From contig CM082577.2 in NCBI GenBank assembly GCA_040954595.2, forward strand, positions 16,747,903 to 16,811,902: a stretch of DNA of 64,000 nucleotides, in the 5' to 3' direction. The DNA is from Balanoglossus misakiensis (Eukaryota > Animalia > Hemichordata). The notes below the pieces were generated by a model. It made no database searches. It saw only the letters and a program-made list of their open reading frames with translations, and was not told the DNA's origin. The position numbers and the translations under genes were made by a program. Shown piece after piece: positions 1-64,000 of this stretch. Within the stretch, counting starts at the first letter, position 1. The number at the start of each line of letters is the position of its first letter.

Positions 1-395
1 TTGAAATCCCACTCATACAATCTACTGTGGACATAGCTGGGCCTTTCTATTAGTTGTAATGGGTTGTTCAGTTTCATATAAGAAATGCAGTGAAAAATTG
101 TATAGATGTTCTTGGTAAAGTAGATGCATACAGATAGAGTAGATAACTGAAAAGAACATTCATATAGTTAATGGTCAAAAACAGCTGAAGCAACTCATCA
201 ACAAAGTCAAGTGTATATTGTGTAGGGAGTTTAGTTTTTGAAAAGAATTTTCATGAATCATGACTTTTGACACCTCAAATGTGTGCATTGATTTTGGGAG
301 AACAAAGTAGAGTAGTAGTGTATGGTTGTTGTTGTTGAATTAGGCAAGGGAGTTTTTAGGTATCTACCTACCCAAATCACACTGTGAATACATTA

Positions 396-398
<3 letters not shown>

Positions 399-437
<39 letters not shown>
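399..437. repeat. (GT)n microsatellite
   Basis: Uninterrupted GT run. Confidence 0.95.
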
Positions 438-439
<2 letters not shown>

Positions 440-616
440 GCTATCTGTCTGAAAAGCAGTATTAAGATAATGTTCTATGACATATACTGAATGTATCCCT
501 AGCACCAGCTACAACTTTTGACTGTCTTTTCTGTATAAATCAAAGAGTAAACACGAAACTTCAAAATGTACCTGCTTTATATTCATGTTATTTTTTCCTT
601 TTTACAATTTATTTTA

Positions 617-886
617 TTTGCAATGCTTAATAAAGACAAAAGTTAGTGATTCTTGTCCCAGTAAGATCGGGAAAGTTCGAACATCTCGAAGGTTGCAGTT
701 TTAAATTGCAGGTCGCAGTTTTAAAGTCACAGGTCGCATGTCGTCATCGGAATTCAATATGCGACTCTGACAGCTGCGACCTGCGTCCTGCGAGTTTGCA
801 ACTGCAACCTTCGAGATGTTCGACCTTTCCCGATCTTAGTTTAACGGAACAAAATCACTAACTTTGTCTTTATTAAGCATTGCAAA
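617..886. mobile_element. Palindromic MITE-like foldback element
   Basis: TTTGCAATGCTTAATAAAGACAAAAGTTAGTGATT at the left is the near-perfect reverse complement of AATCACTAACTTTGTCTTTATTAAGCATTGCAAA at the right. Inner arms (TAAGATCGGGAAAG..TCGAACATCTCGAAGGTTGCAG) are also inverted. Confidence 0.7.
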
Positions 887-890
887 AAAA

Positions 891-956
891 GTATGTATGT
901 ATGTATGTATGTATGTATGTATGTATGTATGTATGTATGTATGTATGTATGTATGC
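891..956. repeat. (GTAT)n microsatellite
   Basis: Tetranucleotide run; it explains the MYVC-repeat ORF at 864..1082. Confidence 0.95.
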
Positions 957-1189
957 ATGCATCTAGATGCAATGGATAGAAGTAGAAGTTTTATGGGTAC
1001 TGTGTGCATGCTTTGCCCGACTGTTGATCTGTCACTAAGTCAATACAAATTCCCTATTTCCATAATAATAGTTTGTTGTTAAAGTTATGTATGCCATCAT
1101 CACATTCTTGATACCTGTAGGTCACTTTGCATGACTTGAATTGTGTACCGGTATGTTTCTGTTTCGTCTGTTATTTGCAGATAAGTTGG

Positions 1190-1645
1190 TATTTGTACGG
1201 AATTGAGTCCATGCAAATGGAGTTGCGAAGACTCAACGCTGATCAGCCAGCCCTTTCGTTTTTCGATGCGAGAGACCAGATCATACGGCTGATAGGACAA
1301 AAGGGAAAATGCCCGAAACCGAAACGTGACGCGATACTTCGTGAAGCTGCAGTCGAGAGTGATATACGCAGTCTTGTTTTGAAGCAAGGAGAACAGATTG
1401 CTGCCCAACAAAAGCAGATAGAAACGCTTCTTTCCGCGCTTCAGGGCAGGCCTGTAAAGCCCACTGTGAAGCGACAGACTGTAGCTGAAGACGGAAAACG
1501 TCACTGTTGGAATTGTAATTCTACGGACCACCTTAGGAAAAGCTGTCCAATAGAGAAGACACCCAGTGGTTCGTCCAAACGTACAACTCTGCCAAAACCC
1601 GAAAAGAAGTCCCAAGCTTTAAACGTGGACCGCCTGCCGCTGTGA
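1190..1645 (+). pseudogene. gag: gag C-terminal fragment (Gypsy A)
   Basis: CCHC knuckle CWNCNSTDHLRKSC, coiled-coil segment, and T-TTA-AAC slippery site at 1618-1624. Confidence 0.8.
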
Positions 1646-4600
1646 GCCGCGTGGTAGGCGAAGCATTGATAGACGGAGGCTCAGTTATACGTAAAGCTGT
1701 CGGGGATTGTCCTGAAGTTACTGTCAAGTTGGGGCATGCTAACGCTGGATGTTTAGTTGACACAGGCGCTGAAGTGTCAACGGTGACTGAAAGTTTCTTC
1801 AAAGAGCACCTCGCTCGAGATGGAAAGTTGGTAGACGTCACATCCTTCATCCAGATCTCCGCATCGCAAGGCTTGGAGATTCCCTTCATCGGTTACGTCG
1901 AGCTTCCTGTTACAGTATTCGACCACACTTTTCAAGGTTTAGGTTTTCTAGTGTGCGCGACCCAGTCGACACCCCAGTCGAGGCATGCAAGACAAGAATG
2001 CCTGGTGTGATCGGTTGTAACGTGTTTCGAGATATGAGACAGACACTTATTGACAAGTATGGAGACAACTACATGGGACAGATGTCAAAACTTGTCCGAC
2101 ATGATGAACTCAAACTATTATATGCATTGGAAATGTGTAAACCCTTAACAGTCCACAAAGAAACTGTTGTGTGAGACCAGTCCGCATCACTGGCAAGAAA
2201 CCCGTATTACTTCCTGCTCGATCTATCAGAATCGTCGAAGGATCAGTACAGTCAGCTAGTGCAGGACAGTCGTATCACGGATTGCTGGAGAGACATGTAG
2301 CACGCGTTGCAGAATTACAAAACGGTGTAGCCGTAGGAGCTGCGTATGTATCTGTGGACGGTAGCGGTAGAGTCCCTATACAGTTAGCAAACTTCAGTGA
2401 TACTGATGTATACTTACCGCCGCGCACCCCAGTTGGCTTGATCAAACCAGCAGTGATGCAGCCACTCATCCGGTTTTGCACTGTGAACGAAAACGAAGTA
2501 GAGGTCAGATACTACTGACTTCACGACACCCATCGTAGACGACCTCATTTCTAGGATGGATGTCGGTGACATCAGTGACGCTGATCATGAAGAGCTGTAT
2601 AAAATTATACGCAAACATGAGGCTATATTCAGTAAATATGAAGACGACATTGGCTTCTGCGATGTTGTGCAACATAGAATTGTGACGATAGATGACCGAC
2701 CAGTCAAAGTACCACACCGCCGAGTACCCCCACATCAGTGGAGTGAAGTGAGAGAATATATTCGCCGTTCATTGGAGAGAGGCATTATCCGCGAGTCGTC
2801 AAGCCCATACGCCTCACCCATCGTTTTAGTCCGAAAGAAAGGTGGTAAGCTGAGACTCTGCATTGACTACCGTTCCCTTAATGCGAAAACTCACAAAGAC
2901 GCATACCCGTTACCGAGAATAGACGAAAGGGGCCAGATATTTCTGCAGCCTGGACCTTGCCCATGGGTTTAACCAGATCCCCGTTGCCGAGGAAGATATA
3001 GAAAAGGCTGCATTCAGGACTGGCACAAGAGGACTGTACGAGTATTTGAGGATGCCCTTCGGTTTGTGTAACGCCCCGGCAACCTTTATGAGGTTGATGG
3101 ACAAAGCTTTTGGGGACATGAATTTCCAAACGCTCCTGATTTACTTAGACGACATATTGGTGTTTGGATCTACATTCCAGGAAACGCTAGCTAGACTCGA
3201 CATGGTTCTTTCACGACTATCCAACCTAAACTTGATGGTCAAGCCCGAGAAATGTCAACTATTCCACACCAAGGTACACTTTTTAGGACACTTAGTGACC
3301 AGCGAGGGAACAGGCCCTGATCCGGAGAAGGTACGCGCCGTGCAGGAGTGGCCTCGACCGGAGACCGAGCGAGAACTGTGTGGTTTCTTAGGTTTGTCTG
3401 GATACTACAGGAGATTCGTGAACGGATATGCCAGGATTGCAGCACCCCTGCAGAATTTGTTGAGGAACCCCCCTACTGAAGTGAAGACTAGCAAGAAGAA
3501 ACATAAGGAGTGTATGATCCGGGATCGCTGGGATCAGTCGTGTGAAGATTCTTTCAACACTTTGAAACAGGTTCTGACAATGGCACCAGTATTGGGCTAC
3601 CCCGATTTCAACTTACCTTTTATACTTGAAGTGGACGCGAGTTTCCATGGTTTGGGAGCTGTACTCTCTCAGAAGAAAGACGGCAAAGTTGTTGTCCTTG
3701 GGTACGCCAGCCGGAGTCTAAAGCCTAATGAACGAAACATGAATAACTACTCTAGTATGAAGTTGGAGTTATTGGCGCTGAAATGGGCAATAACCCAGAA
3801 GTACCGTGACCTCTTGATAGGATCCGAGTTTGTGGTATATACAGATAACAATCCCTTGAGTTACCTACAGTCCACAGCCAAACTAGGGGCCACCGAAACA
3901 CGATGGGCCGCCGAACTCGCACAATTCACATTTACCATAAATAGTGCAGGAGCTAAACCCCACATTTTGGCATAATTGTGCACTTTGGGTTAAAAGCATG
4001 AAACTTGGTACACTTATGAATTGACCCATGGCGGCCATTTTCTGATATGGATCCAAAATTACAGCGCCCTCTAGTGGCCAGAAACAGACATTCATACTTT
4101 AAAATTGTGCACTTTGGGTTAAAAGCATGAAATTTGGTACAATTATTCATTGACCCATGGCGGACATTTTCCAATATGGATCCCAAAAGACAGCGCCCTC
4201 TAGTGGCTAGAAACTGACATTTACACTTTTCCCCCCATTAATGACACTTTTTGGGCAAGTTTAACACTCAGAGACAGGAATATGGGTTGTAAAACATGCT
4301 TGCTACCATACATTCCTTTGAATATTATCCTAATCCTGATGTACATGCATCAGATCAATCTTGTATGTTACTAATTGAACGATTTGTTCTTCGAAATAAC
4401 AACCAGTTCAATACACAAAGTCATGCAAAGGGGTAATACAACACCTCTTCTCCAGAAAGTCAAGGGTTCCCGAGAATACAGGCAGCTCCTAAAGAACATG
4501 TGCTGTGAGAAACCTAGCAAAGATATATCAAACCAACAGAATCCCAGTGGAAATCAAGTTGGACAACTCTTAGTCAAGCCTAAGAAAAGAGTCAACCTCA

Positions 4601-7200
4601 GGAAATCAGTGGCCAAAAGTCATGCACATGTTTCTGTAGGTGCTTTAGGTCTAGTCTGACAGCAGTGGTCATTGTTACTGTGAAGGAAGATGTAATCAAG
4701 ATTGATCTGATACATGTATATCAGGATTAGGATAATATACACATGAATGTATGGTAGCAAGCATGTTTTACAACCCACATTCCTGTTTCTGAGTGTTACA
4801 AATGACCAAAAAGTGCCATTAATGGGGGGGAAAGTGTGAATGTCAGTTTCTGGCCACAAGAGGGCGCTGTAATTTTGGATCCATATCATAAAATGGCCGC
4901 CATGGGTCAATGCATAAGTGTACCAAGTTTCAGGCTTTTAACCCGAAGTGCACGGTTTTTAAGTATGAATGTCTGTTTCTGGCCACTAGAGGGCGCTGTC
5001 ATTTTGGATCCATATCAGAAAATGGCCGCCATGGGTCAATGCATAAGTGTACCAAGTTTCATGCTTAGCTTTTAACCCAAAGTGCACGATTTTTTTGTTA
5101 ACTGCCCCACTAAAAGTACCGTTCTGGTAAAAGCAACAGAAACGCTGATGCGCTGAGTAGGAAGGTAAGCCGTGGTGAGGAACCAAAATCCGTCAGGTTG
5201 GAGGAGACGACGAGTGAATCACTGATCAGCCACACCGCTGACACCAGATTGCCCCAACCCCTGCCGGATGCTGTCCGCCGACAAGTACATCACACAACTA
5301 TGGATGTGTTGCTTGATGAGATGCGTACGAGATCCGCCAAGGTAGAGCCGAAAACGATCTCTACATTCCCCATGGTCCCCAGAGACGAACTCGCAAAACT
5401 ACAGAGAGCCGATGACAACATAGGTAGACTATGGTACTTTTGGGAAAACAAACACCCACCCACAACAAGACAGTTGATGAAAGAAACGAAACCCTCACGT
5501 AAACTACTCCGAAATTGGAAGAGAATCAGAGAGGATGACGGTGTTTTGTACCGCATTGTACATGAGGCTGGACGTGAAGTTAAGCAGCTACTACTCCCTG
5601 ACTCACTCAAGAGCAAGGTACTGTTCGCTGTACACGATCAGGTGGGTCACCAAGCCATCGAGAAGACGACTGCCCTTCTTCGGAGCAGGTGTTACTGGCC
5701 CGCCATGATCTCTGATGTTACTGATTATTGCCAAAGATGTAAACGCTGTATCTTAGCCAAGGCAGGGAAGAGGCTTCAACCCACCATGGGATCCCTCATC
5801 ACTACAAAGCCTTTGGAGGTACTGGCTATTGACTTTACTGTTCTAGAACACGGTACCAATGGTATCGAGAACGTTCTTGTACTTACCGATGTATTTACGA
5901 AGTTCACCCAAGCCATCCCTACGCGAGACCAGAAGGCGACAACGGTAGCGCGAGTCTTTGTTCATGACTGGTTTGTGCGTTTTGGAGTGCCACGAAGAAT
6001 ACACACCGACCAAGGCCGGAACTTTGAAAGTAAGCTCATCAGCGAACTCTGCAAAGTGTATGGTATCACGAAGAGTCGCATGACAGCATATCACCCAGAG
6101 GGCAACGGCCAGTGTGAAAGATACAATCGCACGATGCATGACCGTTTACGCACGTTACCCCCTGAGAAGAAGGGTAAATGGCCCGAACTGTTGCCAGAAC
6201 TATTATATGCATATAACAGCACACCCCATTCGTCCACTGGTTATTCACCCCACTACTTATTCTTTGGTAGAGAACCAGTACTCCCCGTCGATCATCTGCT
6301 AGGAAATGAAGTGGAGGACGAAGATGTTTGTCAGGTGGAAGAATGGATTGCTGAACATCACCGGAAGTTGATGGACGCATATGATATGGCCTCAAAGAAG
6401 ACAGAGCACGAAGCCCTGAGGAGGAGAGCCAGAAATGACCGAAAAGCTGATAACACAGACTTACCTGTTGGAGCTAGAGTATTTCTGCGGAATAGGATTA
6501 CGAAAGGTCGCAACAAAATACAAGATGTGTGGAGCCCAGAACCATATATAGTGGTAGATCGACTCAACACAGGTGGACATACCTATGTAGTTGAGCCCAC
6601 CGACGGAGGACAACCAAAGAAGACTGTTCATCGTAGAGAGATGTTAGATTCCAGAACCCTTGCGAAAGACATGGAACTCAACGATACTCCTACCGATGTG
6701 GCAAAGTCTGAAGACACGTCCTGTAGCGAATCAGATGATTCATGTGAATTTGATGATAATTTTGACTATGGCGTTGATAGTATACGCTGGGAGCAGTTAC
6801 GTTCCACATCCCCAGAAGTAGTACCTGATCAGATGGAGAATCCAGGAAAGGAAGTGGTTACAGCCAGTGTTCCTACAGTTCCTGTTGTCAGTAGCCAGCC
6901 TAGTACTTCATTCAAAGCAGGGAAGCAGCAACCCTTTGACATGAATTAGAGAAGAACCTCACAGACGAGTCGGATGTCAAGCGGAATCCAGAACCCTCGT
7001 CAGCGACAGAAGAAGACGCCGACGGACTTCGCCGTTCGAGTTGAGAGAATGCTGGATGTCATTCTAACCCCTTTCGCTTACCCAGATCTGTTGTAAAAGA
7101 AACTACTGTTGCATTTCAGATTGACCCTCAGGTGTTGACTAATATAGCACAGTCGAATCTCTTGATTATGCAGATGTTATCTCAAACTAAATGTGATTAG
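1642..7200 (+). pseudogene. pol: pol (protease-RT-RNase H-integrase) of Gypsy A, frameshifted and interrupted
   Basis: LVDTGAEVS protease; YASPIVLVRKK, LRLCIDYR, MPFGLCNAPATF, YLDDIL RT; LEVDAS and TDNNPL RNase H; H-H-C-C zinc motif, IHTDQGRNFES and YHPEGNGQCER integrase; RRS..AG.HSNP tail ending at TAG 7200. Confidence 0.9.
3942..5112. mobile_element. Non-autonomous DNA transposon (possibly Academ-like) inserted in Gypsy A pol
   Basis: TAGTG...CACTA termini, AAA duplicated on both sides, and ~400-bp subterminal inverted arms each containing a duplicated ~130-bp unit. Removing it restores TIK-YRSGKSNRNADALSR. The superfamily is an inference from the TAG termini and 3-bp TSD. Confidence 0.85.
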
Positions 7201-7252
7201 CACATAGCTTTATGCTTGGTTGTTGAGACACCAACCATCAAGCAGGGAAGTG

Positions 7253-8287
7253 TGTGACGTGTGCAAAACATACACGCGCATGCGCATTTGTTTTCCATGT
7301 GTTCAGCCGCCATTTTTGATTTCTCTTGGAGTGGAAGTTCCATATTTACTTTTTTATCTGAGCCATCCACCGTGGTCAGATGCCATCAGAGTTTAATCAA
7401 ATAGCAGATATCATTGGTAAGATGTTTATCTTGAGTCTGATATACCTTTTGTGAGTTATCTCCGATGATTTCCGGAGTTATTAACAGTTTTCTGTACACT
7501 GTTGAATTTTCCTCTATTCTTATACATAGCGTCCATAGACGATGTGCATTTCTATGATCGCCGATTATGAGACATTCAAACTTTCCCAGTTTAATGTTTG
7601 AGACAGTTTCGCTGTTTACCGTTATTGATCGATTCGAGACACTCTTGGTGAATTCAGAGTATTCACAGTTCCGAGTTTATATCGTTTTTGATAGAGTTAA
7701 AGTTCTATACAAACGCTATGCAGTTTGTGCTGTTATTGCAAGTGTCTGTGCTTTACACTGCATTTACTGTACGATCTTAGGTGAGATAAACGGTTGATTC
7801 AGACGAGTTGCTGTTATTCTGAAGACTAACCTGTCACAGTCGGGGTGAGTTTGTCTTTCAGTGGAATATATTTTCATAATTGTATTTGAAGTATTTTACA
7901 GTGGAAACGATTTCTGTATGCTTATACATGGGTTTACTATGCACTGTCATATACCGCGACCTGACTCATGAGGGCGCCCTGCCCGTCGCCTGTCTGGAAA
8001 GTGCATCTCCTTGATGTTTGACTTGTGTTGTAATTTCCCATTTATGAGACTTGATATCACATAGTGTATTAGTATTTCACATCAAGCCACGCTCTACACG
8101 CAGCTCTGTGATATAGAGATTTTGATACAGATTTTCCTTCTGTTTTGCTTCAGGTGTTTTTGTCTTTCTTAAAAACCCATAGTTTGTAAACAAACCAACG
8201 CTTGTGTCTATTCCCCCTGCGGAGTCGGAAATAAAAAGAACGTGCATTGGATCCAGCTGTGTCCGTGTCCAATATATCTGCGTTACA
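7253..8287 (+). repeat. 3' LTR of Gypsy A (~1035 bp)
   Basis: Follows purine tract AAGCAGGGAAG. Ends TGTGACG...CGTTACA, with AATAAA near 8230. No second copy is available to confirm the boundaries. Confidence 0.75.
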
Positions 8288-8398
8288 ACTATATTAATTA
8301 AGCTAAGATACTATTTTCTAATATCAAGCAAAGGAAAATTTTCATATCTTCCTGAGACATGATATTTCCAGAGTGTAAACTTTCTATCAGTATGTTAA

Positions 8399-8761
8399 GG
8401 TAGCATTGCATGAAACCGTCGAGACTTTTTCAGAGGCCTATTTCTCATCAAAGACAAAGTTAAAACCCCCATAAACCTTATATATTCTGGAAGCTGAGAT
8501 TTGGAACTTTTGTTTGAGTTGCAAATATTATTGATCCCCGGAAATGGTGGCGATTTTGGGTGAAAAAAACCATTTTTTGATATTATGTCATGAAATTTAA
8601 AATAGGTAAAAAAGTTGACCATGCATCATGCATCTTAATATGTCATTCGAAACTAGAGTACACGTGACGTATTAGTCAGGGTGTGGGTCAGTATTAGGCC
8701 TACCCATTTATGTAAAAAAGTAAAATTTGGCAAAAATCACAACTTTTCATGCAATGCCACC
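8399..8761. mobile_element. Kolobok-type MITE
   Basis: TTAA on both sides. TIR GGTAGCATTGCATGAAA / TTTCATGCAATGCCACC. Purine-purine start fits Kolobok rather than piggyBac. Confidence 0.75.
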
Positions 8762-9021
8762 TTAATCACTGGCACTGTAAACACTGAATATTTGACCTAT
8801 GAACCTTAGAATATGGATAGGTATGATCACAAATATTTACAATATATATATCTGTAGCATTTTATATTAATTTATTTTCATAAATATATTTTATAACTGT
8901 GATGCAGAGATTATGAATTAAAAGGCCACTTTTTTACAACTGGTGTAAATTAATTGTAGGCCATGATTTCACTGTTTGATAATTGTAACTAACTAGACTT
9001 GCAATAAATCTGTTTTTGTAG

Positions 9022-10355
9022 GTAGTCCAACAAGTAGTACAATTCATGACCGAGTATTCAAGTGAATTTGGTTTGCCCATGCCCGCAGTACCACGAGGAA
9101 GAAAAGGCACTCCACCCATCTACTTACCATCCAGTGTCACCAAGGAGAGGGTTTATACAGCATATGTAGAGTCATGTGAGCAGACACAGCCACCTATAAC
9201 TCATGTTGGACTCACGACTTTTAAGAACATTTGGAAAGCTTGTGTACCTCATATTCAAACTATTTCACCCAGAACTGATGTATGTACAGAAATAAGATAA
9301 TGTTTGCTACATCAGAAGATGATAAATTGTTATTTACATCTTACTATAATCAGCATGTCATGAAAGCACAAAGAAGGAGAGCATTTTATAAGATTTGTGT
9401 TAAGAAATCACAGGAAGAATATGAAAGGTTACCTCAGCATAGTAAAATTTTTGGTTGCCACAGTCCTTGTTCACAAAATTTGTCTTCTGTACATTATAGT
9501 TTTGATTATGCACAACATTTTTTACTCCCCCATCAGTCAAGACAAGTTGGTCCATTGTATTTTCTTAGTCCATTGAAAGTTTTTTGTTTTGGTGTTTGTA
9601 ATGAAGTATGCAAAGAGCAAATCAATTTTTTATACACGGAAGCTGATTGCATAGGTCAGGATGGTAAGAAAAGTGCAGGACCGAATAATGTAATTAGTAT
9701 TTTGCATCATCATCTTTCACATCACAGTTTGGGTGAGAAACAGTGTTCTTTTCATGCAGATAACTGTGGGGGTCAAAATAAAAATAAATCTGTCCTACAT
9801 TACATGTTGTGGAGAACCAGCACTGGGCTTCATGATGAGATGCAGATTCACTTCATGGAGCCTGGTCATACTAAATGTATCTGTGATGCATGCTTTGGTA
9901 AAATTCGCCAGTTGTATAGACGAAGTGATGTTGATACAATGGATCAATTGAGTAATCTTGTCAGTATGAGTGCTAACATCAATACAAGCCATGTTTTCCA
10001 ACAATCCCATGAATCATCGTCACAATCTGATCACTCATGGCAATGGTATCAGTGGGATTCCCTTTTCTCTGAATATCTTAAACCACTAAAGGGTATAAGA
10101 AAATATCATCATTTCAGGTTCAACAAAAGTAATCCAGGTACAGTTTATGTAAAGGAGGACCATGACCAAATTGAAACTGAGGTAAAGTTGGTAAGAAATG
10201 GTGTGCACTGGCCGCCACCACAGGGAAGTTTTCCTGGTGAACTTCAGTGTGGCGGTTTGTCTGATGCTCGCCATAGACAGCTACATGACACCATTCAACG
10301 ACATGTTCGACCACCTTTTCAGGAAGAGTTTTGTAAAATTTGCAAGACTGTGTAA
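9022..10355 (+). pseudogene. Sola1/DUF7869-like DDE transposase relic (last exon)
   Basis: Motifs HYSFDYAQ, QVGPLYF, FHADNCGGQNKN, FMEPGHTKCICDACFG. Splice acceptor TTTTTGTAG at 9013-9021. Frameshift near 9290 between ORFs 9046..9300 and 9282..10355. Confidence 0.65.
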
Positions 10356-10829
10356 TAAAGCAATTGTGAATACAATGTAAATACAATAAAGAATGAACAT
10401 TTTAATATGAATTTTGAATGTTTGGATTCAGGATGAGTGTGTTGTGTAATGAACTTGTACACCAGTGTCACATCTTACATACAAGTAGTTAAGCTGAATC
10501 TATAGATTTTTATCACTTGAAATTGTGTTGATCTAGTTTCATGCAAATTTTTCCCAAACAATATCTGTAGAGTATCTATCGTGATCGAATTTAATGATAG
10601 AAAGACAAAGTATTGCTTTATGTCCCTCAGTAATTGTAACAATGCGGTTATACAGTGAACAGTGTTCAACAGTGGTGCGTGTGTGAAGTGAGTGACTGTA
10701 CACATGAGGTCAAGGGTCATATTCAAATGAGGTAAAAACATACTTCTGATTGGATATTGAGGGTAAAATTTTAATGACATAAAGTTGAGATGATGTATGA
10801 CCCAAAACTCCAAAATGTCAAAATTGAAA

Positions 10830-12654
10830 CTAGAAAAAGAAGTGGACCTAGAATTGATCCCTGTGGAATCCCACAGGAGATCCTTTTCGCTTTTGAAGTA
10901 CAATTATTGACCTTGACATACTGTTGTCGGTCTTCTATATAAGTCTTAAACCAATTAAGTGTGGATCCCCTAATAGTGGCATAGCTTAGCTAACAAAATT
11001 GTGTGGTTAATCGTATCAAATGCCTTTTTAAAATCAATGAAGATAGCAAAGGTAACAAGACCGTTATCAATGTGCTTTGATATTTCAGTTGTGAGATCTG
11101 CTAAAGCTAACTTGGTACTATATTTCTTACGAAATCCATATTGGCTGTTAGTGAGAATATCAAATTTTTCAAAAAAGAACACAATTGCTTATTTACAATA
11201 GACTCGTACAGCTTACTAAAGATTGGCAAGACAGAAATAGGTCTGTAATTTCCTATTTCATGAACACAACCCTTTTTAAAAATTGGTGTTACTCTTGCCA
11301 TTTTCAGTTTCTCTGGAAAAATACCCTGTGACAAGGAAATATTAACAATATGAGCAAATGGGTCTGTAATATAATCAGCTGCTTCCTTTACAAGTTTTGG
11401 ATATATTTCATCAAAACCAGCAGCTTTACAATGATCTAATAAATTAATTTCTCTGAGTATATCACCAGAATGCACAGGATAGAAAAAGAAAGAATGTGAA
11501 TGACGAATACCAAGGTAATCATTGAAATTAGTGCTACAATGTATTTGTGATGCTAGATTTTGTCCAATGTTGACAAAAAAAGAAATAAAGGCGTCAGCTA
11601 TATCAATATTTTTAGTAACAAAATTCCCAGGGTTTTTGTCATCTTTTATTTTTTGTGGAGCATTAACCTTTGAATTTTTGTTCAAGATTTCATTGATGAC
11701 TTGCCATTTTTTGTGGTCATTCCCAGAGGCTACAGACAGTTGCAATTTATCACAAAAATACTTCTGTTTTGTTCGTCGCATCAGTTTTGTTAACAGGTTG
11801 CGATAAAGTTTGTACTCTTGATGAATAGATGAGCTTGCAGAATGGCGTTTTGTTTTGGAGAACATCTTATGCTTGTTTTTAATTGAGACCAGAAGACTAG
11901 TCCTTTTGTGATCCATGGTTTCCGTAAGCGCTTACGCTGGTTTGAACACTGTTTGACTGGCATGTGTCTTGTTGCCATATCATGAAACAATTTGTAAAAA
12001 GTATTATAGGCAACATTCGGATCATTAGAGTCGTAAACATCCTGCCAAGAAATATTTGCAAAGTCATTTTTATAAGAAACTGGATCAAATGAAGAAAAAT
12101 CACACTTGAAATCAGTCGTTTCAACACTGAATACATTACCACTAAGAGTAGCGATATATTCATTAAAGACAGTGTTATCGCCATATTTTGTTGGTAATGC
12201 GTAGATTATCAGGACAATCTGATAAACTGGTTAAAAATTTCTGAGTAGGTGTATTTTGTCTGCGATATATGACACCTATAATGACCTTGCTTTTTTCAAG
12301 AAGGATTTCAACAAAAAGACATTCACAATGTTGAAGAACAACTGAGTCTATTATAGAGTATGATAATGACTCGTGTAAATAGAGACCAGCACCACCTCCT
12401 CTGGAAACAGCTCTACATTTATGAACAAAGTTGTATAAAAGGGAGGTTATATTATGATACATCAACACCTTGGTCCAGTCATATTTCACTGAGGGCAATG
12501 ACAGAAAATTTGCATTTCAATAGTGACAGAACAACTGACAAGTCATCAAAGTGACATCTGATCGATCTAATATTCAAATGAAGAATTGAAAATGACTGCA
12601 GTGTCAGAAGGGAATCGTTTGCATTAAATTCGTCCAAAGTATAAGACTTACAAT
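10830..12654 (-). pseudogene. CR1/L2-type LINE ORF2 (APE endonuclease + RT), decayed and 3'-truncated
   Basis: ILHLNIRS, VIALSE, GGGAGLY, IIGVIYR (endonuclease); NYRPISVLPIFSK, QYGFRK, FIDFKKAFDTINH, GIPQGSILGPLLF (RT). Many frameshifts; breaks off before YADD. Confidence 0.88.
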
Positions 12655-13318
12655 TGTGACCCGGATTTTTTTGTGATTTTCCAATATAAATACAAAGATA
12701 ATGCTTAGTTTCTGATAGTTCATTGACGGTGGTGTTCACCCAATGACTGTCCAGTATTTGCATAATACTATACGTATTTGCATGCGAACTTTGGCCAGGT
12801 GTACGGCGCCCTCAAGGGGCAAAGAGACACAACCGGTCTCTTTGCTGACTTGGCCAATGCGAGCAGGTTGGTAATATTTTTCTCTCCCTTTTAAATCGCC
12901 CATGCAAGCGTTAAATCATTGCCATCCACCCCTATAATTGAAATATAATGATGTGTTAGTGTTTAAAGAACCATCATCTGTAATATTTTGAGAGAATGTT
13001 CAGTGATTTTTGCTGCAAATGTGTGAATATTGGACTCGGAAAGCACTTTATGCGCCGCAGTATTTTCTGTTAAGTTTCCTCTGTATATTTTCTTTGGTTT
13101 TGTGAGTATTGTAATTCTTTTCTCTCTCTTTGCTGACTTGGCCAATGCGAGCAGCCAAGTACAGATGGAGCCGCTGACCAAAGAAATAAACGTCATGAAC
13201 GTACATTAATGTGTGTCGGGTCAGTGTATAGCTGTGTCCCCTTAGCGAATGGGTTTGAAACAACACAACGCAATGCCCTAACGACAACACCATTACCAAG
13301 CCTATACCAGGGGTCACA
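12655..13318 (+). repeat. 5' LTR of Gypsy B
   Basis: TGTGACCC...GGGTCACA; direct repeat of 19756-20419; AATAAA at 13185-13190. Confidence 0.97.
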
Positions 13319-13320
13319 TT

Positions 13321-13338
13321 TGGTGCCGAGACCAGGAT
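13321..13338 (+). promoter_or_regulatory. Primer-binding site (tRNA-Phe-like)
   Basis: TGGTGCCGAGACCAGGAT, 2 nt after the LTR; resembles the complement of the tRNA-Phe 3' end. Confidence 0.75.
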
Positions 13339-13884
13339 TCTCCTTTTGTTGTCTTCGGTTAGTGGAATCATTTGCCTGTGGTTGGATGAAGACCTACCAG
13401 CAGTCCATTTTATTCTACATGAAGACTGAAACTATGGTGGAGGAAACCGTTCCTAGGTTCCTACATTTGAACTCTTCATGTTGAACGTTTTCCAACCGTA
13501 GTGATTTGCAATGGAGTGAATTGAGAATTGTGATACTTAAAAATACAGCGTCGTATTTTTATTTTGATACAAACTGAGTACGATTTAAGTGATTACTATA
13601 TTTTTTTTGTTTACCAGAAGTGGTTTATATTTTCCTTCATTTTTGTATAAGTATAAATACGCGTACATTTGACAATAGCTAAGTACACTTTGGCACCATG
13701 CAATGAAGAGGTGCAGTCTGTTGTATTAAGGTTGTACTGGCTATTACAGTTTCTCGCGTATGATTATATTTTTTTGAACTGGTTCTTACAGTGTATTTGA
13801 TTTTTTTCGTATATGATATTTAGACCTATATTTTTTTCTCATAGTTGGATTTCACTGAGCAAAATTTCTGGTGTTCCTTGATTA

Positions 13885-15171
13885 TTGTTTGTCAAAATGC
13901 AGAATACGCCGGGTGATGATTTGATAACATTTGATTTAGTGGGACCTGATATTAGTATGAGTCAACCAAGTAATTTACAGTATCCACTGCCATCATATGG
14001 GCAAAATGTTCCCAGTATGCCTTATCATGACCCTTGGTTACCCCAACCACCCTTAACCCCAGCTGAAAATATTGGGTTGCCTAGTGCAGCATCAACACAA
14101 TACAGACCTGTAACTAATAACATGCCTGGTCGAAATTTGAATCCCAATGAACAACAAATACAGAATGACACGTATCTAGCTGGGTATGGTAATACATATG
14201 TGGACCAAAGGGGATTTGATACTGCTCATCCACAATTACAACACCCTATGCACCGACGTGCACATTTTATGCCTACATCCCACCAACAACCACAAAGTAC
14301 ACAGGCATATCCAGACTACCGAATCACATCCTCACATCAAGTACGTGGTGTTCCAATATTCAGCGGTGCGCCCGATGGTAAAGTCTTGGTGGAAGACTGG
14401 ATTAGAGATATTCAGTACCTTTTTGTAGCTGGGTCCATGCCGGAGACGCTGAAATTTTCGACGGTCATCCGTCATCTCAGCGGTGAAGCCAGAAAATTAG
14501 TCCTCAACCTACCAGCTGGTGAACAGACCCTACAGCGAGCGATCGATGAACTGCGTGCAGAATATGGGGATGGCTTGTGGTCAGGGGATCCAATGGGAAA
14601 TTTCTACGAAAGAACACAGCATCCCGGCGAGTCTCCATGCTCTTTTGCGATTGCACTGGAAGATAAACTTCGCAACGTGGAAGGCAAGCTCAACCATGGT
14701 AGGCCGTTTCCAGACAGAGACTATAAACTCACCCAACAGTTCATGAAGGGACTACGGGACCAAGAAATATTTCAACGGTTAGCACCAATGAGAGTACGGG
14801 AGATGTCATTCAGGCAGCTACGAGATGAGCTCCGGTATATTTCCAGAGAAGGGAGAACCAGTGGGAGACACAAGAAAACCCAGGCACAGCCACATGTGAC
14901 AACTGAGAACAGAAAACCAAAGGCCGATGAAAGGGAGTCGCATGATCGACAACAGTTGGCGGAGGTGACCAAGCTGCTGCAAACAATGGTTGCTAAGCAA
15001 GAGGAACAAAACAAAAGAATCGCAGAACTGGAAAGTAGATTTTCCCCACAGACAGTTGGAAGAAACTATGCATGTCACCGCTGCGGACAGCCTGGACATC
15101 TAGCAAGAGGCTGCCGGTCCAAACCACTTTTGAGACCATCTATCCAGGGAGACAAGCTGTTAAAAGACTAA
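13885..15171 (+). CDS. gag: Gag (PNMA-like capsid + CCHC knuckle), Gypsy B
   Basis: 428-aa open frame (first ATG at 13897) with VPIFSG...WIRD...LSGEARKLV capsid-like region and CHRCGQPGHLARGC. Confidence 0.9.
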   Translation: MFVKMQNTPGDDLITFDLVGPDISMSQPSNLQYPLPSYGQNVPSMPYHDPWLPQPPLTPAENIGLPSAASTQYRPVTNNMPGRNLNPNEQQIQNDTYLAGYGNTYVDQRGFDTAHPQLQHPMHRRAHFMPTSHQQPQSTQAYPDYRITSSHQVRGVPIFSGAPDGKVLVEDWIRDIQYLFVAGSMPETLKFSTVIRHLSGEARKLVLNLPAGEQTLQRAIDELRAEYGDGLWSGDPMGNFYERTQHPGESPCSFAIALEDKLRNVEGKLNHGRPFPDRDYKLTQQFMKGLRDQEIFQRLAPMRVREMSFRQLRDELRYISREGRTSGRHKKTQAQPHVTTENRKPKADERESHDRQQLAEVTKLLQTMVAKQEEQNKRIAELESRFSPQTVGRNYACHRCGQPGHLARGCRSKPLLRPSIQGDKLLKD

Positions 15172-18100
15172 AGCCTGTGGAAGAGGGACATTTCACAGGC
15201 GGGAACCATTCCAGTCCCACACACACAGAAAAGACTGATTCATCTTCTGGCCAGCTGAGAGTCGTGGTAAACCAGTTTGTAGGACCACTGAACGAAACAG
15301 AAGTCGAGGTGAATGGCGTTACCTGTACAGCTCTGATAGACACTGGATCACAAGTGACTACAGTAACAGAGTCATTTTACACTACGCATGCTCACCTTGC
15401 CAGCCAGATACCTGAATCTACTGATGTGTCAATAGAAGGGGCTACCGGAAATGATGTTCCTCATCGTGGTGTCATCCGCATTGATTTGACTTTCCTCGGG
15501 AGAACATATACACAAGTACCAGCATTTGTCGTTCCCACAACAGAGTATCGTCAAAATGTGCCATTGCTAGTTGGAACAAACGTTATTCGCACAAGCCAGA
15601 ATGATCTGAGAGCCCTCCACGGTCATTGTTTTCACAGCAGGGTAAAAGAATCCTCTCATGCGTGGTATGCAGCTTATAGGGAACTTGGAAAATCTGAACC
15701 AGGTGGAAAGTCGGGTAGAATTGGTCAAGCCAAATATTGTGGTCGCCGACCTATGGTCATACAGCCAGGAGAGGAAGCTCACGTCCCATGTCGTGCACCC
15801 AGAATTCGAGCTGGAGTTCCATATACAGCGCTCATCGAAAGCCCGCAGTCTAAACAGTTGCCAAATGGAATTGCCGTTGGTAAAGTTTTGAATGACGTGG
15901 AAGATGGCCGTACTCCAGTGAGAGTGTACAACTACTCGTCTAGACCAGTAACGATTTGGCCAAAAACCTATCTTGCTGAACTGCATGCTGTGATTAATGA
16001 AGAGGCTCTTGGATTTGATAGCCAACTGGAAGAAAAGAATAGTAATACACAATTTCCTGCAGTACCTGAAAGAGGAAGAAAGAGGAATAGGACAAGAGAG
16101 ATACGCAGACGGGAACATGTGCCATGTAAATTTCAGCCCACGACACAGTGCCACAATACCAATATGAGTGAGAAGTCTGGTGGTTACTCTCTTCCAGATG
16201 TGACTTGTTCTGCAGTGGAGAATGATGAACAACTACAGCAGTTGAAAGCACTACTTCAAAAGAACGCTGATGTATTCTCAAAGCATTCACTAGACTATGG
16301 ACATACAACTACTATTAAACATGAAATCCCAATGATTGACAGTCAGCCTTTCCGTATACCTCCACGCAGAATCCCTCCCGCACAATACTCAGAGGTTAAG
16401 AAGCATATTGAAGACATGGCTGCTGCAGGCGTTGTCAGACCAAGCAAAAGTCCATATTCAAGTCCAATTGTGGTGGTGAGAAAGAAGGACGGCTCTGCGA
16501 GAATTTGTATTGACTACAGACAATTGAACATGAGGTCTATCAGGGATGCCTACCCCTTACCCCGTATAGATGATGCTCTAGAAGCATTAGGTGGGGCCAA
16601 GTATTTTTCAACGTTGGATCTCACTGCTGGCTATTGGCAGGTTGAAGTACACGAAACAGATAAACCCAAGACAGCATTCACCACTCCTATGGGATTGTAC
16701 GAGGCAAATAGGATGCCGTTCGGGTTACAGAACGCTCCAGCTACATTCCAGAGGCTGATGATGGCATGCCTTGGTGATCAGCATTTCTCCACTGTACTAA
16801 TATATTTAGATGACATCATCATTTTTTCGCGTACATTTGAGGAGCACCTGGACAGAATGCAGCTGGTGTTTGACCGATTACGCGAACATGGTCTCAAGTT
16901 AAAGCCACAGAAGTGTCATCTGTTGAAGGAGGAAGTGCACTACCTTGGTCATGTTGTGTCCGCTAATGGTATCAGTACAGATCCCGAAAAGACGAAAGTG
17001 GTGGAGCAATGGCCAAAACCCAGTAACAGAAGGGATCTACTAAAGTACCTTGGATTTACAGGCTACTATAGACGGTTTATCAAGGATTACAGTAAAATTG
17101 CAGCACCGTTGTTTAACCTCACGTCTGGAGACCCACGTAGACGCCAGAAAGGAAAGGGACAAAAGAAAGATGTTCCACCATTCATTTGGACAGAAGCATG
17201 TGAAGATGCCTTCAACTGTCTGAAATCGAAAATGCTGTCCGCACCAATCTTGGCTTACCCCGATTTTTCCAAACCATTCACGTTGCAGATTGATGCATCC
17301 TCTGAGGGATTGGGAGCAGTTCTGGCCCAGCGACAAGACGATAAAGACAGAGTTATTGCCTACTGTAGCCGTGGGTTACGACCGCCAGAGACCAGATACC
17401 CAGCACACAAACAAGAATTCCTTTGTCTGAAGTGGGCAGTGACAGACAAGCTGAGGGAATACCTATACGGAAATCAGTTCACCGTGCTTACCGATAACAA
17501 CCCCCTAGTATATGCAATGTCTACTGCAAAATTAGATGCAACTGGTCAGCGTTGGGTAGCGCAGCTTGCGATGTTTGATTTCGACATACGGTATCGTCCT
17601 GGCAAGAGTAATGCAAACGCGGACGCATTATCACGTATACCACAACAAGAAGTTGCAGAAACTTTGAAAGCAGTATGTCATGTATCAAAGTGTGTCCAAG
17701 ATGCAGTTGGCAACAGTACCCGGGATATTTCATCATATGCAGATACCATACCAAGTTTGACTGTAAAGGAACTGAGATTCCATCAACAAGAGGATTCCTC
17801 ACTCAGTGATGTGATTCGAGCCAAAAGTTCATCCAGGAAACCAGGTAGGAGACAACTGAACGACATGTCTCCTGAAGCCAGACTATTACTACGTCAGTGG
17901 GACAGGTTGGCCCTTCAAGATGGAGTTCTCTATAGGAAAATTTCTCCCCCCAGCGGAACCGAAACATTGCAACTCGTTTTGCCACTCCAGTACCGGAAGG
18001 ATGTTTTCCACAAACTTCACAGTGAGATGGGACATTTGGGATGCGACAAGACTCTGGATTTGATTCGCACACGGTTTTATTGGCCTAAGATGTATACACA

Positions 18101-19652
18101 AGTGAAAGTCTGGTGTGACCAATGTGAAAGATGCAACCTCAGGAAGTCTGATGTCAAGACTGTGCGCGCACCTTTGGTGAGTGTGACTACATCTGAACCC
18201 CTCGAATTAGTATGCATAGACTTTTTGACCTTGGAACCTTCAAAGGGAGGATTTGAAAATGTGCTCATTGTGACTGACCATTTTTCAAGATACGCCCAAG
18301 CATATCCTACGAAAAACCAAAAAGCAGAAACGGTGGCCAAAGTTCTGTGGAAAAACTTCATGTGCCAGTATGGTTTCCCTCTCCGGTTACATTCCGACCA
18401 AGGAAGAAATTTTGAGAGTGCGCTGATAAAGGAACTGTGTCAGATCACAAACACTGTCAAATCACATACGACGCCCTATCATCCGGAAGGCAACGGTATG
18501 TCTGAAAGATTTAACAGAACACTGATGAATATGTTGGGAACGTTAGACCCGTCACAGAAACGTGATTGGAAGGAGCATCTTGACGCCCTAACTCACGCAT
18601 ATAATTGTACACGGCATGAGTCTACAGGATATGCACCGTTCTATTTAATGTTCGGACGAAATCCTCGACTGCCGATCGATGTCATCTTTGGTACGTCATC
18701 TGAGCCAAAGGAGAACTTGGGTTATGGTGAATACACCCATGCGCTTCGTGAAAGACTCCAGGACGCGTATCATCAAGCAAGTAACCAGGCAACTAAAGCT
18801 AGACAGAAACAGAAGGACCAGTATGACAGGAAGGCTACTGCTGAGACACTATCCGTAGGTGACCGGGTGCTGGTGAAACTAAAGGAAGTTGGAAAACACA
18901 AGATCGGAGACCGATGGGAAAAGACCCCTTATCTAGTAACAGAAAAAAGACCAGATCTGCCAGTCTATGTTGTCAAGCCTGAGTCAGGAGGGGGACAACG
19001 AGTGTTGCATCGCAATATGTTGAAGTTGTGTTCATTCCTCCCCATCGATGGTGAGAAGTCTACAGAGACAGCTATCAGCAGCAGCAGCAGTCCAGCTATC
19101 AAGTCGAGTATGACAGATGAAACAGAAATTAGTGACTATGAAGATGGAGACTGTGTGGAGTTCACCATCGTTCCAGGGGATGCGACTATAGCGAAATACC
19201 CTGCTGCAGACCAGAGGAGATGTTCACCCCTGTCACATACATCAAAACCCGAAGATATTAAGTCTGCCCATCGAGCGGTTGAATCACCGTGTGCACCGCC
19301 TACGATTCCCCGATCGTCCACAACCCAAGAAAATGCAGAGGATGCCGTGTTGTCACCAGACGTTGTGTTGTCACCCCAGCAACCGAGTCCCGACGTGTCA
19401 GCAGATAGCACCTATTCTATGCACACTTCCAATACACGATGCACAACAAATGATCCCACAGTGCAAACACAGTCACCGTCTACAGATACACATTCAGATT
19501 CTGTCATGTTAGACAGTTCACATACACAAAATATTAGTTCTGAAGAAATAGCTGGGCCCCGTATTCGTAGATATCCCTTGAGAAATCGGAAACCGCCACA
19601 GAGATATGGGTTTATCATGTCATTGTTGAGTGGAACTGCCACAGCAGTTTAA
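15072..19652 (+). CDS. pol: Pol polyprotein (PR-RT-RH-IN), Gypsy B, in the -1 frame relative to gag
   Basis: 1526-aa open frame: LIDTGSQVT, YLDDII, QIDAS, HSEMGH..CDQC, LHSDQGRNFES, YHPEGNGMSER. Confidence 0.95.
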   Translation: MSPLRTAWTSSKRLPVQTTFETIYPGRQAVKRLKPVEEGHFTGGNHSSPTHTEKTDSSSGQLRVVVNQFVGPLNETEVEVNGVTCTALIDTGSQVTTVTESFYTTHAHLASQIPESTDVSIEGATGNDVPHRGVIRIDLTFLGRTYTQVPAFVVPTTEYRQNVPLLVGTNVIRTSQNDLRALHGHCFHSRVKESSHAWYAAYRELGKSEPGGKSGRIGQAKYCGRRPMVIQPGEEAHVPCRAPRIRAGVPYTALIESPQSKQLPNGIAVGKVLNDVEDGRTPVRVYNYSSRPVTIWPKTYLAELHAVINEEALGFDSQLEEKNSNTQFPAVPERGRKRNRTREIRRREHVPCKFQPTTQCHNTNMSEKSGGYSLPDVTCSAVENDEQLQQLKALLQKNADVFSKHSLDYGHTTTIKHEIPMIDSQPFRIPPRRIPPAQYSEVKKHIEDMAAAGVVRPSKSPYSSPIVVVRKKDGSARICIDYRQLNMRSIRDAYPLPRIDDALEALGGAKYFSTLDLTAGYWQVEVHETDKPKTAFTTPMGLYEANRMPFGLQNAPATFQRLMMACLGDQHFSTVLIYLDDIIIFSRTFEEHLDRMQLVFDRLREHGLKLKPQKCHLLKEEVHYLGHVVSANGISTDPEKTKVVEQWPKPSNRRDLLKYLGFTGYYRRFIKDYSKIAAPLFNLTSGDPRRRQKGKGQKKDVPPFIWTEACEDAFNCLKSKMLSAPILAYPDFSKPFTLQIDASSEGLGAVLAQRQDDKDRVIAYCSRGLRPPETRYPAHKQEFLCLKWAVTDKLREYLYGNQFTVLTDNNPLVYAMSTAKLDATGQRWVAQLAMFDFDIRYRPGKSNANADALSRIPQQEVAETLKAVCHVSKCVQDAVGNSTRDISSYADTIPSLTVKELRFHQQEDSSLSDVIRAKSSSRKPGRRQLNDMSPEARLLLRQWDRLALQDGVLYRKISPPSGTETLQLVLPLQYRKDVFHKLHSEMGHLGCDKTLDLIRTRFYWPKMYTQVKVWCDQCERCNLRKSDVKTVRAPLVSVTTSEPLELVCIDFLTLEPSKGGFENVLIVTDHFSRYAQAYPTKNQKAETVAKVLWKNFMCQYGFPLRLHSDQGRNFESALIKELCQITNTVKSHTTPYHPEGNGMSERFNRTLMNMLGTLDPSQKRDWKEHLDALTHAYNCTRHESTGYAPFYLMFGRNPRLPIDVIFGTSSEPKENLGYGEYTHALRERLQDAYHQASNQATKARQKQKDQYDRKATAETLSVGDRVLVKLKEVGKHKIGDRWEKTPYLVTEKRPDLPVYVVKPESGGGQRVLHRNMLKLCSFLPIDGEKSTETAISSSSSPAIKSSMTDETEISDYEDGDCVEFTIVPGDATIAKYPAADQRRCSPLSHTSKPEDIKSAHRAVESPCAPPTIPRSSTTQENAEDAVLSPDVVLSPQQPSPDVSADSTYSMHTSNTRCTTNDPTVQTQSPSTDTHSDSVMLDSSHTQNISSEEIAGPRIRRYPLRNRKPPQRYGFIMSLLSGTATAV

Positions 19653-19755
19653 CAGTATACTTTAATTTTTTCCCCCAGTTTAACAACTTTCCTTCAGACA
19701 ATAATTATCAACGATTGTAAATTACGTGGCCGTCATTTGTCAAACCAGGGGGGTA

Positions 19756-20419
19756 TGTGACCCGGATTTTTTTGTGATTTTCCAATATAAATACAAAGAT
19801 AATGCTTAGTTTCTGATAGTTCATTGACGGTGGTGTTCACCCAATGACTGTCCAGTATTTGCATAATACTATACGTATTTGCATGCGAACTTTGGCCAGG
19901 TGTACGGCGCCCTCAAGGGGCAAAGAGACACAACCGGTCTCTTTGCTGACTTGGCCAATGCGAGCAGGTTGGTAATATTTTTCTCTCCCTTTTAAATCGC
20001 CCATGCAAGCGTTAAATCATTGCCATCCACCCCTATAATTGAAATATAATGATGTGTTAGTGTTTAAAGAACCATCATCTGTAATATTTTGAGAGAATGT
20101 TCAGTGATTTTTGCTGCAAATGTGTGAATATTGGACTCGGAAAGCACTTTATGCGCCGCAGTATTTTCTGTTAAGTTTCCTCTGTATATTTTCTTTGGTT
20201 TTGTGAGTATTGTAATTCTTTTCTCTCTCTTTGCTGACTTGGCCAATGCGAGCAGCCAAGTACAGATGGAGCCGCTGACCAAAGAAATAAACGTCATGAA
20301 CGTACATTAATGTGTGTCGGGTCAGTGTATAGCTGTGTCCCCTTAGCGAATGGGTTTGAAACAACACAACGCAATGCCCTAACGACAACACCATTACCAA
20401 GCCTATACCAGGGGTCACA
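19756..20419 (+). repeat. 3' LTR of Gypsy B
   Basis: Preceded by PPT AGGGGGGTA (19747-19755). Same length as the 5' LTR, and no mismatch seen by eye. Confidence 0.97.
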
Positions 20420-21303
20420 CAATTATAGTTACTTTGCAAGAAGTGGTCTGTTGTTTCGCCGATGATGAGTTTGCTTGTACACTATGATGTAGTAGTTAAA
20501 GGACGCCTAGCAGATTTTGGCGAGACTTTCCTCATTCGGAATGTAGACAGTTGGTGACCCGTCGACTTTCTTTGTCAGGATTTTTCCATATTGCGTCCAC
20601 AAGTATTTCCATCCATATTCTTTTCTTCTGGCATTTACCTTAAGGCTTTGTGAATAAAGATCTTCGTCCTGGTGTAAGATTTTTGTTGATGTATATCTTG
20701 TTTTCTACTTGGTAGCCAATGTCCGATGTTTTGAAGCGAGACATATTTTTGCGTTGCTTGTAGACCGCGTCACAAATTCTTCTAGTGAAACGCACGATGA
20801 TTGGGGCAGGAAACCGGGTATTGGTACCGTGGTCAATGTGTTCATTGCCGAGTGCTTGACGTTTCTTGATTCGATGTGACATGTCGATATCTGAACTGGT
20901 TATGTCTTTTCTATGAGTTGGATGACTTTCAGGGCTACTGTTTCAGTATTTTCATTTGGGAATTCTGGTATGCCTCTTATTTCAAGATTTTCACGCCTTA
21001 TATATTGACCCATTTCATCTTGGCTGCGGTCTAGACCGGATAAGCTTGTTTTGAATAGTTAGTTTTCTTCACGAAGACGACGATTTGTAGCATCAATTTC
21101 CTCCATTTTTTTCTTATTTTCTTCATACATGGCATTGATAAAGCTCAGTGACTTATCTTCCTGCTGTAGGTGCGCTTCCACAGTCTGTCAATTTTGTTCA
21201 GCTTTTCGTTGATACTTCGTATTACTTGTAGAATATATAGAATATTGTCCTCCTCGCGACCGCTCTTAGAATACAGCCTTGGCTTCAGCCTCCGATGCCA
21301 CGT
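20420..21303 (-). pseudogene. LINE ORF1 C-terminal part and ORF2 start (continuation of 10830-12654)
   Basis: Coiled-coil, QYIRRENLEIRGIP, PAPIIVRF and IYINKNLTP ORF1 motifs. SNYNC joins to KSYTLDEF across the Gypsy B TSD. Confidence 0.8.
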
Positions 21304-21598
21304 TGTAGCGTTTTCCCCAACTTCAACGCCACGGAAAGGTTTCCCTAGTCAATGCCCGTAATGCATACTCACCTAGTTGAGTGCGTGCAGGCGGTCCGGG
21401 TCCAGAACAAGTAGAGCGTGTAGCACCAGACCATGGACGAGACGAGAGAGAACCCCGGCTTCCGGTCCCACGGTGATATATATAACCTTCACGGGGTCAC
21501 ATGACAGGTCACCTAAGGGTCACCACCAAATCAGCATTTCCACAGGAATCTCCAGGCACTGGTATACTCCAGGTGAGGTATTCTCCAGAAATACCACA
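21304..21598 (-). repeat. 3' LTR of Gypsy C
   Basis: TGTAG...CCACA; adjacent minus-strand PPT AACAGGGGAGAG (21599-21610). Confidence 0.95.
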
Positions 21599-21979
21599 CT
21601 CTCCCCTGTTTTCTTCTGAAGCGATGGGTTCCGTGTGGATCTCTGGAAACTGGAAGATTCCTTTCATAGATGGTTAGATGATTATGGACGGAACAGCCGA
21701 TTCGAATCAATCCGGGATATGGCACGTTTTTTTTTTCTTTTGGGGACTTTTTAGAGCCATACCGTCGAGATCGATTCTTACACGATGGTGGCAAACACAA
21801 TTTTACTGCCACTGGGGAGGGACCGGAAGTAACAAAAACCAACAAGCAAAAAAATCCCCAGTGGCGTGGGCCCAGATAAAAGGGAAAGACCCATGGAAGG
21901 CAGCTCCGGATGTAATATGGATTTCACAGTCTAACGCCAATAATGCAGCCTAGGACCCCCCCCCCCAAAGATTACCCGT

Positions 21980-24355
21980 TCAGTCGAAGCCGTACAAGCG
22001 CCTGGTGTTGTTGGCAGCAGCTTCCAGTAGCTGGTTCAGAGGTATCCCCCGCCGCGCCGCAACCAGGACAGCAACATCTCCGATAAAGGCTGGAGTGTTG
22101 GGCTTGGCACCATTGGCCACAGGGAAGTACGGGGAGTCCGTCTCCAAGAGAAGACGATCCTCTGGCACCGCCCTGACTGCTTCAAGCTGAGGGGTAGAAA
22201 AAGTGTTAACACCAGCATTAAAGCTGAAGTAACAGTACGGATAATCCCTGATCCAGCACTCGACCACAAAACGATCTCCAGTGAAGCCATGGAAGTGGAT
22301 CAACTGCTCACTGGCGCAGTACTCACGAACGATTTCAAGAGCCCTATGCCCGACAGCAGCAATACACACATCTCCAGTAGCTCCTCTGATGTGCAGAACC
22401 AGGAGCTTCCGTGGATCACACTGGGAAAGGGCCAACCTGAACACGGTCTCCTGGAGGGGCCATTTGTCTGTCGCAACAGAGAAATCTAACCCAACCTCCC
22501 CAATTGCTGCCACCTGAGGGGATTGGATTAATTCCTTGAACTTCTCCAGTCGACTTCCAGTCAGTGTTGCCGCCTGTTTGGGATGTATTCCCACAGCAAT
22601 TTTCCAACGCTTACTCCGGGAAAGATTGGTGGGAAAAGTCGTAGGGTCACAGTAAACCTCCACCCCACCCAATACGGGAATCCCCGTCAGTGATTTCAGC
22701 ATGGAAGGGGAGGAGACCACTACGTCCGATGTCACGCGGGTGACAGTACCCCGCCACGAAGAAGTCAATCGATCCAAATGAAAATGAGAATCAAAGGCTC
22801 CCAGTGGCGAAGCCGCACTGCCAACACATTTCACCTTACCCTTAGACTTAGTCGGGTGAGGACCTACATCCAAACTCTGGCTCCCTGAAGCAGAAGCAGT
22901 TGCCAAGGCAATCAAATCTTGCGCTTCCTGTGATCGGGACACAGTGCACGACTTCCTGGGCAGAGGATGGCTCTGCTTGGTTTTCTTGGCCTGCAGAATC
23001 TGCCGATCCCCGCTGAAGAGGCCTGCAAACTCCGCTCTCTGCAAAGGAGAAAGAAAACCCAACAAAACCAAGAGCACTCTCCAGTGAACGAGTACAGCGG
23101 GAGAATTTGGCGGGTGGAGTCCAAACCGTAGCATGGGCTCCCACCCCAAATCCCTATATAGCTGATGCATCAAAGGAAAATACTCTTCCTCTACCGATGA
23201 AACCGGCGGAAGAAAGACATGGCCAAACCGCTCGAAATAAACCAACAAGCTCATGGCCGGTGAACCTGGTGATCCCCCAACAATCCAGGAATGAAGAATG
23301 CCCAAAGCATGGAACACTCTCCAAGCCTCGAAAGGATGATCACCCCGGAGTACCGGAGGAACATGCTTACCCAAGACATGAGCCCTGAGGTCCACAGTTA
23401 CCTCCGTGCACTCCGGCAAGGGACAACGAACATGATCGGCCGGCGGTATTCCAAGGTAGCCAAGGTAGCCTGGGGGAAGAGGAACGAGAGGGGGTTGCCC
23501 TAAACCAACCGGGAGAAAAGCCTCACTAAAGGGTCCGACCAGAGAAAGAGGGCTAGATCGTTGCACCCGCTGACTCCCTGCGGAGCCAACAGGAGGCTGA
23601 TTCAGAACCCCCTTCCCCTTCTTACCTCTACTGGACTTCTTCTTACCCCGGCCAGTTGCCACCACAGCCTTCCTCACCGCTGGTCCTCGTTGCGGGCTAG
23701 CCGTTTCCATAGGCGCAGGAAGTACTCCCGGCGCTGCCTCCACCGGGGCAGAAACCAACACCGGTTGCACCTCCGGTATGGATCCAACCGGTGGACATAC
23801 CAGTTCCCCCGCCCCCGGCCCCCGAGCGCGTTGGACGTCTGGCAGAGGTGCTGCGGGCAGCACCTCTTGCGGGATACCTGAGTGCACAGACTCCCGCTGC
23901 CATGTTTCCACTTGCTCAGGGTCCTGAAGACGGAAGTCCCGGTACATACCATCAGGTGGAACTTCATACGAAGCCGACTTCTTGGACCTTTGGGGAGCAG
24001 ACCAAGTGTTTTCTCTTGGATTTGGATGAGGAAGATGTTCATCAATCCAAGCGCGATCAAAACCAAGGCAAAGATCGACGTCTTTGCGCAGGGCTCTGAT
24101 CCATCCCCATCGCTTCCTCCGGGCCGCTATGGTGTATTGACCAATCAGGAGCTCCTGGCCCTGTGCCACAGACCGGTCAGGTCCCATGGAGATAACACCG
24201 ATGCCATTGACGAGCTCTCGAACTTGCCAAAGGAAGTCATTGGTGGTAGCATCGGATATCTCCTGGCTAAGACGCTGGCGAGCGGCACTTGGATCAGTCG
24301 GAGCGACCTCCTTCCATTGGCGCTTGGGTGAATCAGGTGGAGACGAAGAAGCCAT
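21980..24355 (-). CDS. ORF3: 791-aa protein with C-terminal TatD-like nuclease (amidohydrolase TIM barrel)
   Basis: AFDSHFHLD, VGIHP, AIGEVGLD, LVLHIR, IHFHGF, LLLETDSPY in canonical TatD order at ~21980-22800. Likely start is MASSS at 24355, directly after a splice acceptor. Confidence 0.88.
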   Translation of the reverse strand: MASSSPPDSPKRQWKEVAPTDPSAARQRLSQEISDATTNDFLWQVRELVNGIGVISMGPDRSVAQGQELLIGQYTIAARRKRWGWIRALRKDVDLCLGFDRAWIDEHLPHPNPRENTWSAPQRSKKSASYEVPPDGMYRDFRLQDPEQVETWQRESVHSGIPQEVLPAAPLPDVQRARGPGAGELVCPPVGSIPEVQPVLVSAPVEAAPGVLPAPMETASPQRGPAVRKAVVATGRGKKKSSRGKKGKGVLNQPPVGSAGSQRVQRSSPLSLVGPFSEAFLPVGLGQPPLVPLPPGYLGYLGIPPADHVRCPLPECTEVTVDLRAHVLGKHVPPVLRGDHPFEAWRVFHALGILHSWIVGGSPGSPAMSLLVYFERFGHVFLPPVSSVEEEYFPLMHQLYRDLGWEPMLRFGLHPPNSPAVLVHWRVLLVLLGFLSPLQRAEFAGLFSGDRQILQAKKTKQSHPLPRKSCTVSRSQEAQDLIALATASASGSQSLDVGPHPTKSKGKVKCVGSAASPLGAFDSHFHLDRLTSSWRGTVTRVTSDVVVSSPSMLKSLTGIPVLGGVEVYCDPTTFPTNLSRSKRWKIAVGIHPKQAATLTGSRLEKFKELIQSPQVAAIGEVGLDFSVATDKWPLQETVFRLALSQCDPRKLLVLHIRGATGDVCIAAVGHRALEIVREYCASEQLIHFHGFTGDRFVVECWIRDYPYCYFSFNAGVNTFSTPQLEAVRAVPEDRLLLETDSPYFPVANGAKPNTPAFIGDVAVLVAARRGIPLNQLLEAAANNTRRLYGFD

Positions 24356-24386
24356 GTCTGTGGACAATGAAGAGAAAGACAATAGA

Positions 24387-27300
24387 TTAAGAACATGCCG
24401 GACAAGTATAAACAGAAATCCTCCGCGCATCCCTGGTCGTCACCTCAACGCAGTGTCCATGGTACCACTCCGAGCAAGCATCACACTGGATCATGAACTC
24501 ACCACGATAGGGCTTCCGACAAACACAATATAGTGTCGATGATACATCGGCGATCTCTGCCTTACCTGTACTATTCCGTTTGAGATTTTCTTGATACCTC
24601 ATGACCCATTGGGGCAGGTCTCGGCTCCGACATAGCTTAAGCCGATCATGGTGGGCAGTTACTATGGCCCGCTGGAATTTTACCTTATACAAGTATGGTG
24701 TTAACTTGTTGATTATAATCCCAGGTCCTTTCCACAGATGACTTAATTTCCGGCTTTTCCCTTTTTCTACTGCAGATTCAAGCATGTAAACGCAATTCCC
24801 TACCTCGTAAGAATAAAGGTTTACCCTTAAATCATAATTCCTCTTCATTACTTCTTGGGTAGATTGAAGTTTGGTCCTTGCTATCTCATGCGCAAGCTTG
24901 ATAGCGGACTCAAGCTCACAGACATGGTCCTGCGGATCCTTACCTTTGACTGATGATAAGCCAAATACGAGGTCGGAAGGTTGATTGACTTCACGACCAA
25001 GCATTAGCTTATTGGGGGTGAATCCTGTATGTCTATTGATACAGGACCGGAGAGCTCCAGCAATTTGTGATAGATACACATCCCAGTTTCGCTGAGTTTT
25101 GTCCACAAAACATCGAACTGCATCCATCATACTTCTGTTGGCCCGCTCCACTTGTCCATTTGCGGAGGGCCGGTAGGGTGTAGTCCGGGTCTTGTGAATG
25201 TGTAGCACGTCACAAATTGCGGAGAACAGTTTACTCTCGAAGTTAGCGCCCTGGTCAGTGCAGATCTCAAATGGATAACCAAATCGCAAAAAGAAGTTTT
25301 CCACGGCTGCATGTGCTGTTATTTCCGCGGTTTGGGATGGAAGTGGTATGCACTCCACCCATTTCGTGAACTGGTCAACCATTACAAGAACACACTCATT
25401 CCCTCGTGCTGTTTGAGGTAGTGGGCCCAGGAAATCCAGATGGACACGCTCCATAGGGGCGCCAGCATGGAACTTGGTTAACTGGAATCGGGATCGACGC
25501 ACAGGTTTCTTGCTAGTTGCACAGACACTACAAGAAGTAATAAACCGGTTGATATCTCGAGACATACCATACCAGAAATATTTCTCCCTGAGTTTGGCTT
25601 GAGTCCTGGTAATCCCCTGATGTCCTGCAGCAGGAATGTTGTGATTTAACTCCATGACCTCCAACTGCAGCGATCTGGGCACAACCAGGGTCACACTGTC
25701 ATCCAGTTCCCTCCATATGGTCCCATTTTCAATAAAGAAGATATCCCTGTTAATCCAATAATACTTGGCTGCCGGAGAAGACAAGAATATCTCATTACTG
25801 CTTGGTTCCACTTTCGATGTAAGCCATGACCACAGAAAAATCAGATCTGCATCCTGTTGCTGGGCCTGACCGATTTCTTTGGTCGTATACCCCAAAAAGG
25901 TGCTGCCTTGGGTGTCTTGGTGAAACCGTGTAACAACCCAGCATTTTGGGGAGGATACGGTTTTAATTATCTCAACTGAGGGGTACATAGTATCCAGGTC
26001 ACTAATAGTACCATCCTCAGGAGATAAAGGATCCCAGCAGATGAAATCCGATTCCCATGGCCATTTTGGAAACTGGTTGGTGACTTGCAGTTGAGCAACC
26101 TTGAGGGTCGATTCGGTGTCCTTGCCCTGATAAGGAAATGAGACTAGTGGTACTACATCATCCACATCACTGGTAAAACGAGCCCAATTGTCATGTGCAC
26201 AAGTACAGTAGTACAGGGTAGATTTCCTGGTCTAACTTCGATGGAAAAATCGCAGCAAACTTCACCATGGGGCTGGCGTGATAAAGCATCGGCGTTACTG
26301 TGCTTCTTCCCAGGTCGGTGTTGTACGGTCATGTTGTATTGGCTAAGTTCTTCCTTGCCAGTTGTCCTTGGGGGTCCTTGAACCGTAGGAGCCAGACAAG
26401 ACTGCTATGGTCGGTTCTGATAGTAAATTGGTTCCCCAACAGAAAATGACGGTACTGGCGAGTAAACCGTACCACTGCTAGCAGCTCCTTCCTGGTAGTA
26501 CAATAGCGTCGTTGCTCAGGGGTAAGGGCATAACTTCCATAAGAAATTACTTTCTCCTCCCCATTCTGCAATTGCAATAATTCAGCTCCAATGGCGAAGT
26601 CTGATGCATCTGTATCTAAAATGAAAGGATCGGTGTTGCTGGGCAAAGCGAGCACAGGGGCAGACAACAAAGCCTCTTTCAATGTGTCAAAAGCCTGCTG
26701 TTGTTCCTGACCCCAAATGAAAGCTTTTTTCCCGGTAACACCATAGAGAGGAACAGCCGTATTAGCGAAATCTTTGATGAATGCTCGATGGTAATTGGCC
26801 AATCCCAAAAACTTCTCAACATCTTTGGTGTTCTTAGGTACGGGCCAATCCTTGACTGCTCGAATGGAACTTTTATCCAACTCCACATTGCCGTTCCTGA
26901 TGATGCGCCCCAAGAAGACGACTTCTCTTTGAAAGAGGTCGCACTTCTTGGGTTTCAGTTTTAGTTGGAAGTGACGCAGTCGACCAAAAACTTTCCGCAA
27001 GTAGGTCAGATGGTTGTCGAATGAAGTCCCAAGCACGAGAATGTCATCAATGAAGGCTAACACGATATCCCAAGTAAGACCTCTGAGTACTAGATTGATG
27101 ACTCTGGAGAATGTGGCTGGAGCATTGCAGAGACCAAAGGGCATTCTATTGAATTCAAACAAACCATATTTGGTGGTGAAGGCAGTTTTCTTCTGGTCTT
27201 CTTCCTTGATCCTAATCTGCCAATATGCTGAGTTTGCGTCCAATTTTGAAAACCACGTTTGTCCTGCCAATGTATCCAGACATTCTTCAATCAGAGGTAG

Positions 27301-28605
27301 AGGGTAGACATCTTTGGTCGTGTGATCATTTAATGCACGATAATCGACACACCAACGAACTCCCCCATCACGTTTTCTCACTAGTACTGGAGCAGAAGCC
27401 CACTCGGAAATAGAAGGTTGGATAACCCCTGCATCTAGCATCTTTTGAAGATGTGCCTCTTCTTCCTGCGCAAAACACATGGGTGTCCGGCGCATCCGCT
27501 GTTTGACTGGCTTGGAATCACCGGTGTCGATATGATGTTGAATGGTGGTGAAGTTCCCCAGATCAAATTCGGTTTTGGCAAACACATCTTCATACTCGAT
27601 AAGTAGATCTTGCACTCGAGCTTTTTCTTCATCTTGTAGATGGATGCCAGACCTCTCCAAGAGATCATGAAGATGTACAGGGATTTCGTCCTTCTCTGTT
27701 TCTCCGTTCCTTTCCTTGGATTCGACAGGTTGAAGTGAAACAGCCCCTACCTCTACCGCATGAGCGATGACCTTGCCTCTTCGAAGGGTCACAAACTCAT
27801 CAGTAGGGTTGACTATGCAAACTTTAGGTGTCTGTCCTCCTGAATGGAGTGTACGTGGTATCATTACCAGTAGATCTTCTGTTGATTCAACCACATACTC
27901 AGACATGGAGTCATGCATAGCACATGGCAGTCTAATTACAGTATTTGGTGGGATCCTTACCCTATGCAAGAGAGCGACTCTTGCGATCTTGGGTTCCCCT
28001 ATTACTGTACCAAACTGCAAGGGTATTATTTCATCCTCAATCCCAAGAATGTTGTTGAGTAAATCTAGATGGATCCCATGAGACCTAACAAAGTCGATGC
28101 CTAGGAGCATTTCGTCCTCAATGGGAGCCACATAGACTCGCTCCGAGTATAGACCTTTTCCCAATCGGATGTCAACCGGACCCACCAAAAACCCCTTCAT
28201 CTTCAGCTCCCTTCCGGCAGTTTGGAAGGTCACTTGGTTAATAATGGGCGGTTTAACATCTAACTGGTCAAAGAACTTATCAGAAATGATAGTTACTTCC
28301 GAAGCGGTATCAATTATCGCTTGGGTATCATGTCCTTGTATCCGAAGTGGAACGCGGTACATTTTACCGGAACGCAATTGACAAATAGTTAACAATTCAT
28401 GTGAATCGTTAACCCCATCTACGGAAGACAACGCAATGTTACCGTCTCCTACCACCCTCAAAACGTTGCGCTCCTTCCGAGTTACCTCTGGAGGAAACAC
28501 CCCGCTCTTTTGGATGGATGAAGGGATAACATCACTATGATGGTGATGGCCTGTTGATCTAGGGGTCACCTCCAGGCCTAATCGGTGGACCCCTTCCCGT
28601 TTGGG
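24387..28605 (-). pseudogene. pol: pol (PR-RT-RH-IN-PHD) of Gypsy C, with two small frameshifting deletions
   Basis: AIIDTASEVT, WCVDYR, MPFGLCNAPATF, FIDDIL, LDTDAS; integrase H..GH..CSVC, TDQGANFES, PSANGQVER; terminal PHD finger. Frame breaks near 26355 and 26210. Confidence 0.9.
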
Positions 28606-30617
28606 GGTTCCGAAAAGGATACCCTACGCTCTGGGGAGGTGAAGCGACGTGAAGGTGAGGCAGTGCAGTCCCGTTGAAAATGTCCAGGTTTTCTGCAGCG
28701 GTAGCAGTTGGACCTACTGGGAGAAGGAGATCTTGATCGTGCACTAACCAAACCCTCAAGTTGAAGAGCCATCTTATTTAAGGTAGATGTAAGGTCCGCT
28801 AGGTGGCGCTCCATTCGTGACATCCGTCGCTCCAGTTCACCAATGGGGGAGGCCTGCTTTGACGTCCCTGGAGGGGTGGTAGACACGGCTTTTACCTCAA
28901 TAGCTTCCTCCCCGGTCTGAGGAGAATCCTGGCTTACATACCGAACCCGAGGTGGTGGTGGTCGGTCAAAAATGGCTCGGCGATTGAATTGATGCCATTT
29001 TATTAGGTTGATAGCCTGTTCCATCGACCGAGGGTAGTTATTGGCGGCATACTGCCCAGCGTGCTTGTCAATACACCCCTGACAAAAACGTAAAACAGCC
29101 TGTTCCATCATAAACGAATCGGATACTCTGCTGTATGCGTTGGTAGCTACAGTTAGGATCCTATCAGCCCATTTGTTCAGAGGCTCGTTGGGTTCCTGTT
29201 TCTGTTGCAGGAAATCCAAATGGGCTGTCTCTGGCAGTTCTTTATAACCAAAGCGTTGCTCCAGTTTGAGCAACAGATCCATGTAACGAATATTCGGTTC
29301 GTTCTCCAGAATGATGGTGTAACAGTCCCCAGCTTCTCCATCCAGACACCAGCACAGTTGTTCACGTCGTACATCGCCTGACCAACCCTGGGAAGTTGCA
29401 TATTTGGAAAATCTCATGACAAAGGATTTCCAACTTCCCTCCCCATTAAAATACAGATTTTTGGGGAAATGCCGGGGTTGGATAGCGTCTGCCCCCTGAT
29501 GTCTTGGTGCATGGACTCTTGGAAGGGTATTTTCGGAATGAACATTCTGTCTTGAAGATGTTCCAGCAAGCATGCCTGGTGTCAACCCATATGCCCGGTC
29601 ACCCGCTCCAAAGTGCTGCGAAGTTGCAGACGGAACATTCATAGGCGGATTAGCTGTTCTATCCAATGAATGTAGACCCTGGGTGAATGTATGCGGTGCA
29701 CTGCCATGCACAGATGATGATGGCATTCCAGGGTGAGCTATAGGATGACCAGTATAGGATTGCGCCACCATCGGTGGTAGGGTGACAGGAAAATACCCCC
29801 CCAACGATGGAACAAAATGCCACTGGACAGAGGAGGTTTGTGGGCCAGACCGCTCTCCACAATACGGAACCGATGGTGGAACACCCCGGGGGTGTCCAGT
29901 CACAGGCACCGATTGCTGAAAAGCAGAAGGGGTCACAACAGTTCCTGCTGCAGCTGGAACAGGTGATTGCGAACGAGAATGTGACAATGGGGTATTAACC
30001 ACCGGAGCTGATTGTCGTCCATAAGTGGGCAGCGCAGAGGTCGTCATCGTTTCCATCGGTGGAGTGCTGCCGGTGACTTGTTGTGTACGCAGTGATCTTC
30101 TAGGAACCGTTCCGGATGCTGGAGTGAACGCGACGGATGGTGCAGCAATTGCAGACCCTGGTGGGACCATGACCGCTGGGCCCGCGCTCGCAAAATCATC
30201 ATCCAATGACATCTGTCCAACATCCGACCCAGGACCATCCAGACCACGCACAACACTCCTCCTTGATGACGGTGGCATGGATAACTCATCAATCTTCTTT
30301 ACCACGTTATCGATGGTAGGATCCCTCCGCGATGACCTTGGGGTTGCTGGAGGTTCGGGCAGCTTAGCCGGTGAAACCATGAAGCTTGCATCCTCCAATT
30401 CCACATCGAATGGCGGCCCGAACGTTGAAAAATCGACACGAGCCTTGAAATCTTCCGAGATGCTGATGTGGGGCAGGGCCATAACATGTTCCCATGTAAG
30501 GTTTCCCACCCGTTCTCGTTCAGTTAGCAAGGTTTTGGCCGATGCTCTTCCAATCCCATAGATGGTAATCAACTCATCCAAAGTACAGTGGTTAATGTAC
30601 ACCCTAGCCATTGTCAC
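28578..30617 (-). CDS. gag: Gag of Gypsy C with N-terminal helix-hairpin-helix domain
   Basis: 679-aa ORF: YINHCTLDELITIYGIGRASAKTL (HhH), Pro/Ser-rich linker, FNGEGSWKSF..LDGEA capsid-like region, CYRCRKPGHFQRDC knuckle. Confidence 0.9.
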   Translation of the reverse strand: MTMARVYINHCTLDELITIYGIGRASAKTLLTERERVGNLTWEHVMALPHISISEDFKARVDFSTFGPPFDVELEDASFMVSPAKLPEPPATPRSSRRDPTIDNVVKKIDELSMPPSSRRSVVRGLDGPGSDVGQMSLDDDFASAGPAVMVPPGSAIAAPSVAFTPASGTVPRRSLRTQQVTGSTPPMETMTTSALPTYGRQSAPVVNTPLSHSRSQSPVPAAAGTVVTPSAFQQSVPVTGHPRGVPPSVPYCGERSGPQTSSVQWHFVPSLGGYFPVTLPPMVAQSYTGHPIAHPGMPSSSVHGSAPHTFTQGLHSLDRTANPPMNVPSATSQHFGAGDRAYGLTPGMLAGTSSRQNVHSENTLPRVHAPRHQGADAIQPRHFPKNLYFNGEGSWKSFVMRFSKYATSQGWSGDVRREQLCWCLDGEAGDCYTIILENEPNIRYMDLLLKLEQRFGYKELPETAHLDFLQQKQEPNEPLNKWADRILTVATNAYSRVSDSFMMEQAVLRFCQGCIDKHAGQYAANNYPRSMEQAINLIKWHQFNRRAIFDRPPPPRVRYVSQDSPQTGEEAIEVKAVSTTPPGTSKQASPIGELERRMSRMERHLADLTSTLNKMALQLEGLVSARSRSPSPSRSNCYRCRKPGHFQRDCTASPSRRFTSPERRVSFSEPPNGKGSTD

Positions 30618-32251
30618 AGTTCACAATCTTAATTTACACAAGCCTTGGATGCAAAAACTTGAGCAAATTAAATTACCCTCTGATATGTTTAAACAAGTCT
30701 AGAAATTTTCTTTAAACTTGAGAAAACTATCAGTTAATAGATTTACACAAGTCTAACTAGTAAACTTGGAAAATCTATATGTTACTAACTGAATTCAATC
30801 TAAATTTAGACAAGTCCCCAAAAAGCCAAGAAATTCGGAAAAATCAAGTGAAGTGTCACTATGCAATCACACAAGCCACAGATTTCTCCACGAACTTGAA
30901 TAAAGTGACGACACAGATCCAAATCCCCAATTCTAATCAATTTCAAAGCTTCTCAAAAACTTGAAGAAACTCGATAAATTCAGTACAGGGAAAAGGGACA
31001 AGTGCTGTTTTTCTCGTGGGAAGACTTATTTTTTTTTCAAAAAGGCCGAAACAATTGCACAGAAAAAATTCCTACACTCTTGGATACAAGCACGAATTGC
31101 AGGACCCTAACAGTGGTAGAAATCTCCTGAATCCATGCAGTAATTGTGATATGCGATCACCCACTTTCAGGATGACCACACATTATCACTACTGCAATAT
31201 TACCCAAATGACCCACAAGGAAAATGCTCTCAGTGATAGAAGAAATTATTGACCTGTTATATTTGTCGGTTTTTTTATTACTAGAACGTAACAATATTTT
31301 CGACCTGTTATATTTGTTGGTCGGTTTTTTTTTTTTTTTAGTACTGGAAATATCTAAGCTATCCCAGAAATATGCAACAATAACGAAGATATCCAGTAAC
31401 AACAGAGTCAACGCTTCAAACTAAAATTCAAATAACCAGGTGGTAGATAAATTTGCACAAGAATGATCGAATTCCCGCGTCAAACGCTATTCAAAGAAAA
31501 ATTCCCGCTCCACAAATGTTATGCAATCTCTCAGCGAAATGCTTTCAAAAATAATCCCGACACGTAACCGTACGACAAACTGCACAGATGTCCCCAAAGA
31601 ATTCCTCCAATATACAAATGCCGCGCTCCCGCAACAGGTGTTTTCTTGAAGAAAAACCCCGAGAACAAAAATACAAAAGGTCGCACAAGAAACGCCGAGA
31701 ACGGTACCGATAGATAATTGAAAACGGCTCCGCAAACACCTACAGCACAAAGGAAATTCCCGGCCAATAAAGACGTAGTTTCGCCAGTGTCGCCAAAGAA
31801 AAACCAGTGCGAAGCAATGAAACGAAACCGCCACAATCGCCGTCCCAGCGACCGTATCGTCCGACAAAAATGCAGTAAATAATCCACACAAATGCCGACA
31901 CAGGAAGATTTAATTCAACAAAACGCATGAAAAACTACACACAAACGCTGCACCGGAAAGTTCTAGGTTTCACGAATGACAAGAATTCCCAAACTCAAGT
32001 ACAAAAAAACCCGAAACTAAATAAACAAATTCCCGCACACACTTTCACTTCCAACACAATTACTTGAGATCCTTTGGTGATACGGAAAATCTGCTCACTC
32101 AGGTAAACCACACAAGCTACTCAAATTCACCGATGAGCACCAGTACAGAAACACCACAGTCTCCGGGTAATTTTTTTCCTTTTACTTTTTCCGCCCGAAA
32201 ACAATGAGTCTTGTACTTACCCAATCCCCTCAAAAATTCCGCAGGGAAGAA

Positions 32252-32267
32252 GTTGCTCGCAGCGCCA
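32252..32267 (-). promoter_or_regulatory. Primer-binding site (tRNA-Ser-like)
   Basis: Minus strand TGGCGCTGCGAGCAAC, 1 nt after the 5' LTR. Confidence 0.7.
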
Positions 32268-32268
32268 A

Positions 32269-32563
32269 TGTAGCGTTTTCCCCAACTTCAACGCCACGGA
32301 AAGGTTTCCCTAGTCAATGCCCGTAACGCATACTCACCTAGTTGAGTGCGTGCAGGCGGTCCGGGTCCAGAACAAGTAGAGCGTGTAGCACCAGACCATG
32401 GACGAGACGAGAGAGAACCCCGGCTTCCGGTCCCACGGTGATATATATAACCTTCACGGGGTCACGTGACAGGTCACATAAGGGTCATCACCCAATCAGC
32501 ATTTCCACAGGAATCTCCAGGCACTGGTATACTCCAGGTGAGGTATTCTCCAGAAATACCACA
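32269..32563 (-). repeat. 5' LTR of Gypsy C
   Basis: Direct repeat of 21304-21598; TATA-like TTATATATA on the minus strand near 32441-32449. Confidence 0.95.
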
Positions 32564-32790
32564 ACGTCACTGGTCTTGCTGCTCTGGCTGGGAAAACGTT
32601 TCAGCTTGCATTTGTTGCACAGTTGTAAGTCTCCTCGGCACAATTGTACTCCCCTGTTAGTTTTGCAGTCGTTGCACTTCATCATTTTCCTTAACGTATT
32701 GTACGGGCACAAATTGACAGGATATTTCCAATTGTTCAGGGAGCCGATGCACCACGCTGTCGTGGCTTTCAAGATGGCGTCAATCTGTGA
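32564..32790 (-). pseudogene. LINE 5' UTR and ORF1 N-terminus (Cys-rich)
   Basis: MMKCNDC...LCNKC reading into the ACGT TSD and continuing at 21299. GACGCCATCTTG (YY1-like) near the presumed 5' end. Confidence 0.6.
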
Positions 32791-34379
32791 TGTGGTGTAT
32801 GGACATAAAGCAATGGAAACCAGCTCCATTTGTCAGTGATGTTGTATCCCTCAAAAGAAGAAAAGGAAAATGTGAAAAAAATTTCCAACAACTCAAAGTG
32901 TATGTGTTTTATTTTATTCGTTGATTGTCTTAAAATGAAAAGTTGAATGAGTTGTTTCCAACCTGCTTATTGTTAATAATAATTTTACTAGTGGTGATGT
33001 TCATGTTATGGTAAATTGTAATTTTAATGAGAATATTAAAGATTCCTTGCTTTTCTTTCTAAAGCAAAAAAGAAAAAAAACAAGCTTGGGTTGCTGAACT
33101 TGAAATCAATCTCCAATGTGCCATTTTGTTGCTGTGTGAATTGTGCATGTGTTGATGTGTGAAGATGAGAAAGCCATCAAGCAGTTTCCCCAAGGGTCAT
33201 AATGAAGGCCCCTTTGCCCCCCGGGCCCGTATGAAGTATTGTTTTTACTTTTCCTGTGGCTCTTCCGCCCATCTTTTCCACCTTTTATATTCAACCAAAC
33301 TGTTGCCAAACGGCCGTCTTTCCTAATCCTACTCAAAACCTTCCTACAGTTGGGGCAAACTAATCTTGGGGGATGTCTAAACTAATATTCACATGAAAGA
33401 GGTCAGTGATCTCCGTGGTGTACTTGCCTCTCTAAAAGTTTCAGTCAATCTATCACTACTACGGGATCGGGAACATATCCTACACCTATTAGCTATTTCA
33501 TGTTTGTGGTCAGCCATTATCTAAAATTCTGAAAACAAAAACAGCATGACATTCAAAATCGCGGCCATTGAAAAACAGCTGATCGATCATGTTATGCTAT
33601 GTTTTCCTGGATGCAATGAGGCACGGACTTTGACAGAAAAATAACAGGTTTCCACTAAAAAATGTGGCCGATCAGTTACACAGTCTTTATATTAGGACAA
33701 TTTTGGCGTCAAAAAAAAAGATCGATTTAGAAGACATTTGAAAAAATGGCAAAAACTTACCTCGATTTTGAAGTAGATGGCTGTTTTCGACTTATGGTAC
33801 ATGATTGTTACCCTAGTTGCTGGTATAAATACATATGTACTGCAGATTATTCTGTTGTTCACTACTACATAACTTTGGTATCGCTCCTCATTACTGTGAG
33901 AATGAAAGAAAGGAGTTCCTTTTAAAATTCAATATTTCAAACCATTATTTGAATATATTATTGACAAGTTGCATTTTACTCTTGCTTAGGTTTTCTCTCA
34001 ACACTATCAAATATTTACAACAAACCTCGTGATAACAGGTCAAAACTTACATAGTGTGAATTGAGATTATCAGAAGCCATGAAATAATTATGCAAGTTAG
34101 TCACTTGGCCATGAAATAATTTTTACGGTATTACATGGCATTTTATACAACTGAGTAAACAAGGGGCCGGACTACTTCTATGTTATGATACAAATTGTCG
34201 TCTGCTACCTTAAGTTCATGAACCTAAACACGATGGAGGACAGGCATTGCGACTGTCAAAATTGCGAATATTTTGATCATATGGAAAGTGAATTTTATTA
34301 TGAAGACCCTGTGGAAACAAGCGGAAATTCCCAAGGATATGGCGGCGGACGTCTCGCTGACCGTAGCACTAGGAACCGC

Positions 34380-34500
34380 GAGCGCAGAAAGGTATGCCCA
34401 TGTCAACACCGCTGACGTCGACGCCCTGGTTGCAGCACAGAAAAATCCAAACACTGAAATGAAAACATGACGCGAAGTAGCAGTTTTCCGAGAATGGCTT
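34380..34500 (+). pseudogene. Crypton/DUF3504-like tyrosine recombinase N-terminal relic
   Basis: RYAHVNTADVDALVAAQKNPNTEMKT*REVAVFREWL resembles the RF...L......NT...T...V..F..W motif of Crypton-derived proteins. Confidence 0.4.
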
Positions 34501-34789
34501 CAATCTATAGCAGAAGAAACTCGCCCTCTAACCAACGTTATTCTGTAGCCAGTGCCGACCAGCAGTGTCAAATGAGCAACATACTCACAGGGACTCAGAA
34601 TACATTTGATCCACGTCCGACCGTAGCGAGCACAACACGTCTGATAGTACCAGCTGGAAAGATGCAACCCCCTGTTGCCGGCCCTTCGCATGCGACGGCT
34701 ATTCGAGGTCCAGTTCCCACATTTCACCAATTGCCACGAAGGGTTTGATTATCATTCCTGTCACCTTTGATAGCAAATAAATCTCTCGA

Positions 34790-35640
34790 CAGATAAGCAA
34801 ACAAATATTTGAACAGTTCGAAGAAGTTCGCTGCCACGTCAGGAAAAATGCAGTGTCATTCGGAGGTATTCAAGTTATCGCCAGTGGCGACTTCTTCTAA
34901 CTGACACCTGTGGTTAATCCATGTTATGGAGATGGAGAGTTTTGTTTCAAATCAGAAGTGCTCCACAAATTCCACCATGTGAATTTAACTAAAGTCCATA
35001 AAATTGGCCAACACAGAACTGCTAATTGATACTGTATGGGAGACAGCGGTTGGGAATATCTGCACCGGTACCGATAAAATTTTGAAGGAATTGTCTCGAC
35101 CACTGAAAGAAGATTTCTCACCAGTATATTTATTTGCGAACAACCTTGAAGTGGATATGTTTAATGCAGAGAGACTGATGGAATTCCAGGGATTGGAAAA
35201 TATACAAATCTAAGAATGACAGTAATTATTCTGATTGAAATGGAATCCTGTTGTGACAAGATAGCAAATGAAATTATGAAAAGTTCAATAAGCAGGTTTC
35301 TGTAATTGTTTTTTGCCGACATTTATCCATGAGATAATATATATTCATTACAGCTTTGAAATAATATTGGGATATTTATAATTGAACCTAAATAACCTTA
35401 TCCAGTGGGCATAAATAATCCATCGAATAACTTTTTTCCATATATTTAATTTCCAGGTCAGAAAACATACTTAAAATATTCAGTAGTGCCTAATATCTTG
35501 TGCATGAAAATCAGTTGCTCTGTAATCTAACTTAAAAACCTAGGCCCTGGTATAGTGAATGGTTTACGTAGTGTTGTCGCGGCAATGGAAGAAGACCATG
35601 TACCAGTCAACTTTGATAACGGAAAACTGCCTAGGGTAAG
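34790..35640 (+). pseudogene. PIF1-like SF1 helicase relic
   Basis: FGGIQVIASGDFF*LTPV (motif III), LFANNLEVDMFN, and LKNLGPGIVNGLRSVV; contains stops and frameshifts. Confidence 0.7.
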
Positions 35641-36006
35641 AACCAAATGATCTTTATAGTGTTGCTGTGTGGTCATAAATTTGTTATTTTTATTACAGTT
35701 GACTGCTATGTCAAGCAGAAAATGAGCAAGTTGGTGTGTCTCATATTGAAAAAAATAAGATGCAATTGACACACTGAATTAAAATGATGGAAAATATAGC
35801 TAGAAGGTTCAGATAGTGGCCTTTTGAAAAACATTTAGATTTTACATTTTTTATAAAAGTATTTTCCAATGTTCTTCCCATGTTACAGGTATGGCAAAAC
35901 TGCTTTCGTAGTTGGCCCATATGGTGCACCTACAACATTTGATACTTTCCATGACCGTGACTACAAGTATATATTGGGTTTCCCATAGCATTTCCTCAAT
36001 GAGGCT

Positions 36007-36432
36007 GTGTTTGATGCATTTGGAGAGACCAAATGGCAGGGAAAAAAAGTATTCATTGTGATTGACGAAGTGGGCTTCATGGACTTGTATCAGTTGAAAG
36101 CAGTGTTCTCAAAAGCAAGGTTGCTGGTGATGACTGCTATTGACACAAGTCAATTGAGGGCAGAAGTGCAGAAAACCCTGCAGAAACCTGCAGTGATAAC
36201 TTCTTCCATAGATCGTCCTTACATTAAAATGGTGGTGCAAAAATGACTTGTGTCCACAGTGGAGGCCATTCATGACAGAATTTTCTCACCCTTGATTAGA
36301 GAACTAAAAGAAAGAAAGGAAATGTTTCCCAAAACTGTAGTGTGTACAACTCTTAAGTGGTGCGGCCATTGTCACGAGATGGCTCTCAGGCAGGAAACTG
36401 ATGGATCATCATCAAACTTCCACGTTTCTTAG
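36007..36432 (+). pseudogene. RecQ-like SF2 helicase relic
   Basis: IVIDEV, LVMTA, SIDRPYI, FPKTVV; in-frame stop at 36244-36246. Confidence 0.5.
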
Positions 36433-36877
36433 GCCAGTTCCACAAATCATGCACAGTTAAGGTACGAGAATTTTGAAGAAATGGGCATTTGATAAACGGC
36501 TTTAGATTATATCAAAATAGGTTTGTTTCTAAACAGTGCCCAAATTATTCGGAAACACCACAGTTGAACTTCTGCCCCATTTTAATTTTCATTTTTATAA
36601 GGGATGTGAATTTATACTAGAGAAAATGTAAGTAATCCAATGATATATAGTTACCAGGCATGTTGAACATAGGTAATTATCAATCAAATGGCATACATTG
36701 TGCGCTTTCATATTTACCCTATTAAGTGATCATTGCAATTGTTTTTGTTTTTATGACAGATGAAGACTGATACTGTGAAAGCCATGCAAGCCAACAACAT
36801 CATGTGACATGCAGAAAAATGACGCCATCACTAAAGTAACAAAGAACTAGTATCACAGAGCCATGAAATAATGTAGA

Positions 36878-37190
36878 GATCAGGCAAGTTAAGAGTGTTC
36901 GATCAAATTCACCTGACTTGGATCAGGGTCTTTGACCGAATATACCTGCCTTTGATCAGGCAAGTCAGGGGTTTTTAATCAAATACACCTGCCTTAGATC
37001 AGGCAAGTCAGGGGTTTTTAATCAAATACACCTGCCTTAGATCAGGCAAGTCAGGTTTTTTTAATCAAATACACCTGCTTTAGATCAGGCAAGTCAGGGG
37101 TTTTTAATCAAATACACCTGTCTTTGATCAGGCAAGTCAGGGTTTTTTAACCAAATACACCTGCCTTAGATCAGGCAAGTCAGGGGTTTT
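36878..37190. repeat. 43-bp tandem repeat (~7 copies)
   Basis: GATCAGGCAAGTCAGGGGTTTTTAATCAAATACACCTGCCTTA; units start at 36954, 36997, 37040, 37083, 37126, 37169, with degenerate copies upstream. Confidence 0.9.
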
Positions 37191-37274
37191 CGGCCAGGCA
37201 TGTGTTAAAGCTTTCAAACCAATAATATCCAACTTTGCCAGGCTTGAAACCGTCACAATTATTAAACTTTTTCA

Positions 37275-38669
37275 TCATTTCATCCAACTTATCAAGAAAG
37301 AATTTAATAGTGGCAGTGTCTTATGTTCACAATCCATCCTCGCAATCCAGACCATCCTCTCCAGCAATGTATGATATGTGCTCACACTTACAGATTTAAG
37401 TTTCTGACCCTTCATCTTCACCCTGTTCACCTTGTAGTCCATAAATGCCCATTCATCTCCCATGAAATGATTCGCATTCATCATATCCACAGCGGTTTTC
37501 AGTCTTTCCTTTGATGACTTAATTACATAGCTTCTATAATTCTCCGGATTATCCGTTTGAAATTCATTTCTCTTAATTATTCCATCCTCTATCTTTGACA
37601 GTATAATAAACCATCTTCCATTTCTCTGCTCTTTAACCTGATATTCATACAGCAAAAAATTGTCTTCATACACATTAACACATTTTTCTTGTAACTCTGC
37701 CAACTTTTTAGAAGCCACATGATTACCAAGTGTCTTGACCTTAAGGTTCCTTAACTGGAAGTTATCAGACAAGTTAAATGTGGTGTTTTCAACTTCTTCA
37801 CGCGTCAAAGCATTGTCTACTGTGTTCATGAGAATACGTGAAGTAAGTACACAAGGTTTTTTATCCGGATTTTGTTTGATGGCTTCTTTCACGCAGCTTG
37901 GAAGACATGGTCGTCTGATGGCATCGCAGGAATGTTTACCAAAGTGATACACTTTTACCGTGTTGCTTTTCTTTGGGAATTCCCAGATTTTAATTGCATT
38001 ACACTGAATTTTGTTCATGTCACGTTCACATTCCTCACATAGTAGCTTTTTACCCAAAGTCAGAATATGTTTTGAATTGCACACTTTATAATTCTTCAGA
38101 AATGGACACTCATCATTAGTGCATCTATAACATCCCTTACAATTTGCTCTCAAACGCTTCCCTTTACTGCTTGGGAATTGGTTTGTGAATGACCTGTTAT
38201 ATCTTTCCCAGTTTCTACCGTCTATTGTACTTTTCATGGTATTTCCACGTCTGTTGTCATAAGTCAATTCATATGCACAATTCCCATCTATGTCATACGG
38301 AAGCTGGTCTACTTTCATAGGAGGAATGAGAGTGTTCAGTTCTTCAGCAGAAATAGGTCTTCTAAAAGAAGAATTTTCCTGATCAGAAGAACCATCATTT
38401 GACGAACTACTATTGGATGAGTCCAGAGGACGATACATGTCTGCTTCTGGCTCTCTTGAGGCAGTGTTTGGGGACTGTTTTACATCATAATTTGTAGAGA
38501 TTGCATAAACTCGGGTCCATATGGATGTATAGAAAGGTAAAAAAAACCTCATGTTGACTACTGAGACATTCTGGTCGAACATTTTAATAGGTGTATCTTT
38601 GTCCGAGATACAGATAATGGATATGTATACTGGTGTTTCAGGATTGCATACACTCATTTGGAAACACAC
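37275..38669 (-). pseudogene. Putative MULE-like transposase fragment with a GCM-like Cys/His domain
   Basis: 464-aa ORF: LPYDIDG, DGRNW, CKGCYRCTNDECP, CEEC..C, VYHFGKHSC, then WAFMD..YH..IARMDCE. It appears to frameshift and then run into the tandem repeat. Confidence 0.45.
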
Positions 38670-39271
38670 AAATATGATCAGAACAATGTCTAGTACATTT
38701 TAATGTACATTTCAATATACATTGTAGTTCAGAGAATAGGTTATAATTTGCGTTTATACAGTTCAACTTGATAAAAACAGTTAAGCTTTAAATAATCTCT
38801 GATATACACTGTACTTAGAATTCAGACTAATAAATGATATTGCCTGATAGTATATCAAGAAAACACTTATTTATGAATTTATGATAAAATGGCCAAAAAT
38901 GAAAGGAATATCAGTAGAGTGAAACATTTCCGCAAGTTTTGTGCAATGAAAAATAAAAATCCAATGTCTCGGTGGAGTACATTTACTTCCATGTGTCTAC
39001 TGGAGGAGATCATGCTTTGTTTCTGAAGTTCTAAAGTGAGAAATGCAATGTTGTCATTGTATTTTGCATATTACTACAGTGACGACCATATTCCTTTTCG
39101 GCAAAGATTAATTATTCATCTGGTTAAAACTTGTATATAACTCATGTTTAGGGTTTATAATACTTGTATATACGTCATGGAGCGTTAACTTATGCAAATT
39201 AGTATTTAAATATACCCAATTATGACAACTAACCTGTTTTCGCACTATAAAGGTGATTTCTATAACTCTTA

Positions 39272-40016
39272 CATTGATAATTGGCGACCATTTTTTTATG
39301 CTAATTATCTCAAATTGCTCAACACTGACAGAGCTCCAGTAACCATGTCTTTCACTCTAGTGATCTATGCAAGCAGAACCCGCTTTAAAAACTCTGATGA
39401 CACTAATACAAGGTTCGTCACAAAAAGCGGACTTGGCAGCCGGCCTATACATTGATAATGTGAAATCATTTGGCGGCCATTTTTTTATGCTAATTATCTC
39501 AAATTGCTCAACACTGACAGAGCTCCAGTAACCATGTCTTTCACTCTAGTGATCTATGCAAGCAGAACCCGCTTTAAAAACTCTGATGACACTAATACAA
39601 GGTTCGTCACAAAAAGCGGACTTGGCAGCCGGCCTATACATTGATAATGTGAAATCATTTGGCGGCCATTTTTTTATGCTAATTATCTCAAATTGCTCAA
39701 CACTGACAGAGCTCCAGTAACCATGTCTTTCACTCTAGTGATCTATACAAGCAGAATCCGCTTTAAAAACTCTGAAGACACTAATACAAGGTTCGTCACA
39801 AAAAGCGGATTTGGCAGCCGGCCTATACATTGATAATGTGAAATCATTTGGCGGCCATTTTTTATGCTAATTATCTCAAATTGCTCAACACTGACGGAGC
39901 TCCAGTAACCATTTCTTTCACTTTGGTGATCTATACAAGCAGAATCCGCTTTAAAAAAAAAACTTTAGACGCCAAAACAAGGTTCGGCAAAAAAAGTGGA
40001 TTTGGCGGCCGGACTA
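39272..40016. repeat. ~189-bp tandem repeat (~4 copies)
   Basis: GCTAATTATCTCAAATTGCTC recurs at 39300, 39489, 39678, 39866. Confidence 0.92.
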
Positions 40017-41836
40017 GTGACTGAAAATGAGATCAGTAACTATATTTTAAGCCTTGATATTCGTAAAGCCACAGGTTGGGATGACATCCCCTCAAGACTC
40101 GTTAAGGAAGCACATGATTGCATATGCACTCCATTATGTCACATCATAAACCTCTCCTTTGCCACTGGTCAGTTTCCAAACTTGTTAAAAATCGCACGTG
40201 TAATGCCTTTATATAAAAAGGGTAATATTAATGAGATTGGCAACTATAGACCTATCTCAGTGTTACCTGTATTGAGCAAAATTTTCGAAAAAGCTGCCAA
40301 TGACCGTATCTTTAAGTATTTAGACAGGTTACATATTTTGTATGACCATCAGTACGGTTTTAGAGAAAAATATAGTTGTCGAGTCTCCCTTGTAAGTCTT
40401 GTCCAATGTTTGCTCGATGTAATAGATAATGGCGATTTATCATTTGGTATGTTTATAGACTTCGCCAAGGCATTCGATACGGTCAATCATGATATTTTAA
40501 TTTCAAAACTGCAGCATTATGGCATTAGAGGGGTACCATTACTGTGGTTCAAAAGTTACTTAAAATCAAGAAGTCAATGTGTTGGCATCAATAACACTGA
40601 ATCACGGAAACAGACTATCACATGTGGTGTACCTCAAGGGTCAATTCTCGGCCCAACTCTCTTCTTAATTTACATTAATGACATACCAAACTCCTCAGCT
40701 TTGTTTAATTTTAGGCTTTATGCCGATGACTCAAACATTTTCCATTCAATGCGCAAAATGAATATACTTTCTTTTAATGATATTAACAGCGAACTGTACA
40801 AGGTGATTCAGTGGTGTGATGCTAACAAATTGACCATAAATGCTGCAAAGACTGTGTATATGATCATCAGTGGAAAACAAAATAGAACGATTGAGGGGTC
40901 CATTTCTTTGAAGGGCACTACTGTAAACGAGGTTGAGTGCACATCCTTTGTTGGTCTTCTTATGGATAATAAGTTATTATGGAAAAATCATGTTGCTGAA
41001 GTGAGAAAGAAGATTTGTCGGTTAACTGGAATTTTTTATAAGCTGAGATTTACTGTTCCACAAGAGACACTTGTGATGTTGTATAATACTTTTGTTTTAC
41101 CACACATTTCCTTTGGCTTAGAAGTATGGGGAAGTACTTTCAAAACATATCTTCATGATATTTATATAATTCAAAAACGGATTTTACGCATTATTACAGC
41201 CAGTAATTACGATGCTCCTAGTGCCCCATTATTTAAAAAGCTAGAGATTCTCGATATATACAGTCAATTTAAGTTACAAGTTGCCATTTTCGTCCATGAC
41301 ACACTTCATAATTGACTTCCATCGCATTTTGACTCTTATTTCACCCAATTACACCATCCTTATGGTACTCGTTCAAGAGATAAAAATATTCTTCATACCC
41401 CCAAATATAACAGTCGGTTAGGTCAAACTTCAATCAAATTTGCTGGTCCCACAGTATGGAATACCATTCCAGAAAGGATAAAAAATGTACACTCTCGTTG
41501 CAGATTTAAGAATGAAATGAAACACTATTTGTTATTTGGTCTATAATATTTTCACGACCTGTTTTCACTACACTAAGAACTTTTCACTACTTGTCACATA
41601 ACTATACATGTTAGTCTTTTATTGTATGGTGCATGTATTAGAAGCAGTTGCCACCTACAGATTTGCTCAGTAATGTATATCTGGTTAAAAGGCTGACCTC
41701 GATTAGTTGCTAACGCAACTACTGTTCAGTCTTTTTCTCTCTTCAACTTTCTACTGTTGATGCTGACTTGTATTTAAGTTGTTATGATTATGATCTGATT
41801 TGATTTGAGAATAAACTATTATTACTATTATTACTA
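40017..41836 (+). mobile_element. 5'-truncated CR1/L2-type LINE (RT + 3' UTR + simple-repeat tail)
   Basis: NYRPISVLP, FIDFAKAFDTVNH, GVPQGSILGP, YADD. Premature TGA at 41313 with the frame continuing to TAA near 41545. AATAAA followed by a (CTATTATTA)-type tail. Confidence 0.9.
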
Positions 41837-44655
41837 TATATATGTCCTTGCCAGTGATCTTTATATGATTTTGAACAGGTGGGCAAGATTTTAAGAGACA
41901 GCTGGTCAAAGCCCAATAAAATGTGTACACTAAATAATCCCAGTGTTAAATCACTGATGACATCAAAGAAAATATACAAAAATGTAATTTATTTTTCAAG
42001 AACTTCAACCTGCTATAAAGCATATATTGTTTAGACATCGATTACAATACTAAACTAGCCATGCATAGGTAACAAATGCTTTAAGTAATTGAGTTTTTAT
42101 AACTATATATATAGCTAGCTCAGTGGCTAGGATCAGTTGGACATCAGGTTTGGTGAGATTAGAAAACGCTCAGATACAGTTGCATATTACCCACATGCAC
42201 TTCATGTTGTATATTTGATTTAATATGTTCTTACCTTTGGGCATGCAGTCATCTACAGTAACAATGGTAAGAGACACAGAAGGCATATCACCAAATACTT
42301 GCTGCAATGTCTTTTTTTCCTGGCCACTTGCCAGTGAAAGTGACTTTGTTTCCAAAAAACAGTCGAGTTCTAAAAACTCAAACAGCACTTTCACTTGTGA
42401 ACTCCTTTGAAAGTAACTTGCAGTGAATGTCCTTTTGTCCTTAAGAAACCTTATCAATATCACATCTCTGAAAACAATCAAAATTGATTTATCTTATAAT
42501 ATATTTCAAGGCGAAGAAACAAAATTAAACTATATTTATAAAACAATATTGAAATGGGCATGACTAAATGTTCTTTGGGGACCCCTCCACCTCTAAATAT
42601 AAAAAATGAATAACAGTAATATAGTAAATGAGTTTATTTTAAGAACCTTATTTCAATTGAAACGACTTTACATTGTTGCAATGTGTTCACTGAAAATTGT
42701 TACATCATTATTTGGCGCCATTTTTCCATTCGCGCCATTTCAGTTTTAGACAGGACACATCATAAACAAACTACCAGCACAACTTTATACGATAATAATT
42801 TAACAGCCAACCAAACAAACACCTTTGGTGGACGAAAATTATTTTACACAATTGATTTTGATAACATGGCATGCCATACAACTGAAAAAAAACACACCGA
42901 AGAGTGTGTAAACAACGTCCACATACTCGGATCCGGAACATCATTATCACAATCGCAAAAATACCTAGTAGGAGGATATTGGTCACCCGACTAGGACATG
43001 AAGGTTCAGAAAATGAGAATCGCATACCTCATTTTGCTCTCCATTGTTGATTAAATTAGAATGTTGAGAATACTTGGTAGTTGACGTCCTTTAGCCAGAT
43101 GACTCAATGGTGGAAATCAGAAACCGCCGTTGGTGGCGCAAATTGTGTATGTGATGCAATCATTTCGGAAGTGTATTAGATGTTTGTCTTAAGATATTCG
43201 CTGTTTTCTCGTTTCTTTTGACATATAACATTATATTTCTTTCATTATCAAAAGACAACCATATTTTACAACCCGCAATCGGCAACCCGCATTTTCACGC
43301 TTCCCGGTTGCTAAGGGGTGTCGAACTTGTGCGTTCTTAATTTCCCTGTCATTACTAGATGATCTATTTACCATATTTACACAACATTTATAAATAATGT
43401 CTAGATAATTTAAGGTGTCATTTCAGAGTTCCTTTTGCAACAATTTGACTCAATAATCAACTCACCAGGTCGCCAATGCGTGTGTAATTTGATATACAAT
43501 TTGAAATGCATCTACCTATATTGACGCTAAAATCTTGCTATTTCAGTGTAATCAGGTTCCTAACAGCTCGTGGTGCGAGTATGAAGGCCTGAAACGTGCC
43601 ATTGGTTTTCTCCAAGAATCGGGTCTGCAGGTGAAAACATTCATAACTGATCGACATCGGCAGAATGCTAAATGGCTCCGAGAGCAGATGCCAAAAACAA
43701 ATCATTACTATGATGTTTGGCATGTTGCTAAGGGTAAGGATTTACTCACCATCTTCATGATATGTAACTATCACCTGTTTTGATTGACTGTAAGGTACTG
43801 TTGTTTGACGACTCTCCATAATAGTGTATCCGTGTAAAAAGTGGGGAGATTTGCATATATTGTCAGAATTTTGACACCGACAGGTGTACGCGACTTTATT
43901 TCTTTGATACTGCCAGCTCAAACAACAGTGTTTACAGTCATTGTTTTGGGGGTTGAGGTACGGAGCACCCACACACAATTGTACCTTTCAGTCTACCCTG
44001 TTGACCATTTGCATATGAGCTTGCAAAAATACCAGAAGTATTATTGCATGGACCGCTTAGAATACAGTAGTACAACATATGCAATTATATATATTAATTT
44101 TAATTATCCCTGTAAACAAATAAACCTTGCTTTCCAGATGAACTTTGTGGGCTATTTTATGCAATTGTTTGCCAAATGCTGTTTTTTCATGGAATCATGT
44201 TAATCATCATTTCATCTTTTAACATTATCAGGAATAAGACGAAAGCTTGACAGGCTTGCTGGCCAGAAGGACTGTTCTGATATAAAACAGTCTATCATCA
44301 ATCATATGTACTGGTCAGCTGCTTCAACTCCAGACAACAGAGGGGAAATGATTGTGGCAAAGTGGTGCTCCCTGATAGATCATATCCAAGACATCCATTT
44401 CAATCATCCTGACCCTATATATCCAGAATGTGCCCATGGACCACTTGATGGAGAAGATGCAAACAAACTGTGGCTTCATCCAAGTGAGTCAATACAGACA
44501 GATACATTCTTTTTCTAAATGCCCTCGAGCTATATTCTTGTTTTACAGTTTGAAATAATTTTAACAATTTCTTTGTGGTAATGTGAGTGTTTTAATACTT
44601 TTAAAACCAGTATAATGTATAATGTAAAGCATGTTTACTTATAATGGTTTACTTA

Positions 44656-44769
44656 AGCAATAACCCCCGCCGCAGGCGGGTATACACGAGATTTGGGTAC
44701 AATTCAAGACATATGGAGCGAATTGTACCCAAATCGAGTGTATACCCGACTGAGGCGGGGGTTATTGCT
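44656..44769. repeat. Long palindrome at the start of a probable non-autonomous element (~44650-45200)
   Basis: AGCAATAACCCCCGCC..GGGTATACAC..GATTTGGGTACAATTC followed by its reverse complement. Confidence 0.7.
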
Positions 44770-45205
44770 ATTATATTATATCAACAACTGTTTTTGTGGC
44801 ATATCAGTGTCATGTTCTTACCGAAACGGTGTCAGAAAGAGAAATTACGATCGTGAACCAACATGGCGACGACGAATGTAAACACGAGCGGCCGGGATCG
44901 AGCATTAAACATGAAGCAGACGACAAAAAGTGACAAGACGGGCATCGCGCGTGGCAAAGCGACAAATATATCCACAGAGCAGTTCAAAAATAAAACGTCC
45001 GTTAATTCAACATTATTTTTGTTTTATTTATTTGGTTTAAACACGCGCGACTGTGGTTTAACCGCACATTTTGCTGCCGTATGCTAGTTCAGGGGCCCGC
45101 GTTACCACTGCTAGCCATGGTAAAACAGTATTTTACCATCGCTGGATTCAGCTCTCGTCCAATCAGAATCGCGGACGGTAGCATGATATAATATAATTGA
45201 CGTTA

Positions 45206-45986
45206 GGCTGCATTCACAAACACCTCTGGAGGGGGGGGCGGGAGAATTCAATTTTTTTTACCGCTAATTTTCACATGCCCCCCTTCCGAACTGCCAATAT
45301 TTTCAAATCCCCCCCTTCCGAACTGCCAAAATTTTGAAATCCCCCCCCATTGTCTTTCACAGAGCAAAACACATGACCTATCTATCTTGTAAAAAGAAAA
45401 ACAGCGCTCCCATGAAAAGAATTTGAAACTGATGTTTCCCCTCATCAGTGGGTATTAAAACTGAACATTGTTTTTATTTTATAAGTACATATATTTGTAT
45501 TCTGTGTTGGGAGACTTTGTAAACTGAGAATTGAAGGGGGTGGGTTTGGGAGGGGGTGTCCCCCTCCCACGTAAGAAAATTTTCTAAAATACAGAGCTCA
45601 AAGCTGCATTTTAATGAACCCGGCAAAAGCAAATTAACTCAACTACCGGTATGTTGGGGAGGACAAATTTAACCGTCGGCGCTCAAAGTTATCATGGGGT
45701 GGGGCAAGTCCCCTGACCTGGGACACTAGATAAACCAGTCAATGATTGAAAGGTGTTGATGAATGGAGGGGGTGGGTATGGGAGGGGGTGTCCCTTTAAA
45801 ATAAAGGGCGCGAAACTGCATTTTTGTGGACTCAAAATAAATATTTAGTCGTTAAAGTTTTCAAGTCCCCCCCTTTCAGTCCCTAAATTATTTCAAATCC
45901 CCCCCCTCACATACCCTCAATTTTTTCAAATCCCCCCCCCCTCAATTCTCCTGCCCCCCCCTCCAGAGGTGTTTGTGAATGCAGCC
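45206..45986. mobile_element. PIF/Harbinger-type MITE in a Kolobok intron
   Basis: TTA TSD; TIR GGCTGCATTCACAAACACCTCTGGAGGGGGGG. Confidence 0.85.
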
Positions 45987-48089
45987 TTATTACACAGTAA
46001 TCTGTAGTCATAATCACACTTCTCATTGCAGACATCAAGGCTGCTGTAAAGTTGGAGAATCTCCTGACATCAAAGACTCTGCTTAAAGATATCAGCAAGT
46101 TGTCAGCAGGCTACCAAACATCTGGTCTTGAGGCTTTCCACAGTCTTATTCTATGCTTTCCACCAAAACACACTGCCTTCTCAAACTTGGGAATGCAAAG
46201 CAGGTTAGTTTTTTTCCGTTGGAGTTGTATTTGGGCCGGTGTAGCACCAGTGAAAACGTTACAGTGAGAAGGCCCTATATGACACAGTAAGTCTGGCATG
46301 TAGATAATGATGTGTAAGATGTGCCTCCTTTTATGAAAGAAATGTTAATTTTGTTTTTGCAGACTGATTCTTGCTGGACTACACTTTAATGAAAATAATG
46401 AGAGACATCAGGCAGAGAATCAGGATGGCCAGCTTCAGTATTCTATTGTATTTCCAAAGTTCAAGAAAGGAGGTTATACTGTGCGTGTGGTAAAGACAAA
46501 ACCAACATACTGTAAGTAAAATTGAAAACAGCAATTTGCTTGTTTATTTCAAAGGCTACACAAAATAATGGATTATCTCTTCCCTTTCCCTTTTTAGTGA
46601 TGGAAAATCAATCATATTATTCCCCTTTAACTGCAAAAACATATCCTGTCAACATAAACAATAATCGACCGCTTTCATGACCCTGGGTGACCTAAGTTAC
46701 ATCATTTTTTTGTTGGCATGGCATCATACATTCAATGTTACAAACTGTTTGCCCTAGGACAAGTGACAGCCCACAAATTCAATATTATGCTTGACTGTTC
46801 CAGTTTTAAACTCATACCAACAAAATGCCAGGATGTAAAGGTCACCTAGGGGTCTGATGTCATGTAAGTGGCCTTCTAGGTACTTACCTGAACATTTCAA
46901 AATGACAAACCATTGTCTGTAATGCCTTGTTTTTTTTCTATGTTTTACTTTTTTCTCGTACAGCACAGATAGTTGCATGTGTAAATAATTATTGTTTAAT
47001 GTGGTTTATTTTCTTTGTAAATTGTAGTGTATGTACAGAAACTGATGAAGTCCCTTATGGATGGCTATCTAACATGTCCAAGAAACATGAAAGCTTGCAG
47101 TGAACGGCTACGGGATGATCTTCCTGGACCCCTTTCAGCTACAAAGGACCATCCAGACAAGACAGAGGCCATTAATGCATTTGTGGGCCGCTTTAATTAA
47201 TAGAGTTGTGTAAGGCCAGACATGCTATTACCACTGTAATTTTATTGTTGTTCATACATCGGGAAATTTGTAGCGATGAAGTAACGGGCTCTGATGAGAA
47301 CAGTGATCCACGGAGATACGTATCTGATTCACGTTCATTTATTGCCGAGAATTACTATAGTACATCAAATACGCCCAGTAAAGTACGTGAGGAAGGGAAT
47401 AAGCTCAGTAGCCTGAGGTACTCCCATCTCCTGTTAGATTCTACTCAAAACTTTGGAAACAAAGTTCTTATAATTAATTTTCTCAAGGCGTGGTTAAAGA
47501 TGTAAATATGACAAATACAATGTGTTACAATTTCAAAGTCAGTTCGATGATGATTGACAACCAGAGCAGTCAGTTAAACACCAGCTCTCCCTATCTACCG
47601 GGTACTTCAAATACAAAAAATCAAATGCTACCAAACATTGACATTCCCGAGCTCTGGATTAATTGACCTTTAAAATCATATTTGACCTTTATACAGATCG
47701 TATGCTTTTTGATTCTCTAGTCATTTGTACTTTTTTCCATGTAAATAAACAAATTTGAAAAGGTTTTCTGCTTTTTCTTTCATTCCGGAATTAGTACTGG
47801 AATACTTGTGTGGCGTTGAAAGTTGGAAGAAATCCTCCTCAAGAAAATATACCCCCCTCTGCAAGAAATAGACAGAATCTGGTCAGATTCAATTTTGCAA
47901 TCTATGTACAAATCACAATCAAATACAATCTAAGCAAATTAGAATTAAGGAATTCTCGAGTTCTCTGCTCAGGTGGCAAAAATTACAAAACACAGTCACT
48001 ACAATATTTCATATTAATTGAAATTTTATTTTCTACAATTAGGGAATAAAACTTGCACAAATAATCAGACTTGCTTTGGCAGAAAAAAA

Positions 48090-49017
48090 ACCTGAAAATG
48101 TTTGTAATGTCCATCTGGGGAGGGGAAATGTTCCCTTATTTTAGACATGACACAAGCAGGTAAAGGCACACGTATATGTCGGCCAAGCCATCCCCAACAC
48201 CACCTAACAAATTGCCGGTAAGCTGTATAGCATTCTCTCCTGCATGCAAAAAACAACAACAACAAAACATTAGATAATGCAACCATTTAGTTTGCACTGT
48301 CTCTGCTGGAGCTGTCAGATTTTGCATTTTTTACCAACAATAACATGCTTCAATCCTCTCCCCAACCCTTTACCCATTAAAGGCCACATTTCCTGTATTA
48401 ATTTTTTGCATGAATTTGTCATCTATTGGCGACAGAATGCTTGAATAAGAAACATTGGGGTTCTCGCAGCAATTTTAAATTCACACCCATTTTCTTGGGC
48501 TTGCCACATGACAGGTGGCCTGTTTTAATCAAGCACCTTTTTGAATTGCAATGTACAGTCGCAATAAATTTTTGATAAGACATACATATAGATAAATCAG
48601 TGTAAGGGCGGTACCCAGGTTCCCCTTGGTATATTATTACAGTCATATTATTGGATAGCAGAAGTGTTACCAGGGTTCCCAAGTCATTTACCAGTGTTCC
48701 CTGGCCTTCGCAAAAACACTGGATTAATGCAAGTTTGGAAGAACAGTCATGAAAAATGTGCCATTAAGCTTTCAGTAGGGTGATGATATTTAATTAGTTA
48801 CACCACATGTTTCATGTTGTTCCCCAATCCTGCTCTATAAACAGAAACTAATGTAGAAGTTAGACAATGAGCAAACTGAATGAAAACATCCACAACAGAC
48901 TTACTCGTGTTGTTTGTACTGCTTTAATTTCCCATATTCTTGTTTGTAATGGTAGTACGCAGTTTCCAGAACCCATCTGTCAAGGCAGACTAGAGAAACC
49001 GGGGTGGAGTGTTATGC
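48090..49017 (-). pseudogene. KolX (P2RX7 C-terminal-like) accessory gene of Kolobok, convergent with the transposase
   Basis: Exons encode CITLHPGF./VCLDRWVLETAYYHY (frameshifted) and YTAYRQFVRWCWGWLGRHIRVPLPACVMSKIREHFPSPDGHY. Confidence 0.7.
48381..48763. mobile_element. Degenerate Kolobok-type MITE in a KolX intron
   Basis: TTAA-AGGCCACATTTC ... GAAAAATGTGCCA-TTAA; imperfect TIR. Confidence 0.4.
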
Positions 49018-49128
49018 AGACTGATTTTTTTTGGTGGACATGCAAAAATCTATGCCCCCCCCCCCCCTGTAAAAACTCCACCCCATGGAAGTATTTTCTG
49101 AACAATCCCTTAGCAGACAGTGGCCTAA

Positions 49129-49796
49129 GGGACCGTTCAGTTTTTATGGCCGGGGGTGGGCCGGCAAGTTTGTGTCATCGGTTTTCAAAATCAGGCCGAC
49201 CCCCCCCCCCCCCCCTTCACCCAGGACCAAAAAATGACGACCCTCCTCTTTGACAGGCCCAAAAATATGATAACCCCCCCCCCCACACACACACACCAAA
49301 AACATTCACCATCCTGATCCTATGTACACTGTATGCAATAAAGGGAATGAGGCTCCTAACACCTCAATTGTAAATTTCTGAAAGTAATTGAAGTATATAA
49401 TAGTATATCGTTGCAATAAAGAAATCTATGAATAAATTAAAATGACAAGTCAATACAATAGTTGCTAGAATTGGTAAAACAAGAAAAGTGGCGGGTGTGG
49501 GGGGGGGGTGTCTCCCTCTTCAAACTTGATAAACCAGCCAATAAATGAAATGTGGCAAACAATGGAGGGGGTGGGTGTGGGGTGTCCCCCTCCCACATTA
49601 GAAAATTGTGTAAAATAAAGGGCGTGAAACTGCAATTTTGTAGACTCAAAAGCAAAAGTTTGGTGACAAAAGTATGTGACCCCCCCTAAAAGTTTTTTTT
49701 AAAAAGATGACCCCCCCCCCCTTTTTGACTTCAAGTGACCCCGCCCCCCCCCCCTGGATTTTGCCGCCCCCCATCCGTAAAATACTGAACGGTCCC
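49129..49796. mobile_element. PIF/Harbinger-type MITE
   Basis: TAA TSD; TIR GGGACCGTTCAGT / ACTGAACGGTCCC; internal C/G tracts similar to 45206-45986. Confidence 0.85.
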
Positions 49797-51239
49797 TAAT
49801 ATACACGCCACATCATATGCATCACTACAATAAAACAGGTCATCCGCGAACGAGGCTGTAAGGCGTGGCTTCCTGACCAGTATGCAAAATCGATCAGATA
49901 CAAATGGCTTCTCGGTAATGAAGACACGTCGTGTACAGACCTCGTCGACTTTCCTGTTCTGTTTTTATATTTACTGTAAAGGATGGTTTTGGTGTGATAG
50001 TCATGACAGACACTATTCATTAGCGCTATGTCTTAATTCGCCTCATCATCGATGGAAGCAACGACATAATCCTCTCGCACGTGCTCGCTCGACTACATGC
50101 AGTCTCGTATTTTCCGGAGAGCAAGGTCGACCTTGCAACATGGCGGGCGAAGTTGTAGCAAAACTATTGGCATTTCTCCACTGTAGGACACGTGTACTCT
50201 GGGCACCGTACTCCTCACGGGATCTGATTCACTCAGATCAGTACACGTCCTCTGGTGTTAATGCCACATCAGTTTTGGAGCGCATAGCTGGGGTGAAATG
50301 ACAGTTTATTATCAGTCAGTACACAGCATGACATTTTCCTGGGCTGTGCATGAGTTCTTTTATAAGCTTTAGGCCGCCGCCAATCTCAGCGAAAGAGGCA
50401 CAATACAGAGCTAGGCTTCGGCATGGCATACTATTATTAGTTATAGTACAGTTGAGCATGATATTTTGTTAAATTAAGAGCTATATATCCACATGTAGAA
50501 TAACAAATGTTGTCTCTTATCAAATATAATTAATGGAAAAAAGGGCAGCGAGAGAGAGACTTTGTCCCACACAAGACACTGTTCATATTATTCTACATGT
50601 GGATATATAGTGAATTAATGTTCAACCACACAAGCTGGCTTGTAGACTCAAGAGTTAAAAACGCGCCAAAATGAATAATCGGTGTTTACCATTCATTTTA
50701 TTTTGGTAAGATTTTACTCTCAAATCCTACAAATGGGATGAAAGTTGTGTGTGGTCGAATGTTGATTCACTATACATCCACATGTAGAATAACATAAACA
50801 ATGTCTTGCATCAAACATAAATAATGGAAAAAAGGCAGCGTGAGAGAAACTTTGTCCCTTTAATGCCCCATGAACTGCAACTTGCTAAACAAATTTAAGC
50901 TTTACATAATGTCGGATATGCTCTTAATTCTGTTACCAGATCACTGCATTATTCATAACATCTGCATAATGACAGGTGATGACACTTAATAGCTTCATTG
51001 ACATGGATCAAGTTCAAGATGAAATAGATATTTAAAACTGAGTGCGAATTGGAGAGACTAGTTCAATTGTTCACCTAATTGCAGTTACAGTAATGAAACA
51101 TCTTGGGAATTCAGGGTTAATAACTAAATTAGTTATTTTTATTGCACAAAGAATTATATTGTATGGAATGGTAGTTGCAGTATTTAAACCCATTCTGATA
51201 AAATGTGAGTGGAACTGTGTCATTGTGGTATATTTATTA

Positions 51240-51650
51240 GGTCCCATTGGTATAGGCATATATACCATGGGACCTTATGGGATCTTTTGCGTCTGTATGT
51301 ATGTATGTATGTATGTATGGATGGATGGATGTATGTCTGTATGTCCGTCCACATCAATAACTTGAAAACCACTGCGCGTATCACCTCAATATTTGGTGTG
51401 TAGGTGCAGGCTGGGCTGTAGATGGGAGTTTGTCCAAACGAAGTTGCCAGGCCTAAAAATATGCTAATTAGCTGGAAAAATGTGAAATTTATCAAAACTC
51501 TGAACGTCAACAACTACTCGTCAGATTGCTTTAAAAATTGGTATGCATGTACCATATGTCAACCTCACATCGACCTGTAAGTGTTAAGTTAATATCATCG
51601 ATGTTTTATTTTTTATGAATTTTTTAGTCTTTTTATTAAATTTATATATA
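51240..51650 (+). mobile_element. Helentron/HINE (DINE-1-like) non-autonomous element, right end uncertain
   Basis: 5' hairpin GGTCCCATTGGTATA..TATACCATGGGACC, then TGTA/TGGA/GTCC microsatellite, then AATAACTTG...ATTTGGT core. Confidence 0.45.
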
Positions 51651-52413
51651 TATCATGTGTCATCAGATCTTCAAATGTGACGAAAACTGTGTGTTTTTAG
51701 TGTTTTCTAAAAATGACCTTTTTTGGGTTAAAAAGTGCCAAAATGGCAATTTTGTCTTGGGTGGGGTCAATAAGACTGACTTTTTGGGAATCAGCACCAT
51801 TTTTTACATAGAATGGACTTCACAAACCTTCCTTACCAATTTTTTTATTTAAACGCACCTATCTCCTAGGGTAATAACTTGTCATCATAGTCACTAATTG
51901 GTGAGGGTACTTGGAAGTATGACGTAATGATGACGTAATTGATTATTATATCAATTTTTTGCAATAATTAGATACTTTACTCAATCAGCTTTCTGTTGAT
52001 ACCAAACACATCACATTTTTCATCAGTTTTCATCAGTACAATTGCACAGAGACACATTTATAGGTGAACAGAACACCATTTTCGTAAGGGTATTTTGACT
52101 TATGACGTCACTATGATGTCATTATTTGTCATATCACTTTTATTTTGTAATTAATGGAAAGCTTATTAAGCTTTCTTTTGATACCAAATACATCCCTGTT
52201 GTTCGAGGTATACGTTCAGAGAGACAGCATTTTACAAGACTAATTTACCCCCCTACGTCAATTTATACGCACTTTTAGGCTTTCCTACATACGTTACCCA
52301 ATATAATTTAGAAGCCAATAACTCGAAAACGCCCCGGTGCCCAGATGGCAAACAAAGTGAATTTTACTCAGTATATGATAGGCTTTCAGAAAAACATTGT
52401 CTCGAAAATTCCC

Positions 52414-52446
<33 letters not shown>

Positions 52447-53356
52447 AGGTAAACCCCTACTGGCTCATGGTCTACTAGTTCTACATAGACATGCTTGATG
52501 CACTAATGCAAACGGCAGAAATAAAAAGGACTCGGACTAACAACGAGTAGAAATAGTGTCAAAACGCAGACACCTTGGTGGGGTGGATATGGACAAGACC
52601 AAAACACGATGTATGTTTAAACTTACAAAAATCATACGATCCGGTCTTCCTTTGTTGGTGCATAGATTATCACCGCCGCATGTCGATTTTCCCTCAATGA
52701 CTTCTGTTCTGCGTCCAGACTATCAAGTTTTTGTGACAACTCTTCTTTCGCTTTGTCTGGTGTTGAAACAAACTTATGCACACGGTTGACGGCGTTCTGT
52801 GACTGCCAGCGGTGCTGGTGTTTCTATGTACCGGAGGTGGACGTCGTAAAACGTCGTAAAACAACCAGCGTTTTGCGACATAAAGTGGCCGCAGAAGTGC
52901 TACCCAGATCTTTCATCAAACTTTTGAAAGCATTTGCTTTTAAAAACGGGTGGTCCAAATAATCCTAATAATTAGCATGAATATACGTACATATACATGG
53001 ATGTATACTGTAGGCACACTATTCGGTAGAAAATAACTACAATTATTATACATCTAGTGCCGAGAACAATAGATTTTGGCGTGCAATAAAAAGCCGTACG
53101 GAACGGTACGTACGGAACGCGCGTTAAATAAGTTTTAGGTTTCAAGGCGCCCCAACTCACCGTGTACAGGTATGCGTTGTTATGCGGACGGTTTCAAGGT
53201 GCCCCCACTCCAACGCACGCGCACGTACGTAAACAAAAGAGAAAGATGGCTGCTCACTGAGCGGTTTTCGATCGATTGTATCGGCATTTTGGGCGTTTTG
53301 AAAGCCAAGTAACATGCAAAACAAGAACTATCGGAGATGTAAGATGTATAATAATA

Positions 53357-53485
53357 AGGTTATTACGAAAATACCACAAAGTATGCACTCGGACATTAGC
53401 GCAGCGCATCGCCCTCCGCTACGCGTCGGGCGATACTCAGCGCTAATGTCCTCGTGCATACTTTGCGGTATTTTCGTAATAACCT
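53357..53485. repeat. ~130-bp near-perfect palindrome
   Basis: AGGTTATTACGAAAATACC..AAAGTATGCAC arms around CGCCCTCCGCTACGCGTCGGGCG. Confidence 0.8.
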
Positions 53486-54229
53486 CATAATACGTAGATC
53501 TGCGGAACGTATATGTAAGAGAACGTGTACATGATGTATACTTCACGTATTTGTACACATATCTGGCAGCTTGCATTTGTTACGTAAATGCACGTATATG
53601 AAACGTATATGTCAAATGTACAAACTTAGTAGTTTTACGTATATTGTCGTATATCAATCATTTTGCCCAGTGTATGTTTTTTTAATGTGTTGCTTCTATA
53701 TATGTGTGTGTGTGTGTGTGTAATGCAATGTTATAAACGTTGGTTTTCTAGGGTTTAGATGTAAGGTCAAGAACAGATTTACTGCACAGCATAAAATACT
53801 AAAAAATTGCCAACGTTAAAAATATGTAAATATAACTAATTGTAAACTAACAGTAGAATAAAATACATTACTTTTAGATATTTTCTGTTTTTTACGTGGC
53901 TCATTACAGAATATTTTAGTCAACAAACAGCAACAGTTAATATTATTAGTTAAAATCCTGAAAAACTGACATAAAACACTATATCAACTTTATGTTACCC
54001 AAATCAATCTTTTGACACTCATATAAATTTAAAAAACAATATTTGATAGGACTATCCCAAAAGTTTTATATCTGGAATATCAATTAAATTTTATTTACTT
54101 ATCACTATGTAAAACAGCCTTATACATTTTATTTAACAGATTTCAGTTCATCTTAAACATTAAAATTGGGCAGTACAACTCTTAGCATTGGCATGAATTA
54201 AAGATCCATTGAATTATTTGTAATAAACA

Positions 54230-55897
54230 GATTTGAAAAGATTTGAAAAACTACTTGTTGGCAAATATATCAAGTAGTCTGTCCATTCGTTACATTTTTT
54301 CATCATGCATTCTTTTTGATTCTCGCTCTCTTTCTCTTTTGCCTTTTGTTGCTGTTCTTGATAAGTACCAAGGCATGTCATGAGTTGGGAAACATTGGAT
54401 CTTTTACTTCTCCCTAATGGAGTGGCATCAGATTTAGCTCTTTTGGGGGGCTGTACGATGGGTTCCTGTGTATCATCAGAGGATGACTCTAAAATAAAAT
54501 GTGGTCATGTGCTAACACTATTTCTGTAGAGATTATTGAACTCATCATAAAACAAACAAGTTTTTGCTGAGTTGCCAGTTTTTGAATTGTGGTCCACCTT
54601 TGCTTTATATTCGCACTTCAGGGATTTCCACTTGTTAGAACATTGTTCTTGAGTGAAATGGAATCCCTTTTGGCCCAGATGGTTTTATGAGCCTATAGAT
54701 AAAAAAGAGAGTCTATTGTGCAAATAAAACCTACATTTTTGTCTTGTTCAATTACTTTTCTTGTTGCACACACACCTCTCTTTAACAGATTTTAATTATT
54801 AATGCTATTACCATTGAATTCGTGATCTCTGGCCATTCACATGTTGACCAGCAGTTGTGAAGCTGGTTTTGGCCATTTAGTAGGTGAAACATCATCCTTA
54901 TCTGGGGCTCTACTCTGGCTGGGTGCTGACGGCAATTTTGTCTGAACTGTAGTGCTGGTACCAGTTTCACTTGCAACAGAGTTGGTGTCAGATTGTGCTT
55001 TGAGTTGTGATTTTTTATTAGATCTTCAGCAAAGCGAGGATCTGAAATGAAAAGCTCCATTAAATTCAAAATAGGTTACTTTATTATTTGAAAATAAAAG
55101 GTCAACAAAACCTGGAGGGAATGTTTAATTTCGTCCTGCGTGGCTAAATAGAAATGACATAATCCTTCAAACAAAACTAACATAATTTCCTGCACTCCAA
55201 CACCCCCCCCCCCACCCCCCGGCCAAAAAAACAAACACACACAACAAAACAAGGGTTTTATTTTGCAATAAAAGATTAGAAGTTTAGTGTGTATTACCAT
55301 GGTTATCGAATTAGCCCCCTGCCCCCCCCCCCCCCCCAAAAAAAAGAAAGAAAAAAGATGAGCAATAAACAAAATCCAAACTCAGTAGAAAAGGACAGTT
55401 GGTTAACATTATTTCTGACCGTGACGTATTTATTGTTTTTAGTGTATAATTTTCAGTGCAGGATGTGAATTTTGTCCGATAGCGACGCCATCCGTGCCAG
55501 AGCGTTGTCTGCTTTTGTTTGTTTTTATATTTACAAAGACCTACGTTTTATTTCACTAAATTGTAAATGTGTGGTGTCAATCCAAAACAACTGACTTTGC
55601 GGTGATATACCGGTATTTTATGCAAAAGGCCTACCTGTATCAATTTTGTCAGCAGTTTCTTTGCCTGACAAAAAAGTGTATAAGTTTCCTTGGTAGCGAT
55701 ATTTTGTTTCTAATTCAGCCGCAGAGGGCATTGACCTGTCAAGACAACAAATCGCAAAGTAGGTCAACATTGACAGTTGAAAGGTGAAAGATAATGTAAT
55801 TGAAAAATTTGGTTTGAAATGAAATTCGAATTATTTTAAGCTATTTTTTTGCAAACTGCACTTACGTTATGATTTTCGCGCTGCTGGTTTCCGCCAT
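54230..55897 (-). pseudogene. Myb/SANT-like (trihelix) protein relic, probably a Harbinger accessory gene
   Basis: FTQEQCSNKWKSLKCEYKAKVDHNSKTGNSAKTCLFYDEF at ~54530-54680. Candidate first exon ATGGCGGAAACC...AC|GTAAG at 55897-55866. Confidence 0.6.
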
Positions 55898-56138
55898 TTT
55901 GTTCTCGTCTGCTCCCGTACAGGACTAGGGTCGTGTTCTTGTTCTAGGAACAGCGGTCGGCTACTTACGGAAACGCGCCGAACATACACGAGCCCATTCG
56001 GCAATTCCGGTTGTTCTCGGGTCAAGAACAGTGCACCCAAACGCACCCATGGTGTAAATATGAAATGCCGCTAAGTCCCTGTATTATTCCTATAGCATAA
56101 AGTCCTGTATGTTTCTTACATGTTTTGTGGATAGATAG

Positions 56139-57176
56139 TCAGGGATGACAAAACCCGCTAGATAGCTCTAGAGATTCACTTACCCTGGAGAGTGTCAACT
56201 TATTGACGAAAACTCTTGTTTTTTTTGGAGGTGGTTTGGTTTCACCACCACTACCGCTACTGAATGCTGAGCCCACCATGTGGCTGCTTGTGTCATCTTG
56301 GGATTCGCCGCTGCAGTCACGGCATCGCCGTCCCACAAACACTGACGGTCAAGAGCAGACTTTCATCATAGCAGTACCTGCACTACATCTGATGGAGGGA
56401 ACAGCATCTTTTCTAAGGTGCAGACGACTTTTATACCCCGCAGTCCACCTGAGGGAAAAAATGCAGAAAGCTATCAGGCAGGGCTATCACCCCAATTTAT
56501 AATCTAGAGATATAGGCCTTTCCAAAAAACCACATGAGGCTTTGTCCATCTTTCTGATACCAATTCATGAAAAATCGGGTCCTGGCCCATGGACTAAGGG
56601 AACAGCATCTTTTCTCAGGTGCAGATGACTTTTATACCCTGCAGTCCAGCTGTAATATCCCTCAAAGTCGTCCGGCACAACGAAATGGGCCCCGCAAATA
56701 ACACTGGCTTCGCTGGCATGATGCCAGTCTCTCCGTGTTAATCGAACAAAACGCTCCCATTTTGCACGTAGAACCTTGTCTTTTGGGAAAAGATGCTCGG
56801 AAAACCCATTACAGTTTGTATTGCTGCGACCTCCAACCACACACTTGTGGAAATTTGCGCTATATTAAAAGTGGCCGACTGCCTCTCCGTAGTACACGAT
56901 TCGCGCTGAACCCTGATGAGATCTACGTACGTAGGTCTCACCTAGTACCTGCTGAACGGTTCCGGTACCCCTTATGACGTCATGTTACATGACAAAAACG
57001 CGGCAATTATGAACTCAGGTTATTCAGTTTGGGGTGGATTTTGAAGCATTTTATGAAGAAAAAATAAATATTGTAGAAATCAATACACAAAAATATTGTT
57101 ATTTTTGGAAAATATTATAGTTATATTGAATATTTTGTTAACTTCTGATAAAATTTAAAAAGGCATGATATTCTCT
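56139..57176 (-). pseudogene. THAP-domain relic at the 5' end of a Kolobok-like element
   Basis: CVVGGRSN..HLFPKD..W..FV..ICGAHF..DF..LRKDAVP (second Cys lost). Minus-strand terminus TTAA|AGAGAATATC at 57176. Partial duplication of the DAVP segment at 56397-56447. Confidence 0.7.
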
Positions 57177-57507
57177 TTAATTAAGGCAATATGTTATCCA
57201 TAAGAACATACCCCCAAAGTGTAAAAATACTGAAGGCTCCCTAGGATGGAAACTGAAAGTGAATTTTTTTAAATCAAAAGTCCTGGTTTTTAGAAAAGCT
57301 GTCAGGCTTTTAAGCCAAATAGTGATAAATGGTTCCTCAATGACCAAAAAATGACTGTAAATCCAGCTTATAGCTACCTTGGTGTTATATTGTTTTCCAG
57401 CTCTGGCCTGTAACACAATATAAACAGCTGGCAATCAAGGTATTAAAGCACTTTTTTCTATGATTTATAAAGAGTTTGTTTTACCGTACTTGCCCGGGTA
57501 AGAGCCC

Positions 57508-60500
57508 CGTTTACCACATATTTTGCACTCATATGGTCTTTCGTGGGTATGGACTCTCAAGTGTGCTGTTAAGTTCCCATTTAGGAGGTATGTAAGAGTA
57601 CTTCGAAGTGCATACTCCGAGTTCAAAGACCGAGTCGGACTTCAAAGTCCGAGTACTCGGACTTGTACACTCCGAGTAGTGGCTGTACTCGGACTTGTAT
57701 ACACCGAGTTGCACTCCGTGCTCGGACTTGCGTACTCCGAGTTACAGTTGAATAAAAGCCAGCTTTTAAAAGCACAAATAAATTAATATTCGATATTGCG
57801 ATAAAAATGTGGGAATACTTTATACTGAGCTTCCAGTCAAATCGATCGGGGGGATTTGAAAGTATCGCAACATTCAACTTTCTTTCAATCTCTCGACATG
57901 CTGTATTGTATCATGTACAAAATGCACGCTCCGCGTTATTTCCGTTTGGTTAAATACTGACCTTTCCTATCTACTAGATCATATCCAAGTCTGATTTTAC
58001 ACTGAATTTTATAAGGAGCTCATTGGTTTGTCAATTTTAGTAGCTAAGTGAAAAGTACGCTAACGAACACGAAATGCGCATACTGCGATGCGACAATCGC
58101 CATTTTTGAATGACCTGACCTTTGACGTCATCGGTTGAAATATGGTCGAGGTCGCACTGCGCTCATCCGATGATCGCGCGATGAATCTGACTACTCGCTT
58201 CCGCATTGTTCCGTGATCGGTATACTTGCCCTTCGTTTTTATGTCTAAATAAACGTAATATTTTTTTATTTTGAAAAACGGTTGTATGAGTGCAGTTACG
58301 GGCTACTCTTTAGTGAACGCCAGGGAGTGACTGTGTGAACGAGTGGTCACTCCGTGACCGCATGGATCTAGCCCTGTGAATGTTTTTATGGATGTAAAGC
58401 CCATGCCTATTCAAAACTAGTAAGCAATAAATGACTTCTTGAGTAACGAAAACAGGATTTTTGACGTCCGTTGTCTTTCATAGGCAGTGTGTAACTCGGA
58501 GTACGCAAGTCCGAGCACCGAGTGCAACTCGGTGTATACAAGTCCGAGTACAGCCACTACTCGGAGTGTACAAGTCCGAGTACTCGGACTTTGAAGTCCG
58601 ACTCGGTCTTTGAACTCGGAGTATGCACTTCGAAGTACTCCTACATACCTGCATTTAGGGTGAAACGTTTACTACACATTTTGCATTCAAAAGGTTTTTC
58701 ATTGGTATGGACTCTCAAGTGTGCTGTTAAGTTCCCATTTCGGGTGAAACGTTTACCACATATTTTGCACTCATATAGTCTTTCATTGGTATGGACTCTC
58801 ATGTGTGCTGTTAAGTTCCCATTTCGGGTGAAACGTTTACCACATATTTTGCACTCATATAGTCTTTCATTGGTATGGACTCTCATGTGTGCTGTTAAGT
58901 TCCCATTTCGGGTGAAACGTTTACCACATATTTTGCACTCATATAGTCTTTCATTTGTATGGACTCTCATGTGTGCTGTTAAGTTCCCATTTCGGGTGAA
59001 ACGTTTACCACATATTTTGCACTCATATAGTCTTTCATTGGTATGGACTCTCAAGTGTGCTTTTAAGTTCCCATTTCGGGTGAAACGTTTACCACATATT
59101 TTGCACTCATATAGTCTTTCATTGGTATGGACTCTCAAGTGTGCTGTTAAGTTCCCATTTCGGGTGAAACGTTTACCACATATTTTGCACTCATATAGTC
59201 TTTCATTGGTATGGACTCTCATGTGTGCTGTTAAGTTCCCATTTCGGGTGAAACGTTTACCACATATTTTGCACTCATATAGTCTTTCATTGGTATGGAC
59301 TCTCAAGTGTGCTTTTAAGTTCCCATTTCGGGTGAAACGTTTACCACATATTTTGCACTCATATAGTCTTTCATTGGTATGGACTCTCATGTGTGCTGTT
59401 AAGTTCCCATTTCGGGTGAAAGGTTTACCACATATTTTGCACTCATATAGTCTTTCATTGGTATGGACTCTCAAGTGTGCTTTTAAGTTCCCATTTCGGG
59501 TGAAACGTTTACCACATATTTTGCACTCATATAGTCTTTCATTGGTATGGACTCTCAAGTGTGCTTTTAAGTTCCCATTTCGGGTGAAACGTTTACCACA
59601 TATTTTGCACTCATATAGTCTTTCATTGGTATGGACTCTCATGTGTGCTGTTAAGTTCCCATTTCGGGTGAAACGTTTACCACATATTTTGCACTCATAT
59701 AGTCTTTCGTGGGTATGGACTCTCATGTGTGCTGTTAAGTTCCCATTTCGGGTGAAACGTTTACCACATATTTTGCACTCATATAGTCTTTCATTGGTAT
59801 GGACTCTCAAGTGTGCTGTTTAGTTCCCATTTCGGGTGAAACGTTTACCACATATTTTGCACTCATATAGTCTTTCATTGGTATGGACTCTCAAGTGTGC
59901 TGTTAAGTTCCCATTTCGGGTGAAACGTTTACCACATATTTTGCACTCATATAGTCTTTCATTGGTATGGACTCTCATGTGTGCTGTTAAGTTCCCATTT
60001 CGGGTGAAACGTTTACCACATATTTTGCACTCATATAGTCTTTCGTGGGTATGGACTCTCATGTGTGCTGTTAAGTTCCCATTTCGGGTGAAACGTTTAC
60101 CACATATTTTGCACTCATATAGTCTTTCATTGGTATGGACTCTCATGTGTGCTGTTAAGTTCCCATTTCGGGTGAAACGTTTACCACATATTTTGCACTC
60201 ATATAGTCTTTCGTGGGTATGGACTCTCATGTGTGCTGTTAAGTTCCCATTTCGGGTGAAACGTTTACCACATATTTTGCACTCATATAGTCTTTCGTGG
60301 GTATGGACTCTCATGTGTGCTGTTAAGTTCCCATTTCGGGTGAAACGTTTACCACATATTTTGCACTCATATAGTCTTTCGTGGGTATGGACTCTCATGT
60401 GTGCTGTTAAGTTCCCATTTCGGGTGAAATGTTTACCACATATTTTGCACTCATATAGTCTTTCATTGGTATGGACTCTCAAGTGTGCTGTTTAGTTCCC

Positions 60501-63500
60501 ATTTCGGGTGAAACGTTTACCACATATTTTGCACTCATATAGTCTTTCATTGGTATGGACTCTCAAGTGTGCTGTTAAGTTCCCATTTCGGGTGAAACGT
60601 TTACCACATATTTTGCACTCATATAGTCTTTCATTGGTATGGACTCTCATGTGTGCTGTTAAGTTCCCATTTCGGGTGAAACGTTTACCACATATTTTGC
60701 ACTCATATAGTCTTTCGTGGGTATGGACTCTCATGTGTGCTGTTAAGTTCCCATTTCGGGTGAAATGTTTACCACATATTTTGCACTCATATAGTCTTTC
60801 ATTGGTATGGACTCTCAAGTGTGCTGTTAAGTTCCCATTTCGGGTGAAACGTTTACCACATATTTTGCACTCATATAGTCTTTCATTGGTATGGACTCTC
60901 AAATGTGCTTTTAAGTTCCCATTTCGGGTGAAACGTTTACCACATATTTTGCACTCATATAGTCTTTCATTGGTATGGACTCTCATGTGTGCTGTTAAGT
61001 TCCCATTTCTGGTGAATTGTTTACCACATATTTTGCACTCATATAGTCTTTCGTGGGTATGGACTCTCTAGTGTGCTGTTAAGTTCCCATTTCGGGTGAA
61101 ACGTTTACCACATATTTTGCACTCATATAGTCTTTCATTGGTATGGACTCTCATGTGTGCTGTTGAGTTCCCATTTAGGGTGAAACGTTTACCACATATT
61201 TTGCACTCATATAGTCTTTCGTGGGTATGGACTCTCAAGTGTGCTGTTAAGTTCCCATTTCGGGTGAAACGTTTACCACATATTTTGCACTCATATAGTC
61301 TTTCATTGGTATGGACTCTCATGTGTGCTGTTAAGTTCCCATTTAGGGTGAAACGTTTACCACATATTTTGCACTCATATAGTCTTTCGTGGGTATGGAC
61401 TCTCAAGTGTGCTGTTAAGTTCCCATTTAGGGTGAAACGTTTACCACATATTTTGCACTCATATAGTCTTTCGTGGGTATGGACTCTCAAGTGTGCTTTT
61501 AAGTTCCCATTTCGGGTGAAACGTTTACCACATATTTTGCACTCATATAGTCTTTCATTGGTATGGACTCTCATGTGTGCTGTTAAGTTCCCATTTCTAG
61601 TGAATTGTTTACCACATATTTTGCACTCATATAGTCTTTCGTGGGTATGGACTCTCAAGTGTGCTGTTAAGTTCCCATTTCGGGTGAAACGTTTACCACA
61701 TATTTTGCACTCATATAGTCTTTCATTGGTATGGACTCTCATGTGTGCTGTTAAGTTCCCATTTAGGGTGAAACGTTTACCACATATTTTGCACTCATAT
61801 AGTCTTTCGTGGGTATGGACTCTCAAATGTGCTGTTAAGTTCCCATTTAGGGTGAAACGTTTACCACATATTTTGCACTCATATAGTCTTTCGTGGGTAT
61901 GGACTCTCAAGTGTGCTTTTAAGTTCCCATTTCGGGTGAAACGTTTACCACATATTTTGCACTCATATAGTCTTTCATTGGTATGGACTCTCATGTGTGC
62001 TGTTAAGTTCCCATTTAGGGTGAAACGTTTACCACATATTTTGCACTCATGTAGTCTTTCATTGGTATGGACTCTCATGTGTGCTGTTAAGTTCCCATTT
62101 AGGGTGAAACGTTTACCACATATTTTGCACTCATATAGTCTTTCATTGGTATGGACTCTCAAATGTGCTTTTAAGTTCCCATTTCGGGTGAAACGTTTAC
62201 CACATATTTTGCACTCATATAGTCTTTCATTGGTATGGACTCTCATGTGTGCTGTTAAGTTCCCATTTCTGGTGAATTGTTTACCACATATTTTGCACTC
62301 ATATAGTCTTTCGTGGGTATGGACTCTCAAGTGTGCTGTTAAGTTCCCATTTCGGGTGAAACGTTTACCACATATTTTGCACTCATATAGTCTTCATTGG
62401 TATGGACTCTCATGTGTGCTGTTAAGTTCCCATTTAGGGTGAAACGTTTACCACATATTTTGCACTCATATAGTCTTTCATTGGTATGGACTCTCATGTG
62501 TGCTGTTAAGTTCCCACTTAGGGTGAAACGTTTACCACATATTTTGCACTCATATAGTCTTTCGTGGGTATGGACTCTCAAGTGTGCTGTTAAGTTCCCA
62601 TTTCGGGTGAAACGTTTACCACATATTTTGCACTCATATAGTCTTTCATTGGTATGGACTCTCATGTGTGCTGTTAAGTTCCCATTTAGGGTGAAACGTT
62701 TACCACATATTTTGCACTCATGTAGTCTTTCATTGGTATGGACTCTCATGTGTGCTGTTAAGTTCCCATTTAGGGTGAAACGTTTACCACATATTTTGCA
62801 CTCATATAGTCTTTCGTGGGTATGGACTCTCAAGTGTGCTGTTAAGTTCCCATTTCGGGTGAAACGTTTACCACATATTTTGCACTCATATAGTCTTTCG
62901 TGGGTATGGACTATCCAGCGTGCTATTAAGTTCCCATTTAGGGTGAAATGTCTACCACATATTTTGCACTCATATGGTCTTTCGTGGGTATGGACTCTCA
63001 AGTGTGCTGTTAAGTTCCCATTTCGGGTGAAACGTTTACCACATATTTTGCACTCATATAGTCTTTCATGGGTATGGACTCTCAAGTGTGCTTTTAAGTT
63101 CCCATTCTCGCCAAAACATTTACCACATATTTTGCACTCATATAATCTTTCGTGGGTATGGACTCTCAAGTGTGCTGTTAAGTTCCCATTTAGGGTGAAA
63201 CGTTTACCACACATTTTGCATTCAAAAGGTTTTTCATTGGTATGGACTCTCAAGTGTGCTGTTAAGTTTCCATTTCAGGTGAAACGTTTACCACATATTT
63301 TGCACTCATATAGTCTTTCGTGGGTATGGACTCTCAAGTGTGCTGTTAAGTTCCCATTTAGGGTGAAACGTTTACCACATATTTTGCACTCATATAGTCT
63401 TTCATTGGTATGGACTCTCATGTGTGCTGTTAAGTTCCCATTTAGCTATAGGGTGAAACGTTTACCACATATTTTGCACTCATATAGTCTTTCATTGGTA

Positions 63501-64000
63501 TGGACTCTCAAGTGTGCTTTTAAGTTCCCATTTCGGGTGAAACGTTTACCACATATTTTGCACTCATATAGTCTTTCATTGGTATGGACTCTCATGTGTG
63601 CTGTTAAGTTCCCATTTAGGGTGAAACGTTTACCACATATTTTGCACTCATGTAGTCTTTCATTGCTATGGACTCTCATGTGTGCTGTTAAGTTCCCATT
63701 TAGGGTGAAACGTTTACCACATATTTTGCACTCATATAGTCTTTCATTGGTATGGACTCTCAAATGTGCTTTTAAGTTCCCATTTCGGGTGAAACGTTTA
63801 CCACATATTTTGCACTCATATAGTCTTTCATTGGTATGGACTCTCATGTGTGCTGTTAAGTTCCCATTTCTGGTGAATTGTTTACCACATATTTTGCACT
63901 CATATAGTCTTTCGTGGGTATGGACTCTCAAGTGTGCTGTTAAGTTCCCATTTCGGGTGAAACGTTTACCACATATTTTGCACTCATATAGTCTTTCATT
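57508..64000 (-). pseudogene. Tandem C2H2 zinc-finger array, 84-bp units, over 60 fingers, running off the window
   Basis: Repeating YECKICGKRFT(R/L)NGNL(T/K)AH(M/L)RVHT(N/H)ERL. Stops at 59820, 60492, 61068, 63446, a 1-bp deletion near 62393, and the hAT insertion. Confidence 0.9.
57586..58651. mobile_element. hAT-type non-autonomous DNA transposon inserted in the zinc-finger array
   Basis: 8-bp TSD CATTTAGG (57578-57585, 58652-58659) and ~160-bp TIRs (C)AGGTATGTA..., rich in CTCGGA/TCCGAG subrepeats. Confidence 0.85.

Follow-up and report, generated by a model that had tools for sequence, protein, structure and literature searches.

The window, a stretch of 64,000 nucleotides of Balanoglossus misakiensis contig CM082577.2, contains a Gypsy retrotransposon in which pol is followed by a long third open reading frame (ORF3) ending in a TatD-like nuclease. 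The locus raises the question of whether this nuclease gene is an accident of one copy or the regular cargo of a lineage and, in the second case, what such an element would do with it. Little is known of the accessory genes, apart from env, that LTR retrotransposons carry, and the sole enzymatic precedent that we found is confined to rotifers.

The element spans 11.3 kb, running from 32563 down to 21304, and all of its features lie on the minus strand. Its two 295-bp LTRs (5' LTR 32269..32563, 3' LTR 21304..21598) run TG...CA, differ at five positions (98% identity) and are flanked on each side by the 4-bp target duplication ACGT, at 32564-32567 and 21300-21303. One base past the 5' LTR is a primer-binding-site-like sequence that starts with TGG (32254..32267) and that may match tRNA-Ser; a polypurine tract (21599..21612) precedes the 3' LTR. 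The gag gene (28578..30611) encodes an N-terminal helix-hairpin-helix motif, a PNMA-like capsid region and a CCHC knuckle, and pol (24387..28623) encodes protease, RT, RNase H, integrase and a C-terminal PHD finger. The LTRs, target duplication, primer site and polypurine tract, together with the order of gag and then pol as protease-RT-RNase H-integrase, identify a Ty3/Gypsy LTR retrotransposon. The helix-hairpin-helix match is weak in the window gag (E 0.009) and stronger in its relatives, where it was found at the N-terminus of seven of eight scanned Gag proteins (the eighth being truncated at its start) and exceeded the HHH_3 cut-off in three. Pol is open in relatives; the window copy has a frameshift near 26,350, and is therefore young yet not autonomous. 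The preliminary description of this locus mentioned neither this frameshift nor the upstream in-frame ATG discussed below.

ORF3 (21980..24355) begins with an ATG at 24355, 32 bases past the pol stop, and continues for 791 codons without internal stop to a stop codon at 21982-21980, about 380 bases ahead of the polypurine tract. These coordinates bear out the preliminary description, which had placed an uninterrupted 791-codon frame between pol and the polypurine tract, inside the LTRs and target duplication; all six of the motifs that it had listed (DSHFH, GIHP, GEVGLD, VLH, HFH and LETDSP) are likewise found in ORF3. An alternative in-frame ATG is situated 25 codons upstream, overlapping the end of pol. 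We favour the start at 24355 because a candidate splice acceptor (24358..24387, a pyrimidine tract with CAG) ends 2 bases upstream of it, and because the alignment of the closest full-length relative begins at that Met. The protein consists of a helical N-terminal region, a low-complexity linker, a zinc finger with a helical domain, a further linker and the TatD domain.

The TatD domain occupies residues 521-789 (21983..22795), which match the Pfam family TatD_DNase with E 1.1e-37 and 130 bits against a cut-off of 27. This is the sole Pfam family in ORF3 and its relatives, and no DEDDy exonuclease domain was found in them; ORF3 scores under the cut-off of every NCBIfam TatD model. By sequence, the best matches among solved structures are TatD/YcfH proteins, namely bacterial YcfH. 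A structure model of full-length ORF3 was poor (pLDDT 47.9, from a 5-row alignment) and the TatD part alone was used; the best Foldseek matches of this predicted domain are TatD structures (E 3.6e-11), so that the assignment made earlier from motifs holds at the level of both profile and predicted fold. All seven active-site residues (H524, H526, E620, H655, H689, E738, D740) are intact in the window ORF3, giving the HxH plus Glu, His, His, Asp ligand pattern of Group II TatD proteins, whose HxH motif and metal-ligand roles have been described for TATDN3 and YcfH (PMC10085689). The seven are all kept in 73 of 83 relatives (about 22-40% identity; rows picked by length from the 150 best matches) and in every one of the 23 rows of a further alignment, A4. 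Judging by what is known of TatD proteins, ORF3 very probably encodes an active metal-dependent nuclease in most members of the lineage.

Upstream of the TatD domain, a middle module (residues 305-475; 22931..23443) combines a C2H2 finger (C311, C316, H326, H331) with a helical domain that carries the motif P-x-N-S-P-A-x-L-x-H-W-R. Its fold was predicted with confidence (pLDDT 87.5). The module matches no Pfam family, and Foldseek searches of PDB and viral structures gave no match at E <= 0.001; in VIA-align the best Z was 3.9, and several of the chains scoring Z 2.4-3.9 were of calponin-homology type. For this predicted model, the VIA-align and Foldseek results show neither a new fold nor a relationship. 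ESM Atlas matches were all under 0.9. The four finger ligands are kept in all 70 rows that cover them in the alignment with the 83 relatives, a stricter conservation than that of the active site, at least one residue of which is lost in ten of the 83, some losing four at once. It might be argued from this pattern that catalysis is secondary and that the main task of the TatD fold is nucleic-acid binding or scaffolding. We consider this very unlikely, given the 73 relatives that retain the whole active site at such low identity.

Proteins of this type are widespread. A full HMMER search with ORF3 yielded 209 cluster representatives at E <= 1e-30, with named relatives in bivalves (Mya, Argopecten, Ostrea, Crassostrea, Pinctada, Ruditapes and Tegillarca), a gastropod (Elysia), echinoderms (Acanthaster, Lytechinus and Strongylocentrotus) and a hemichordate, Ptychodera, which provides the closest full-length relative (48% identity). 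One Mya cluster has 13 members; seven of them, Mya arenaria copies of 824 aa that are 97-99.9% identical, lie on six records, as expected for a dispersed repeat. No relative fused to pol was seen among the first 167 proteins. A starfish gene model (P0198) does join integrase, PHD and TatD, and is probably a gene-prediction join. In NCBI such genes pass for host genes, either uncharacterized or TATDN2-like (the automatic name of the close relative P0046 is 'putative deoxyribonuclease TATDN2'), or, in contaminated bins, for bacterial TatD hydrolases. Viral contigs contained seven distant TatD loci, none with Gypsy genes, and gave no family-motif match, and a metagenome scan for TatD found at least one family member, among 80 listed loci dominated by bacterial TatDs.

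The contaminated bins allowed us to ask whether the nuclease gene adjoins Gypsy genes elsewhere, a linkage that the preliminary description had put forward as a check. A search of prokaryotic genome contigs with the family motif found 14 loci, eight of them in two metagenome bins titled Sedimenticola sp. These bins contain 121 and 11 Gypsy-integrase matches, and we therefore read the contigs concerned as host DNA. The 28 TatD matches in the two bins comprise 18 close relatives, four members of a second lineage, four bacterial TatDs and two fragments of one broken copy. A Gypsy integrase and/or PHD finger lies immediately upstream on the same strand at 15 of the 18 close relatives; two of the remaining three are on contigs that start within ORF3, and the third is preceded by an RT fragment alone. 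None of the four bacterial TatD loci in the same bins has Gypsy genes. Approached from the other side, PHD and TatD are present on every one of the 11 contigs that match the integrase best (48-56% identity). TatD was found in none of the 19 next-ranked integrase contigs examined, many of which terminate soon past the integrase, so that its absence is demonstrated just for complete ones such as C90. This neighbouring element is complete without ORF3, and the gene is thus dispensable in the group. At locus L008 the order is TatD, untranslated region, polypurine tract and a sequence starting with TG.

A possible objection is that the window copy, which is after all broken in pol, acquired a host TatD gene in an isolated event or is an artefact of assembly. 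Run X1, which is independent of the window assembly, has contigs over every one of the element's 30 bins, including one (record 22499-24770) that bridges the junction between pol and ORF3. The layout moreover recurs in the 15 divergent contigs and in the starfish gene model, and the 209 cluster representatives are hard to reconcile with a single event, so that we regard this explanation as refuted. Comparison of the window with X1 showed 12 substitutions in ORF3, 3 silent and 9 amino-acid changing (counted among 40 of the 97 listed differences over the whole stretch); this ratio is roughly neutral and fits decay of the window copy, as expected if it is dead.

Phylogeny ties the nuclease to one branch of elements. 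In an integrase tree of 33 rows, the window element and 11 PHD+TatD elements form one branch (100/100) that is exactly the PHD+TatD set; C90 is its weakly supported sister, and C1247, of the second TatD lineage, falls in the next branch. The integrase and TatD trees are mostly congruent. Well-supported subgroups recur (C13+C655, C1277+C834, C607+C713+G2C436 and C228+C729 are common to both) and the distances of the two proteins correlate (Mantel Spearman 0.34, p 0.01). The window element itself does not take quite the same position in every tree, and the TatD trees give its placement weak support. Median identity is 40% for TatD and 60% for integrase, and in one element pair the integrases are 97% identical while the ORF3s are just 50% identical, which looks like module exchange.

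The domain is also under constraint. TatD dN/dS is 0.14, well below 1, in both of the unsaturated pairs (the others being saturated), pN is below pS in all 253 TatD pairs, and over the whole of ORF3 dN/dS is 0.29 and 0.18, with 0.05 for one integrase pair. The preliminary description had inferred an LTR retrotransposon lineage with a captured TatD gene as cargo, and profile, linkage, integrase clade, trees and dN/dS all agree with it; the sequence-based outcomes that would have spoken otherwise (no profile match, a one-off capture, dN/dS near 1) did not occur. We are all but certain that the TatD ORF3 is a lineage-wide cargo of one Gypsy branch. Because the intact nuclease has stayed with this branch across molluscs, echinoderms and a hemichordate, it is probably useful to the element, and its usefulness is directly testable via the soluble 270-residue domain.

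As to the origin of the gene, a TatD tree (with four A4 rows left out, near-duplicates among them) united 43 element-type TatDs (99/92) and kept 30 prokaryotic TatDs outside their branch. One eukaryotic TatD is sister to the element-type branch (100/96) in this tree, which was built without a verified host TATDN2. The pattern agrees with one ancient capture of a eukaryotic gene, which would later have been lost in C90, and the NCBI name of P0046 suggests a TATDN2-like donor.

The preliminary description had also placed the gene in the env position. This stands for the place and for the probable mode of expression of ORF3. A pyrimidine tract with CAG ends 0-16 bases upstream of an ORF3 ATG in all 14 main-lineage elements examined (sites picked by eye); with a more lenient score cut-off, such acceptors accompany 14-30% of internal ATGs. 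In the window element, C607, C729 and C1071, the stop-to-stop frame has an ATG earlier than the one that follows the acceptor. Three of the eight elements with a likely primer site have a GTRAG donor past that site. The candidate donor of the window element, GTAAGT (32215..32220), is a textbook one and lies 48 bases past the 5' LTR, an offset that is identical in one other element. ORF3 is thus likely to be made from its own spliced message, judging by these predicted sites. The env label fails for the protein, which has no envelope features. ORF3 matches no envelope family; six ORF3s examined have no signal peptide and no conserved membrane segment, and the N-termini of all six are hydrophilic. 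Over 19 residues, hydropathy peaks at 1.93 in the window protein, within its folded helical domain, and at 0.97-1.41 in the five relatives; ORF3 also has short basic clusters. Wherever the search patterns matched, the RNase H motifs of the elements' pol are intact, and we accordingly dropped the notion of TatD as a substitute for a decayed RNase H.

What might the protein do? We propose that ORF3 would be a soluble, metal-dependent accessory nuclease, expressed separately through splicing, that its finger and helical module likely aids binding of nucleic acid or of a partner, and that the nuclease may remove RNA:DNA hybrids or single-stranded nucleic acid arising from transcription and reverse transcription of the element in germ cells. 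In R-loops, human TATDN2 breaks down the RNA strand (PMC10711561), and the germ cells of fish require tatdn2, which protects them (PMC12709183); this activity and this germ-cell need are why clearance of hybrids or single strands is proposed as the most likely role. The whole proposal, of a third gene of a Gypsy branch that is under purifying selection and encodes a spliced, soluble nuclease clearing such substrates, we would put at slightly below an even chance. The particular role, which would follow by analogy with TATDN2, is a tentative choice: with the RNase H motifs intact, a second hybrid-cutting enzyme is not obviously required, and this counts against it.

Counter-defence and repair are close rivals of the hybrid-clearing role. 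ORF3 may instead degrade or blunt molecules of host silencing or sensing, such as piRNA precursors, the hybrids of nascent-RNA silencing or stray cDNA that would trigger innate sensors. A separately expressed soluble protein would suit an accessory factor acting on the host, the faster divergence of TatD than of integrase and the apparent module exchange point the same way, and there is precedent for TatD co-option in genetic conflict, as with QatD (PMC13434339). The two measurable pairs, however, give no sign of positive selection at their dN/dS of 0.14, the trees are mostly congruent and no target is known, and we regard counter-defence as possible and somewhat doubtful. More pointedly, an old and widespread Gypsy group with helix-hairpin-helix Gag, PHD integrase and a spliced zinc-finger/TatD gene might have captured a germline R-loop nuclease once, as a weapon against host silencing or nucleic-acid sensing. 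This we consider unlikely; if true, LTR retrotransposons would have a counter-defence gene that acts by catalysis, and its middle domain would possibly have a new fold.

The nuclease might otherwise help in repair, the option that the preliminary description named first, its 3'-5' exonuclease and AP endonuclease activities trimming cDNA ends, removing abasic sites and processing integration gaps. TATDN1, TATDN3 and the three E. coli paralogues are AP endonucleases, the first two being 3'-exonucleases as well (PMC10085689). The lineage has also gathered other DNA- or chromatin-binding modules, in its helix-hairpin-helix Gag and PHD integrase. Yet ORF3 is not fused to Pol and has no evident packaging route, and no relative of 1,386-3,955 residues was found among 3,378 candidates, although this is weak evidence. 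C90 is complete without the gene, and most Gypsy elements integrate without such a nuclease gene. A repair helper appears improbable to us, and we continue to prefer the clearing of hybrids or single strands.

The TatD cargo of this Gypsy lineage is real, lineage-wide and apparently undescribed. We found no description of the layout in the open literature, including the available portions of PMC13524379, PMC12440569, PMC6238403 and PMC6962438; Repbase, Dfam, subscription journals and supplements were outside the scope of this search. A metazoan survey of env-carrying elements does not mention TatD in its main text (PMC13524379). The MolGy clades are defined by RT/RNase H trees, and the available portion of their description mentions neither ORF, PHD nor DNase (PMC6238403).

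Several known systems resemble the element in part. ORF3 resembles the env gene of errantiviruses in being a third ORF, placed past pol and ahead of the polypurine tract, and in having a splice acceptor just upstream, errantivirus env being expressed from a spliced message; unlike env, it has no signal peptide, conserved membrane segment or envelope family match. The Group II (HxH) TatD nucleases comprise TATDN2, TATDN3 and E. coli YcfH and YjjV (PMC10085689). ORF3 has in common with them the HxH, Glu, two His and Asp metal ligands and the TIM-barrel fold, and differs in belonging to a mobile element, with numerous copies scattered as a result, and in being joined to a zinc-finger/helical module that belongs to no Pfam family. 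QatD, of the QatABCD anti-phage system, is likewise a TatD-family HxH nuclease and is used in genetic conflict (PMC13434339), but is a bacterial operon gene; against the NCBIfam QatD model ORF3 reaches 71 bits, below the cut-off of 230.

The closest parallel is with the LTR retrotransposons Juno and Vesta of bdelloid rotifers, which similarly have an enzymatic, non-envelope ORF3 past pol with its catalytic residues kept. The Juno/Vesta ORF3 is a DEDDy-exonuclease or GDSL-esterase (Rodriguez, Kenefick and Arkhipova 2017, PMC5408684), and ORF3s are, according to the same paper, typically expressed from spliced messages (PMC5408684). The enzyme differs, being DEDDy or SGNH in the rotifers and a TatD TIM barrel here, and TatD goes unmentioned in the available portion of that paper (PMC5408684). 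Selection differs as well: it is clearly purifying here, whereas Juno and Vesta show no significant departure from neutrality within genomes (PMC5408684). Compared with Juno and Vesta, the TatD ORF3 adds a zinc finger and a helical domain, spans protostomes and deuterostomes, and tracks the integrase tree.

Contigs of two sequencing runs, X1 and X2, depart from the window at the TatD-bearing Gypsy element (32563-21304, minus strand). One X1 contig joins window position 24770 to 32254, which weakly suggests a shortened derivative in which a deletion removed gag together with most of pol but spared ORF3; the reading is weak because the junction comes from a single contig with 29 letters on its short side. 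In both X1 and X2, position 21272 is joined to 32564, such that the flanks of the element are fused without the element itself. This junction may represent an empty allele, or it may belong to another copy of a repeat, since the flanking sequence is a repeat of high depth in its own right.

A second Gypsy element in the window, unrelated to the TatD-bearing one, lies at 12655-20419 on the plus strand, with identical LTRs of 664 bp and a 4-bp target duplication; its gag is open and its pol frame spans 1,537 aa, and it has no third ORF. The third Gypsy is a broken remnant (1121-6949) that has its RT/RNase H at 2923-3975 and its integrase at 5114-6949; an inverted-repeat element, at 3974-5093, splits the remnant. 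Elsewhere are a DUF7869 frame (9279-10355), an RT fragment of non-LTR type (39969-41315) and a 474-codon frame (37275-38699) with no match in Pfam. At 58500-64000, an 84-bp unit is repeated in tandem in 62 or more near-identical copies; the array encodes C2H2 zinc fingers on the minus strand, broken by stops at intervals.

Among other TatD loci, L135 and L136 are 97% identical at the integrase end, yet their ORF3s are just 50% identical, the likeness of the two contigs falling off beyond about 980 bases. Either ORF3 was swapped by recombination or an assembly is chimeric. The TatD active site is altered in 10 of the 83 aligned ORF3 relatives (P0057, P0105, P0044, P0064, P0127 and five more), in some at four positions; these are possibly pseudo-nuclease sub-lineages.

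Two metagenome bins titled Sedimenticola sp., G001 and G002, yielded 121 and 11 Gypsy integrase matches, respectively (example loci L130, L132, L139, L143, L144 and L149). We infer that their many Gypsy contigs are host contamination; in NCBI the ORF3s of these bins bear the label 'TatD family hydrolase [Sedimenticola sp.]'. One relative is filed in a Ca. Thiodiazotropha bin.

A second TatD-bearing lineage (ORF3 loci L147:7518-9032, L123, L146 and L125) has a single full element, on bin contig C1247, with a helix-hairpin-helix in its Gag and no PHD finger; its ORF3 ATG has no obvious acceptor ahead of it. The ORF3s of this lineage, of about 500-590 aa, keep TatD intact and carry a finger/helical module related to that of the main lineage.
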